A stretch of DNA of 64,000 nt from Macrostomum hystrix. Lineage: Eukaryota > Animalia > Platyhelminthes. Below, piece by piece: positions 1 to 64,000 of this stretch; within the stretch, counting starts at the first letter, position 1; every line of letters begins with the position of its first letter. The notes under the pieces are model-generated. The model made no database searches. It was not told the DNA's origin and saw only the letters and a list, made by a program, of their open reading frames with translations. The position numbers were made by a program, and so were the translations under genes. The stretch spans positions 1,364,001-1,428,000 of the forward strand of contig CATNEN010000029.1 of assembly GCA_950097015.1 (NCBI GenBank), written 5' to 3'.

Positions 1-414
1 ACCATCACGGTGCTGTTTGAAATCTGCGAGTATATCTATTTGACTACGTTCAACATTTTTAAACACTTGAAAGAGAAGCGGCGCCGAAAGATGAAAGGCG
101 ACGAGGCGAATGAGGATGACAAGACGCGACTTGAGGACGGCGGAATCGGTGGCGGCGCTGCATTTGATGACAACGTAGATGATATGTTTAACGAGGATAA
201 TGAGAAGCCTGAGTCAGATTTAGATTCATCGGAGCCAGAAGGCACCAATGAAGCTTTGCCATTGAACACGCTAGGGAGCGACGTGAGTAGCAAGCACAGC
301 AGACACAGCAGCCAGCACCGAGACGACAAAGAAGTTGGAGAAACCGAAGAAGACAGCAACTCGTTAGAGTGGAAAGCTGAGAAGCGCATTCCCAGGCCCT
401 TGGCGATGGCCTAA
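1..414 (+). CDS. 3' end (last exon, partial) of a probable DEG/ENaC/ASIC-family channel: end of TM2 plus acidic cytoplasmic tail
   Basis: Frame 1 is open from the window edge: TITVLFEICEYIYLTTFNIFKHLKEKRRRK. This resembles the DEG/ENaC TM2 end (ASIC1 SILTVLELFDYAY) followed by a basic stop-transfer and a low-complexity acidic tail, with TAA at 412-414. Only about 15 informative residues are visible. Confidence 0.45.
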   Translation, partial: TITVLFEICEYIYLTTFNIFKHLKEKRRRKMKGDEANEDDKTRLEDGGIGGGAAFDDNVDDMFNEDNEKPESDLDSSEPEGTNEALPLNTLGSDVSSKHSRHSSQHRDDKEVGETEEDSNSLEWKAEKRIPRPLAMA

Positions 415-2008
415 CCCTGAACTGTACGTCCGAGAATAGTTTTGTTTTTAATTCCGAATTCAGAAACGCGTCTGTTGGCAGCAGTTATAGCGTCGATAAT
501 AGATTTTAGTTTAATCCTAATAAGCTTAGTGTGCTTGATTCACCCTCAGTCAGAAGTCTAATGATCAAATGAACGAATAATATCAAAGATGTATAGAAGC
601 TTTACTTGTGTCGTCTTGCATTTTCTCTACTGAAATTAATCTGCGGTATGTCATTGTTTCAATAATAAGTTTCATTGTCCGTATATTAAAATGCATGCTA
701 ATATTTTAGCTTTCAAATCTTTTTACCTGAATACCTATTATACATTCATCAGGCAACAGGTAGCTTAAACTTAAGTCATACAATTGGATAAGTAAGGTAC
801 TTACTTCTAAGCCAATAATTTATACCATATTCAAAAAGTACCCAAACTACACTTGTACTATTATTAACATTATTGCGTTTTAAAACTATTGTGCTCAATA
901 AAACGCATACAGTGTTTTGCTAGAATACAGTAAAAATTACAGTTTATTCGTTTTGCGGGAAAATGGCCTGAGTAAAAGTAAGTAAGAGTCAAAAGTAAAA
1001 GTCAAAGTAAAGGCATGTGTACATTTTTCGATTGCAATCTCTACTAGATTTATTAAAAATAAACTAGGAGCTAATATAAGCGAATAACTCGTACATGTGC
1101 ACTGTATGCGGATCGATAATTTAAACGTGTTTTAGAAAATTTGAATATCATTGCAGCATTGCGTACTGGCAACTGCAATTTCGCCTGTAATTGTAAACCT
1201 CATATAATTACAAGCGTAATTATACTGGATTTCGTGCTGATTTACTAAAAAAAGTTCTTGCTTATTTCTTATTGTTGAAGCACAAGCAGTACATTTTTTA
1301 TCTCTTTTTATCTCATTTATAAAGACTTGCAAATGCGATTAAATATTAATGCATTACATTTTAGCTTTGGCAAAAGTTTGACAAACTATTTACACTATTT
1401 AAATACCATTTGAAATTGGCGAGTAGGCTACCGAATGAATAGCATATTTTTCCATACGGTACCTTACAAATTGCCGCTACCTTCTGTATAATTATGTTGC
1501 AGAAAAAATACAAAGATGAAATACAAAGTTTGGGGTAGTACTTAACCTCTTCCATACCGAGACTTTTTACTGCACTCCGAGAAAATCCGTATGGGTTAAA
1601 CAGCATGCAGTTAAATGTAAACTCAGCAGCCAAGTTGAAAAGCCCAGTTCTATAAAAAAATAGTTAAAGCAGAGCATACTCAGCTTTAGCTGTTGCTTAA
1701 AAATGCTTTTACACTAAATCACTACGCAATTTTGTCGTTTCAAACGAAAAACAAAAAAAATGCGTGCAGGTTCAAAAATACAGACACTTCTTTGTTTTAA
1801 TCATTTGAAAAGGGATTTGCAGTGCAACAATCTAACGCCAGGTAATAATGTGTTTAAATTCTGGAAACAATACATTGATATGTTGCACTTTTGCCTAGAC
1901 TAATTGTATTCTTTATCCTGAGCTATATAGTATTGTTTGACATATTTAATTTAGTGGTTCTTATTATTCGTTATTTGTACAGTTATTGTACAAAAAGCAA
2001 AACAGCTA

Positions 2009-2606
2009 GGCAGTGCTTATCCCCACGGTACCGTGGAAATAATTTTTGTCTTATTCCTACGGTACCGTGGGAATAATTTCCTGCTTATCCGCACGGCACA
2101 CTGACGAGATAGCTGTCCTATCTTCAACATATTCCGTTGGCACTGTCAGACATTTTTTATGGACCTATTTTAACTTGGCCTAGAATAAAGTAATAGACTG
2201 GATTATAGACTTAGAAGGCTTGAGCTATAAGATTAGAAAAATACACACTTCAGTTGTATTCTTTTGAATATATAAATAATAGAAATATATATTTTATATA
2301 CTTAAAAAAGCCACCGTATTGGTTAACTAATTGCGAAAAAAGCAGAAAACTTTAATTTGTTTACTTGCTTTTAAAAACCGGAAGAAAAAAAAGGAAAATT
2401 GCAGTCATGATAAAAAGATAGATGATAGGACAGCTATCTCGTCAGTGTGCCGTGCGGATAAGCAGGAAATTATTCCCACGGAATATGTTGAAGATAGGAC
2501 AGCTATCTCGTCAGTGTGCCGTGCGGATAAGCAGGAAATTATTCCCACGGTACCGTAGGAATAAGACAAAAATTATTTCTACGGTACCGTGGGGATAAGC
2601 ACTGCC
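2009..2606. mobile_element. Non-autonomous Mutator/foldback-type MITE (598 bp) with ~130-bp TIRs and 9-bp TSD
   Basis: 2009-2147 (ggcagtgcttatccccacggtaccgtgg...) is the near-perfect reverse complement of 2478-2606. Identical flanks aaacagcta lie at 2000-2008 and 2607-2615. G-starting long TIRs with a 9-bp TSD are typical of MULEs. Confidence 0.85.
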
Positions 2607-4776
2607 AAACAGCTATTTAAAGGTAATTTAGTGACCATACAAGTAGATAGCAAAGTAGTTCTTTGTAAATAAACAATAGCCTCAAAGTTATAACACAGTA
2701 TTACTAAAAACAATGTTGTTGGCATGTTAAGCAAGACCAAGTCATTGTTGTTTTTGTGTGACTTACATTTTTCTTTATTTGACTTCAATCATGGGAAAAT
2801 TAGTCGATAGACCTATTATTAGATGTTACCACTATACTACCTAAGTCTACCTTCACACAGAATGACTATTGCACAAAATTATGTCCCAGAAAAGAAATTA
2901 GTTGACTTTCAAACTCGAATGATTTTTAACTAATTCTGCAATTCTGGAATTTCAACAATTTCAGCAAGCAAATTAAACTTCAATTCTTAAGACATTGTTA
3001 GGGGCTCCAGTGAGAAATAAAAAATAAACAATTCCATATTTTTTGTTTTCTTGTGTTACAGATCTTGCTTGTCTGAGTTAAAAGACACCTCACTCATCAA
3101 AATTGGTCAAGTAATAAAAAAGTTACAACAATTTTTTATCAACATTTTAGTTGTTTTCATAGTGTATTTTTCCCATAAGGGGCTGTGATCCAGATGAACG
3201 GATAGATTTGACTTAGGAAAACAAAAAATTGCAATTTAATAGTTTTATTTTTAATGGATTTTTTTATTCCAAAAGCATATAGTTCATTTTTTCATTATCT
3301 ACACCATGGAATATATATATATATATATCTATGTATATCTTCTATTAACACTTGGTATTAATGTATTACATTTTGATTTTACATTGAATAGGATTACCAA
3401 GCTGACAAGACATGTTTATTTGTTTGCAATATAAAACTCTTGGCTTTAAAGAAGTGACAAAGCCATAACTATTCCATAGCTTAACAAATAGATGTCTCAT
3501 AGACATCAATTTACTATTTACAGTCAATTGCAAAAGCCATCTGAAATGCGTAAAGGGGGTACATTAGAGAAACATGTTTCCGGGAGATTCCGCTAAAGGA
3601 AAATAAAAAGGTTTGAGTATATCATATTCTACATAAAATTCTACGTAAAATTTTAATGGGATACACTTGGAAACAACTCAAATAAAAAAACAGTCTTTTA
3701 CTAAAAAGAATTGTTAATATTGATTTTAATATACTCTTTCTTAATTTTTAATTTGTTCATTTCAGTATCAATGCATTAGTAAAATTTTAAAGTTCTATGT
3801 AAGGTACTTTTTTTTCTAAATTTCGATCACACAGCAAATATACTTTTTTAAAAAACAATTTTTTGCACTGTATAATCTTTTTTGTTTTTTGCACTTATTG
3901 TAGCATTATATAAACACTTGTTGTAAAGTAAATTTTATCTTCTTTCTATTGATAGTAGGCTTTTTTGTTAGCATAAAATTTATGTTCTTTTTTCATCAGA
4001 ACACAGCATTGTTTTTTATCTTTTTTCTTTTTTTCCATTTTTTAGCTCACTAGAGTCCATAACATTACCATCTATGTAACATTACATTACTATGTTGTTT
4101 TTAAAGGTTATTTCATACAGTTTTAAGTAAATATAAAAATAGATAAATTCAATTATTCTTTTGACATGTTTTTACAATACTTGCCATATATGCCATGAGA
4201 TACATTATCATCATCATATGGATTGCTATACTTTTTTATATTTTAGTGCCATGGCCTGCTCCTTCTATTGAATATTCTAGATTTAATGCATTAATCAAAT
4301 CTAGGTTTAACATTTCCTATTCAAAAGTGCCATCTGACTTTACGTGACAGTAACTTCATATAACTTCTTAACAAACTAATTTGATGTTTTTTCAGATGTT
4401 CACTCAACCTCAGATTTCATTTGAAAATTGCTTGAATACTTTCTAAACTCTTTCGCATTTTACTTCATAAGCCATGACCAATCCTTTTGTGATTTTGCAC
4501 ATCTTAGAATGGTTATTTTTTAAATAATTTTCAATACATTTGGGACAAGGTTTTATAAAGTACAGAGAAAATCAGATATATGATTTATAGATTGCTTAAG
4601 ATTGCTTACAAAAAGACTAACCTGATTGGGCCAGATATATAGCCAGTTGTGAAGCTATTGTTGCTTGTTGCAACCAAAGACAGTTCAGCTTTTCATATTA
4701 TAGAATGGGAGTTGCCATACCATTCTTAATTCTACTTGGCATGATGCTCGTGCTTTTTTCCAGCTGGTTGTGCTGA

Positions 4777-5075
4777 GACGCTGAGGAGAACGGCGTGCTT
4801 TTTCTCATCTTTGATGTCATTGGCCTCGAAAAACTGCTCCAGTCTTTCCTGCTACTGCTGCCATTTTTCTGTCCCCTCTTCAAAGGGTTCAATAGACCCA
4901 ACTAGGCTCATTTCTCGTCGCCATTTTAAAGTCTTTACTTAAGATTGTAGAACGAACTCTAACTACCAAACGCGATGACACAGCGACTTTTATATTTTAT
5001 TTTATTTATCAAATCGATAGCAGACTCCGCGCATGCACATTCGATAGAAGGTTTAAAAGCACGTACAACAACACA
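4777..5075 (-). mobile_element. Degenerate Ty3/Gypsy LTR-retrotransposon 5' relic (putative LTR end, PBS-like motif, gag N-terminus)
   Basis: Minus strand from ATG at 4911 reads MSLVGSIEPFEEGTEKWQQ*QERLEQFFEANDIKDEKKHAVLLSV, the typical Mag/CsRn1-type gag start, with an in-frame TAG at 4854-4852. It is immediately preceded by tggcgacgag (4923-4914) and an upstream AATAAA-rich segment. The LTR boundary is approximate. Confidence 0.7.
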
Positions 5076-6010
5076 GTACATTCCAAATAATTGGATATGT
5101 GCCAGGCAGGTGCACAACCCACCTGCCTTAGCCAGCCGCAAACAGAGCAATTCCAAATACAAATTACAAATTACAAATACAATTTCTGATTGTTTAAAAA
5201 CACCAGGGATCTTGTTTTCAGGAGGTTAAAGTTCTAACCACTTGGGTACAATCTACGAGTAGAAAGCTATGGGTTTGTGAGAGTGCCTTGAAAACCGAGT
5301 AAAGTGCTTTGTTACCATTATTAATAGTTACACCATTGACCTAACAAACATGCAATTGCTAATGTATCAACAATTTTAGCTAAAATCATTTGTGATGTTT
5401 TAATGTTCCTTCCTCCTATTCTTGATTAAGTAATTGGGCGTTAATCCTAATCCCTTTAAGTGAGTAAGTTTTGAAAATACATAGCCATAGGCTTCCCTTT
5501 TTTAGCCTTTTTCCAGGGCAGACAGGCAAACGAAAACAGTTCAGCTAAACTAATTGTACAGTCAGAACCCTGAAATCGAGTTTTATTGGCCCTAGCTAAT
5601 AATGTCCGACTTAATGTACAGTCCCGCCTTTTCGCGGAGGATGAGGTTGGTATTAAGCGGGGTTAGGAAAACCCCGCAAACCCCGCCTCTCGCTTATATC
5701 TCTTGCCGCTATTCTGTCCCTTCGTTCTCATAAGCGGCGCCCCCAGGCCTCAAGTCTTTTGTGGAAGAGAAAGGCTTTAATAGGCTCTCTTTATAGAGCA
5801 GAAAGCGCAGACTAATAAAAGGCTTCATTATCCAAATAGACTTTTGTGTATTTTGAAGAAACAGATTGCTTCTTTTAAAGTTTATGTTTAACAGCTTTAT
5901 ATTCCACTTCAGCTCCTCTCCGCTTCATTGAACAGCTAGCTAACTCGGCCGTTTTATTCAAGTAATCAACCAAGACTCGTAGTTTTTAATAAACTCATAT
6001 AAAGAAAAGT

Positions 6011-9000
6011 ATGGCTAAGCTAATTGGCACCTTCCGCGATCTGCCGCACAAGCTGCATCTGTCTAGCGGCGGCAAAGCCAAGGCCAGCGACAAGCAATTG
6101 AAGCAATATAAAGAATACTTTGATCTTGGCGAGGTAAGATATTCGTTTTTTGAAATACATTTATTTCGTTTTTATTGTTCAATTTCGATTAAGTCACACG
6201 GCTGTAGCAGTTATCTGACCATTTAAATCCAAATTTTGTTCCTACCAGAGAAATAATTCCAAAATATCCCAATTATTTATGTAATTGTGTAATCTAAAAA
6301 ATATTTTTATGTACCGTTACTTTTAGTTTATTGAGATTAAGAAGTTGATTACTTTAGTTTATTTAAACATTTCTTGGGTCAAGCCAAGGATATTTGCTAT
6401 TGTTTCAGCTTATTTGGCTTTTAGGCTCCTCTATGACATGTTCTATTTTGTCTTATTGACTCAATTGGAGAACCTTACTCACTCTACTCGTTCGTCATCA
6501 TAATCTACGGTCTAGCCTGCCAAATTTATACTAGTTAATACTTCAATATAGGATTTTCGAGATGACTAATGCCCCGCCGCGTGCGTGAGGCCTATTCCTA
6601 AAAATTTCTCTAAGTCGCTGAGTCATTGCAAGCTCACACCCTTCATGTCTGACCGGGGCCATTCCCCTAGTCCTAGGACGGCGGTTGAGGTGGGCGGCCT
6701 TTATGTCATACGGGTCTTCGTCTGGGGTTTGTTGTGGCTTTTCGTCTAGCTTTGAATATTTTTTTTCTCTTTACCCCACATTCTCCTTCCTGCACACCCT
6801 CCCATCCCATGCCTCTTCTCTCTTTCCTTCCTTCCTTCCGTCTGTCTCTTCTTCCAGCCTCGGCTGCCTCTTTCCTATCTCTCTTTACCAGGGCTTCTGT
6901 CCAAAGCAGGACTGGCCACGCTACGGCCCGCTCCGCCAGTTCTAGCACCCGCCCCATTCTATCGCACCCACCCCAGGTTAGGCGTGGCCTAAAAACCCTG
7001 CCTCGGGGAAGGGTGACGCGAACAACTCTATAGTGTTCTTTTTTTGCTAGGCTTTTGTGCGCGTGACGTGCATGTCTGATGGCGTCTGAAGCTAAAAATA
7101 GAATGCTGAATCATCGAGGGGCGTAGGGGATGACTGGGACAGACGGTAAAGGGTTCGTACGGAGGGTAACACACTTTCTCTTTTCTCTTTTGCCAAATCT
7201 CCTAATGCGGGCTACTGACTACCGTTAAGAATCGAAAAGGAATCGTGTTGTTTACCACAAAGTTATCCCAAACTATTAGTTCGGAGTATGTTATGACCAA
7301 CTGGTTTGATGGAAATGTAAATATTTATTTCCTTACTCAATTCTAGCTGTGCAAAATTGGATTTCCGGACAATGCTACCACTATCGCGCATGACACCCAG
7401 CTTAATCTGTTGGCTATCGGCACTAAGACTGGCGAAATTCTTGTGTAAGAAATAACATTTCGACCATCCAATGCATTGATGTATTATTATTATTGTACTA
7501 TTAACATTAACTACGTTATTATTTTCTATCCTGCAAATGTTTAGGTACGGAGCCCCCGGACACGAGTTCTCAGCTAGCCACAAGGAGGCCAGCGAAGTGA
7601 AGCAGCTTATATTTCTGCCCGATGAGGTGAGTTATTTTATTCGTTATCTCCTGTCGTAGTCACAGTTCTTAATTATCTTTTTTGTTATAATAGAACTCAT
7701 AAATCAAACGACACTTTTGGGATTATAGCTACGTTGAGAAGAAATATTCGTTCCTTCCTCTACTGAAAGGAAGGATGCGGTCAGGAAATGCAGCAGGCTG
7801 CGGGCCGCCAAGGGACTGGCTGCTCTCGCTGAGTGCTCTGCCAGAGTCTGAGTAGAAGCTTCTAAGCCTCTAAAAAATGCATAGCGTAATGCTTCTTATT
7901 CCGTCTATTTTTCTCTATCGCGAGTCTTGTCTGTCTGCCAGTCTGTCCGTCTGTCTGGCCCCAGTCCTAGCTGTTGGGATGCGATAAAAGAATATTTATT
8001 GCCCTTCTCTCAAATCCACTCTGTCCCGGCCGCTAGTTCGTCGTGCGCGTTTGTGTGCGCACTGCAGTGCCAAAATCCCCAATTCCCTTAATCGACCGAC
8101 CTGAATGCCCGCCTGTCCCTCAAAACACATGGCATGGCGCTTGATCTCAGTTGACTGACTTCACTGATCTACTGCTTTCATTTTTAGGGAGAGAAAAGTC
8201 CCCCGTCCTCGCCTGGCTAGGATTTTGAGTTCACATTTGTCCGTGTAATTCCATTCTTTATTTGTCTCCAGCCTGTCTGCGGCTGCAATTAGAACCCTGG
8301 ATTGCATTTGGGCAGTTTTATATTGTTATTTAAAAGTACATTGCTGGTTTAAAATGCGGCTCAGATTTAATAATAAGTAAATTTTCCCACAATCGCCAGG
8401 GCCGCCTGTTGAGCCTGACCGCGGACAATCGCCTGCACAAATGGGAATTAAACGAGTCCGCCACTAGCGGTGCCAACTGGCGCCTCGAGCACGTCGCCGA
8501 ACTGTTGACCGGACCGGCCGACGGCGCCGATGATCAGCTGGCTACTAGTGCCGCTCTGGTTGGCAGCGACCGGCTCTGGATTGGCTACGCTAGCGGCTCC
8601 GTGCGCCTAGTAGACGCCAAGGACTGGAAGTTTGTCGACGCGGCTACGTCAGGAGAAGCCATCGACAAGGGGTGAGTTTGCACACATGGGATTTCTACTG
8701 CAGTCCAGTTCAACTGACTAAGTAATTTGACTAGCTAAAAATAGTATTTAATTATAGGTTATTATACTGAATATAACAGGTATTGATTTTTCACTTTCAT
8801 TGTGTAATATCTGGTTTGCACCTGTCTTGACGCTATTTTAAATACGGTTATTTATTTTCAGCTCGCGGACAAAATTAGCTTGAAAAAATGCACGGTCCGC
8901 TTTCGTAAGACACGCTTATTCACGAATAGTGCTTTCAATTAGCTAATGATTTTTGCATCTCATATCTCGTATTTAATGCCGTGACAGTTTGGGAAAAAAA

Positions 9001-12000
9001 CGAACAATGAAATCTAAAAACAAATCATATCAATTCTGACTGCGTTTTTTCTGCTCTAAGCTTGAGTGCAGGTAGATTATGGGCCATCGATTTGAGTTGT
9101 AACCTCGCCGTACCTGTCTGGCACAGGAAGTTGATTCGATAATATAATATTCACTCTATTGAGCTTATCTTTATAAAATAATTTTCGCGTTTTTTTATCT
9201 GGCTATAGTAGCTATCTATTCACAACAACTGCTATCTTTGGGGTTGCATTGCTTTGTAAATATTATCCGATCGAATTGTGTGAATGTCACTGCGCTAGCC
9301 GAGGTCACGAAGGTCAAAAAATAGGAAATGCCTAGTCACTTTCCTACTGATCTTTATCAAAATAAGCGACACTAAAAGCCAAAGTGTGTTTATCTTAGAA
9401 TGCCGGTTTTCTCTCTCTATTTCTCCCACACATTCCACAGGCCTGTGGTTATAGCCAGCTTTGCATTGCATAAGGATAATGAATGAATGAAGAGATTTAG
9501 CCTCCGATTGCGTAATAAGTGTCTGGGGTTCGTGCGGTCAAAGCTTATCTCAGCTTTTAAGTCAACTTTACTTTCCCTTCAGTCATTGAAGACATTGTTT
9601 AAGCTATAATCTATTTCCCACGGGTGCTCTGTAATGAGCCACTTCTGATTGTTAACTGGCTTTAGCTTCTTAGGCTGTATGAATCATCCGACTCTAGTGT
9701 TGAATTTCTACATTCTGTTGCGTCACTATAGCTAGCAACTGATAGAGTCAGCCCCGTAGATAAATGCTGCTATTTTCGAATTGCTCTTTGTCTTTCGGCA
9801 GAATTGATTTAGCAATCTATGTAGCCCTCATGCCATTCGATTGTATCGGCAGCTAAGTAAACAGAATGGGCCTTCACTTTCGCACGCCTCTCCTAACACC
9901 ATTCTCTAAAGAGAGAAGGCTACAAATTCCGTCTTAGATTGTGTGGCAATGAACTGTTCTTACTTTAGTCCATTATCTGGGTCGGGATGTGTGTTGTTGC
10001 TAAATTGTTGCCTGCTTCCAGAAGCAACATATTCTCTTTGATTCATGCTAGTTGTGCGTTTTTTATTTCTTATGGTTCTGCAAATATTGGCTCAGCTCTT
10101 GGATATTTCCAATTCTATCTCACACTTGGTGAACCTACCAACTGGCCTAGCCTTGCAAAAGCAGGCAATGGCTGTGTTTTTCAAACCAGCCTTAGCCAGT
10201 GTTGTCGATTTCCACACAAGCCAAACAAATAGCCATCAAGCCAAATTCTTTGCTGCATTGCTTGCTTTGACAATGGCATTATAACAAGACTAAATGCCTA
10301 GAATGTAATCAATTGATTGTTTTCAATTTGATCAGCTGGTTCTGTTCTATTGCTGATTTAGTGTATAAAATCATATTTATATTTTTAACATAGTTAAATA
10401 CCGCATTTATCATGCTGCTAGACAGTTCACTCGTGTTATATCAATAAAACTCCTTTAAACTACTATTTAGTAGGCACATGTTATACCTTTTTCTATAAGA
10501 AAATATAGAATCGAACAAAGTGAACTATCTAGTAATTATAAATGCCAAATTCAACTATCTATTGATTAAGCCTAATATTCGCATATCACTGCCTTCTCCC
10601 AACCCTATTTACCGACATCCCCACCTCTAAATCTCACTCCGCATGCAGTCTGAATGAGGAGGCCCGCAGTCAGCTGCACGGCTGGGGCTCCATTGTCGCC
10701 ATCGAGGCCAGCCCGGCCAATGGCAAGTACGTCGCCGTCGGCTTCAGCTCCGGCACGGTGGCCGTGTTGAACAGCACCGACTGCAATCTGCACAGCTTGA
10801 TCCCAGGTGCTGCCGAGCTGCGCTGCCTTAGCTGGCTAACGGACGGCAGCGCCGTTTATACCGGTCACGCCGACGGTAGCTACGCCGTCTGGCGTGCTGA
10901 CGAGCCGGCAGAGACTAGCAGGCTATTAAAAACCGTCGACAATCCGCAGACTGTCTATGGCCCTTTTCCCTGCCTGCCGGTGACGCGCCTGCTGCACCGC
11001 ACCGCCAAGCTGGGCGGCCTCACTGTCCTGGCTGGCGGCATGGCCAAGAACACGCACGCCGATCGGCACACTGTGACCCTGCTGCGCGAACAGGAGCACG
11101 TCTGTTTGGATCTATGCTCACCTGTGGTGGATTTGGTTCTACTCTGCTCACCTGGCGATGGTAACACTGGCCAGGCTGGCTATGATGAGCCGCACACCCT
11201 GATTGTGCTGTGCGAATCCCAGCTTGTTGCTTTGGATCTCTACGGCGCTCAGTGGCCAGAGTTCCGCCTGCCCTATCTGACTGCCATCAGTGCCACTGGC
11301 GCCCCGGTTAGCGCCGTCAAAATATACGGCTCTGAGGCGGACAGCGGCGTCGAGCAAATCCGCGCCGCCCTATTGGCTGCCTCGAATAGCTCTAGCGCGA
11401 CCGGCTACACCAGCCGAGCCTGGCCTATCACGGGTGGCAAGTCGCTGCGAGCTGCAACTGAGGAGCCAGCTACTGCTACTTCTGGCGATCAAGACGCCGG
11501 CGCCACAACTTCGGCTGCCCCCGATGCTCAAGAAGCTAAGCCAGCCGCCTGGCATCTGCTGGTCACTGGACACAGCGATGGCTCCGTGGCTTTCTGGCAG
11601 ATCGGTCACGCTGGTTCTGGCACCTCCGCAGCGCTGCTGCACACCTTGAACACCGCCGAATTATTCTCTGACAGTGCCGCCGCCAGCGGAGTCGCCGAGG
11701 AGAATCCGGCCGACGCCGGAGGCTTTCCGCCGTTCCGTTCTGCCGGCAGACGCTGGCGACGAGCCGCGGCTGACGAGAATGCCGCCCGGTTCGCCGTGAC
11801 TACACTAGAGCTCGCTGGCGATTGTCTGCTAGTTGGCGGAGCCGCCGGTCAAGTCACAATGTGGCGCTTGGCGTCCAGTGGCGCCGCCCCTTCCCCTGTT
11901 GAAGTCGACGTTCGCACTGTTAACGCCGACATAGTGTCACCAGGCAAGGACAGCCCCTATATTTGGGAGGGCCAGGCGCCTCTGCGGGTGCGCGAAGAGC

Positions 12001-14886
12001 CCTGGCAGCCGCCAACTGGCCGACTGTTTGAGCCGGCCACAATCGGCCTTGTTTTCCCGCCTGATCGTGTCCTTTCATTGGCTCTTGACGTCGCGCGCGG
12101 CCTAGCCGCTGTTGGCACCGGCTTCGGTCTGGCTCTAATCGACACCGGAGCCAATCGCTGCCTGGCCGCTCATTCCACTCTGACGCCGCCACCCGCTAGC
12201 ACTGCGGCTAGCCATGCGACTTCCACCGCAACTCCGGCTAAGGGAGCCGGCGCTGCCGCCGCTCCGCCCGCGCACAGCAGCGGCGGAGGCTCATCCATCA
12301 CTAAGAGTCTGCGGCAGAGCTTCCGACGTCTAAAGAAACTTCGCGGCGGCAAACGTCAGGAGTACACTGTCACCACCGAGGAGGCCGCTGCAGAGGGCGC
12401 TGGGCCGTCCACTTCAGCTGAGCCGCAGGCCGAAGCGGCCACTGCTGAGGAGACCGGCGCTGCCGATAAGAAAAAGAAAGATAAGAAAGAGAAAGAAAAG
12501 GAGAAGAAGAAAGAAGATAAGAAGGAGAAGGAGAAAAAAGACAAGAAGGAGAAGAAAGAAGACGAGAAAGCTGAGAAGAAAGAAGAGGAAAAAGAAGAGA
12601 AAGTCGAAGAAGTTAAGGAGGCGGAGAAAAAGCCGGAGGAGGAGCCATGTGGCTCCAGCAAGGCAGCTGAGGCTGAGGCCGAGACTGCCTCGCCTGCAGT
12701 CGAGCAACCCGCTCCGGTCCCCGAGAAGCCGAAGCAGCTACCGCTTACATCAGAGGTTGCAGCCGAAAGTCATGGCCTCATTCGTTGCCTTCTGATTGCT
12801 GAAGCCCACCTGTTGACAGCCGGGGCCGGTACAACTGCACTTTTCGCCGGAGATCGTGCCGGTCGAGTCTACGCTTTCCAGGTTGACACGCCGGCCCCAG
12901 CCGCTGGCGCTGAAGCCGCCGCTGCCGCCCCTACCAAGCAGGCCCGTCTGGCCAAAGAGTTGCACCTGCGCCACGGCGCCCCGGTGGTTGCCATCCACGT
13001 CACCGGTGAACAGCAGCAGCTAGTGGTTACCTCTGAGCAGCAGGTTAAACTGTTCTCCCTGCCCAGCCTCAGGCCTCGTTGCAAGGCCCGCCTACTGCCG
13101 CCCGAAGATCCGGCCAAACTGCGCACCTGCGGACTGGCCCAGTTCCGCACGGCCGCCTCCGAACACCCAACGCAGACTGGTCTCGTCGTTGAGGACAGTC
13201 TAGGCCGCCTGCTGGTGCTCAGCCTGCCACAGTTGAAGATCCTCGCTCAGTTGGATCGGCCGAATGCCGCTGCCGCCAGCGGAAGCCTCACCTACCAGCC
13301 GTCTGGCGCAATCAACCCGCTAGCCGTGGCCGTTGCCGGCCGGTCCCGCGTCCGACTAGTCCGCCTCTCGGCAGTCAACACTGACTCCGGCCGCTACGTG
13401 TCTCCGGCTGGCCTTGAACTGCCCGACTGGGCTCGTCCTGCCAAGGCTGCCCAATCGCCCGCTCAGCAACAGCAGCAGCAGGCCAGTTCGGCTGTTTCCG
13501 CTGCAACCGGAGCCGCTGCCGCTTCCGCTAGCCCGGCAGATGCGGCTGAAACTGAAACGGCCGCCGTTGCGGATGCCGGAGCTGCCGAGCACGAGCAGGC
13601 GGAGCAGGACGCGGATGCCGACCATAGCCATCACCAGGTGGTGGCCGACATCACTCTGGACGACATCAAGGAGTACGCTGCTGCTGCGTAAGTAGTGAAT
13701 CATTTAGCGCCTTGGATACTGAATATGCCATGCTTCTGTATATAATTATCCCATTCCTGCATACAGAATCATCCCATTCCTTCATACAGAATTGTCCCAT
13801 TCCTGCATACAGAATTATCCCATTCCTGCATAACAGAATCATCCCATTCCTGCATACAGAATTATCCCATTCCTGCATACAGAATTATCCCATTCCTTCA
13901 TACAGAATTGTCCCATTCCTGCATACAGAATTATCCCATTCCTGCATAACAGAATCATCCCATTCCTGCATACAGAATTATCCCATTCCTGCATACAGAA
14001 TTATCCCATTCCTGCATACAGAATTGTCCCATTCCTGCATACAGAATTATCCCATTCCTGCATACAGAATTATCCCATTCCTGCATACAGAATCATCCCA
14101 TTCCTGCATACAGAGAGTTATCCTATATTCCCTACTGAATTATCCCACTCTTCGATACCGACGAATGAGTTAAAAAATCCTACTGTTCCGTTCAGAGTTG
14201 CCCCATTCTTACGTACCAAGTTATCCCGTTATATACTGAATATGGCTCCAGAGACACATAATTACGATTTTTCGCTAAATTATGTGTCTCCGTACTCATT
14301 TATCCTTCCTAATTCTGTTTACTGTGTCACTGCTGGCCAATTTTGCAATTCGATAATTCGAGTTTAATTCACTAACTTTTTTCTCCAGTCCTCTGCCGCC
14401 AACGGAAACGATTCCCGAGGTCAACGAGAAGCCAGAGCCGGCCGCAGCTGAGCCAGAGGAGCCAGCCGCTGCTCCCGAGAAGGCTGTCGACGATCTTGCG
14501 AAGCCGGTCTTAGTTGAAGTGGACAATTCGTCTCCAGCCAATGAAAAATGCGTCAAAGGCGAAGTGTCGCCTTCTGATATCAAAGCGGCCGTTGGCTCCT
14601 TCGTTGAGCCAGTTATAGCCGAGGCCTCAAACGCTGCTGGTGAGTTGCCGAGTGGCAGAGTGGTCTAACGCGGGGTCAACCATCCAAGGCACAGGGAGAG
14701 TGTACACTGCCTATCGATGAGTAAAATCAGGACAGATGTACACTGCTGTGTAATGGGGCAGGATTGCTACCTCGCTGGCTCGCTCGCTGGTCCTATGCCA
14801 CAAATATGGTTATATTTAGGCTTCAATAACCTGGTCCTAATGTCCATTTTTGTATTCTTTCAGGCGACTCAACCACCGAGCAGTGA
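6011..14886 (+). CDS. lgl: Lethal(2) giant larvae (Lgl/LLGL) homologue, WD40 polarity protein, 7 exons, ~1295 aa
   Basis: Phase-compatible GT-AG exons: 6011-6133, 7347-7444, 7545-7626, 8400-8671, 10649-13687, 14389-14639, 14864-14886. Family motifs: GFPDNATTIAHDTQLNLLAIGTKTG, YGAPG, VYGPFPCLPVTRL, GGMAKNTHADRHTVTL, KELHLRHGAPVV. The aPKC cluster SITKSLRQSFRR is present and there is no C-terminal R-SNARE, which favours Lgl over tomosyn. Confidence 0.9.
13751..14113. repeat. 23-bp minisatellite (cccattcctgcatacagaattat)n, ~16 copies, in Lgl intron 5
   Basis: Period of 23 read directly (13751, 13774, ...). Confidence 0.95.
14652..14750 (+). mobile_element. Internally deleted relic of the tRNA-derived SINE family found at 56810-57171, in Lgl intron 6
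   Basis: gtggcagagtggtctaacgcg matches the SINE A-box head. caaccatccaaggcacagggagagtgtacactgcctatcgatgagtaaaatcaggacagatgtacac matches the SINE body ccaacctccaaggcacagtgacgtgtacactgcctaacgatgagaaagtcagggcagatgtacac. Confidence 0.7.
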
Positions 14887-16366
14887 GGCAGTGAGCGGGA
14901 CCAGGACCAACAGTGCTCGAGCGAGCCGCGGCTTTGCCATTCACTGGACAGTTGTTGTTTATTATTGTCTTGCACTGCGTTGACAGTTTCCTATTTCTAT
15001 ATCAGTTGCTTCTCTCCCCCGTCCCGTTTGATTAATTGAGACCAAAGGCTTTGAGACCAACTTATTTATCCAAGTCTGATTTGCCTGGAAATCGCCTATT
15101 CGACAAGGCCGAGTGTGTCCATTTCTATCTTAATTAATCGCTCTATGAAAAACTTGTCTGCAGTTTAGCTCGGTTTTTTAATTCTTACAAATATTAAAAC
15201 TATTATCGGCTACGGGCTATCGCACTTGATTCCCCGAATCCCAACGTTTAGCTAAGCTTCTCCATTTCTCCTAAACGCGTTTTTAACCAATAATGTTTTT
15301 AATTCATAAATAAGCAATTTGCCGCTTAATTTTGGTTTGGATGGGAAAAGAAGCCAGCGTTTTCTTGCTTTCACATCCTACACCTACTACTCATTTTTAA
15401 TAATCTCCGCAGTAGGTAGACACGCGCACGCCTATTTTCATTTAGCTTCTCCTGACCCCTCTCGGCCCACCCAATCATTTCATTAGAATTAGCAATTGCG
15501 CCTTTTATTATACATTTTATTAATTTTAATAGCCTTAGTAACTATTGCTAAGCTTCTACGCTTAGGATTTCGTTGTTTTTTAATCTCTAATAAAAGGCAA
15601 GCAATCAATGACGGTATTGTCGCTGTCAAGCTAACGGCCCGGTATTTTGCTTACAAAAGCAGGTTTGTTCATTCTTGCAATATGACCAATCGTCATCAAG
15701 CTCCCTCCTGTTTGGCAATTAACAAGCATGCGTTCGCGTTTTTTCTATTTCTTTCTGTCCCAGTCGTTCGATATTTTGCCTATTGATTTTATTCTACTAA
15801 GTTATTCCAAAGTAATCAGTCCGTTGTTAGTTAAAATTATTTTACTTTTTATTCGCTACAAATACCAATGTTACATAGGTGGCTCTAAAGCTTATCTGCG
15901 CAATATTTTAATAATTTCATAATCAATATAAAATATCGAATACCAATCGATCAAGCCCTTGCTGCTTCCGCTGAAAATTCCCCGGTTTTTCCTCCGAAGC
16001 AATTTTGTTGCCGGTTTTCCACCCACCTCACACCTACCCAGGCGCACTTGCTTTTCTTTTTTTATTCGTAATTCTAATTCTCGCTTGACATTCTACCAAT
16101 GGTAACAATAATAATAATATTATTATTATAAATATTTTATGACTGCGTTGGAAACAAAAAAGTGCGTGGCATCTCCATAAACTTTCTTGGCGGCCAAGCT
16201 GCGCCCGTTTTTACGCATGTTTGCTTAATTATTTATTAATTTAGGCACAGTTTCCAGTTGCTATGTAGCTGAAATTGGAGACGAATGACGTGAGTTTTGT
16301 TACATACGTACGTTCGGAGAAGCCAACCAAGCTAACGTATGACCCAAGAGGTCGGGGGTTCGCACA

Positions 16367-16491
16367 GTTTCACACAGAACGAGCGTATTAAGCTAGATAT
16401 ATAAAAATTCTTTAAGCAATTTCGTTTCTACTATTCGTCACACTCATTACATAATTTCAATAGGCTATACTTTGATAACAATCAAATAACT
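16367..16491. repeat. ~125-bp direct repeat, copy 1 (copy 2 at 18477-18601)
   Basis: gtttcacacagaacgagcg...atcaaataact is near-identical in both places, differing by two single-base indels. Confidence 0.9.
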
Positions 16492-16578
16492 AAGAATAAT
16501 AAAGAACTTAACAATTCTATCGGCAATGTCCATTTCCGCGTAACTTTTTCGATACCTCACCCTGCCTGCCTGTACGTC

Positions 16579-18328
16579 CTACAATTCACACACCTCACAA
16601 ACAGACCCATCCCCTAATTCACACACCTCACAAACAGACCCATCCCCTAATTCACACACCTCACAAACAGACCCATCCCCTAATTCACGCTCCTCACAAA
16701 CAGACCCATCACCTAATTCACGCTCCTCACAAACAGACCCATCCCCTAATTCACACTCCTCACAAACAAACCCATCCCCTGATTCACACTCCTCACAAAC
16801 AGACCCATCCCCTAATTCACGCTCCTCACAAACAAACCCATCCCCTAATTCACGCTCCTCACAAACAGACCCATCCCCTAATTCACACTCCTCACAAACA
16901 AACCCATCCCCTGATTCACACTCCTCACAAACAGACCCATCCCCTAATTCACGCTCCTCACAAACAAACCCATCCCCTAATTCACGCTCCTCACAAACAG
17001 ACCCATCCCCTAATTCACACTCCTCACAAACAAACCCATCCCCTAATTCACACTCCTCACAAACAGACCCATCCCCTAATTCACACACCTCACAAACAGA
17101 CCCATCCCCTAATTCACACACCTCACAAACAGACCCATCCCCTAATTCACGCTCCTCACAAACAAACCCATCCCCTAATTCACGCTCCTCACAAACAAAC
17201 CCATCCCCTAATTCACGCTCCTCACAAACAGACCCATCACCTAATTCACGCTCCTCACAAACAGACCCATCACCTAATTCACGCTCCTCACAAACAGACC
17301 CATCCCCTAATTCACACACCTCACAAACAGACCCATCCCCTAATTCACACACCTCACAAACAGACCCATCCCCTAATTCACGCTCCTCACAAACAAACCC
17401 ATCCCCTAATTCACGCTCCTCACAAACAGACCCATCACCTAATTCACGCTCCTCACAAACAGACCCATCACCTAATTCACGCTCCTCACAAACAGACCCA
17501 TCCCCTAATTCACACACCTCACAAACAGACCCATCCCCTAATTCACGCTCCTCACAAACAGACCCATCACCTAATTCACGCTCCTCACAAACAGACCCAT
17601 CACCTAATTCACGCTCCTCACAAACAGACCCATCCCCTGATTCACACTCCTCACAAACAGACCCATCCCCTAATTTACACTCCTCACAAACAGACCCATC
17701 CCCTAATTCACACTCCTCACAAACAGACCCATCCCCTAATTCACGCTCCTCACAAACAGACCCATCCCCTAATTCACACTCCTCACAAACAGACCCATCA
17801 CCTAATTCACGCTCCTCACAAACAAACCCATCCCCTGATTCACACTCCTCACAAACAGACCCATCCCCTAATTTACACTCCTCACAAACAGACCCATCCC
17901 CTAATTCACACTCCTCACAAACAGACCCATCCCCTAATTCACACTCCTCACAAACAGACCCATCCCCTAATTTACACTCCTCACAAACAGACCCATCCCC
18001 TAATTCACACTCCTCACAAACAGACCCATCCCCTAATTCACGCTCCTCACAAACAGACCCATCCCCTAATTCACGCTCCTCACAAACAGACCCATCCCCT
18101 AATTCACACTCCTCACAAACAGACCCATCACCTAATTCACGCTCCTCACAAACAAACCCATCCCCTGATTCACACTCCTCACAAACAGACCCATCCCCTA
18201 ATTTACACTCCTCACAAACAGACCCATCCCCTAATTCACACTCCTCACAAACAGACCCATCCCCTAATTCACGCTCCTCACAAACAGACCCATCCCCTAA
18301 TTCACACTCCTCACAAACAAACCCATCC
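16579..18328. repeat. 33-bp minisatellite (cctaattcacactcctcacaaacagacccatcc)n, ~53 copies
   Basis: The 33-bp period gives an 11-aa repeat (ELGDGSVCEEC) on the minus strand. Confidence 0.95.
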
Positions 18329-18445
18329 ATCAGACAGCTTACACCCAAGCCACCCCCCATTCAGACAGCTTACACCCAAGCCACCCCCCATTCAGACAGC
18401 TTACACCCAAGCCACCCCCCCATTCAGACAGCTTACACCCAAGCC
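18329..18445. repeat. 31-bp tandem repeat (cagacagcttacacccaagccaccccccatt), ~3.5 copies
   Basis: Units start at 18331, 18362, 18393 and 18425. Confidence 0.9.
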
Positions 18446-18476
18446 TTACTCCTTACTTGTCAGCAAAGCAAATATT

Positions 18477-18601
18477 GTTTCACACAGAACGAGCGTATAA
18501 GCTAGATATATAAAAATTCTTTAAGCAATTTCGTTTCTACTATTCGTCACACTCATTACATAATTTCAATAGGCTATACTTTGATCAACAATCAAATAAC
18601 T
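18477..18601. repeat. ~125-bp direct repeat, copy 2
   Basis: Matches 16367-16491. Confidence 0.9.
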
Positions 18602-19138
18602 GTCAATCGCAAGGGACACGAGCATTGACCTGTAACACGCGAGCATGTCCCAGTTGCTATCCACTTTATTTATTTATATTGAGCCTTAATTAAGTGAGCC
18701 AAAGGTCGTGACAGTCTTGGCAATTCAAATCCCGAGTCAGCACATCTTTCGTCAGTCTGGTCCAGTCAAATCGAGCGGACGGGATTGATTGACACAGTCT
18801 AAAACTGAGATAAGATCCGGCGTACCTTGTGGCTAAAATAGCTCGTATTTGACTAAACTTATAACAGGCACCTAAACGGTTTTCATTGAAAGTGTGGAAA
18901 ACCTTGTTGTTGATCAGCTGAGCTATGAAGGTTTATAAGCATATTAGAAGAGCTACAGCATATATATAGTTAAGACAGGTCGTTAACATGTCAGATTATT
19001 TAATTCTCTATTTTGTGTGTTAGCGAGTATTTCGTGCGATCCATGCCAACAGCCTACCTATAGTAGAGTTGAATCAAAATATCAAGGAACTAAATTGAAG
19101 GAATTGTGTATTTCATTATTAAGATTGCTAGATTGATT

Positions 19139-22100
19139 GCTAGTATCTGGTCTAGTATGATGGCTAGTGTCTGGTCTAGTATGATGGCTAGTGTCTGGTC
19201 TAGTATGATGGCTAGTATCTGGTCTAGTATGATGGCTAGTATCTGGTCTAGTATGATGGCTAGTGTCTGGTCTAGTATGATGGCTAGTGTCTGGTCTAGT
19301 ATGATGGCTAGTATCTGGTCTAGTATGATGGCTAGTGTCTGGTCTAGTATGATGGCTAGTGTCTGGTCTACTATGATGGCTAGTGTCTGGTCTAGTATAA
19401 TTGCTAGTGTCTGGTCTAGTATGATGGCTAGTGTCTGGTCTAGTATAATGGCTAGTGTCTGGTCTAGTATGATGGCTAGTGTCTGGTCTAGTATAAAGGC
19501 TAGTGTCTGGTCTAGTATGATGTCTAGTGTCTGGTCTAGTATGATGGCTAGTGTCTGGTCTAGTATGATGGCTAGTGTCTGGTCTAGTATGATGGCTAGT
19601 GTCTGGTCTGGTATGATGGCTAGTGTCTGGTCTAGTATGATGGCTAGTATCTGGTCTAGTATGATGGCTAGTGTCTGGTCTAGTATGATGGCTAGTATCT
19701 GGTCTAGTATGATGGCTAGTGTCTGGTCTAGTATGATGGCTAGTGTCTGGTCTAGTATGATGGCTAGTGTCTGGTCTAGTATGATGGCTAGTGTCTGGTC
19801 TAGTATGATGGCTAGTATCTGGTCTAGTATGATGGCTAGTGTCTTGTCTAGTATGATGGCTAGTGTCTGGTCTAGTATGATGGCTAGTGTCTGGTCTAGT
19901 ATAATGGCTTATGTGGTCTAGTATGATGGCTAGTGTCTGGTCTAGTATAATGGCTTATGTGGTCTAGTATGATGGCTAGTATCTGGTCTAGTATGATGGC
20001 TAGAGTCTGGTCTAGTATGATGGCTAGTGTCTGGTCTAGTATAATTGCTAGTGTCTGGTCTAGTATGATGGCTAGTGTCTGGTCTAGTATAATGGCTAGT
20101 GTCTGGTCTAGTATGATGGCTAGTGTCTGGTCTAGTATGATGGCTAGTGTCTGGTCTACTATGATGGCTAGTGTCTGGTCTAGTACGAGCGTATGATGGC
20201 TAGTATCTGGTCTAGTATGATTGCTAGTATCTGGTCTAGTATGATGGCTAGTATCTGGTTTAGTATGATGGCTAGTATCTGGTCTAGTATGATGGCTAGT
20301 ATCTGGTCTAGTATGATGGCTAGTATCTGGTATAGTATGATGGCTAGTGTCTGGTCTACTATGATGGCTAGTGTCTGGTCTAGTATAATTGCTAGTGTCT
20401 GGTCTAGTATGATGGCTAGTGTCTGGTCTAGTATAATGGCTAGTGTCTGGTCTAGTATGATGGCTAGTGTCTGGTCTAGTATAAAGGCTAGTGTCTGGTC
20501 TAGTATGATGTCTAGTGTCTGGTCTAGTATGATGGCTAGTGTCTGGTCTAGTATGATGGCTAGTGTCTGGTCTAGTATGATGGCTAGTGTCTGGTCTGGT
20601 ATGATGGCTAGTGTCTGGTCTAGTATGATGGCTAGTATCTGGTCTAGTATGATGGCTAGTGTCTGGTCTAGTATGATGGCTAGTATCTGGTCTAGTATGA
20701 TGGCTAGTGTCTGGTCTAGTATGATGGCTAGTGTCTGGTCTAGTATGATGGCTAGTGTCTGGTCTAGTATGATGGCTAGTGTCTGGTCTAGTATGATGGC
20801 TAGTATCTGGTCTAGTATGATGGCTAGTGTCTTGTCTAGTATGATGGCTAGTGTCTGGTCTAGTATGATGGCTAGTGTCTGGTCTAGTATAATGGCTTAT
20901 GTGGTCTAGTATGATGGCTAGTGTCTGGTCTAGTATAATGGCTTATGTGGTCTAGTATGATGGCTAGTATCTGGTCTAGTATGATGGCTAGAGTCTGGTC
21001 TAGTATGATGGCTAGTGTCTGGTCTAGTATAATTGCTAGTGTCTGGTCTAGTATGATGGCTAGTGTCTGGTCTAGTATGATGGCTAGTGTCTGGTCTAGT
21101 ATGATGGCTAGTGTCTGGTCTACTATGATGGCTAGTGTCTGGTCTAGTATAATTGCTAGTGTCTGGTCTAGTATAATGGCTAGTGTCTGGTCTAGTATAA
21201 TGGCTAGTGTCTGGTCTAGTATGATGGCTAGTGTCTGGTCTAGTATAAAGGCTAGTGTCTGGTCTAGTATGATGGCTAGTGTCTGGTCTAGTATGATGGC
21301 TAGTGTCTGGTCTAGTATGATGGCTAGTGTCTGGTCTAGTATGATGGCTAGTGTCTGGTCTGGTATGATGGCTAGTGTCTGGTCTAGTATGATGGCTAGT
21401 ATCTGGTCTAGTATGATGGCTAGTGTCTGGTCTAGTATGATGGCTAGTATCTGGTCTAGTATGATGGCTAGTGTCTGGTCTAGTATGATGGCTAGTGTCT
21501 GGTCTAGTATGATGGCTAGTGTCTGGTCTAGTATGATGGCTAGTATCTGGTCTAGTATGATGGCTAGTATCTGGTCTAGTATGATGGCTAGTGTCTGGTC
21601 TAGTATGATGGCTAGTGTCTGGTCTAGTATGATGGCTAGTATCTGGTTTAGTATGATGGCTAGTATCTGGTCTAGTATGATGGCTAGTATCTGGTCTAGT
21701 ATGATGGCTAGTATCTGGTATAGTATGATGGCTAGTATCTGGTCTAGTATGATGGCTAGTGTCTGGTCTAGTACGAGCGTATGATGGCTAGTATCTGGTC
21801 TAGTACGAGCGTATGATGGCTAGTATCTGGTCTAGTATGATGGCTAGTGTCTGGTCTAGTACGAGCGTATGATGGCTAGTATCTGGTCTAGTATGATGGC
21901 TAGTGTCTGGTCTAGTATGATGGCTAGTATCTGGTCTAGTATGATGGCTAGTGTCTGGTCTAGAATGATGGCTAGTATCTGGTCTAGTATGATGGCTAGT
22001 GTCTTGTCTAGTATGATGCTAAGGGTCTGTTCTAGTATGATGGCTAGTGTCTGGTCTAGTATGATGGCTAGTGTCTGGTCTAGTATAGTGGCTTATGTGG

Positions 22101-25100
22101 TCTAGTATGATGGCTAGTGTCTGGTCTAGTATAATGGCTTATGTGGTCTAGTATGATGGCTAGTGTCTGGTCTAGTATAATGGCTTATGTGGTCTAGTAT
22201 GATGGCTAGTGTCTGGTCTAGTATAATGGCTTATGTGGTCTAGTATGATGGCTAGTATCTGGTCTAGTATGATGGCTAGTGTCTTGTCTAGTATGATGCT
22301 AAGGGTCTGTTCTAGTATGATGGCTAGTGTCTGGTCTAGTATGATGGCTTATGTGGTCTAGTATGATGGCTAGTGTCTGGTCTAGTATAATGGCTTATGT
22401 GGTCTAGTATGATGGCTAGTGTCTGGTCTAGTATAATGGCTTATGTGGTCTAGTATGATGGCTAGTGTCTGGTCTAGTATAATGGCTTATGTGGTCTAGT
22501 ATGATGGCTAGTGTCTGGTCTAGTATAATGGCTTATGTGGTCTAGTATGATGGCTAGTGTCTGGTCTAGTATAATGGCTTATGTGGTCTAGTATGATGGC
22601 TAGTGTCTGGTCTAGTATAATGGCTTATGTGGTCTAGTATGATGGCTAGTGTCTGGTCTAGTATAATGGCTTATGTTGGTCTAGTATGATGGCTAGTATC
22701 TGGTCTAGTATGATGGCTAGTGTCTTGTCTAGTATGATGGCTAGTGTCTGGTCTAGTATGATGGCTAGTGTCTGGTCTAGTATAATGGCTTATGTGGTCT
22801 AGTATGATGGCTAGTGTCTGGTCTAGTATAATGGCTTATGTGGTCTAGTATGATGGCTAGTATCTGGTCTAGTATGATGGCTAGTGTCTGGTCTAGTATG
22901 ATGGCTAGTGTCTGGTCTAGTATGATGGCTAGTGTCTTGTCTAGTATGATGCTAAGGGTCTGGTCTAGTATGATGGCTAGTATCTGGTCTAGTATGATGG
23001 CTAGTGTCTGGTCTAGTATGATGGCTAGTGTCTGGTCTAGTATGATGGCTAGTATCTGGTCTAGTATGATGGCTAGTGTCTGGTCTAGTATGATGGCTAG
23101 TATCTGGTCTAGTATGATGCTAAGGGTCTGTTCTAGTATGATGCTAAGGGTCTTGTCTAGTATGATGTCTAGTGTCTGGTCTAGTATGATGGCTAGTGTC
23201 TGGTCTAGTATGATGGCTAGTGTCTGGTCTAGTATAATGGCTTATGTGGTCTAGTATGATGGCTAGTGTCTGGTCTAGTATAATGGCTTATGTGGTCTAG
23301 TATGATGGCTAGTATCTGGTCTAGTATGATGGCTAGTGTCTTGTCTAGTATGATGCTAAGGGTCTGTTCTAGTATGATGGCTAGTATCTGGTCTAGTATG
23401 ATGGCTTATGTGGTCTAGTATGATGGCTAGTGTCTGGTCTAGTATAATGGCTTATGTGGTCTAGTATGATGGCTAGTGTCTGGTCTAGTATAATGGCTTA
23501 TGTGGTCTAGTATGATGGCTAGTGTCTGGTCTAGTATAATGGCTTATGTGGTCTAGTATGATGGCTAGTGTCTGGTCTAGTATAATGGCTTATGTGGTCT
23601 AGTATGATGGCTAGTGTCTGGTCTAGTATAATGGCTTATGTGGTCTAGTATGATGGCTAGTGTCTGGTCTAGTATAATGGCTTATGTGGTCTAGTATGAT
23701 GGCTAGTGTCTGGTCTAGTATAATGGCTTATGTGGTCTAGTATGATGGCTAGTATCTGGTCTAGTATGATGGCTAGTGTCTTGTCTAGTATGATGGCTAG
23801 TGTCTGGTCTAGTATGATGGCTAGTGTCTGGTCTAGTATAATGGCTTATGTGGTCTAGTATGATGGCTAGTGTCTGGTCTAGTATAATGGCTTATGTGGT
23901 CTAGTATGATGGCTAGTATCTGGTCTAGTATGATGGCTAGTGTCTGGTCTAGTATGATGGCTAGTGTCTGGTCTAGTATGATGGCTAGTGTCTTGTCTAG
24001 TATGATGCTAAGGGTCTGGTCTAGTATGATGGCTAGTATCTGGTCTAGTATGATGGCTAGTGTCTGGTCTAGTATGATGGCTAGTGTCTGGTCTAGTATG
24101 ATGGCTAGTATCTGGTCTAGTATGATGGCTAGTGTCTGGTCTAGTATGATGGCTAGTATCTGGTCTAGTATGATGCTAAGGGTCTGTTCTAGTATGATGC
24201 TAAGGGTCTTGTCTAGTATGATGTCTAGTGTCTGGTCTAGTATGATGGCTAGTGTCTGGTCTAGTATGATGGCTAGTGTCTGGTCTAGTATGATGGCTAG
24301 TATCTGGTCTAGTATGATGGCTAGTGTCTGGTCTAGTATAAAGGCTAGTGTCTGGTCTAGTATGATGTCTAGTGTCTGGTCTAGTATGATGGCTAGTGTC
24401 TGGTCTAGTATGATGGCTAGTATCTGGTCTAGTATGATGCTAAGGGTCTGGTCTAGTATGATGCTAAGGGTCTGTTCTAGTATGATGGCTAGTGTCTGGT
24501 CCAGTATGATGGCTAGTATCTGGTCTAGTATGATGGCTAGTGTCTGGTCTAGTATGATGGCTAGTATCTGGTCTAGTATGATGGCTAGTGTCTGGTCTAG
24601 TATAAAGGCTAGTGTCTGGTCTAGTATGATGTCTAGTGTCTGGTCTAGTATGATGGCTAGTGTCTGGTCTAGTATGATGGCTAGTATCTGGTCTAGTATG
24701 ATGCTAAGGGTCTGGTCTAGTATGATGCTAAGGGTCTGTTCTAGTATGATGGCTAGTGTCTGGTCTAGTATGATGGCTAGTGTCTTGTCTAGTATGATGC
24801 TAAGGGTCTGTTCTAGTATGATGGCTAGTGTCTGGTCTAGTATAATGGCTTATGTGGTCTAGTATGATGGCTAGTGTCTGGTCTAGTATAATGGCTTATG
24901 TGGTCTAGTATGATGGCTAGTGTCTGGTCTAGTATAGTGGCTTATGTGGTCTAGTATGATGGCTAGTGTCTGGTCTAGTATAATGGCTTATGTGGTCTAG
25001 TATGATGGCTAGTGTCTGGTCTAGTATAGTGGCTTATGTGGTCTAGTATGATGGCTAGTGTCTGGTCTAGTATAATGGCTTATGTGGTCTAGTATGATGG

Positions 25101-25252
25101 CTAGTGTCTGGTCTAGTATAATGGCTTATGTGGTCTAGTATGATGGCTAGTGTCTGGTCTAGTATAATGGCTTATGTGGTCTAGTATGATGGCTAGTGTC
25201 TGGTCTAGTATGATGGCTAGTATCTGCTCTATAGTATGATGGCTAGTGTCTG
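19139..25252. repeat. 24-bp minisatellite (gctagtgtctggtctagtatgatg)n, ~255 copies, with 23-bp variant units and higher-order duplications
   Basis: Continuous array with variant units (gcttatgtgg, gctaagggtc, ataaag, tacgagcg) that recur in blocks. Confidence 0.97.
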
Positions 25253-26107
25253 ATGTAGTTTTTGAGCTACATCAAAGGTTTTGGAGTATATATTTTACGG
25301 TACACGTCAAACAAGCCCTGTCAAACAGCCACTTATTATTCAGGCATTGTTGCTACAAAACTCGTGCAACGAATATTTTTAAGCGGCATGTGCCTAGCAT
25401 TATTGTTTACCAATAAAACAGCTCAGTTATCTAGACCAGTTGAGACATTAAGGGGTTTTCTGTACTACCTATAGACTTATTGCAGACTATCATTTCAATG
25501 GTTTTCACGTGTGCGCCCCGAAAGCCATAAAAAAGAATTGTCTTCATCTTGTCTAGCCGATAGTCTCTTCAATTTGCAGCATCGAAACTGTTGTTGTTTT
25601 GCATTTTCTTCAACGAAAACGTGCCCCAGCTACTCACGTGCACATTGTTGCTGCTGCTGCGTTAATGCTCGGTGCTATGCTCAAGTTTGCTCAAAAACAC
25701 TCTACTGTGGTTGAGCTTTAGTTAGATAAACTAGTCTTATGGCACAATAGGTGAAGGGCGTTGCTGCATGGAAGAGCCTGTCAGGTGTGCTGGGGAGTCG
25801 CTCGAGTGGCGAGATGCGCCTCCATTGTTGTGGCTCCCGTCGCACGTTTTCTGCTCTGACTCGTGTCGAAGCAGCATGGACACGAGGCCCCCCCCTGCTC
25901 GGCTCAGCTATTTGTGTCTCATACTCCTTCTGTTTTTGAGCCACCTATGGGTAAGGGCAGTTGTTGGTAGTGAAGCACACACACACGGTATATTCCACTA
26001 TATTTATTTGTTTTCCACGACCTTAAAAGCACAAAAGCGCGACGGCGCTGCAGTTTTGTCGATTAGAAAACGATTAAGAACTTCGATCTTCGACTTCGCC
26101 TTTCGAC

Positions 26108-29100
26108 ATGAGGCTCCCAGGCCTCAATTTGGTGAGTCCATGCCGTTTTGTTGGTAGGTTTTCTCATTTTCCTGACTTGTTAAGCTTCTTTTTGTGGCCA
26201 GTTTCCTTCATTTCCTTCCTCTGATTGAGGTTGGTATCAGAAAATCTTCCCTGATTAGGCGGTCCGAAACGATACATCAGATTTTCGTTTGCGCTCAAGA
26301 GAAAATCACTCCAGAGCTCTAAGCTGTGTTGATAATGTCATTTAGACTCATCAACTTCTTTTTGAGTCCATAGTAGCGAAACAGCTGCGTGAGAACGCAA
26401 CACTTGGGAGGGGAGGGAAATGAGCTGAGGTCACCTGGCCGGGTTGCTATGGTTTTAACTACGAGTGCATAACAGCGAAAATCTGTTTGTATGCATGTTA
26501 TTGGACGCACTGTAACGAGTGTATTGTCCTCGTCATTTTTTGACATTAGGACTCGAAGCAAGCGAGGAGGCAATTCTGCTCATTTCGCTGACTCCTGAGC
26601 ACACGCGAACAAAGATACTGTACGCAGTCACAAGCTCACATAGGTGTTGTACATGTTGCCCTGACTTTCTCGTCATCAATGAGAAAGGCGTTGGCCCTCA
26701 ATGGCGTAAATTGCATTGTAAATTGCAATGTATGAGTGTAAACGAGCGTTTACTAAATTATGCACTCTCCGATCTGCAGCAGCTTCCGGCCATCCTGGCG
26801 CTGATGTTATTCGCATTGGCATCCTACGCCGCTAGCACCGCGGATGAGCCGACCACGTACACTGAGACGGTAATTACTGAGGGAGCGCCTGAGGTGTCAA
26901 GCAGCCACATTGAAGTGGTGGAGCACAGCGGCTGGAGGTGAGAGAGCTGGTACTAAAGATGTCGGTTAGTCGGTTATTCGGTTTTGAGAGCTATCGAGAA
27001 GTAGGCGGTGGGTATTTGAAATACCCCCATGGTCTACTGTTAGCTAACTGCAAAGTGTCTTCGTTAAATCGCTTTCTGGTATGAGTTCTTTTAGTGATGC
27101 CGAAACACGCGAACCGTCTACTTGCAGCTCGAGCGTCAAGGATTTTCTAAAAGATTCCAAGATCAGCGACATGCCTATGAGCGATCTCGGTGGCAGCCTG
27201 GTACTGGCCGTGGACAAAACTGCCGTCTCCAAGACATTGAAGAAGTACATCATGGACGCCATGAAGAGGCTCCCAGTGAATTCTAAGGGCATCAAGATTG
27301 GCTTTGTGGAGTACACGGACCGGCCGTACACAGTTGTGTCTCTGAAGGAGGTAAGCCTGAAACTAAACGACTAGAGAGCAGTTTAAAATGGAGTGATTGT
27401 TCAATTTACAGTTCCGGCCAGTACATTGATATCTAATGTTGTATAAAAACATGCTCTGATCTGTAGGGCGCGTCACTGGAACAAGTCATGGCCAAGCTCG
27501 ACCAGGAGCTGCAGTCAAAGAGTTCCCACTCAAAGACAGACGTCAAGGTGTTTGACTACGTCGGACTACAGGCCGCCTATAACGAGCTGCAAAAGTTCAG
27601 CCCGTCCACCAAGCCGCGGATTGTGATGCTGATCAGCTCCGGGAAGGACGCTGACAAGAAGAAGTCTGACGAATTGCGCGAAAAGCTGGCGAAGGAGTTT
27701 ATCAGCCTCTCCGAGGTTGTTGTCGACTCCTCCAGGTGAGCTCTATTTAGTGGCGCAAACAGATCCTTCGAGCATGTTCAAACTCATTGCAATAAATTTT
27801 CCACTAAAATTCGAACCTTTCAGTGGCAGCTTCGGCGTCATTGAAAGCGGCAAAACGACGTCGACAGATGAGACAATCCACGAGAGCTCTTTCATAACCA
27901 GCCTTCTAAAGTCTTACAGTAAGTTTTGGCTTTGCTTCAGAGCGACTGATCTCTGATTTGGTCGTCATGAGACAAAATATTTTTTCACTGATGTTTCAAA
28001 AATGATTTCAGGCCACTCCACAATCCAGTACTACAAGAAGCTCTATGGCGAGGTGTGGGAGTTCTACATAATGCTGAAGCACTACAAAAAGATTTACCCC
28101 ACGGATTGGATTACGCACTTAAAGACATGGTTTAGCAACAAGTACGGCAGCTCCGCCAAGTTTGAAAGTTATTTGCATCGCGCAAAAGATGAGTCGGGCA
28201 CAATCTCTCCAGAGGAGCAGAAGAAAAAAGAATTCAAAGATAAGTACGGATCCGAGTGGGAAAATCACTTCCTGATTTGGAAGTACAAGAAGCAATTCGG
28301 CTCTAAGTGGGAAGAGCACTACGAGCAGCACACAATGAAGAAAAAGTATGGAAAAAACTGGTTCTCGGAGTGGGAGAAGCTGCGTTTCAAAAAGAAATAC
28401 GGAGGCAAATGGGAGCCACATTATGTTAAATGGTACTTTAAAAAGTACCGTGGAGCAACCTGGATTTACAGCTGGATGAAATGGCAGTTCAGGCAAAAGC
28501 ACAAAGAAGGCAGCAAAGCATATATCAATAATTTCATGCGATGGTACTACAAGTACACGAAAAAAGGCGACAAGGAGTTTAGCAAATGGAAATCAACAAT
28601 GAAAGCCCTATCGCCTAACGAAATAGAAAAGAGATTCAGATGGTTCTACTACAACCTTGTGTTCCAGAAAAAGCAAGCTTTAATAAAGTACAACAAATGG
28701 TTCTATCGAAAAACGCTCGGAAAAAAGTACATCGTAAAATACAACCAGTGGCTCAAACAAATAAACAAAAACACAAACTGGATCAAAGATTTCAAGAAGA
28801 TGCAGTCAAAACTGTCATTCAACTTAAAATGGAACACGAAAAAAAGCAAGACAGAGAAGAAGTCAGTAATCTGGTTTATTAAGCACTACGGACGCAACTG
28901 GCGCTGGTACTACCAGAGAGTGATCTACCGTCGTCGCTTCGGAGCCAAGTGGCGTGTGCACTTCAACAAGTGGCAGAAGACCGTGTGGAAGAAGCCCGCT
29001 CCGAAACGCCGTCGCATTGTCGTGCACAAGGTCACATGGTACAGGAAGCGCTACGGACGCAACTGGCGCTGGTACTACCAGAGAGTGATCTACCGTCGTC

Positions 29101-32100
29101 GCTTCGGAGCCAAGTGGCGTGTGCACTTCAACAAGTGGCAGAAGACCGTGTGGAAGAAGCCTGCTCCGAAACGCCGTCGCATTGTCTTGCACAAGGTCAC
29201 ATGGTACAGGAAGCGCTACGGACGCAACTGGCGCTGGTACTACCAGAGAGTGATCTACCGTCGTCGCTTCGGAGCCAAGTGGCGTGTGCACTTCAACAAG
29301 TGGCAGAAGACCGTGTGGAAGAAGCCCGCTCCGAAACGCCGTCGCATTGTCGTGCACAAGGTCACATGGTACAGGAAGCGCTACGGACGCAACTGGCGCT
29401 GGTACTACCAGAGAGTGATCTACCGTCGTCGCTTCGGAGCCAAGTGGCGTGTGCACTTCAACAAGTGGCAGAAGACCGTGTGGAAGAAGCCCGCTCCGAA
29501 ACGCCGTCGCATTGTCGTGCACAAGGTCACATGGTACAGGAAGCGCTACGGACGCAACTGGCGCTGGTACTACCAGAGAGTGATCTACCGTCGTCGCTTC
29601 GGAGCCAAGTGGCGTGTGCACTTCAACAAGTGGCAGAAGACCGTGTGGAAGAAGCCCGCTCCGAAACGCCGTCGTATTGTCGTGCACAAGGTCACATGGT
29701 ACAGGAAGCGCTACGGACGCAACTGGCGCTGGTACTACCAGAGAGTGATCTACCGTCGTCGCTTCGGAGCCAAGTGGCGTGTGCACTTCAACAAGTGGCA
29801 GAAGACCGTGTGGAAGAAGCCCGCTCCGAAACGCCGTCGCATTGTCGTGCACAAGGTCACATGGTACAGGAAGCGCTACGGACGCAACTGGCGCTGGTAC
29901 TACCAGAGAGTGATCTACCGTCGTCGCTTCGGAGCCAAGTGGCGTGTGCACTTCAACAAGTGGCAGAAGACCGTGTGGAAGAAGCCCGCTCCGAAACGCC
30001 GTCGTATTGTCGTGCACAAGGTCACATGGTACAGGAAGCGCTACGGACGCAACTGGCGCTGGTACTACCAGAGAGTGATCTACCGTCGTCGCTTCGGAGC
30101 CAAGTGGCGTGTGCACTTCAACAAGTGGCAGAAGACCGTGTGGAAGAAGCCCGCTCCGAAACGCCGTCGCATTGTCGTGCACAAGGTCACATGGTACAGG
30201 AAGCACTACGGACGCAACTGGCGCTGGTACTACCAGAGAGTGATCTACCGTCGTCGCTTCGGAGCCAAGTGGCGTGTGCACTTCAACAAGTGGCAGAAGA
30301 CCGTGTGGAAGAAGCCCGCTCCGAAACGCCGTCGCATTGTCGTGCACAAGGTCACATGGTACAGGAAGCGCTACGGACGCAACTGGCGCTGGTACTACCA
30401 GAGAGTGATCTACCGTCGTCGCTTCGGAGCCAAGTGGCGTGTGCACTTCAACAAGTGGCAGAAGACCGTGTGGAAGAAGCCTGCTCCGAAACGCCGTCGC
30501 ATTGTCGTGCACAAGGTCACATGGTACAGGAAGCGCTACGGACGCAACTGGCGCTGGTACTACCAGAGAGTGATCTACCGTCGTCGCTTCGGAGCCAAGT
30601 GGCGTGTGCACTTCAACAAGTGGCAGAAGACCGTGTGGAAGAAGCCCGCTCCGAAACGCCGTCGCATTGTCGTGCACAAGGTCACATGGTACAGGAAGCG
30701 CTACGGACGCAACTGGCGCTGGTACTACCAGAGAGTGATCTACCGTCGTCGCTTCGGAGCCAAGTGGCGTGTGCACTTCAACAAGTGGCAGAAGACCGTG
30801 TGGAAGAAGCCCGCTCCGAAACGCCGTCGCATTGTCGTGCACAAGGTCACATGGTACAGGAAGCGCTACGGACGCAACTGGCGCTGGTACTACCAGAGAG
30901 TGATCTACCGTCGTCGCTTCGGAGCCAAGTGGCGTGTGCACTTCAACAAGTGGCAGAAGACCGTGTGGAAGAAGCCCGCTCCGAAACGCCGTCGCATTGT
31001 CGTGCACAAGGTCACATGGTACAGGAAGCGCTACGGACGCAACTGGCGCTGGTACTACCAGAGAGTGATCTACCGTCGTCGCTTCGGAGCCAAGTGGCGT
31101 GTGCACTTCAACAAGTGGCAGAAGACCGTGTGGAAGAAGCCCGCTCCGAAACGCCGTCGCATTGTCGTGCACAAGGTCACATGGTACAGGAAGCGCTACG
31201 GACGCAACTGGCGCTGGTACTACCAGAGAGTGATCTACCGTCGTCGCTTCGGAGCCAAGTGGCGTGTGCACTTCAACAAGTGGCAGAAGACCGTGTGGAA
31301 GAAGCCCGCTCCGAAACGCCGTCGCATTGTCGTGCACAAGGTCACATGGTACAGGAAGCGCTACGGACGCAACTGGCGCTGGTACTACCAGAGAGTGATC
31401 TACCGTCGTCGCTTCGGAGCCAAGTGGCGTGTGCACTTCAACAAGTGGCAGAAGACCGTGTGGAAGAAGCCTGCTCCGAAACGCCGTCGCATTGTCGTGC
31501 ACAAGGTCACATGGTACAGGAAGCGCTACGGACGCAACTGGCGCTGGTACTACCAGAGAGTGATCTACCGTCGTCGCTTCGGAGCCAAGTGGCGTGTGCA
31601 CTTCAACAAGTGGCAGAAGACCGTGTGGAAGAAGCCCGCTCCGAAACGCCGTCGCATTGTCGTGCACAAGGTCACATGGTACAGGAAGCGCTACGGACGC
31701 AACTGGCGCTGGTACTACCAGAGAGTGATCTACCGTCGTCGCTTCGGAGCCAAGTGGCGTGTGCACTTCAACAAGTGGCAGAAGACCGTGTGGAAGAAGC
31801 CCGCTCCGAAACGCCGTCGCATTGTCGTGCACAAGGTCACATGGTACAGGAAGCGCTACGGACGCAACTGGCGCTGGTACTACCAGAGAGTGATCTACCG
31901 TCGTCGCTTCGGAGCCAAGTGGCGTGTGCACTTCAACAAGTGGCAGAAGACCGTGTGGAAGAAGCCCGCTCCGAAACGCCGTCGCATTGTCGTGCACAAG
32001 GTCACATGGTACAGGAAGCGCTACGGACGCAACTGGCGCTGGTACTACCAGAGAGTGATCTACCGTCGTCGCTTCGGAGCCAAGTGGCGTGTGCACTTCA

Positions 32101-35100
32101 ACAAGTGGCAGAAGACCGTGTGGAAGAAGCCCGCTCCGAAACGCCGTCGCATTGTCGTGCACAAGGTCACATGGTACAGGAAGCGCTACGGACGCAACTG
32201 GCGCTGGTACTACCAGAGAGTGATCTACCGTCGTCGCTTCGGAGCCAAGTGGCGTGTGCACTTCAACAAGTGGCAGAAGACCGTGTGGAAGAAGCCCGCT
32301 CCGAAACGCCGTCGCATTGTCGTGCACAAGGTCACATGGTACAGGAAGCGCTACGGACGCAACTGGCGCTGGTACTACCAGAGAGTGATCTACCGTCGTC
32401 GCTTCGGAGCCAAGTGGCGTGTGCACTTCAACAAGTGGCAGAAGACCGTGTGGAAGAAGCCCGCTCCGAAACGCCGTCGCATTGTCGTGCACAAGGTCAC
32501 ATGGTACAGGAAGCGCTACGGACGCAACTGGCGCTGGTACTACCAGAGAGTGATCTACCGTCGTCGCTTCGGAGCCAAGTGGCGTGTGCACTTCAACAAG
32601 TGGCAGAAGACCGTGTGGAAGAAGCCCGCTCCGAAACGCCGTCGCATTGTCGTGCACAAGGTCACATGGTACAGGAAGCGCTACGGACGCAACTGGCGCT
32701 GGTACTACCAGAGAGTGATCTACCGTCGTCGCTTCGGAGCCAAGTGGCGTGTGCACTTCAACAAGTGGCAGAAGACCGTGTGGAAGAAGCCCGCTCCGAA
32801 ACGCCGTCGCATTGTCGTGCACAAGGTCACATGGTACAGGAAGCGCTACGGACGCAACTGGCGCTGGTACTACCAGAGAGTGATCTACCGTCGTCGCTTC
32901 GGAGCCAAGTGGCGTGTGCACTTCAACAAGTGGCAGAAGACCGTGTGGAAGAAGCCCGCTCCGAAACGCCGTCGCATTGTCGTGCACAAGGTCACATGGT
33001 ACAGGAAGCGCTACGGACGCAACTGGCGCTGGTACTACCAGAGAGTGATCTACCGTCGTCGCTTCGGAGCCAAGTGGCGTGTGCACTTCAACAAGTGGCA
33101 GAAGACCGTGTGGAAGAAGCCCGCTCCGAAACGCCGTCGCATTGTCGTGCACAAGGTCACATGGTACAGGAAGCGCTACGGACGCAACTGGCGCTGGTAC
33201 TACCAGAGAGTGATCTACCGTCGTCGCTTCGGAGCCAAGTGGCGTGTGCACTTCAACAAGTGGCAGAAGACCGTGTGGAAGAAGCCCGCTCCGAAACGCC
33301 GTCGCATTGTCGTGCACAAGGTCACATGGTACAGGAAGCGCTACGGACGCAACTGGCGCTGGTACTACCAGAGAGTGATCTACCGTCGTCGCTTCGGAGC
33401 CAAGTGGCGTGTGCACTTCAACAAGTGGCAGAAGACCGTGTGGAAGAAGCCCGCTCCGAAACGCCGTCGCATTGTCGTGCACAAGGTCACATGGTACAGG
33501 AAGCGCTACGGACGCAACTGGCGCTGGTACTACCAGAGAGTGATCTACCGTCGTCGCTTCGGAGCCAAGTGGCGTGTGCACTTCAACAAGTGGCAGAAGA
33601 CCGTGTGGAAGAAGCCCGCTCCGAAACGCCGTCGCATTGTCGTGCACAAGGTCACATGGTACAGGAAGCGCTACGGACGCAACTGGCGCTGGTACTACCA
33701 GAGAGTGATCTACCGTCGTCGCTTCGGAGCCAAGTGGCGTGTGCACTTCAACAAGTGGCAGAAGACCGTGTGGAAGAAGCCCGCTCCGAAACGCCGTCGC
33801 ATTGTCGTGCACAAGGTCACATGGTACAGGAAGCGCTACGGACGCAACTGGCGCTGGTACTACCAGAGAGTGATCTACCGTCGTCGCTACGGAGCCAAGT
33901 GGCGTGTGCACTTCAACAAGTGGCAGAAGACCGTGTGGAAGAAGCCCGCTCCGAAACGCCGTCGCATTGTCGTGCACAAGGTCACATGGTACAGGAAGCG
34001 CTACGGACGCAACTGGCGCTGGTACTACCAGAGAGTGATCTACCGTCGTCGCTTCGGAGCCAAGTGGCGTGTGCACTTCAACAAGTGGCAGAAGACCGTG
34101 TGGAAGAAGCCCGCTCCGAAACGCCGTCGCATTGTCGTGCACAAGGTCACATGGTACAGGAAGCGCTACGGACGCAACTGGCGCTGGTACTACCAGAGAG
34201 TGATCTACCGTCGTCGCTTCGGAGCCAAGTGGCGTGTGCACTTCAACAAGTGGCAGAAGACCGTGTGGAAGAAGCCCGCTCCGAAACGCCGTCGCATTGT
34301 CGTGCACAAGGTCACATGGTACAGGAAGCGCTACGGACGCAACTGGCGCTGGTACTACCAGAGAGTGATCTACCGTCGTCGCTTACGGAGCCAAGTGGCG
34401 TGTGCACTTCAACAAGTGGCAGAAGACCGTGTGGAAGAAGCCCGCTCCGAAACGCCGTCGCATTGTCGTGCACAAGGTCACATGGTACAGGAAGCGCTAC
34501 GGACGCAACTGGCGCTGGTACTACCAGAGAGTGATCTACCGTCGTCGCTTCGGAGCCAAGTGGCGTGTGCACTTCAACAAGTGGCAGAAGACCGTGTGGA
34601 AGAAGCCCGCTCCGAAACGCCGTCGCATTGTCGTGCACAAGGTCACATGGTACAGGAAGCGCTACGGACGCAACTGGCGCTGGTACTACCAGAGAGTGAT
34701 CTACCGTCGTCGCTTCGGAGCCAAGTGGCGTGTGCACTTCAACAAGTGGCAGAAGACCGTGTGGAAGAAGCCCGCTCCGAAACGCCGTCGCATTGTCGTG
34801 CACAAGGTCACATGGTACAGGAAGCGCTACGGACGCAACTGGCGCTGGTACTACCAGAGAGTGATCTACCGTCGTCGCTTCGGAGCCAAGTGGCGTGTGC
34901 ACTTCAACAAGTGGCAGAAGACCGTGTGGAAGAAGCCCGCTCCGAAACGCCGTCGCATTGTCGTGCACAAGGTCACATGGTACAGGAAGCGCTACGGACG
35001 CAACTGGCGCTGGTACTACCAGAGAGTGATCTACCGTCGTCGCTTCGGAGCCAAGTGGCGTGTGCACTTCAACAAGTGGCAGAAGACCGTGTGGAAGAAG

Positions 35101-35697
35101 CCCGCTCCGAAACGCCGTCGCATTGTCGTGCACAAGGTCACATGGTACAGGAAGCGCTACGGACGCAACTGGCGCTGGTACTACCAGAGAGTGATCTACC
35201 GTCGTCGCTTCGGAGCCAAGTGGCGTGTGCACTTCAACAAGTGGCAGAAGACCGTGTGGAAGAAGCCCGCTCCGAAACGCCGTCGTATTGTCGTGCACAA
35301 GGTCACATGGTACAGGAAGCGCTACGGACGCAACTGGCGCTGGTACTACCAGAGAGTGATCTACCGTCGTCGCTTCGGAGCCAAGTGGCGTGTGCACTTC
35401 AACAAGTGGCAGAAGACCGTGTGGAAGAAGCCCGTTCCGAAACGCCGTCGTCGAATTGTTTGGTTGCATCGTGCTTCTCCGCGCCGGTGGCACTATTACG
35501 TCAAGCGCACTGCCTTTAGGAGGCGTCGAGTGATTTCGCCGCAAGCTAATTTTTACAAGAAGCGCTACGGCTCAAACTGGCTATGGTTTTTCACTCGTGC
35601 CCTTTACCATCGTCGCTACGGCTCTGCGTGGGAGAGTCACTTTAATCGGTGGGCGGCGAGGGTTTGGCGTCGGCCGGCGCCCACCGCCGGTCGTTGA
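26108..35697 (+). CDS. Secreted VWA-like-domain protein with giant Arg/Lys/Trp/Tyr-rich tandem-repeat tail (~2817 aa if the 1-bp insertion near 34385 is removed)
   Basis: Phase-compatible GT-AG exons: 26108-26131, 26780-26937, 27128-27350, 27467-27735, 27824-27918, 28012-35697. The N-terminus MRLPGLNLQLPAILALMLFALASYAASTA-DE is signal-peptide-like. VWA-like strands: LVLAVDKT, IKIGFVEYTD, RIVMLISSG. These are followed by 17-aa aromatic repeats and 40 x 55-aa units, with TGA at 35695-35697. Exon 1 is the least certain. Confidence 0.8.
26542..26715 (-). mobile_element. Partial diverged copy of the tRNA-derived SINE body, in intron 1 of the VWA-repeat gene
   Basis: agcgaggaggcaattctgctcatttcgctgactcctgagcacac...gccctgactttctc...ggcgtaaattgca aligns with about 56860-57050. 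Confidence 0.8.
28887..35455 (+). repeat. Coding tandem array: 40 copies of a 165-bp unit (55 aa: YGRNWRWYYQRVIYRRRFGAKWRVHFNKWQKTVWKKPAPKRRRIVVHKVTWYRKR)
   Basis: tacggacgc starts at 28887, 29052, ... 35323, which is 39 periods of 165 plus one inserted base. Only scattered single-base variants occur. Confidence 0.97.
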
Positions 35698-36144
35698 GTC
35701 CAGATCTTCTGTGGCGTAACATGTTTGGGTCTTCGCATCCGTCGTGGCGGTAGAGCCGTCAGTATGTTCGAAAATGGCGTTGAATTTTTTTAGTAAACAA
35801 CAATTTACAAGTAGTATTTTTTCTTCTTCTAATTAAAAAAAATGCATATTACGAGTATAACCATACTTGTGAAAGTTTAAAGTTTTTTTTACGAACCTGC
35901 TGTAGTCATCAATCGACCATGCTTCAAGTGCTTCTTGATTGACTTATCGTTAGTACAGTTAGTACAAGCAGCTGAAAATGTGTCAAGTAAGGGTAGGCCT
36001 GTTGCACAATTTTTTTTGTTTAAATGTTACCGAAAAAATAAAATAACACGTTTTTTTGCGGTTTTAGGCTTTATTCACTAAAAAAATTCTCTCTGCTGTT
36101 TGCACGTGACTTTTAGTTGTCACACATTTTAGGATTGACTGAGG

Positions 36145-36570
36145 AATCGTAACTAGAATCGAATGAACAATCCAAGCTAGAATCGAATGAAGATTCGAAG
36201 CTGGAATCGAATGAAGAATCGAAACTAGAATCGAATTAAGAATCGAAGCTAGAATCTAATGAAGAATCGAAGCTAGAATCGAATGAAGAATCCAAGCTAG
36301 AATCTAATGAAGAATCGAAGCTAGAATCGAATGAAGAATCCAAGCTAGAATCGAATGAAGAATCCAAGCTAGAATCGAAAAAATAATCGCAGCTAGAATC
36401 GAATGAAGAATCGAAGCTAAAATCGAATGAAGAATCCAAGCTAGAATCGAATGAAGAATCGAAGCTAGAATCGAATGAAGAATCCAAGCTAGAATCGAAT
36501 GAAGAATCGAAGCTAGAACCGAATGAAGAATCGCAGCTAGAATCGAATGAAGAATCGAAGCTAGAATCAG
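36145..36570. repeat. 24-bp minisatellite (aagaatcgaagctagaatcgaatg)n, ~17 copies
   Basis: Period read directly; the minus-strand DSSFDSSL ORF is a by-product. Confidence 0.93.
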
Positions 36571-37139
36571 AACAGATTAGGTGTTTTGATAAAAGTTAAT
36601 GGTCCTAGCGAGAATCGAAGTAGGAATCGTAACTACACTTGTAGAATCGCTTTACCTCTATCGTATCGCTTCTCTCATTTGTTTAGTGATTACAAAAATA
36701 GCTTAGCACTATATAAAAGGCCTGTAAAAATCTTGAGCTAACAGAAAATGGTGTGTAAAAGCCGCAGATGGTTATAAAAAGTGTTCCAACTGCTGTTTGC
36801 ATTGTGACGCGACTCGAGGAGGGCGAGGAAAATGGTAAAGCAAATTGGCAGAGCGATTCGCGACCTGGGCACCTGAGCACACTGCAGTACTCGGCCGCAT
36901 CCTGCTGAAACTGGAGCGAATTAGTTTGCCAGCTTGTCTCACTTGCTTTACTCTTAATCTATCTTGGGGTGGTGAACAAATATGAGCTAGAAAGTAGATG
37001 TAAAGGGAGAGTGGGAAGAGGAGACAAATACAAAATGGTGGCTGGTGGAGATAATAGTGAGAGACTGGATGGGAGAGAGAAAAATAGGGGAAGACTAGCC
37101 TGAGAGAGACTGGTGAGAGATTGGAAAACAGAGAGAGGG

Positions 37140-37730
37140 GTTGGAGGGAGAGGAAGAGGGAGAGGAAGAGTGAGAGGGTGTGGGAGAGGGAGAGGTTGTG
37201 GGAGAGGAAGAGGGTGTGGGAGAGGAATAGGGTGTGGGAGAGGATGAGGTTGTGGGAGAGAAAGAGGGTGTGGGAGAGGAAGAGGGTGTGGGATAGGGAG
37301 AGGGTGTGGGATAGGGAGAGGGTGTGGGAGAGGGAGAGGGTGTGGGAGAGGGAGAGGGTGTGGGAGAGGGAGAGGGTGTGGGATAGGGAGAGGGTGTGGG
37401 AGAGGGAGAGGGTGTGGGATAGGGAGAGGGTGTGGGATAGGGAGAGGGTGTGGGATAGGGAGAGGGTGTGGGAGAGGGAGAGGGTGTGGGAGAGGGAGAG
37501 GGTGTGGGATAGGGAGAGGGTGTGGGAGAGGAAGAGGATGTGGGAGAGGAAGAGGGTGTGGGAGAGGAAGAGGATGTGGGAGAGGAAGAGGATGTGGGAG
37601 AGGAAGAGGGTGTGGGATAGGGAGAGGATGTGGGAGAGGAAGAAGGTGTGGGAGATGAAGAGGGTGTGGGAGAGGAAGAGGGTGTGGGATAGGGAGAGGG
37701 TGTGGGAGAGGAAGAGGTTGTGGGAGAGAA
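37140..37730. repeat. 18-bp purine-rich minisatellite (gagagggtgtgggagagg)n, ~32 copies
   Basis: The period of 18 gives WERERV / LSHTLS repeat ORFs. Confidence 0.93.
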
Positions 37731-38399
37731 AGACGATTAACAAATAGAACAGACGGAGTAGAGGAGGGACTGGGACAGGGTGAGAGTGTGGCAGTTGGTG
37801 AGGAAGAGGCACAAAGAGTGAGATGGAGAGAAAGTGGAAGAGAATGGAAGAGTCTGAAGAGTTAGGTATGAGTTTGAAGAGAATAGTGAGATGAGAATGA
37901 TCAGCTAAGAGAATATTCTTTGGAGAGGCAAGACAGAGAACCAGAGAGACAGTGGGTGTGAGGCAGCGGTCGATTTAGTGAGAAGCGGATTGGCTGCTCG
38001 ACCAGGGAGGGAGGAGTGCCGCCGCGAGTTCTTGGAGTCCCCAGACACCTGATAGGATCCAGCAGTCGCTAGGGGAGAGTTGATGAGGATTTTGTGTTAG
38101 ACTGGAACAGTTTTATACACGAGTGATAGATTGTCATAGACTGCCTGCTCAAGCTATTAGGACTAGAGCATTTTATTTGAGAATCTGTGTCGTTCAGGAC
38201 CTTCTTGCAAAGGTAGGGCTTGGCAGTTTATACTCATTTAAGCTGTGGTGTACTTTAACGGACAATTTTTAGAGATAATCGCTTTTCGTTAAACATAATG
38301 CTTTCACAGACAAACCGTTGCAATAATTCCATGCATCATTGGATTAGCGAGAAAAAAGGATTAAAAGATGGACTAGACGGATTAAAAAAAGAGTTAAAC

Positions 38400-38590
38400 G
38401 GATTAACGCATAGAAAAGTCGGATTAACAGATAGATAGACAGAGTAAAATACAAATTAAATGGATTAACGCATAGACAAGTCGGATTAACAGATAGATAG
38501 ACAGAGGAAAATACTAATTAAATGGATTAACAGATAGACAAGTTGGATTAACAGATAGATAGACAGAGTAAAGGGTAAATTAAATGGATT
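38400..38590. repeat. Imperfect ~60-bp tandem repeat (ggattaacagatagatagacagagtaaaatacaaattaaat...), ~3 copies
   Basis: Recurring ggattaacagatagatagacagag and aattaaatggatta blocks. Confidence 0.75.
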
Positions 38591-39585
38591 AGCGCAAATT
38601 GCTAACACGTGGCAACTCCGCCAGACGATAAGAATGAGCCGTGGAAGAGTCAAGCCAGACGCTTAGCAACGCTTTGTCTGCAATTAATCTATAAAAAGCC
38701 GGGAAATTTTAACACCGGATTTTGACTAGTTGCCCAAACAAAAGATAAGGGATTTCCACATTGTTTGATGGGAGAATTGCACACTATGCCAGGGAGCTAG
38801 ACTGGTTAACATAAAGATACAGTGGAATACTGGACTAACTAGACATGCAATCATTCGTGGAGAAATAGGAGTATTTTGAAATGTATATTCTTAGAAACCC
38901 TGGTTTTTTTAATATATATTCTAAAAAATTAACATTAACTAGTAAATCCCACTTTTTAAAAGTCCCCTTTTTCTCAGCAATCCCGTTTCTTAGAAACACT
39001 GATTCTTAGAAATCTAGACCCGATTCTCCGAGTTCCTGATAATCACTGATTCAGACAAATCTTAACTCTTTGAAATCCAGGCCTTAGAAGATTAATGAAT
39101 GAAACTGCCGGATTAAACTAAAATGGGATCACTATACAATAGCCCATGTTGTGCAAAGAGCTAATCCGTTGCAGTTAATAATGGGGATTTTTTATTAGAC
39201 TTTCTGGAGCATTAGCCGGGCCTGGTAGCTAGGGCAGCTAAAGACAATGAGCCGATCGTTTAAATAGTGAGAACTACTCTGCCTGAGACCAGGCACCCAA
39301 ACGAATCCTGATGCTGCTTAAAACAATGGCTTCATTTGGCCTACTATTTCACGGACTAAAAAGGAATGTTTACATTTCATTTCTACTAGTGATTTATTTA
39401 TTTACACAGCAGGCATTGTCTGTAATCAGTGATTTCCTTTGTTGTCCATTGTTCAAAACTGAGGTTTTGTTGCTGAACGATGGTTCGTATCTATCAGTCT
39501 CTATGCTGAATTGTGTACGGGAATCCTGTCCCTGATGCCTACATGGCTTTTTATCTAAAACAACAGGTCCGTTGTTTTACCTAGA

Positions 39586-40140
39586 GTTCTACTCTAGCAA
39601 CCTGTAGTCTACCCTAGCAACCTAGAGTCTACCCTAGCAACCTAGAATCTTCCATAGCACCCTAAAATCTCCCCAAGCACCCTAGAATCTTCCATAGCAC
39701 CCTAAAATCTTCCCTAGCACCCTAGAAGCTTCCCTAGCACCCTAGAATATCCCCAAGCACCCTATAATCTCCCCAAGCACCCTAGAATCTTCCATAGCAC
39801 CCTAGAATCTTCCCAAGCACCCTAAAATCTTCCCTAGCACCCTAGAATCTTCCCTAGCACCCTAGAATCTCCCCAAGCACCCTAGAATCTTCCCTAGCAC
39901 CCTAGAATCTCCCCTAGCACCCTAGAATCTCCCCTAGCACCCTAGAATCTCCCTAGCACCCTAGAATCTCCCCAAGCACCCTAGAATCTTCCCTAGCACC
40001 CTAGAATCTCCCCTAGCACCCTAGAATCTCCCCTAGCACCCTAGAATCTCCCCTAGCACCCTAGAATCTCCCCTAGCACCCTAGAATCTCCCCTAGCACC
40101 CTAGAATCTTCCCTAGCACCCTAGAATCTCCCCTAGCAGC
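39586..40140. repeat. 20-bp minisatellite (ccctagcaccctagaatctc)n, ~27 copies
   Basis: Period read directly. Confidence 0.95.
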
Positions 40141-40802
40141 CTATGATATACCGAAAAGAAATTTTCAGTACAGGTTGAAAGTTTATTTTCTGTATCCCAG
40201 AGGTGCACCGGCCGCTTTGAGTCTGCGGCTTATTTTCGTGTCCAGAAAAGGCGTTTCCTCAGAAGCGCGGCTTTCGTACTTGATTTTAGTATCCAATTTC
40301 TTCAAGTTCAAAATACTTCGCTAGGCATTCTTGAAGCCGCAGAGAAGGGACGACGTGGCTTTTGGGCGTGGTACTTTTACCAACCCAGGCTGGCCAATGA
40401 GCTCAGGAATCAATACCCGTCTGCGCTTCGCCTTATGCTAAAGAGTAGCTGCCGGCCGATAGAAGTGCTTTTGGCAACTGCGAACTAGTCGAAGGATACC
40501 ACGGGGCATAATCTGCAAATGGGTCCCTGCTTAGTACCACAGCCTGATCGATACCCAGAGCAAAAGTAAGTTTGAAACGGCAGGAAAAAATCGGTTAGAG
40601 TGAGAGACTCTCCGGCTAAACCCGGAAACTGCAGCCCCGAGGGTTTCTAGGAATCCAGATTCAGGTGACAAACTTATTTTGCTCTAAGCAGGTATAAACC
40701 GTAGTGGCATTTAATCGTCTATTTACTAATTCTATCTATATATTACTTGCAGGTGATACTTTATCGGTTAACGAAACGATTGCATATACAATCAGTACAA
40801 AT

Positions 40803-41365
40803 CTGAAATCCCATCTAGCTACTGAAATCCCATCTAGCTACTGAAATCCCACATAGCTACTGAAATCCCATCTAGCTACTGAAATCCCATCTAGCTACTG
40901 AAATCCCATCTTGCTAATGAAATACCATCTAGCTACTGAAATCCCATCTAGCTACTGAAATCGCATCTAGCTACTGAAATCCCATCTAGCTACTGAAATC
41001 CCATCTAGCTACTGAAATCCCATCTAGCTACTGAAATCCCAGATAGCTACTGAAATCCCATCTAGCTACTGAAATCCCATCTAGCTACTGAAATCCCATC
41101 TTGCTAATGAAATTCCATCTAGCTACTGAAATCCCATCTAGCTACTGAAATCCCAGATAGCTACTGAAATCCCATCTAGCTACTGAAATCCCATCTAGCT
41201 ACTGAAATCCCATCTTGCTAATGAAATTCCATCTAGCTACTGAAATCCCATCTAGCTACTGAAATCCCAGATAGCTACTGAAGTCCCATGTTGCTACTGA
41301 AATCCCATCTTGCTAATGAAATCCCATCTAGCTAATGAAATACCATCTAGCTACTGAAATCCCAA
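40803..41365. repeat. 19-bp minisatellite (ctgaaatcccatctagcta)n, ~29 copies
   Basis: tgaaa occurs at 40804, 40823, 40842, 40861, ... Confidence 0.95.
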
Positions 41366-42887
41366 AAACCTACCAAATCCCAACTTGTCAAATTGCTAAC
41401 TTGCATCCGAAATCCTAAATCAGCAACGAAATCCCCAATGCGCTGAATTTCTAACGCAAAGAAATCCCTACTCAGTGAAATCCCGGCTCCTCAAGTACTT
41501 TCATTACATACGCAGATCAACGTTTGTATAGAAAAGAGATTTATAATCAAATACAAATTGCCGCCGTTCTCTTAGAGTTCTCAAATAGGATCCTGATGGA
41601 TTAGGCTTCTTGAGAAGAACGCCGAGTTCAGTTTTTTTCCAGGAAACCAGTTTAGACATCTGTATTCTGGTCCGAAAGGGTAGAAACCAGGGTGTGAATT
41701 AGTTAGAGGATTAGGGGCTAACGCTCGGTTTATGGACACAGATATGACGACCGCTGGGGGACTGACTGGCAGGCATACATGCCAACAGACCTTCTCTTCG
41801 TCAGAAGGACAAGGCCCAACACGCCACAGGAGAAAGTTTTGGGAAGAGTGACAGAGACAGGCTACAAAAAGCAGCATTATCAGCTGCTGGGTTGCCCAGT
41901 TCGGGTCTATGGAAGATTGGAAGGCTAAAAAGGGAAAATAAGAGGGTGAAAGACAGAGGGCAATGGATAGAGGCGAGAGACAGGGGAACATGTGATGGGA
42001 TTTGGGGAGGTGTCAGTTGAGTATATGATTACTCATTGGCACATTTGTTGAATAGCTCACAGGTAACGCTATACCATAGCTCATAGCTAATAGCTCACAG
42101 GTCAGTCTATTTGTCCCAAAAAAATGCACAACGCACTCTCAGTGTAGCAGAATTAGTCTCAATTCAAACTAAATGAGTTCTGAGTTCCATCGCTGGCCGT
42201 GAAGCAGAGCGGACAGCCTGTAGAGAAAAAAATGCGACACGAAAAAAACTCCCTAGGGATGAGAGGGGCGCCGGTCTGTCCACATCGAAGTGAAACAAGA
42301 TTAAGCTGCTCGGTGGGGGGGGGTCCTCTGTCAGATGTTCAGGCCGGGAGATCGAAAACTCAAGCGCTTGGATGTGAAATGTGTCCCCTAGAACCAAAGT
42401 AACTGGTTCCGCGAATATTTTGCGTGACAATCAGGGGGCTGGGCCAGGCACAGAAATAGCTAGGCCGTTATCTAGCTAATGTCAGAGTCGGTTAAATGGG
42501 AAAACTATTGAGACCCATGTGTACTTCTACGGAATTCTGGCACTTCTACGGGCCACAGTCTGGGGGAGGCTGTCAAGCGAATCCACATTTCTACCACAGT
42601 AAGTCCTGGTACTTATCTGGATTCAAGATGTTTCTGAGTATCCAAGGCTAAGACGTACTACACGCGCGCATTATTCTATGGCCTAAACGAGTCCAGGAAT
42701 CACATCTCTCTTGTGCTTATACTAGTACCAAACCCTACAGCTTCGTCTATGGCCAATCTTCGAAGATAGCTATGAGCGGTACACAATTAAAACGCGACGC
42801 AATGATTAGGCCATAGAATAATGAAGAGTTAACAGTAGATTTTCTGCCCCCAAATTTATCCTACTTCTCCACAGGCCTTCTCCACAA

Positions 42888-44324
42888 ATGTCGGACGCTG
42901 GCCTCAACTGCACTGCCAACGCAATCGCCTTGGCATTCAACCGCATCAGTCTGCCGCTGATTGTCATCATCTCCGTGATCTCAATACTGTTGAATGTGTT
43001 CAACATACTGATCTTCAGCAAGAAGAAGATGATATCGCCAACTAACAGCATCCTGTTGGGCATAGCTGTCAGCGACCTCATCAAGGTTCTGATGTTCCTA
43101 GTGACGTCAGTTGTACCGCTTGACCAGATGAGCCACTGGTATGACTACCAGGTATTTTACCTGTTCTGCAACGTGGCCATGTACCTGATGCACGCCTTCG
43201 CGCTCTGGTGCGGCGTCCTGCTGGCCTTGTTCCGCTTCTTCTACCTGCGCTATTACGCATCGAGCAGGACCAAGGTGTGGTTCAGCCTGTCCCGTGCACG
43301 ACTGGCCGTCTGTCTCGCCTTCCTGGCCAACCTTGTAGCCGTGGCGCCCTACGCTGGCAGCCTGCAGATCATCGGCTATAACGACACTCACAATGTCACT
43401 GGCGAGGGCGGCCACGCGCGCATCATGTATAGCCCTAGTTTGGACACGCGGCACGAGTTCAAAATACGCCTATTCAACGGTCTGGCACAGAAGGTGCTGC
43501 CCTGCCTCATCATGACCTGCTTCTGCTTCTTCATCATCAAGAGCCTGCGTCAGACTGAGAAACGTCGCGAATCGCTCGTCAATCTCAACAGTCGGCATTC
43601 GAAGACGAGCGAAGCCAACCGCAGCTCCAGCAGCCGACGCTGCGAGAGCGTCACCAATTCCGACATCGAGACGGCGGCACCGCTGCCGTCGCCGTCTCCG
43701 CAGCACTCGCTAGCGCAGCTGCAGACGCCGCCGACGTCCACGCAAGGTCCGCGCTCGTCCAGAGGCTCGGCTAAGCGAAATTCTCGACGCGAGCGCCGGT
43801 CAAGAGATCACAGGCGTACCACTAGCTTCCTTCTGGTGATCATTATGCTGTACATCCTTTACGAGATCCCCATGAGCCTGCTGAACATCCTCGAGGATCC
43901 CATCTTCAACCTGCCTGGCGTGCAATGCTTCTTTCGCTACTTCATTCGCATGCTGAACACACTGGGCCTGATCAACAACTCGGTGAATTTCGTGCTTTAT
44001 TGCTTCATGAGCAAGCAGTTCCGCGAGGTGTTCAAGCACATGTTCGGGCTAGTCTGCTTCCTACAGCCGAAGGCCAATACCAGTTCGGCCAGGGCAGCAG
44101 CTTCCGGCGTCGCTGGCGCCTCGGTCGGCATCGATCGGCCCAAGCGAAGACGCCGCGGCACCGACAACAGCTCGCGTAGCGGCGGCGGCGGTGGTCGAGG
44201 CGGCGGCGGCGGAGGCGGCGGACTGATACCGTTGACGTCGGCGTCCTTCCGCTCCGTCGGAGACGATGATCGGTCTCGTTTCAGCGTGTCCGAAGGTCCC
44301 AGCAACGCATTCTACGATCCGTGA
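42888..44324 (+). CDS. Intronless rhodopsin-class neuropeptide GPCR, srw/FMRFamide-myosuppressin (dmsr)-like, 478 aa
   Basis: Seven hydrophobic segments. Motifs: ISPTNSILLGIAVSDL (TM2), LALFRF in place of DRY, QKVLPCLIM (TM5), LYEIP (TM6), NNSVNFVLYCFMSKQFR (TM7/H8). There is an N-terminal NCT sequon and a long Ser/Arg-rich ICL3. Confidence 0.9.
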   Translation: MSDAGLNCTANAIALAFNRISLPLIVIISVISILLNVFNILIFSKKKMISPTNSILLGIAVSDLIKVLMFLVTSVVPLDQMSHWYDYQVFYLFCNVAMYLMHAFALWCGVLLALFRFFYLRYYASSRTKVWFSLSRARLAVCLAFLANLVAVAPYAGSLQIIGYNDTHNVTGEGGHARIMYSPSLDTRHEFKIRLFNGLAQKVLPCLIMTCFCFFIIKSLRQTEKRRESLVNLNSRHSKTSEANRSSSSRRCESVTNSDIETAAPLPSPSPQHSLAQLQTPPTSTQGPRSSRGSAKRNSRRERRSRDHRRTTSFLLVIIMLYILYEIPMSLLNILEDPIFNLPGVQCFFRYFIRMLNTLGLINNSVNFVLYCFMSKQFREVFKHMFGLVCFLQPKANTSSARAAASGVAGASVGIDRPKRRRRGTDNSSRSGGGGGRGGGGGGGGLIPLTSASFRSVGDDDRSRFSVSEGPSNAFYDP

Positions 44325-45459
44325 GGCTCAGCCTAGCACCGAGCTGTACTGTCGAGAACTTCACAGTGCCATCTGCACCCATCCACGCCAGCTAGATAAG
44401 CTTCTCCTCAGGGTGGACTTGCAGCAGCTCACGGTCTTGCTCTACAGTCCCTGGGGAGGGCGGGCCGCATCTGCATAGAGTAGGAATTGCAATCAAAAGG
44501 GAGTAATTACTGCGGCCTAGGCCTTGAATTGGATTGAACATTTTCCGAGAAATTCAATTGCAGTCCCTAGCGCTACTGCAGCCGAGACCGATGTGGCACA
44601 AATTGAAATTGAAATGTTAAGAAAATGGCTCGAGTATGAGTAGAGAATGGAAGTGTAGGGAAGTGACTGCCTAAATTGTTCCATTATGAGTACTTAATTC
44701 CGCACAGCCTCACTGCACTTTCTGCATGCTAGTACTGTCAGTTAATGAAATCTGTAAAATACGATAGCCAAGCAAGGAGAAGTCTGTTTGAGTCCAATAT
44801 CCAAGTGGATTCAAGTTTCAATCCCCCAGCAACACGCAGCCACCTGTCAATTGATCAGGTTCGTATTGCGGGTCTTATGTCACGACTAGCAAAAATCCAT
44901 CAATCTGTATCGTGAGAGAGACAGTTGAACTGCCTGAAACGTGGAGGAAACGCACAGCTTACATCTGGGATTTATGCGCGAACCTAACAACCCATCCCCA
45001 CAATGCGTCTTGCACTTCTGAACAATTTAATCCAGTCTCGATATTTGCTATTATTTTTCATTCAAACTGTTACTCTCTACTTCATTTAATTTTTGTTCTC
45101 GTCGAAATTAGTGAATAACAGGCGACGCCATGCTTGCGTGCAGTTGGAAATATAAACAACAACCCGATACTAATTATGCTGCTGTTTAACACTGCTGTCT
45201 GGTTTGATTGATTTGAAAATACATTCACTGATATATACAGTCGCATATGTTGAAAAGGCTTCTGAATAATCAATTCAATTTCTAATCTATTGAGGATAAG
45301 ACTGCTTCCTGTAAGGCCCTGTTGTAAAGCTTAACCATTGTTTACATTTTTTCTTTTTAAGTAAGCGAAAAAGTTTCATTCAAAAAATTAAAAGGCAGAC
45401 TCTTTTCAATAAAAATTGCATTGCCTAGTAGAAAGAAGCAGAAAACACATTGTTACAAC

Positions 45460-45720
45460 CGGAGCATGAGCAGTAGCTCGTATCGCAGCATGAGTAGTAG
45501 TAGCTGGTATCGCAGTAGTAGGAGCAGTAGCTGGTATCGCAGTAGGAGCAGTAGCTGGTATCGCAGCAGGAGCAGTAGCTGGTATCGGAGCATGAGCAGT
45601 AGTAGGTGGTATCGCAGCATGAGCAGTAGTAGCTGGTATCGCAGCAGGAGCAGTAGCTGGTATCGCACCAGGAGCAGTAGCTGGGTATCGCAGCAGGCGC
45701 AGTAGTAGCTGGTATCGCTG
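45460..45720. repeat. 24/27-bp repeat (agcagtagctggtatcgcagcagg)n, ~10 copies
   Basis: Recurring agtagctggtatcgc. Confidence 0.88.
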
Positions 45721-45739
45721 CGAATTTTATCGCTAGATA

Positions 45740-46465
45740 AAAGCAGGAACATTATAGTGGGAATCGAAGCAGGAACAATTATAGCTAGAATCGAAGCAGG
45801 AGCATTATTGCTGGAATCGAAGCAGGAATAATTATAGCTAGAATCGAAGCAGGAACATTTATAGCTAGAATCGAAGCAGGAACAATTATAGCTAGAATCG
45901 AAGCAGGAGCATTATTGCTGGAATCGAAGCAGGAACATTTATAGCTAGAATCGAAGCAGGAACAATTATAGCTAGAATCGAAGCACGAGCATTATTGCTG
46001 GAATCGAAGCAGGAACATTTATAGCTAGAATCGAAGCAGGAACAATTATAGCTAGAATCGAAGCAGGAGCATTATTGCTGGAATCGAAGCAAGAAAATTT
46101 ATAGCTAGAATCGAAGCAGGAACACTAGTAGCTAGAATCGAAGCAGGAACACTAGTAGCTAGAATCGAAGCAGGAACATTAGTAGCTAGAATCGAATCAG
46201 GAACAATTATAGCTAGAATCGAAGCAGGAGCATTATTGCTGGAATCGAAGCAGGAACATTATTGCTGGAATCGAAGCAGGAACACTAGTAGCTAGAATCG
46301 AAGCAGGAACATTAGTAGCTAGAATCGAATCAGGAACAATTATAGCTAGAATCGAAGCAGGAGCATTATTGCTGGAATCGAAGCAGGAACATTATTGCTG
46401 GAATCGAAGCAGGAACATTATTGCTGGAATCGAAGCAAGAACATTATTGCTGGAATCGAAGCATG
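45740..46465. repeat. ~26/27-bp minisatellite (gaatcgaagcaggaacattatagcta)n, ~27 copies
   Basis: Recurring gaatcgaagcagga with alternating atagcta, attgctg and gtagcta variants. Confidence 0.93.
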
Positions 46466-48084
46466 AACTTTGGCTTTGATAGTATGCGAGTCCGTACTTT
46501 TCTGGAAAGGAAATTTGACCAATTATTTTGCTCGAACTGCGAATTCAGATAAGAAATTTTTGTTGACAGACAAACGAACTCAATAATTAATTCTCAAATT
46601 CACTGAAATAATTGCTGCATTGTACAGTCTAGACAGACATCAAGTAGTTAAGATCAAGAACAACTGAAGTTACATTGTGCGTTACAAGGACTGTACCCGT
46701 AGGATGGGCTTGAATGTAGGCTACCGTTTAGACTTCACACGGCTAATTATTACAGACAATGCCCAGTTCAAGGGAATCGCCAAACTGGATGGGACTAATC
46801 AATCAGTCAGTGTCGGCTACTGTGGGTCTTCGGAAACAGGACTATCAAAGAACAGGAATAGGAATATTTGAAGAACTAGGCTAGCATTTTAACAGCTCTA
46901 TACAGACAAACTAGTGTAATGACCTGATTGATCGTAGCGGGGCATGAATAGCACTGCATCTCGGCTATATGTGTACACCAACAACAGTAACAAGGCATCG
47001 ACCTTGGCAGCATATGTTAAACTAAGGCGCTTAGGTTGTTAACAGTAGGACTGCCAAGCCATTTAGCCGCACGTTTTTATACAAAGGGAAGATTTTTAAG
47101 CGCTGAAACTTTTTTGGCAGCACCCGAATGCTAACAGCGTTGGGTGGTGACTGATTGGCTGACAGACTAGGCGATGGTGTACTGTGGTTGAGCTGCGCCT
47201 AATATTTTGGCTTGATCTGTGAAATTGAAGAAATTCGCGTCAAGGTGTCCATAGTGGCCTATTTCCACCTGTTGAAGGTCCATGAAGCCCTTGAAGGTCC
47301 AGCAGCTCCGTCTAGATAAAGGTAGGTGACCACCGAAGACGGAGATGATGCAGGCACATTCGGGTGACATGCTGATAAATTTTGAAGGCCTGGCAAGGCC
47401 GCACTGAGGCGCAGTGCTAATTTGTGTCTAGGGGCATGAAACACACTAACGCTTATGGGAAAAATTCGACCTTCGGCCAGAATCATTGAATATCTCGACG
47501 GTCTATAGAGCTGGAGACTTGATTTAGTTTCAGAAGATGCGCTACAAAAAGCTGGCCCGTGTCCTGAGTTTCGTATGCTTGCGTTGCTCCGTTCGGGTGC
47601 AGCACAAACAATTGTCAGGGGGAATCTCCTCCTTGGTTACTGCTGTTAATAAGCTACAGTTAATAAAATACTAGCTAGCTTTAACAAAGCTAGGTTAAGG
47701 AGACAGGGCTAGACACGGGCAGGGGATTCACCTTAGCAATCCTGGTACATCATCACTTCGAGTCAAATTTCGCAACTGTAAGAAATATTTCTGGCGGAAG
47801 TGGAGGCAGCTTTGGGTGTGGCCGGAGTGAAAGGCTGCTAGCTGAGTAAATCAGAAACTGAGAGGAAGAGTATAGGCTTGAGTAGTCGGGCCAAGGACTC
47901 GACAATTATCTCCGAGCTCTTTTTCGGGCGAGCGAGGGATTGAGGAGTCAGCTATGTAAAGGGGATAACAGTTTGTAACTGGGGAGTTTCGTTCGCTTTC
48001 CTGAGATAGCGAAGAATTACTCAGCTGCTCAGCGGAGGGACAGAGCGGACTTGGAGACTGTGCCTTCTCACCCCGTAGTAGACC

Positions 48085-49290
48085 CTGTTGCAGCAGTGCC
48101 TTCTCATCCATAGACAATGTTGCAGCAGTACCATCCACCCCATAGACACTGTTGCAGCAGTACCATCCACCCCATAGACACTGTTGCAGCAGTGCCTTCT
48201 CATCCCATAGACACTGTTGCAGCAGTACCATCCACCCCATAGACACTGTTGCAGCAGTGCCTTCTCATCCCATAGACACTGTTGCAGCAGTGCCTTCTCA
48301 TCCCATAGACACTGTTGCAGCAGTACCTTCTCATCCCATAGACACTGTTGCAGCAGTGCCATCCACCCCATAGACACTGTTGCAGCAGTGCCATCCACTC
48401 CATAGACACTGTTGCAGCAGTGCCATCCACCCCATAGACACTGTTGCAGCAGTGCCATCCACCCCATAGACACTGTTGCAGCAGTGCCATCCACCCCATA
48501 GACACTGTTGCAGCAGTGCCATCCACCCCATAGACACTGTTGCAGCAGTGCCATCCACCCCATAGACACTGTTGCAGCAGTGCCATCCACCCCATAGACA
48601 CTGTTGCAGCAGTGCCATCCACCCCATAGACACTGTTGCAGCAGTACCATCCACCCCATAGACACTGTTGCAGCAGTACCATCCACCCCATAGACACTGT
48701 TGCAGCAGTGCCATCCTCCCCATAGACACTGGTGCAGCAGTGCCATCCACCCCATAGACACTGGTGCAGCAGTGCCATCCACCCCATAGACACTGTTGCA
48801 GCAGTGCCATCCACCCCATAGACACTGTTGCAGCAGTACCATCCACCCCATAGACACTGGTGCAGCAGTACCATCCACCCCATAGACACTGGTGCAGCAG
48901 TGCCATCCACCCCATAGACACTGGTGCAGCAGTGCCATCCACCCCATAGACACTGTTGCAGCAGTGCCATCCACCCCATAGACACTGTTGCAGCAGTACC
49001 ATCCACCCCATAGACACTGGTGCAGCAGTACCATCCACCCCATAGACACTGGTGCAGCAGTGCCATCCACCCCATAGACACTGTTGCAGCAGTGCCATCC
49101 ACCCCATAGACACTGTTGCAGCAGTGCCATCCACCCCATAGACACTGGTGCAGCAGTGCCATCCACCCCATAGACACTGTTGCAGCAGTGCCATCCACCC
49201 CATAGACACTGGTGCAGCAGTACCATCCACCCCATAGACACTGTTGCAGCAGTGCCATCCACCCCATAGACACTGGTGCAGCAGTGTCTT
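48085..49290. repeat. 32-bp minisatellite (catagacactgttgcagcagtgccatccaccc)n, ~37 copies
   Basis: The period of 32 is not a multiple of 3, so the same peptide rotates through three minus frames. Confidence 0.95.
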
Positions 49291-50019
49291 CTCACCCGAT
49301 ATGTACTGGTGCAGCATCGCAGCACCACCCATTCTATGCACGGATTGAGCACTGGCATTTACAAAAAGACAATATTTCTATTCTAGTGACTTCCAAAAAT
49401 GACTCGTGAGCCATATATAGATACCAGATGGCATTAATTTAGTACTTATTTAAGCTCAACCAAGCCTATGTAAAATAGATTCAATAAAAAGGCGACCAGC
49501 TGCGAGTTGTTTAACCTTTTTCTGTAGGTAAGGTATATTGGTTGAACAGTAAAAAAGTTATTTATGTCTCAGGTAAGGTCCATTCATGTTACATGCTAAG
49601 CTCATGTTGGCTCCACATTACGAGTATGGTCCTTCGGAAGCAATAAAGGCGCATGGAGACCAGAAAAAGTTTACTACCTAAATGGCAGTCGCGGTGGCAA
49701 AGGCTGAAATCATAAACTAATATACTATTAATATACTTCGTGTAATTTATATACTGCTTGTCGAATGGCACTAAAATACAAGCCAGATAAACCTGATTTG
49801 CTTTTTAGTATTATAAAAGCAAGCAAGATTTTCATTTTTAGTATATTAGATTTTTAATTAACATAAAATCCTAAAGGATTTTACCTTGCTTAAAGCATGC
49901 ACACCCGTGCTTACTAGAATAATAAAATAAAGTTGTAGGCCATTTTATTGCAACAATCAAAAGTAGGCAATTGTAAATTTCTGAGGATCTGAGTGAGTGC
50001 ATTGAGGAAGTTTTTATGA

Positions 50020-50730
50020 TTGAGGATCTGAGGAAATGGCTGCTCAAGCTGAGGATCTGAGGAAGTGGCTGCTCAAGCTGAGGATTTGAGGAAGTGGCTG
50101 CTCAAGCTGAGGATCTGAGGAAATGGCTGCTCAAGCTGAGGATCTGAGGAAATGGCTGCTCAAGCTGAGGATTTGAGGAAGTGGCTGCTCAAGCTGAGGA
50201 TCTGAGGAAATGACTGCTCAAGCTGAGGATCTGAGGAAATGGCTGCTCAAGCTGAGGATTTGAGGAAGTGGCTGCTCAAGCTGAGGATCTGAGGAAATGG
50301 CTGCTCAAGCTGAGGATCTGAGGAAGTGGCTGCTCAAGCTGAGGATCTGAGGAAATGGCTGCTCAAGCTGAGGATTTGAGGAAGTGGCTGCTCAAGCTGA
50401 GGATCTGAGGAAATGGCTGCTCAAGCTGAGGATCTGAGGAAATGGCTGCTCAAGCTGAGGATCTGAGGAAATGGCTGCTCAAGCTGAGGATCTGAGGAAG
50501 TGGCTGCTCAAGCTGAGGATCTGAGGAAGTGGCTGCTCAAGCTGAGGATCTGAGGAAGTGGCTGCTCAAGCTGAGGATCTGAGGAAGTGGCTGCTCAAGC
50601 TGAGGATCTGAGGAAATGGCTGCTCAAGCTGAGGATCTGAGGAAGTGGCTGCTCAAGCTGAGGATTTGAGGAAATGACTGCTCAAGCTGAGGATCTGAGG
50701 AAGTGGCTGCTCAAGCTGAGGATCTGATGA
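50020..50730. repeat. 29-bp minisatellite (gctgctcaagctgaggatctgaggaaatg)n, ~24 copies
   Basis: tgctcaag occurs at 50041 and 50070, and so on. Confidence 0.95.
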
Positions 50731-51575
50731 GTGGCTGCTCAACATGAGGATCTGATGAGTGGCTGCTCAACATGATGATTTGAGGAGTGGCTAATCAAGC
50801 TGAGCATTTGAGGAGTGGCTAATCAAGCCGAGGATTTTAGGAGTGGCTGATCAAGCTGAGGATATGAGGAGTGGCTGCTCAACATGAGGATTTGAGGAGT
50901 GGCTGCTCAACATGAGGATTTGAGGAGTGGCTGATCAACATGAGGATTTGAGGAGTGGCTGATCAACATGAGGATTTGAGGAGTGGCTGCTCAACATGAG
51001 GATTTGAGGAGTGGCTGATCAACATGAGGATTTGAGGAGTGGCTGCTCAACATGAGGATTTGAGGAGTGGCTGATCAACATAAGGAGCAGGGTGTTTTGG
51101 GTCTAATAACCTGAGGATCTGAGCGAGTGGCTGCTCAAGCTGAGGATTTGAGGAGTGGCTAATCAAGCTGAGGATTTGAGGAGTGGCTAATCAAGCTGAG
51201 GATTTGAGGAGTGGCTAATCAAGCTGAGGATTTGAGGAGTGCTAATCAAGCTGAGGATTTGAGGAGTGCTAATCAACATGAGGATTTGAGGAGTGGCTAA
51301 TCAACATGAGGATTTGAGGAGGGGCTAATCAACATGAGGATTTGATCGTAGTGGCTGATCAGCCTGAGGATTTGAGGAGTGGCTGATCAACATGAGGATT
51401 TGAGGAGGGGCTAATCAACATGAGGATTTGATCGTAGTGGCTGATCAGCCTGAGGATTTGAGGAGTGGCTGATCAACATGAGGATCTGGTGTTTTGGTTC
51501 TAATTAACCTGAGAATCTGAGCGTGTGGCTGCTTAAGCTAAGGATCTGAGTGAGTAGATGCTCAAGCTGAGAGGT
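50731..51575. repeat. 28-bp related minisatellite (gaggagtggctgatcaacatgaggattt)n with internal higher-order duplications
   Basis: tgagg occurs at 50941 and 50969. The interruption ggtgttttgg..taa..aacctgag occurs at about 51091 and 51489. Confidence 0.9.
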
Positions 51576-52009
51576 AATTCTGAAATGCAGGATCTTACAA
51601 AGGGCTGCTTAACCTGAGCGCAACATACAGCCTAAATATATATTAAAAAAAACTCGAAATCACAAAGTCAGTGGAACACGCAGACATGGCCCGTGTCATG
51701 TTAATAAAGGACAGATGAAGACAGTCTCAGGTAATCTATTAATTGCAACAAAAGCTTTGACTACATATATACGACCCCCAGCTAGGCCTAAGTTTCGGTC
51801 TGCGTCTGTTGCTTCCGCTATAAGGGCTCTTATTCAGCCGACATACAATTAAACTAATGTAACAGGCCAATGAACTTCAACGCAGCTTGTAAAAGTACAA
51901 TGGAAAATCGCTTTCCATTTTAAATACCAAAGCTGCGAAGAGTTAGATTTTTTTTATTTTAAAAAACCTAGCATTTTAAATTTCCAATAAATGAGTATTT
52001 TAAATACTT

Positions 52010-54690
52010 CACTGCTCAACCTGAGGATTTGAGAGTGACTGCTCAAGCTGAGGATTTGAGAGTGACTGCTCAACCTGAGGATTTGAGAGTGACTGCTCAA
52101 CCTGAGGATTTGAGAGGGACTGCTCAACCTGAGGATTTGAGAGGGACTGCTCAAGCTGAGGATTTGAGAGGGACTGCTCAAGCTGAGGATTTGAGAGTGA
52201 CTGCTCAACCTGAGGATTTGAGAGTGACTGCTCAACCTGAGGATTTGAGAGGGACTGCTCAACCTGAGGATTTGAGAGGGACTGCTCAAGCTGAGGATTT
52301 GAGAGGGACTGCTCAAGCTGAGGATTTCAGAGGGACTGCTCAACCTGAGGATTTGAGAGGGACTGCTCAACCTGAGGATTTGAGAGTGACTGCTCAAGCT
52401 GAGGATTTGAGAGTGACTGCTCAACCTGAGGATTTGAGAGGGACTGCTCAACCTGAGGATTTGAGAGTGACTGCTCAAGCTGAGGATTTGAGAGGGACTA
52501 ATCAACCTGAGGATTTGAGAGGGACTAATCAACCTGAGGATTTGAGAGTGACTGCTCAAGCTGAGGATTTGAGAGGGACTGCTCAATCTGAGGATTTGAG
52601 AGGGACTAATCAACCTGAGGATTTGAGAGTGACTGCTCAAGCTGAGGATTTGAGAGGGACTAATCAACCTGAGGATTTGAGAGTGACTGCTCAAGCTGAG
52701 GATTTGAGAGGGACTAATCAACCTGAGGATTTGAGAGGGACTGCTCAAGCTGAGGATTTGAGAGTGACTGCTCAAGCTGAGGATTTGAGAGGGACTGCTC
52801 AACCTGAGGATTTGAGAGGGACTAATCAACCTGAGGATTTGAGAGTGACTGCTCAACATGAGGATTTGAGAGGGACTAATCAACCTGAGGATTTGAGAGG
52901 GACTGCTCAAGCTGAGGATTTGAGAGGGACTAATCAACCTGAGGATTTGAGAGGGACTGCTCAACCTGAGGATTTGAGAGGGACTAATCAACCTGAGGAT
53001 TTGAGAGGGACTAATCAACCTGAGGATTTGAGAGGGACTGCTCAACCTGAGGATTTGAGAGGGACTAATCAACCTGAGGATTTGAGAGTGACTGCTCAAG
53101 CTGAGGATTTGAGAGGGACTAATCAACCTGAGGATTTGAGAGGGACTAATCAACCTGAGGATTTGAGAGGGACTGCTCAAGCTGAGGATTTGAGAGGGAC
53201 TAATCAACCTGAGGATTTGAGAGGGACTGCTCAACCTGAGGATTTGAGAGGGACTAATCAACCTGAGGATTTGAGAGGGACTAATCAACCTGAGGATTTG
53301 AGAGGGACTAATCAACCTGAGGATTTGAGAGGGACTGCTCAAGCTGAGGATTTGAGAGGGACTAATCAACCTGAGGATTTGAGAGGGACTAATCAACCTG
53401 AGGATTTGAGAGTGACTGCTCAAGCTGAGGATTTGAGAGTGACTGCTCAACATGAGGATTTGAGAGGGACTAATCAACCTGAGGATTTGAGAGGGACTGC
53501 TCAAGCTGAGGATTTGAGAGGGACTAATCAACCTGAGGATTTGAGAGGGACTGCTGAACCTGAGGATTTGAGAGTGACTAATCAACCTGAGGATTTGAGA
53601 GGGACTAATCAACCTGAGGATTTGAGAGGGACTGCTCAAGCTGAGGATTTGAGAGGGACTAATCAACCTGAGGATTTGAGAGGGACTGCTCAACCTGAGG
53701 ATTTGAGAGTGACTGCTCAACCTGAGGATTTGAGAGGGACTAATCAACCTGAGGATTTGAGAGGGACTAATCAACCTGAGGATTTGAGAGGGACTGCTCA
53801 ACCTGAGGATTTGAGAGTGACTAATCAACCTGAGGATTTGAGAGGGACTAATCAACCTGAGGATTTGAGAGGGACTGCTCAACCTGAGGATTTGAGAGGG
53901 ACTAATCAACCTGAGGATTTGAGAGGGACTAATCAACCTGAGGATTTGAGAGGGACTGCTCAAGCTGAGGATTTGAGAGGGACTAATCAACCTGAGGATT
54001 TGAGAGGGACTAATCAACCTGAGGATTTGAGAGGGACTAATCAACCTGAGGATTTGAGAGGGACTGCTCAAGCTGAGGATTTGAGAGGGACTAATCAACC
54101 TGAGGATTTGAGAGGGACTGCTCAAGCTGAGGATTTGAGAGGGACTAATCAACCTGAGGATTTGAGAGGGACTGCTCAACCTGAGGATTTGAGAGTGACT
54201 GCTCAACCTGAGGATTTGAGAGGGACTAATCAACCTGAGGATTTGAGAGGGACTAATCAACCTGAGGATTTGAGAGGGACTGCTCAAGCTGAGGATTTGA
54301 GAGGGACTAATCAACCTGAGGATTTGAGAGGGACTAATCAACCTGAGGATTTGAGAGGGACTAATCAACCTGAGGATTTGAGAGGGACTGCTCAACCTGA
54401 GGATTTGAGAGGGACTGCTCAAGCTGAGGATTTGAGAGGGACTGCTCAACCGGAGGATTTGAGAGTGACTGCTCAACCTGAGGATTTGAGAGGGACTAAT
54501 CAACCTGAGGATTTGAGAGGGACTAATCAACCTGAGGATTTGAGAGGGACTGCTCAACCTGAGGATTTGAGAGGGACTGCTCAACCTGAGGATTTGAGAG
54601 GGACTGCTCAACCTGAGGATTTGAGAGGGACTAATCAACCTGAGGATTTGAGAGGGACTGCTCAACCTGAGGATTTGAGAGTGACTGGAT
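52010..54690. repeat. 27-bp related minisatellite (gaggatttgagagggactgctcaacct)n, ~99 copies
   Basis: ctgagg occurs at 52021 and 52048, and so on. It is open in one + and one - frame only because the unit lacks stops there. Confidence 0.96.
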
Positions 54691-55488
54691 CTGGGATATT
54701 TTACAACAAGACTCGGGTCTGGTAAACTGAATAACTGGCGGCAATAACAGATTTGTATACTCGTATGCGTAGCGAAAAAAGTGACACTGTCATTGTTAGT
54801 AAGACAGTCTAAAATCGAATGTATAGTCGACGCACAGTCAAGATTTTTTTGCAACCGGAGGCAATGTTAGAGATGATTTTTAGTTTATAAATAAAGCCTT
54901 CATGTCGTCGGCCTGGTATTGTCTATTTCGTATTGTTTTTTATGGTAGTGCGGGTATGGGCCGGGACACTGGCCTTTTGAAGCAGATTATATATAGAAGA
55001 ATTAGACACTAAAAAGCATTGAGTCAACTATAGACTGAACCAGACAATAGGCTGGAGCTGGGTTTACATTAAACATGCTTAGCTACTGAACAAAAATGAA
55101 ATTAGCATGGATTGATAATCTAGCGTTTACTATGCCATTGTTATGAATGGCTGGATAATATAACGCAAACCCGGTTTTTATAAATAATAGAAACTCAATA
55201 TAAGAAACGAACGAACTGGTTTATTATTTGCTGCTTATGAGACTACTGCCAGTAGAGTTGCAAGGACATTGTTTGAATATTATAAGAGGTTTACGGTAGA
55301 ACTTGTTGGAGAAGTTTTAGTGGTTACTTTGTTTTAGAACAACTGGGATGAGCAACAGTTAATCCGAAGATTGATAATCATTAGATTAACAGGGACCGCA
55401 GCAGCATAGGCATTGGTTGATGAAAAAGAAATAGATTAGTCATTTTTTGTCCTTATTCTCCAACACCGAATCTTTCATTTCCAGCTAT

Positions 55489-57799
55489 TCAACTCTCGTC
55501 CATCTTCTCCAAGCCCGAATTGGCGTCCCGCTTCTCGCCGCCCTCGCCCGCTGTGGCAGCGTCGGCGGCCATATCGACATCGGCCGACGGCTTGGACTGC
55601 TCCTGCTGCTGCTGCAGGGCGCGAAGGAATGCCTCGGCGTTGCCCTCGTTGGCGGCCTGCACGGCGGCCTCGCCGACGCTGAACTGGGCCACCAGGGGTC
55701 CCAATTCGCCGGTGCGCAGGGCGGCGGCGAAAGCTGACACACACTGGCGAAATTGAGGCGACTGAACCGAGCGGCGGAGTTCGTCTAGGCTGCGCGGCAG
55801 ATCGGCGCTCTCTGGCAGGTAGGGGATTAGGCGGCTCTGCAGCTCGGGATCAGCCAGCAACGGCAGCAGGGCCTCCGTAGGCAGGGCGTCGTTCAAGTCA
55901 AACTGGGCGCCAACACCTCCAGAGGCTGCGGCGGCGGCGCCGCCGGCGCTTTCTGGCGCCTGAAGCGATGTGAGAATCGTTTGCAGATCGCTCAGCTGAA
56001 TGCGACCGGCGGCTGTGGAAGCGGCCGAGCGCTGCTGCTGGGCATCCCGGCCGCTTGAGCCGATGGAAGTGGCCGCAGCTGCTGTGGCCGGCCGTTCAAT
56101 CATTGGCTGACGGACACCGGAGGCGGCAGAACCAGTTCCCCCGCTGCTGCCACCCGTGTGCCGAACACCAGGCGAGCTGTGCACCTGTTTGGTAAAGCAA
56201 AGCAAATCTGTGTTGAAACTGAGTTTGACACACAAACGAAATTCCAATAGGGATCGGCACCGGACTCACCCGACTAGGCACAGATGAGCTAGTGGGCGCT
56301 TCAGAGGCCGCATCTGAAGCGGTGGAGCCGGCCCCAGTTGAAGCGGGCCGGATTAAGCCAGACGGACTGAGGCCCATCTGCATGCCCATCTGTAGCAGCT
56401 GCATCAGCTCGTTCTGCGAGATGTTGCCAAACATGCTGCTTAACTCCGATTCGCCAAGGCCGCTCAGAGCCGAGCTCAGGCTGCCGGAGCCGCCGCCGCC
56501 CGCGCCGAGGCCGCCGCCAGCTGACGCTCCGCCGCCTACACGACCAGTGCCCGGCTGGGGCGGATTGTTCAACGAGTCGTTGACCTTCTTGCACAGATCG
56601 GCATCCTTATCCTCTTTGGGCTCCTGAATGTTATTTTTAGGCGGTGTTCATATGTGCGTACATTTTCGCTATTAAATATAGGTCATCTAAAGTCAAACAA
56701 CCTTGCCATTGTTGTCCACCTGTGTAAAAAATATCTACCAACTTTGTCTACCTTTTACTCTTTAACAACATTATCAACCTCTCTAATGTCTACTAACTTT
56801 GAGTACCTTAATAATAATAATAATTGCAGGAGGGCTGCGGGCAGTGGCACATCATTTAGTGACACTAGACCCGCAGCCAGCGAGGAGGCAATTCTGCCCA
56901 TTTCGCTGACTCCTGAGCACACATGCAGACAGATACCGTACGCAGGCATACGCTCACACAGGTGTGTACATCTGCCCTGACTTTCTCATCGTTAGGCAGT
57001 GTACACGTCACTGTGCCTTGGAGGTTGGCACTCAAGGGCGTAAATTGCACGACAAGCCCCCAAGCCTTCTCTCCGCGGCTGCGCCCCAAATAAATGTGGC
57101 CTCGCCGTGGAATCGAACTTAGGGACCTTGGTGCGAGAGGCAAACGCGTTAACCGCTCTGCCACCGACCCCCTTTGAGTACCTTTTCAGTCTAACATTTT
57201 GTGCCTCTCTAATGTCGAAAAACTTTGTCTACCTTCCCGCACCAAGCAATCGACCCTTTCTACTTTATTAATCTTCTCTTATTGAAAACTTGCCTAAATC
57301 TAGTTTGTCTACCTAGCTCGTATAAACATACCTAAATGTCTAGATTATTTGCAGATGTACTTTACTGGTCAACCTTTTTATTTGCACTGATATCTACAAC
57401 TCCAATCCCTTTCAATGACTCAAATGTTAAAGTGTGCAGTAGTCTTAGTTAAATAAAGAGCAATCAGCTTATCCAGACCTGCATCCAGAAGAAGTGCTTC
57501 TTGCTACTGGACTTAAACTTCAACAAGTAGACTCGTCCAGTGGTGCACTGCGGTACACGTTTGAATTCGCAATCGTCAGGAAAGATGATGAGGTCGTCTT
57601 CAACTACACCGCTGGTGCGATCCTTCCAGCAAAAGTGCATCAGACTGTCCTCGCCCTGGTGAACGTAGACCATGCCCTTCTTGTTGCTGGGCCTAACCCA
57701 ACCGTCCTGCAGTGTCATCTTGCCGGCTTTGAATTCAACCAGGTAGCGAGAAGCGCTGGCTACCGCACCGCCGGATCCCGCGAATAGTGCGTGCGACAT
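55489..57799 (-). CDS. ADRM1: Proteasomal ubiquitin receptor ADRM1/Rpn13, 3 exons, ~456 aa
   Basis: Exons 57799-57479, 56623-56270 and 56184-55489 (all phase 0, GT-AG). Pru domain: [10 protein letters not shown]...[70 protein letters not shown]. Also [19 protein letters not shown], and a DEUBAD/UCH37-binding region [27 protein letters not shown]. Confidence 0.97.
56810..57171 (-). mobile_element. Full-length tRNA-derived SINE (~360 bp) with (TTA)n tail and 13-bp TSD, antisense-independent insertion in ADRM1 intron 1 (same strand as gene)
   Basis: The head ggggtcggtggcagagcggttaacgcg...gttcgattcc carries A and B boxes. The tail is attattattattatta. Flanking duplication ctttgagtacctt lies at 56797-56809 and 57172-57184. 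Confidence 0.9.
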
Positions 57800-59442
57800 G
57801 GCTGATGCAGATTGGGGCTGGCGTGGAGTCCTCTGCAAAATATTTATAAACCGTATCCATATATAATCCATATAACTATCGTATGATTTAAAAGATAGTC
57901 AGTAAACACTTTCTAGTGACATTAATATAGTTTTGTGTGATGTAACAAAACAAAATAACTATGAAGCCGGTGTTATACAAAACATACTAAAATCCAAGTA
58001 TACCAAAGAAAATAGGAATAATGAGAGCAATAGTTGGTTTGGAAATACAACTTGTATTTGGTATTTTTATTATTAGTTTTTAGTGCAACAAAAACTATGA
58101 AGGGTGTCAAAGATATCTTCGAGATGTACATTTTTCACGTGAGTACATTTTGAGCAGCCTATAGTGCGCTGGCTGTTATGGTCCGGAAACTTATTGAACG
58201 CCCCTCGTTCAAGATACTCCATAAATATCTTTCCATTTTCTAGGCTGGCCCAATTTTATTACAGTTTTTTACTTGGAATCGAATCTACTAGTTAAGATTT
58301 ATTGTCAAAAAGTTATTATAAAATAAAGTTTAAACAAACAGCCACTGATCTCAAACTATGTACATATTGTTACAGTTACACAAGCTTTAAAACTATTTCA
58401 ATGGCTGATGCTGCAATCAGCAACAAATCCATGAAACAATGGTTTGCTGCAAGCATTTTCCTGCCTAAAAGACCTGTCACTCATTATGTATAACTGTCAA
58501 GAGCAGCAGAAGCTTTATCCACAAAGCCATCAGCACATCTCATGCAGTAGGTAGCAGCTGATTGGGCAATTAAATTGCAGATGAACTTTCTAGACTAACA
58601 GTGCTAACTTTAAGGCAAAATGAATCTGATTTGACAATTTGACAATTGAAACAATTAGCTTTTAACTACTCTGTTGCAGTGGGGCAGTAAAACAGTATTA
58701 GCAACACCTATGTATAAGTCTATCAATATGGTTCTATAGCACCTATAATAGATAGAGAAATGCTCAAACAAAAAACTTAATTTAAGTACATCTTTTCATA
58801 GTCAAAAACATCAATAAAATTGGTGCTAAAAAGCAAGAGCTGTGTTAAAAAAGGGATATGACTTTTGAAACACCACTCAAGTAATTGAGTGGTGTGGTAA
58901 TTGGGTATAGACAATGGACCTGTATGGTCTATTGTTCTGTTCAGTATATAAAGTTAATGTTTGAACTGAATACTGAAACAATGCCAATACTAATGCTGAA
59001 AATTCAGAAATACCACAATGGTAAAATATCAAAAACTTGATAATTTCTAACCTCTAAAATTAGCCTCTGAGAATTCAAAGCAAAAGTAGTAGGTATATAA
59101 AGTGGTATAATGATTCTTAGAAAGCTGAAATGTCTTACTTCAAAACTATAAATAAAAAATAAAAAGTATTAAAACACAATAAAATAAGGAACAATGATGC
59201 ATTCTCATTTTTAATAAAATAATATCTAGAACTCTTTGCATTGAACTGTTTGAACCATTATGCAGTAATGAGAGGGATTTTCTGTTAGTCATTTCTGATA
59301 CTATACTATTAAAAACTGGTTAAAAAAACACAAAATGTTAATGTTTCTTGTTCATTTATATAAGAAATTTTATACTTTAACTGTGTGTATGTTTTAAAAA
59401 ATGGTAAATATTTCTGGCAACAAAGGTCTTAGTTAAAACCTA

Positions 59443-60741
59443 GGCAATGTTCTACTTCCGCTCATTATATTATTTTTTTGTTTGTAAACAACAGATAATG
59501 ACAAAATAAACAAGTTTAGTGGTAACAAAAAGTCAGTAGTTTGGTCAGACAGTCCTGAAAAGTCTTGGTCAGTCTTTCTTCTTTCAAACCGGGTAATAGT
59601 GCCTAATCCAGTAGAGGAGGGCACCAAAGCTATTCTTGGGGTATAGATTGTGCCATAAGAATTCTTCAAGGTGGCTTTTGAATAGAGCAGCACTTGTGCC
59701 ATGCATTTGACGCAGCTTGGCCTTCACATGGGCCCAGGTGCCCTCAATGGTACTCATATGGAGCATCGGATTGGGCGGGTCCACAAAGTGGAGCCTGTGG
59801 TTGACAAATGTGTGGTTCCGCAAGCCGGCGTATGAGAGCCACCCATTGGTCCCTGGCAGGATGTAGCACTGCAGAATGGGCATCAATGTAGCAGCTGACC
59901 TGTCCTTGACGATGGCCGTCATACAGTTACCAGTTCCTTGCTCGACCATTCCTAGCACCCAATGGCCTTCCCTCCAGGCTCCACTGTGATATTTTTAATG
60001 CATGAATTTCAACTCGTCGACCTCAACAATGATGCCTGGGCTACCAAGCTGGATAGGATGGTCAAGGAGAAATTGCTTGCAAATGTCACACAGAAATTGC
60101 TGCCAGTCAACCAGTTTGGCGGGACAGGTCACACTGTTCTCAAATGGTGGTTGATGGCTGTCCAATTGCCCAGTAATAGGCCAGCTCAACCAGCTGGGAC
60201 AGGGTGCAATGGGACCCTTCCCAGAATGACCCTTTCTGCACTGACACTTGGGCACTTGCAGTTGCGGCAACCCCAGGCACACCCATCCATAAAGCGGTCC
60301 CCATCTTGATGTTGCAGCTACTGCAGTACACTGTGTTGGCAAGTAGCCTATACTTAATAAGCCAGTGCAAGGTTGCCTGGACGTCTGTGGTAGCCGCACA
60401 CATGTCCAGGATGTTAAAACTTTCCAAAGTCAGGTTCAGCAGCTCCAAAGCATTCAGTATTCCATTTGGCGGCATAAATGCAGATGGGGCTACAGATTGT
60501 CCAGCCATAGTTAAGGCAAAGAATTATTTATTTGAATGCAAGGTCTTGCAAAATCTTCAGCTATAGAATTTCTGTGCTTTAGCTTCCTGTTCCCCCATAT
60601 TTGCCAGATTTTGCCATAGACATAGATCCAAGTGTCAAGTCACAGCAAAGCCATGTCAGCACAACTTTTTCAAACTCAGAATGCATGTGTGGCACGAATT
60701 CAAATGAAAAAAATTAAAACAAATAGAAGTAGAACATTGGC
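59443..60741 (-). mobile_element. Merlin-superfamily (IS1595/ISXO2-like DDE) DNA transposon with disabled transposase
   Basis: Fragments: TLHWLIKYRLLANTVYCSSC; QLGSPGIIVEVDELKFMH*KYHSG; WVLGMVEQGTGNCMTAIVKDRSAATLMPILQCYILPGT; VNHRLHFVDP; TIEGTWAHVK. TIRs are ggcaatgttctacttc (59443) and gaagtagaacattggc (ending 60741). Flanks are aaaaccta at 59435-59442 and 60743-60750. Confidence 0.88.
59584..60508 (-). pseudogene. Merlin transposase pseudogene
   Basis: Coding is split over track ORFs 60140-60508, 59995-60399 and 59584-59958. There is a frameshift after the N-terminal CxxC, a TAA at 59997-59995, and a deletion of the segment that should carry the second catalytic Asp (PGT-NGWLSY instead of PGTxIxSDxW). 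Confidence 0.85.
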
Positions 60742-61582
60742 AAAAACCTATTTATACTAATAGGCTTTAGGCCTAGTTGAAAAATTATTGAAACATTTTT
60801 AGATTAGGCCTACATGCAATGCCAAATGAAAGATAAAGGTTTTAAATGCTTACTCTATTCATATTGCTATCAATCAAGGACAGAACACCTCTTAATATAA
60901 ATAGTTTTTAATGCTTATTCCATTAGGCCAATAAGTTTTCAAAAAATGTTTTACTTGAATGTAGGCCTAGTGTAATTTTGTGAATAGCTAACACTTAATA
61001 ATATTTATTACATTAAAATAAAAAAAAATATTTTTTTTAAACTAGAGACTTGGCAACCTGTGTTATATAAAAAAATTATATGCTAACAAAGTCAAAGATT
61101 TAGCAAATAGCTGCATAAATAACATATCATAAGTAACATGATAACAAAAAACTTAAATAATATACTAATAAGTACAGCTGTTTAAAGATAGTTGGCATAT
61201 CTATAGTTTCTCAATTTGAACTTGTGCAAACTTTTACCATGTCAGTGAGGCTTGAAAAATTTTATAAGCATCAAAAACTTGCCTAGGCCTATAGCCTTTA
61301 GGTAAAGACTGCATAATAGGCCTATAATATGATAGGGGCCTAATTGTTGCTAATTGTGTATTGTGTGTTAAGCTGATGAGCTGTTAGTATAATTTATAGC
61401 TTTTAAATTTGTAAAATGGCCTAAGGACAAGGACCAACTGGGACCAAGGGCCAATATGTTTGTTCTGCCTATTGGAGAACTCTGTAATCCATAGGCCCCC
61501 TAATGAAGCACATGACTGAAATAGGATCACAGTCTGTGAGTGAAAATGATAAGTCCATGTTATGAGATAGCTATCTTCAAAA

Positions 61583-61871
61583 CATACATGCGCAACACCC
61601 AGCCGACCCGGCCGAACTGGCCGGGTGAAACGAGGGCCAAGCAAGGTAAGTCGCAAAAACCAATTGACCAAGCGCAAAAAAATCAAAGGGGGGACCAAGG
61701 GACAAAAAAGGAAGGCGTGAAGAAAAGGAAAAAGGGGAGAGAAAAAGAGAGCAAATGAGAGCAAACTAAGTCATAAATAGAGCAATGAAATGAACTAGGC
61801 CCCTAAGTCGCAAATGAGAGCAAAAACTAAGTCGCATGGCCGGCTAAGATTTGGGAGGTTGCGCATGTATG
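61583..61871. mobile_element. Small MITE (~290 bp) with 14-bp TIR catacatgcgcaac and target duplication
   Basis: catacatgcgcaac at 61583 pairs with gttgcgcatgtatg ending at 61871. tcttcaaaa lies on both flanks (61574-61582, 61872-61880). Confidence 0.8.
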
Positions 61872-62167
61872 TCTTCAAAAGACCTTCAAGATTCAATATC
61901 TTTAAGACCAATAGATTCGGCCATTCTTCTATGAATCAGTCAGGCTTCAATTAAAGTTTTACCCACCCACTGGGCACTGGCCACTCACAGACTCAGAGCC
62001 TCTGAGCCACATTGACGTCTGTTTTGGACAAATACAATTAAATTGTGATCTAAATAGCCTCAGATATCACAACTTTATGTTTTCAAAATTCTTCGTAACT
62101 CGTAATGTTAATTAGAGACAAAGTTGCAACACCTCCACAATCAGTAACATTCCACAACATTCATAAT

Positions 62168-62518
62168 TGACGTTAGGCCCTAGCGACATTTTACCGCACT
62201 GTTTATAATGCTAAAAAACCGCCTTTTTAACAAACCTTATTATGCGGTGGACTATGTGGAATTTACCGCACTGTTTAAATAACCTTGTGCTTTTCTAGCA
62301 CCATCTCGCAGTCATTATTGGTAGGCAGGCTCTTCATTGCGATGGTAATGCTGAAGGGGCAATCCTTCACTTCGGCACATTTCATTCGCCTGAAAGCGTG
62401 AAATGAGGTTATTTAAACAATGCGGTAAAAACCGCTAACTACACCGCAGGGTAATGTGTTTATTACTATGCGGTAAAGTTAGCGGTTTTTAAAGCGTGGT
62501 AAAATGTCGCTAACGTCA
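62168..62518. mobile_element. Inverted-repeat (MITE-like) element, ~350 bp
   Basis: tgacgttag[gccctag]cgacattttaccgc pairs with gcgtggtaaaatgtcgctaacgtca. Multiple internal accgca/tgcggt motifs are present. No clear TSD. Confidence 0.6.
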
Positions 62519-63364
62519 AAATTGCCGAGTAATGAATTCAGAACGCCCGCACAAACGTTTTTAAAGCATACAATTTTATACAGTTTGTATATTTTACCAC
62601 GGTTATTTTCCATTCAGTTTTGCTTTTATTTTTATCCATACCCCTCAATGTATTGGCATTATATATTTATTTCGGTTGGATTTGTTTTAGTACGCTTCGC
62701 AGTTGTTATATAAAAATTGCACACATTTTGTCATCGGGAAATGTACTGCAGACAAATATACGCGAGTGCATACAAAGAACTAGAATTAGGCTAAAGCCGA
62801 ATAGATTGACAAATTCAACAGGCTATCCTAATTTTTATGCCTTGGGATGTTTATACAATACGTATATTAAAAAATTGTCCCGCGCACAGGCAGCTACTTT
62901 TCAGTTTTCAGTTTTCGCAGAAAGTAGCTGCTTGTATCAAAATACATCGTTAATTGCATCCAGTAATCATTATTAGTATGTTGCCTAATGAATTCATTTA
63001 TCTATATTAATTGATATGTAATTGCATACATTGTAGAAATGCGATTCATTACATCATCAGCTGATCGGTGTATACTCGTACTCTACCAAAAATTAAAGCC
63101 CTATAAGCGTCACTACGTACCATAAACTATTTATAAAGCGAAACATGTAGTTTCGCTCACACGTATCGAGTCAGGTCACGCGATCAAGTTATTTTTAAAT
63201 GTGCCTTTAATTTCCGGCCATATTGAATTTTTAACAATTACAAATATCTGCATGGATCGTATTAAGTACGAGGCCAGGAATTGTGTTTAACACGTGTTTA
63301 GGGTGCCACCCCAACCCCACCGATAAATTCCTACTCCAGCGATAAATGCTCTGCTAGTAATAAT

Positions 63365-63498
63365 TTTACGACTGCGTAAACTGAAGCAACAGGGAATAAG
63401 TGTCTTGCTTAAGGGCATAAATTGTCCCCCCCTTGGGCTGAGGTTCAAACTCCCGATCTCTTCGGTCAAATTTCCGAAACTCTGTAACCACTCTACTA
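63365..63498 (-). mobile_element. Degenerate tRNA-headed SINE fragment (second family)
   Basis: The minus strand reads tagtagagtggtta...gggagtttgaacc (A/B-box-like), then gcccttaagcaagacactt...ttgcttcag, reminiscent of V-SINE-type cores. Confidence 0.45.
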
Positions 63499-64000
63499 GT
63501 TTTAAAGTTTATAATGTATTACTCGTATTGCAGCAATTCTGTAGTACTTTATATACTTCCTGTAGTAAACGAACGCTCGAATATGCAATGTACATGTACA
63601 CAAAATCGTTTTATGCGTCTTTCGTACTTCAGGTGCGGTAATCTGAAACGAAAGTAAAGACTTCCACGCGATTTTGTTTCTCTAAGGCTCTACAGTTGTC
63701 TTTATCTTTAAAAAATATCTTTTATACTCAGCTATGGATTGTTACTCTTAAACGACTTGGCATCACGGCTGAACAAAATGCCGGGACTATACTAAGCGCT
63801 TCGCTTATACATTGTACCTGGCTGAATTCACTAGCGAGAACCGACTGAAAGCACGATAATAATGCTTAGAATGAAAGGAAATATACTACTATATAATGTA
63901 AAGTATAAAGGCTGAATAATAAATTTTCTGGTTTTGCAAACAAAAAATGCTGCAAAAAAAGTTAAACTTGCTGCCATGCACTAATCCCTAGGGCCCGCGC

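Follow-up and report, generated by a model that had tools for sequence, protein, structure and literature searches.

The locus at 26108-35697 on the + strand of the window, the 64-kb stretch of Macrostomum hystrix DNA analyzed here, raises the question of what kind of protein would carry a tail of more than 2,200 residues made up of about 11% Trp, about 9% Tyr and 36% Arg plus Lys, with zero acidic residues and zero Cys. The initial annotation had proposed a secreted VWA-like protein of unrecognized architecture that could serve as an adhesive or be cut into some 40 cationic peptides. We evaluated the gene model, the parts of the product, the relatives of the gene and the competing accounts of its use.

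The M. hystrix gene is real, expressed and spliced. Its six exons share a single open frame, all five introns are GT-AG, and each of the five predicted junctions was recovered in spliced RNA contigs from two runs (X4 and X5), in agreement with the proposed exon structure. The introns had no RNA coverage, the share of words found in RNA (0.54) matched the exon fraction, and the depth of a collapsed 195-nt repeat contig was 26-30 times that of the unique exons. The RNA contigs of both runs start at 25956 and continue into exon 1, placing the 5' UTR at 25956-26107 as a minimum extent. Exon 1 (26108-26131) contains the ATG at 26108 and residues 1-8 of the putative signal peptide, and is joined through a GT..AG intron (spliced-contig junction 26131/26780) to exon 2 (26780-26937), which encodes the remaining signal peptide and an acidic Ser/Thr-rich linker; the junction 26937/27128 was seen in RNA. 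A VWA-like domain follows, exon 3 (27128-27350) encoding its first half with strand A, helix 1 and strands B and C, and exon 4 (27467-27735) its putative second half (helices 3-5, strands D and E); both junctions of exon 4 were present in RNA. A Ser/Thr-rich linker C-terminal to the domain, matching no Pfam family, is encoded by exon 5 (27824-27918), placed like exon 6 (28012-35697) by the spliced contigs. Exon 6 opens with a 290-residue aromatic and basic region (28012-28880), recognized by its composition and motif spacing, proceeds into an array of 40 units of 165 bp or 55 residues (28881-35481), and closes with degenerate last units and a stop codon (35482-35697, stop at 35695-35697) that are read in the +1 frame and align with degenerate C-terminal units of M. 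lignano. A probable 3' UTR (35698-35860), with ATTAAA at 35832-35837, is inferred from the sequence alone. All of these features are on the + strand, and no Rfam match was found in 25000-29000. The long open reading frame of the array is by itself no evidence of coding, since the array has further open frames in the window. We accepted the coding frame because of the continuity of splicing, the conservation in M. lignano and the distribution of differences over codon positions 1, 2 and 3 (7/9/16); the repeat frame is the only one that is open in both M. hystrix and M. lignano.

The N-terminus is supported as being of the secretory type with a cleavable-looking signal peptide, as had been claimed: residues 3-29 constitute the single hydrophobic segment of the product, residues 1-60 have a pI of 4.3, and an equivalent leader is present in the M. 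lignano relative P0002. We compared exon 3 with the PDB using phmmer, and 17 of the 17 matches were VWA domains, including COL6A3 (4.3e-6) and vWF A1 (2.3e-3). The VWA identity expected of the N-terminal part was therefore recovered against the PDB but remained sub-threshold in Pfam on fragments, the 74-residue piece from exon 3 scoring 14 bits against a cut-off of 23.8. For exon 4, VWA clusters at 0.91 were among the best named look-alikes in the ESM atlas (recognition 2849), and all 10 of the 10 best family-bearing matches fell within the VWA family or clan; phmmer and a two-row profile gave no sequence match for exon 4 in the PDB. The presence of a VWA-like domain is supported by these two separate lines, both of them half-domain tests. 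At the position of the MIDAS motif D-x-S-x-S after strand A, the M. hystrix protein has D-K-T-A-V-S and P0002 has D-K-N-A-I-S, suggesting that the domain, with its degenerate MIDAS, is probably metal-independent, as is vWF A1. The coding sequence of the VWA-like domain is spread over exons 3-5. Parts of the domain are missing from P0002, and a faulty gene model is the probable cause.

Tandem arrays are abundant throughout the window. The array of exon 6 was reported by Tandem Repeats Finder as a 165-bp unit in 39.8 copies with 99% matches (28881-35450), and we located 40 unit starts. Twenty-nine of the units are identical, the remaining units show five variant sites in all, and unit 40 diverges past approximately base 135. 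The 55-residue unit contains 12 Arg, 8 Lys, 2 His, 6 Trp, 5 Tyr and 2 Phe, with zero Asp, Glu or Cys; these counts agree exactly with those given in the initial annotation, as do the shares of 36% K+R and 24% W+Y+F for the array, whose computed pI is 12. A unit consists of three copies of a 17-residue motif, with [YF]G..W elements spaced by 17 and then 38 residues. The proposed 17-residue aromatic periodicity was likewise found in the non-repeated, conserved region at 28012-28880, where [YF]G..W recurs five times at 17-residue spacing and from which the motif continues into the array; the region contains 24% K+R and 23% W+Y+F, and Asp and Glu still occur in it. When read without an extra A at 34385, considered below, the full product has about 2,816 residues, zero Cys and a net charge (K+R minus D+E) of about +856, with 8.6% Tyr, 14.5% Lys, 18% Arg and 9.5% Trp.

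We searched the repeat parts against Pfam, the PDB, a fold search and the ESM atlas, and obtained no match. Pfam returned sub-threshold hits only on every piece of the product (VWA at 14 bits; ILEI and CBP66 as noise), and scores of 0.65-0.72 for the units and the aromatic region in the ESM atlas were at chance level. A likeness of the G-x-x-W-x-W-Y-Y pattern to choline-binding repeats was considered and dropped because Pfam reported no choline-binding, cell-wall repeat, MORN or other aromatic-repeat family for any piece. AlphaFold2 modeled the aromatic region as all-helical (mean pLDDT 68.5, pTM 0.35), including one 80-residue helix with pLDDT of 78-90, and the region is predicted to be helical on this model, for which Foldseek against the PDB retrieved nothing at E <1. 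Four units modeled from a 7-row alignment gave strands with a mean pLDDT of 40.6 and were unusable, and a hydrophobic-moment analysis of the units was mixed, leaving helix versus strand undecided.

Exhaustive HMMER searches recovered three true relatives, all of them from M. lignano and uncharacterized, in addition to one noise match (P0004). The relatives are the UniRef entry A0A1I8FLB2 (P0002) and the gene on NIVC01000086.1 and NIVC01000087.1 of assembly GCA_002269645.1 (P0001 and P0003); P0002 was the sole match in a protein search with a 399-residue query. Identity to the M. lignano homologues is 61-71% across the leader and aromatic region, and against P0002 the aromatic region is 68% identical with long near-invariant blocks. 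The M. lignano locus is syntenic, having the same downstream GPCR neighbor, and its array comprises at least 71 units with a main unit of 53 residues and a higher-order trio repeated seven times; a degenerate C-terminal unit is common to the genes of both species. Nucleotide identity is 77-83% between the window and M. lignano and 94-96% between the two M. lignano copies. The public M. lignano models are fragmentary, and the automatic name 'CARD domain-containing' has no support from Pfam. No paper describing the M. lignano homologues was found by a full-text peptide-string search or in the supplements of PMC6410801 and PMC5977470. The homology search of the repeats, in sum, led to no characterized family and to uncharacterized relatives in M. 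lignano only, and the claim of a new architecture stands as far as the repeat parts are concerned, but the gene is not unique to M. hystrix. As far as the searches reach, the family is confined to Macrostomum.

We further compared four unit types from the two genomes. None of the aromatic, Gly or Pro positions varies among them, while Lys, Arg and His interchange, and the consensus units of M. hystrix and M. lignano differ with a dN/dS of 0.153/0.652 = 0.23; the syntenic GPCR gave 0.073/0.874 for comparison. The unit is therefore under constraint at the protein level, and from the aligned units selection at this level evidently keeps the aromatic, Gly and Pro positions together with the charge. 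Compared with type A, types B and C of the M. lignano units show saturation of silent sites (dS >2 or undefined) and 58-71% nucleotide identity, yet retain the aromatic skeleton. The array undergoes concerted evolution, with 55 residues in 40 copies here and 53 residues in at least 71 copies in M. lignano.

The reading that we favor, at a little under an even chance, is that the protein is an intact secreted polycation serving as a scaffold or adhesive that binds polyanions. This mechanism is founded on composition and analogy. The protein would be secreted whole, without cutting into peptides, to form a scaffold or adhesive of giant size that is both polycationic and aromatic. Its tail would bind sulphated glycans, mucus, the glycocalyx, microbial surfaces or similar polyanions and condense them. 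Numerous weak charge, cation-pi and pi-pi contacts would let the protein adhere to itself and to surfaces; the VWA-like domain may anchor the protein to a protein partner or matrix, and the number of units would set the valency. Several reports are in keeping with the individual steps. Minimal W/R peptides coacervate alone or with ATP (PMC11323023); the rhabdites of planarians have a high content of sulphated glycosaminoglycans (PMC5450325); and in M. lignano adhesion, the K/R-rich protein Mlig-ap1 binds sugars that are negatively charged (PMC6410801). The peptide motif is absent from four supplementary files of the M. lignano adhesion paper (PMC6410801), a result that does not back a function in the known adhesive organs. 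A bolder version, which we hold only tentatively and at roughly one chance in four, is that the protein founds a class of natural materials proteins not described before: a giant Trp/Tyr-Arg/Lys polymer, free of cysteine and independent of DOPA, which condenses on its own or acts as a glue through cation-pi and pi-pi contacts despite a net charge of about +850. Flatworm glands might use such a polymer to scaffold granules, to condense mucus or to adhere, its number of units tuned by concerted evolution.

Release of peptides from the array, one of the uses suggested at the outset, would have proprotein convertases cut at basic sites and so liberate one or two kinds of cationic Trp/Arg-rich peptide, antimicrobial or otherwise bioactive, in about 40 copies here and 71 or more in M. 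lignano. A W/R-rich composition is typical of indolicidin and tritrpticin-type peptides and is found in the units, many identical copies of which are expressed within one mRNA. The copy number also differs between the two genomes, and all unit types retain K43-R44 as well as a basic pair at the border of the unit. Against this, the canonical furin site R-x-[KR]-R occurs zero times in the four unit types of the two genomes (shuffle means of 0.34-1.18 per unit), and 8 dibasic pairs were observed compared to 7.0 expected from composition, with similar results for the other unit types. The peptide-release idea is therefore weakened. In M. lignano unit type B, a Pro comes directly after the conserved K-R; acidic spacers, pro-pieces and Gly-basic amidation signals are all absent from the units; and the same motif occurs in a conserved, non-repeated, predicted-helical region joined to the VWA-like domain, an arrangement that fits a polymer better than a peptide factory. 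We consider peptide release unlikely. The lack of R-x-[KR]-R sites, the chance-level dibasic pairs, the K-R-Pro of type B and the continuity of the 17-residue motif into the array all argue for the intact polymer, as far as can be judged from the units themselves.

An improbable alternative is that the protein gives rise to a structural material that hardens by covalent curing, for example eggshell, egg cement or some other secretion, in which Tyr and Lys would be cross-linked by phenoloxidase or tyrosinase. Cross-linking by these enzymes operates in the quinone-tanned flatworm eggshell and in mussel byssus proteins, mfp-1-type and trematode eggshell precursors are characterized by tandem basic Tyr-rich repeats, and byssal matrix proteins include VWA domains. 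The M. hystrix product resembles these systems as a predicted secreted tandem-repeat protein with 8.6% Tyr and 14.5% Lys, in its basic Tyr-rich repeats and in its VWA-like domain. However, its Trp (9.5-11%) and Arg (18-22%) are atypical of known tanned precursors, and we recognized no Gly-rich or DOPA-context motifs in the product.

The gene limits of 26108-35697 given in the initial annotation hold for the exons and junctions but overlook a frame break. Unit 34 (34326-34491) is 166 bp long due to an extra A at 34385, CGCTT[A]CGG. As assembled, the frame that starts in exon 1 exits the repeat frame at unit 34 and stops at 35519; the stop at 35697 belongs to the +1 frame (ORF 34402-35697), so that 40 units in one protein presuppose that the extra A is erroneous. 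The claimed 40 copies stand as unit starts, but as one protein they depend on that assumption. Past 34385, the +1 frame runs through 6 more units and then through the C-terminus conserved with M. lignano, whose assembly likewise has one 1-bp slip in its array. Unit 31 has TTC>TAC at the codon of the extra A, and the TTAC of unit 34 therefore resembles a merge of both readings. We looked up sequencing runs with a 60-nt query around the extra A (31-mers), and no run was listed; the lookup is weak, with 4 words sampled, and hence cannot serve as a check of the break. The extra A is probably a consensus artefact; if it were real, the allele would encode only about 33 units, followed by an unrelated tail. 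It is very unlikely that the array is a coding minisatellite in decay or under neutrality, in which the frameshift at 34385 would be real and would mark a recently broken copy in a satellite-rich region giving a truncated protein or none of use, for the broken assembly frame, the many tandem arrays of the window and the empty run lookup that favor it are set against the open +1 frame with its conserved C-terminus, the merged appearance of TTAC, the similar slip in M. lignano, the purifying selection between the two species and an abundant, correctly spliced mRNA.

An intact polycationic scaffold or adhesive would matter for several reasons. Giant secreted polycations are central to temporary adhesion in flatworms, as exemplified by Mlig-ap1, and cation-pi chemistry figures prominently in both wet adhesion and protein condensates. 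With its composition and an aromatic spacing strictly conserved between the genomes, the protein offers a natural system in which to ask how aromatic polymers of like charge fold, condense or stick. The Macrostomum model gains a concrete expressed candidate for an uncharacterized gland secretion, and since RNAi, in situ hybridization and transgenesis are established in M. lignano, the ortholog is directly testable. If the gene turned out to be merely another lineage-specific repetitive gland protein, its interest would be modest.

Among known systems, mussel foot proteins (mfp-1, mfp-3 and mfp-5) and sandcastle-worm cement proteins are secreted, basic, Tyr-rich and often tandem-repeated, and make use of cation-pi contacts and coacervation with polyanions. 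The M. hystrix protein resembles them in its predicted secretion, basic character, Tyr content and tandem repeats; they differ from it in DOPA, little Trp, a much smaller size or 10-residue units, and an unrelated sequence. Indolicidin, tritrpticin and the apidaecin- or Baramicin-type precursors share with it a W/R-rich cationic sequence or many identical units per precursor, but the M. hystrix protein has no furin-type sites or acidic spacers, and its 55-residue units are joined to a VWA-like domain and a predicted-helical region. A further comparison within the genus is Mlig-ap1, a giant secreted cohesive protein whose repetitive K/R-rich regions are extremely basic and exceed 3,600 residues, and which has C-type lectin, vWD, C8, TIL and 17 EGF modules, the core containing 11% Cys (PMC6410801, Wunderer et al. 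2019). Both are giant flatworm proteins with long, very basic K/R-rich repeats, the M. hystrix array being 36% K+R and free of Asp and Glu. The M. hystrix protein differs in its type-A VWA-like domain and in having zero Cys in about 2,816 residues, and no piece of its product matched C-type lectin, vWD/C8/TIL or EGF modules in Pfam, which bears out the different layout that had been claimed. No sequence similarity between the two was found in the HMMER search or the PMC6410801 supplements, and going by the published peptide SRKPRRKNRKSRKP, the Mlig-ap1 repeats appear to have no aromatic skeleton and to be unrelated to the M. hystrix unit. The N-terminal part finds its nearest known counterparts in collagen VI alpha-3 and vWF A1, to whose helix 1 and strands B and C exon 3 aligns. 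The M. hystrix protein differs from both in its single divergent VWA-like domain, without collagenous or other matrix modules, and has in common with vWF A1 a non-canonical MIDAS.

The gene at 26108-35697 (+ strand) consists of six exons (26108-26131, 26780-26937, 27128-27350, 27467-27735, 27824-27918 and 28012 onward) that join into a single uninterrupted frame across canonical GT-AG introns. We aligned RNA contigs from four sequencing runs to 25800-29000, and all five junctions were recovered at exactly the predicted positions in two of the runs (X4 and X5), with one junction also seen in contigs of X1. The introns were not covered by these runs, except for short repeat-like pieces, and the word share of the runs (0.53-0.54) equalled the exon fraction of the query, indicating that the runs represent cDNA rather than genomic sequence or a retrocopy. 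The transcript extends 5’ to 25956 at least. The repeat was assembled as a circular 195-nt RNA contig at depths of 1324 and 2429, whereas the unique portion of exon 6 had depths of 50 and 82, and this 26-30-fold ratio is as expected for tens of unit copies in the mRNA. The mRNA is abundant and correctly spliced, bearing out the junctions that the initial annotation had predicted. Two stretches, 26550-26606 in intron 1 and 26983-27042 in intron 2, reached summed RNA-contig depths of hundreds to thousands, but solely through partial matches of 40-57 nt that contained mismatches and had loose ends. Both probably stem from a dispersed repeat with high expression rather than from the mRNA of the gene, and neither matched Rfam.

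The product begins with its sole hydrophobic segment (residues 1-29), which opens with basic residues and carries small ones ahead of a likely cleavage site. An equivalent leader is present in P0002, a Macrostomum lignano homologue, and we infer that the product is secreted. An acidic Ser/Thr linker follows (pI 4.3 for residues 1-60), and exons 3-5 encode a VWA-like domain. Compared with the PDB, exon 3 alone matched only VWA domains (collagen VI alpha-3, 4.3e-6; vWF A1, 2.3e-3), in an alignment spanning helix 1 and strands B and C. Exon 4 alone had no sequence match in the PDB; in the ESM atlas its best named look-alikes included VWA clusters at 0.91, and all ten of its best family-bearing matches were in the VWA family or clan, a recognition above the benchmark of the tool. 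These matches support the proposed VWA-like domain. Pfam scores for its single exons were below threshold. The MIDAS is non-canonical (D-K-T-A-V-S versus D-x-S-x-S), and the product would belong to the VWA superfamily only through this one divergent, MIDAS-less domain.

The domain is followed by an aromatic region of 290 residues (K+R 24%, W+Y+F 23%, D+E still 8.6%) in which a [YF]G..W motif recurs with a 17-residue period. The region shares 68% identity with P0002, long stretches being almost unchanged, and AlphaFold2 predicted it to be all-helical (mean pLDDT 68.5, pTM 0.35), including one 80-residue helix at pLDDT 78-90; the model had no fold match in the PDB. The array itself occupies 28881-35450, where Tandem Repeats Finder reported a 165-bp unit in 39.8 copies with 99% matches and no indels at the resolution of the tool. 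A search anchored on the initial 25 bases of the unit recovered 40 unit starts, spaced 165 bp apart except for one spacing of 166 bp. Translation of the 55-residue unit gave exactly the counts reported earlier (12 R, 8 K, 2 H, 6 W, 5 Y and 2 F, with no D, E or C), that is, K+R 36% and W+Y+F 24% without acidic residues. The motif recurs within a unit after 17 and then 38 residues, suggesting a 17+17+21 construction. Four array units modelled with AlphaFold2 gave a mean pLDDT of 40.6, which is not confident, and the repeat parts matched no described family. Twenty-nine of the 40 units are nucleotide-identical, and variation among the others is confined to five sites, two synonymous (seven occurrences together) and three conservative replacements (R>H, V>L and F>Y). 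An identical variant pair in units 1-2 and units 9-10 suggests block duplication at an 8-unit offset, and older, diverged unit-like sequence borders the array at both ends.

An exhaustive HMMER search of 1.84 billion representatives yielded three true relatives, all from M. lignano (P0001, P0002 and P0003), and none outside that species. P0001 is located on NIVC01000086.1 and P0003 at the start of NIVC01000087.1. P0002 is UniRef A0A1I8FLB2 (A0A1I8FLB2_9PLA), automatically named ‘CARD domain-containing protein’, a name for which Pfam gave no support; relative to the RNA-verified window model, its VWA-like domain is missing strands B and C as well as the terminal part, probably through gene-prediction error. 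The peptide motif was not found in a full-text literature search or in the supplements of PMC6410801 and PMC5977470, and as far as we found, the public M. lignano homologues are fragmentary, misnamed and undescribed. The two M. lignano array copies (1-11338 of the locus on NIVC01000086.1 and 1-6229 of that on NIVC01000087.1, the latter opening its 950-kb contig mid-array) are 94-96% alike, and each is 77-83% alike to the window, which most likely comes from a different Macrostomum species or an ancient paralogous region. In the first locus, at least 71 units of 159 bp are present, with a main unit of 53 residues, and one copy contains seven repeats of a higher-order trio (a-B-C) that includes a 55-residue variant. 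An intron-less ORF at 42888-44324 (+; 478 residues) encodes a Srw/rhodopsin-type GPCR (Pfam 4.5e-32), and its counterpart lies downstream of the M. lignano array, at 20860-21651 of the NIVC01000086.1 locus (82% nucleotide and 88% amino-acid identity; dN/dS 0.073/0.874 = 0.084), indicating that the array loci are syntenic.

Other features of the locus include short-period satellites with 18-54-bp units, which crowd the window at 16583-18328, 19134-25259, 36140-36568, 37146-37728, 39608-40143, 40803-41364, 45463-46468, 48079-49316 and 50021-54687. One array, of a 24-bp unit in 259 copies with strong GC skew, ends about 700 bp upstream of the transcript start; the M. lignano locus is likewise trailed by 8-, 23-, 30- and 13-bp arrays. 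In a long open exon at 10758-13691 (+), Pfam identified an LLGL (lethal giant larvae) domain (1.5e-21) together with traces of a WD40-like propeller.

A long ORF by itself is no proof of coding, since other frames of the array in the window are likewise open: ORFs of 1,861 codons (28949-34534, +) and 1,814 codons (28863-34307, -, antisense) are by-products of the stop-free 165-bp period. The coding frame is fixed by splicing continuity, by unit lengths divisible by three in both genomes (165 and 159 bp), by the 7/9/16 differences at codon positions 1/2/3 between the window and M. lignano consensus units, and by the M. lignano array, which is without long ORFs in other frames or on the opposite strand (short ORFs only on the minus strand). 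Four unit types from the two genomes share all Trp and Tyr/Phe positions, both Gly, both Pro and eight basic positions without exception, the remaining positions interchanging among K, R, H, Q, T and N. The consensus units gave a dN/dS of 0.23. Nucleotide identity to type A is only 58-71% for M. lignano types B and C, with silent sites saturated, and both nevertheless keep the aromatic skeleton. Purifying selection acts on the precise aromatic spacing, beyond mere composition, in an array that evolves in concert with changing copy number.

The spliced mRNA encodes a giant polycationic protein of secretory type, with a VWA-like domain and aromatic repeats, that is under constraint. The reading we tentatively favor, at slightly under an even chance, is an intact polyanion-binding scaffold or adhesive. 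The product would be secreted whole and act as a multivalent polycation, its valency set by unit number; the tail would bind or condense polyanions, and would self-adhere and stick to surfaces via charge, cation-pi and pi-pi contacts, while attachment to a protein partner would be through the VWA-like domain. Analogy supports this mechanism: the K/R-rich repeats of Mlig-ap1, a cohesive adhesive protein of M. lignano, bind negatively charged sugars (PMC6410801); W2R2 and W3R3 peptides coacervate by themselves or with ATP (PMC11323023); and planarian rhabdites are rich in sulphated glycosaminoglycans (PMC5450325), which would need a counter-ion. The adhesive, structural or defence role first suggested is plausible. 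The accompanying proposal that dibasic cleavage releases about 40 peptides from the array retains the conserved K-R, but is weakened and now unlikely: R-x-[KR]-R is absent from every unit type, dibasic pairs occur at chance level for the unit composition, Pro follows the conserved K-R in one unit type, acidic spacers are absent, and the motif continues out of a conserved, non-repeated region predicted to be helical. A covalently cured structural precursor, as of eggshell or cement, is improbable to a similar degree, and the remainder falls to some other explanation.

Least probable, and very unlikely, is a broken or neutral gene copy. The assembled array does contain one break, which the otherwise accurate structural description in the initial annotation had left unreported: unit 34 (34326-34491) carries an additional A at 34385, CGCTT(A)CGG. 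As assembled, the exon-1 frame departs there from the repeat frame, continues out of frame through six units and terminates at 35519; all 40 units are present, and the gene end given at 35697 corresponds to the stop codon of ORF 34402-35697, in the +1 frame. We consider the additional A a likely consensus artefact, since the equivalent codon of unit 31 is changed from TTC to TAC and TTAC resembles a merge of both readings, the +1 frame is open over six further units and a degenerate C-terminal unit, and the M. lignano array assembly has a comparable 1-bp slip, a single frame-breaking 158-bp spacing at 3102-3260 of the NIVC01000086.1 locus. In alignment, the degenerate unit corresponds to the C-terminus of the M. 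lignano gene. A fourth and weak reason is that no run was listed for 31-mers spanning the insertion, a result from four sampled words, as assemblers drop rare variants. Pieces before and after 34385 were computed separately throughout; summed, they give a product of about 2,816 residues with no Cys and K+R minus D+E of about +856.

Repetitive secreted proteins confined to one lineage are common. This one is noteworthy for its striking composition, its constrained genus-specific family and a tractable model, and we rate it among the giant secreted polycationic repeat proteins of invertebrate glands. In proposed working mode, Mlig-ap1 and the basic partners of polyelectrolyte glues would be closest. 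The product falls outside both families, having no sequence similarity to them and no Cys-rich lectin/vWD/EGF core, in line with the different domain layout that the initial annotation noted for Mlig-ap1; it possesses instead an aromatic skeleton that Mlig-ap1 and the polyelectrolyte-glue families lack.
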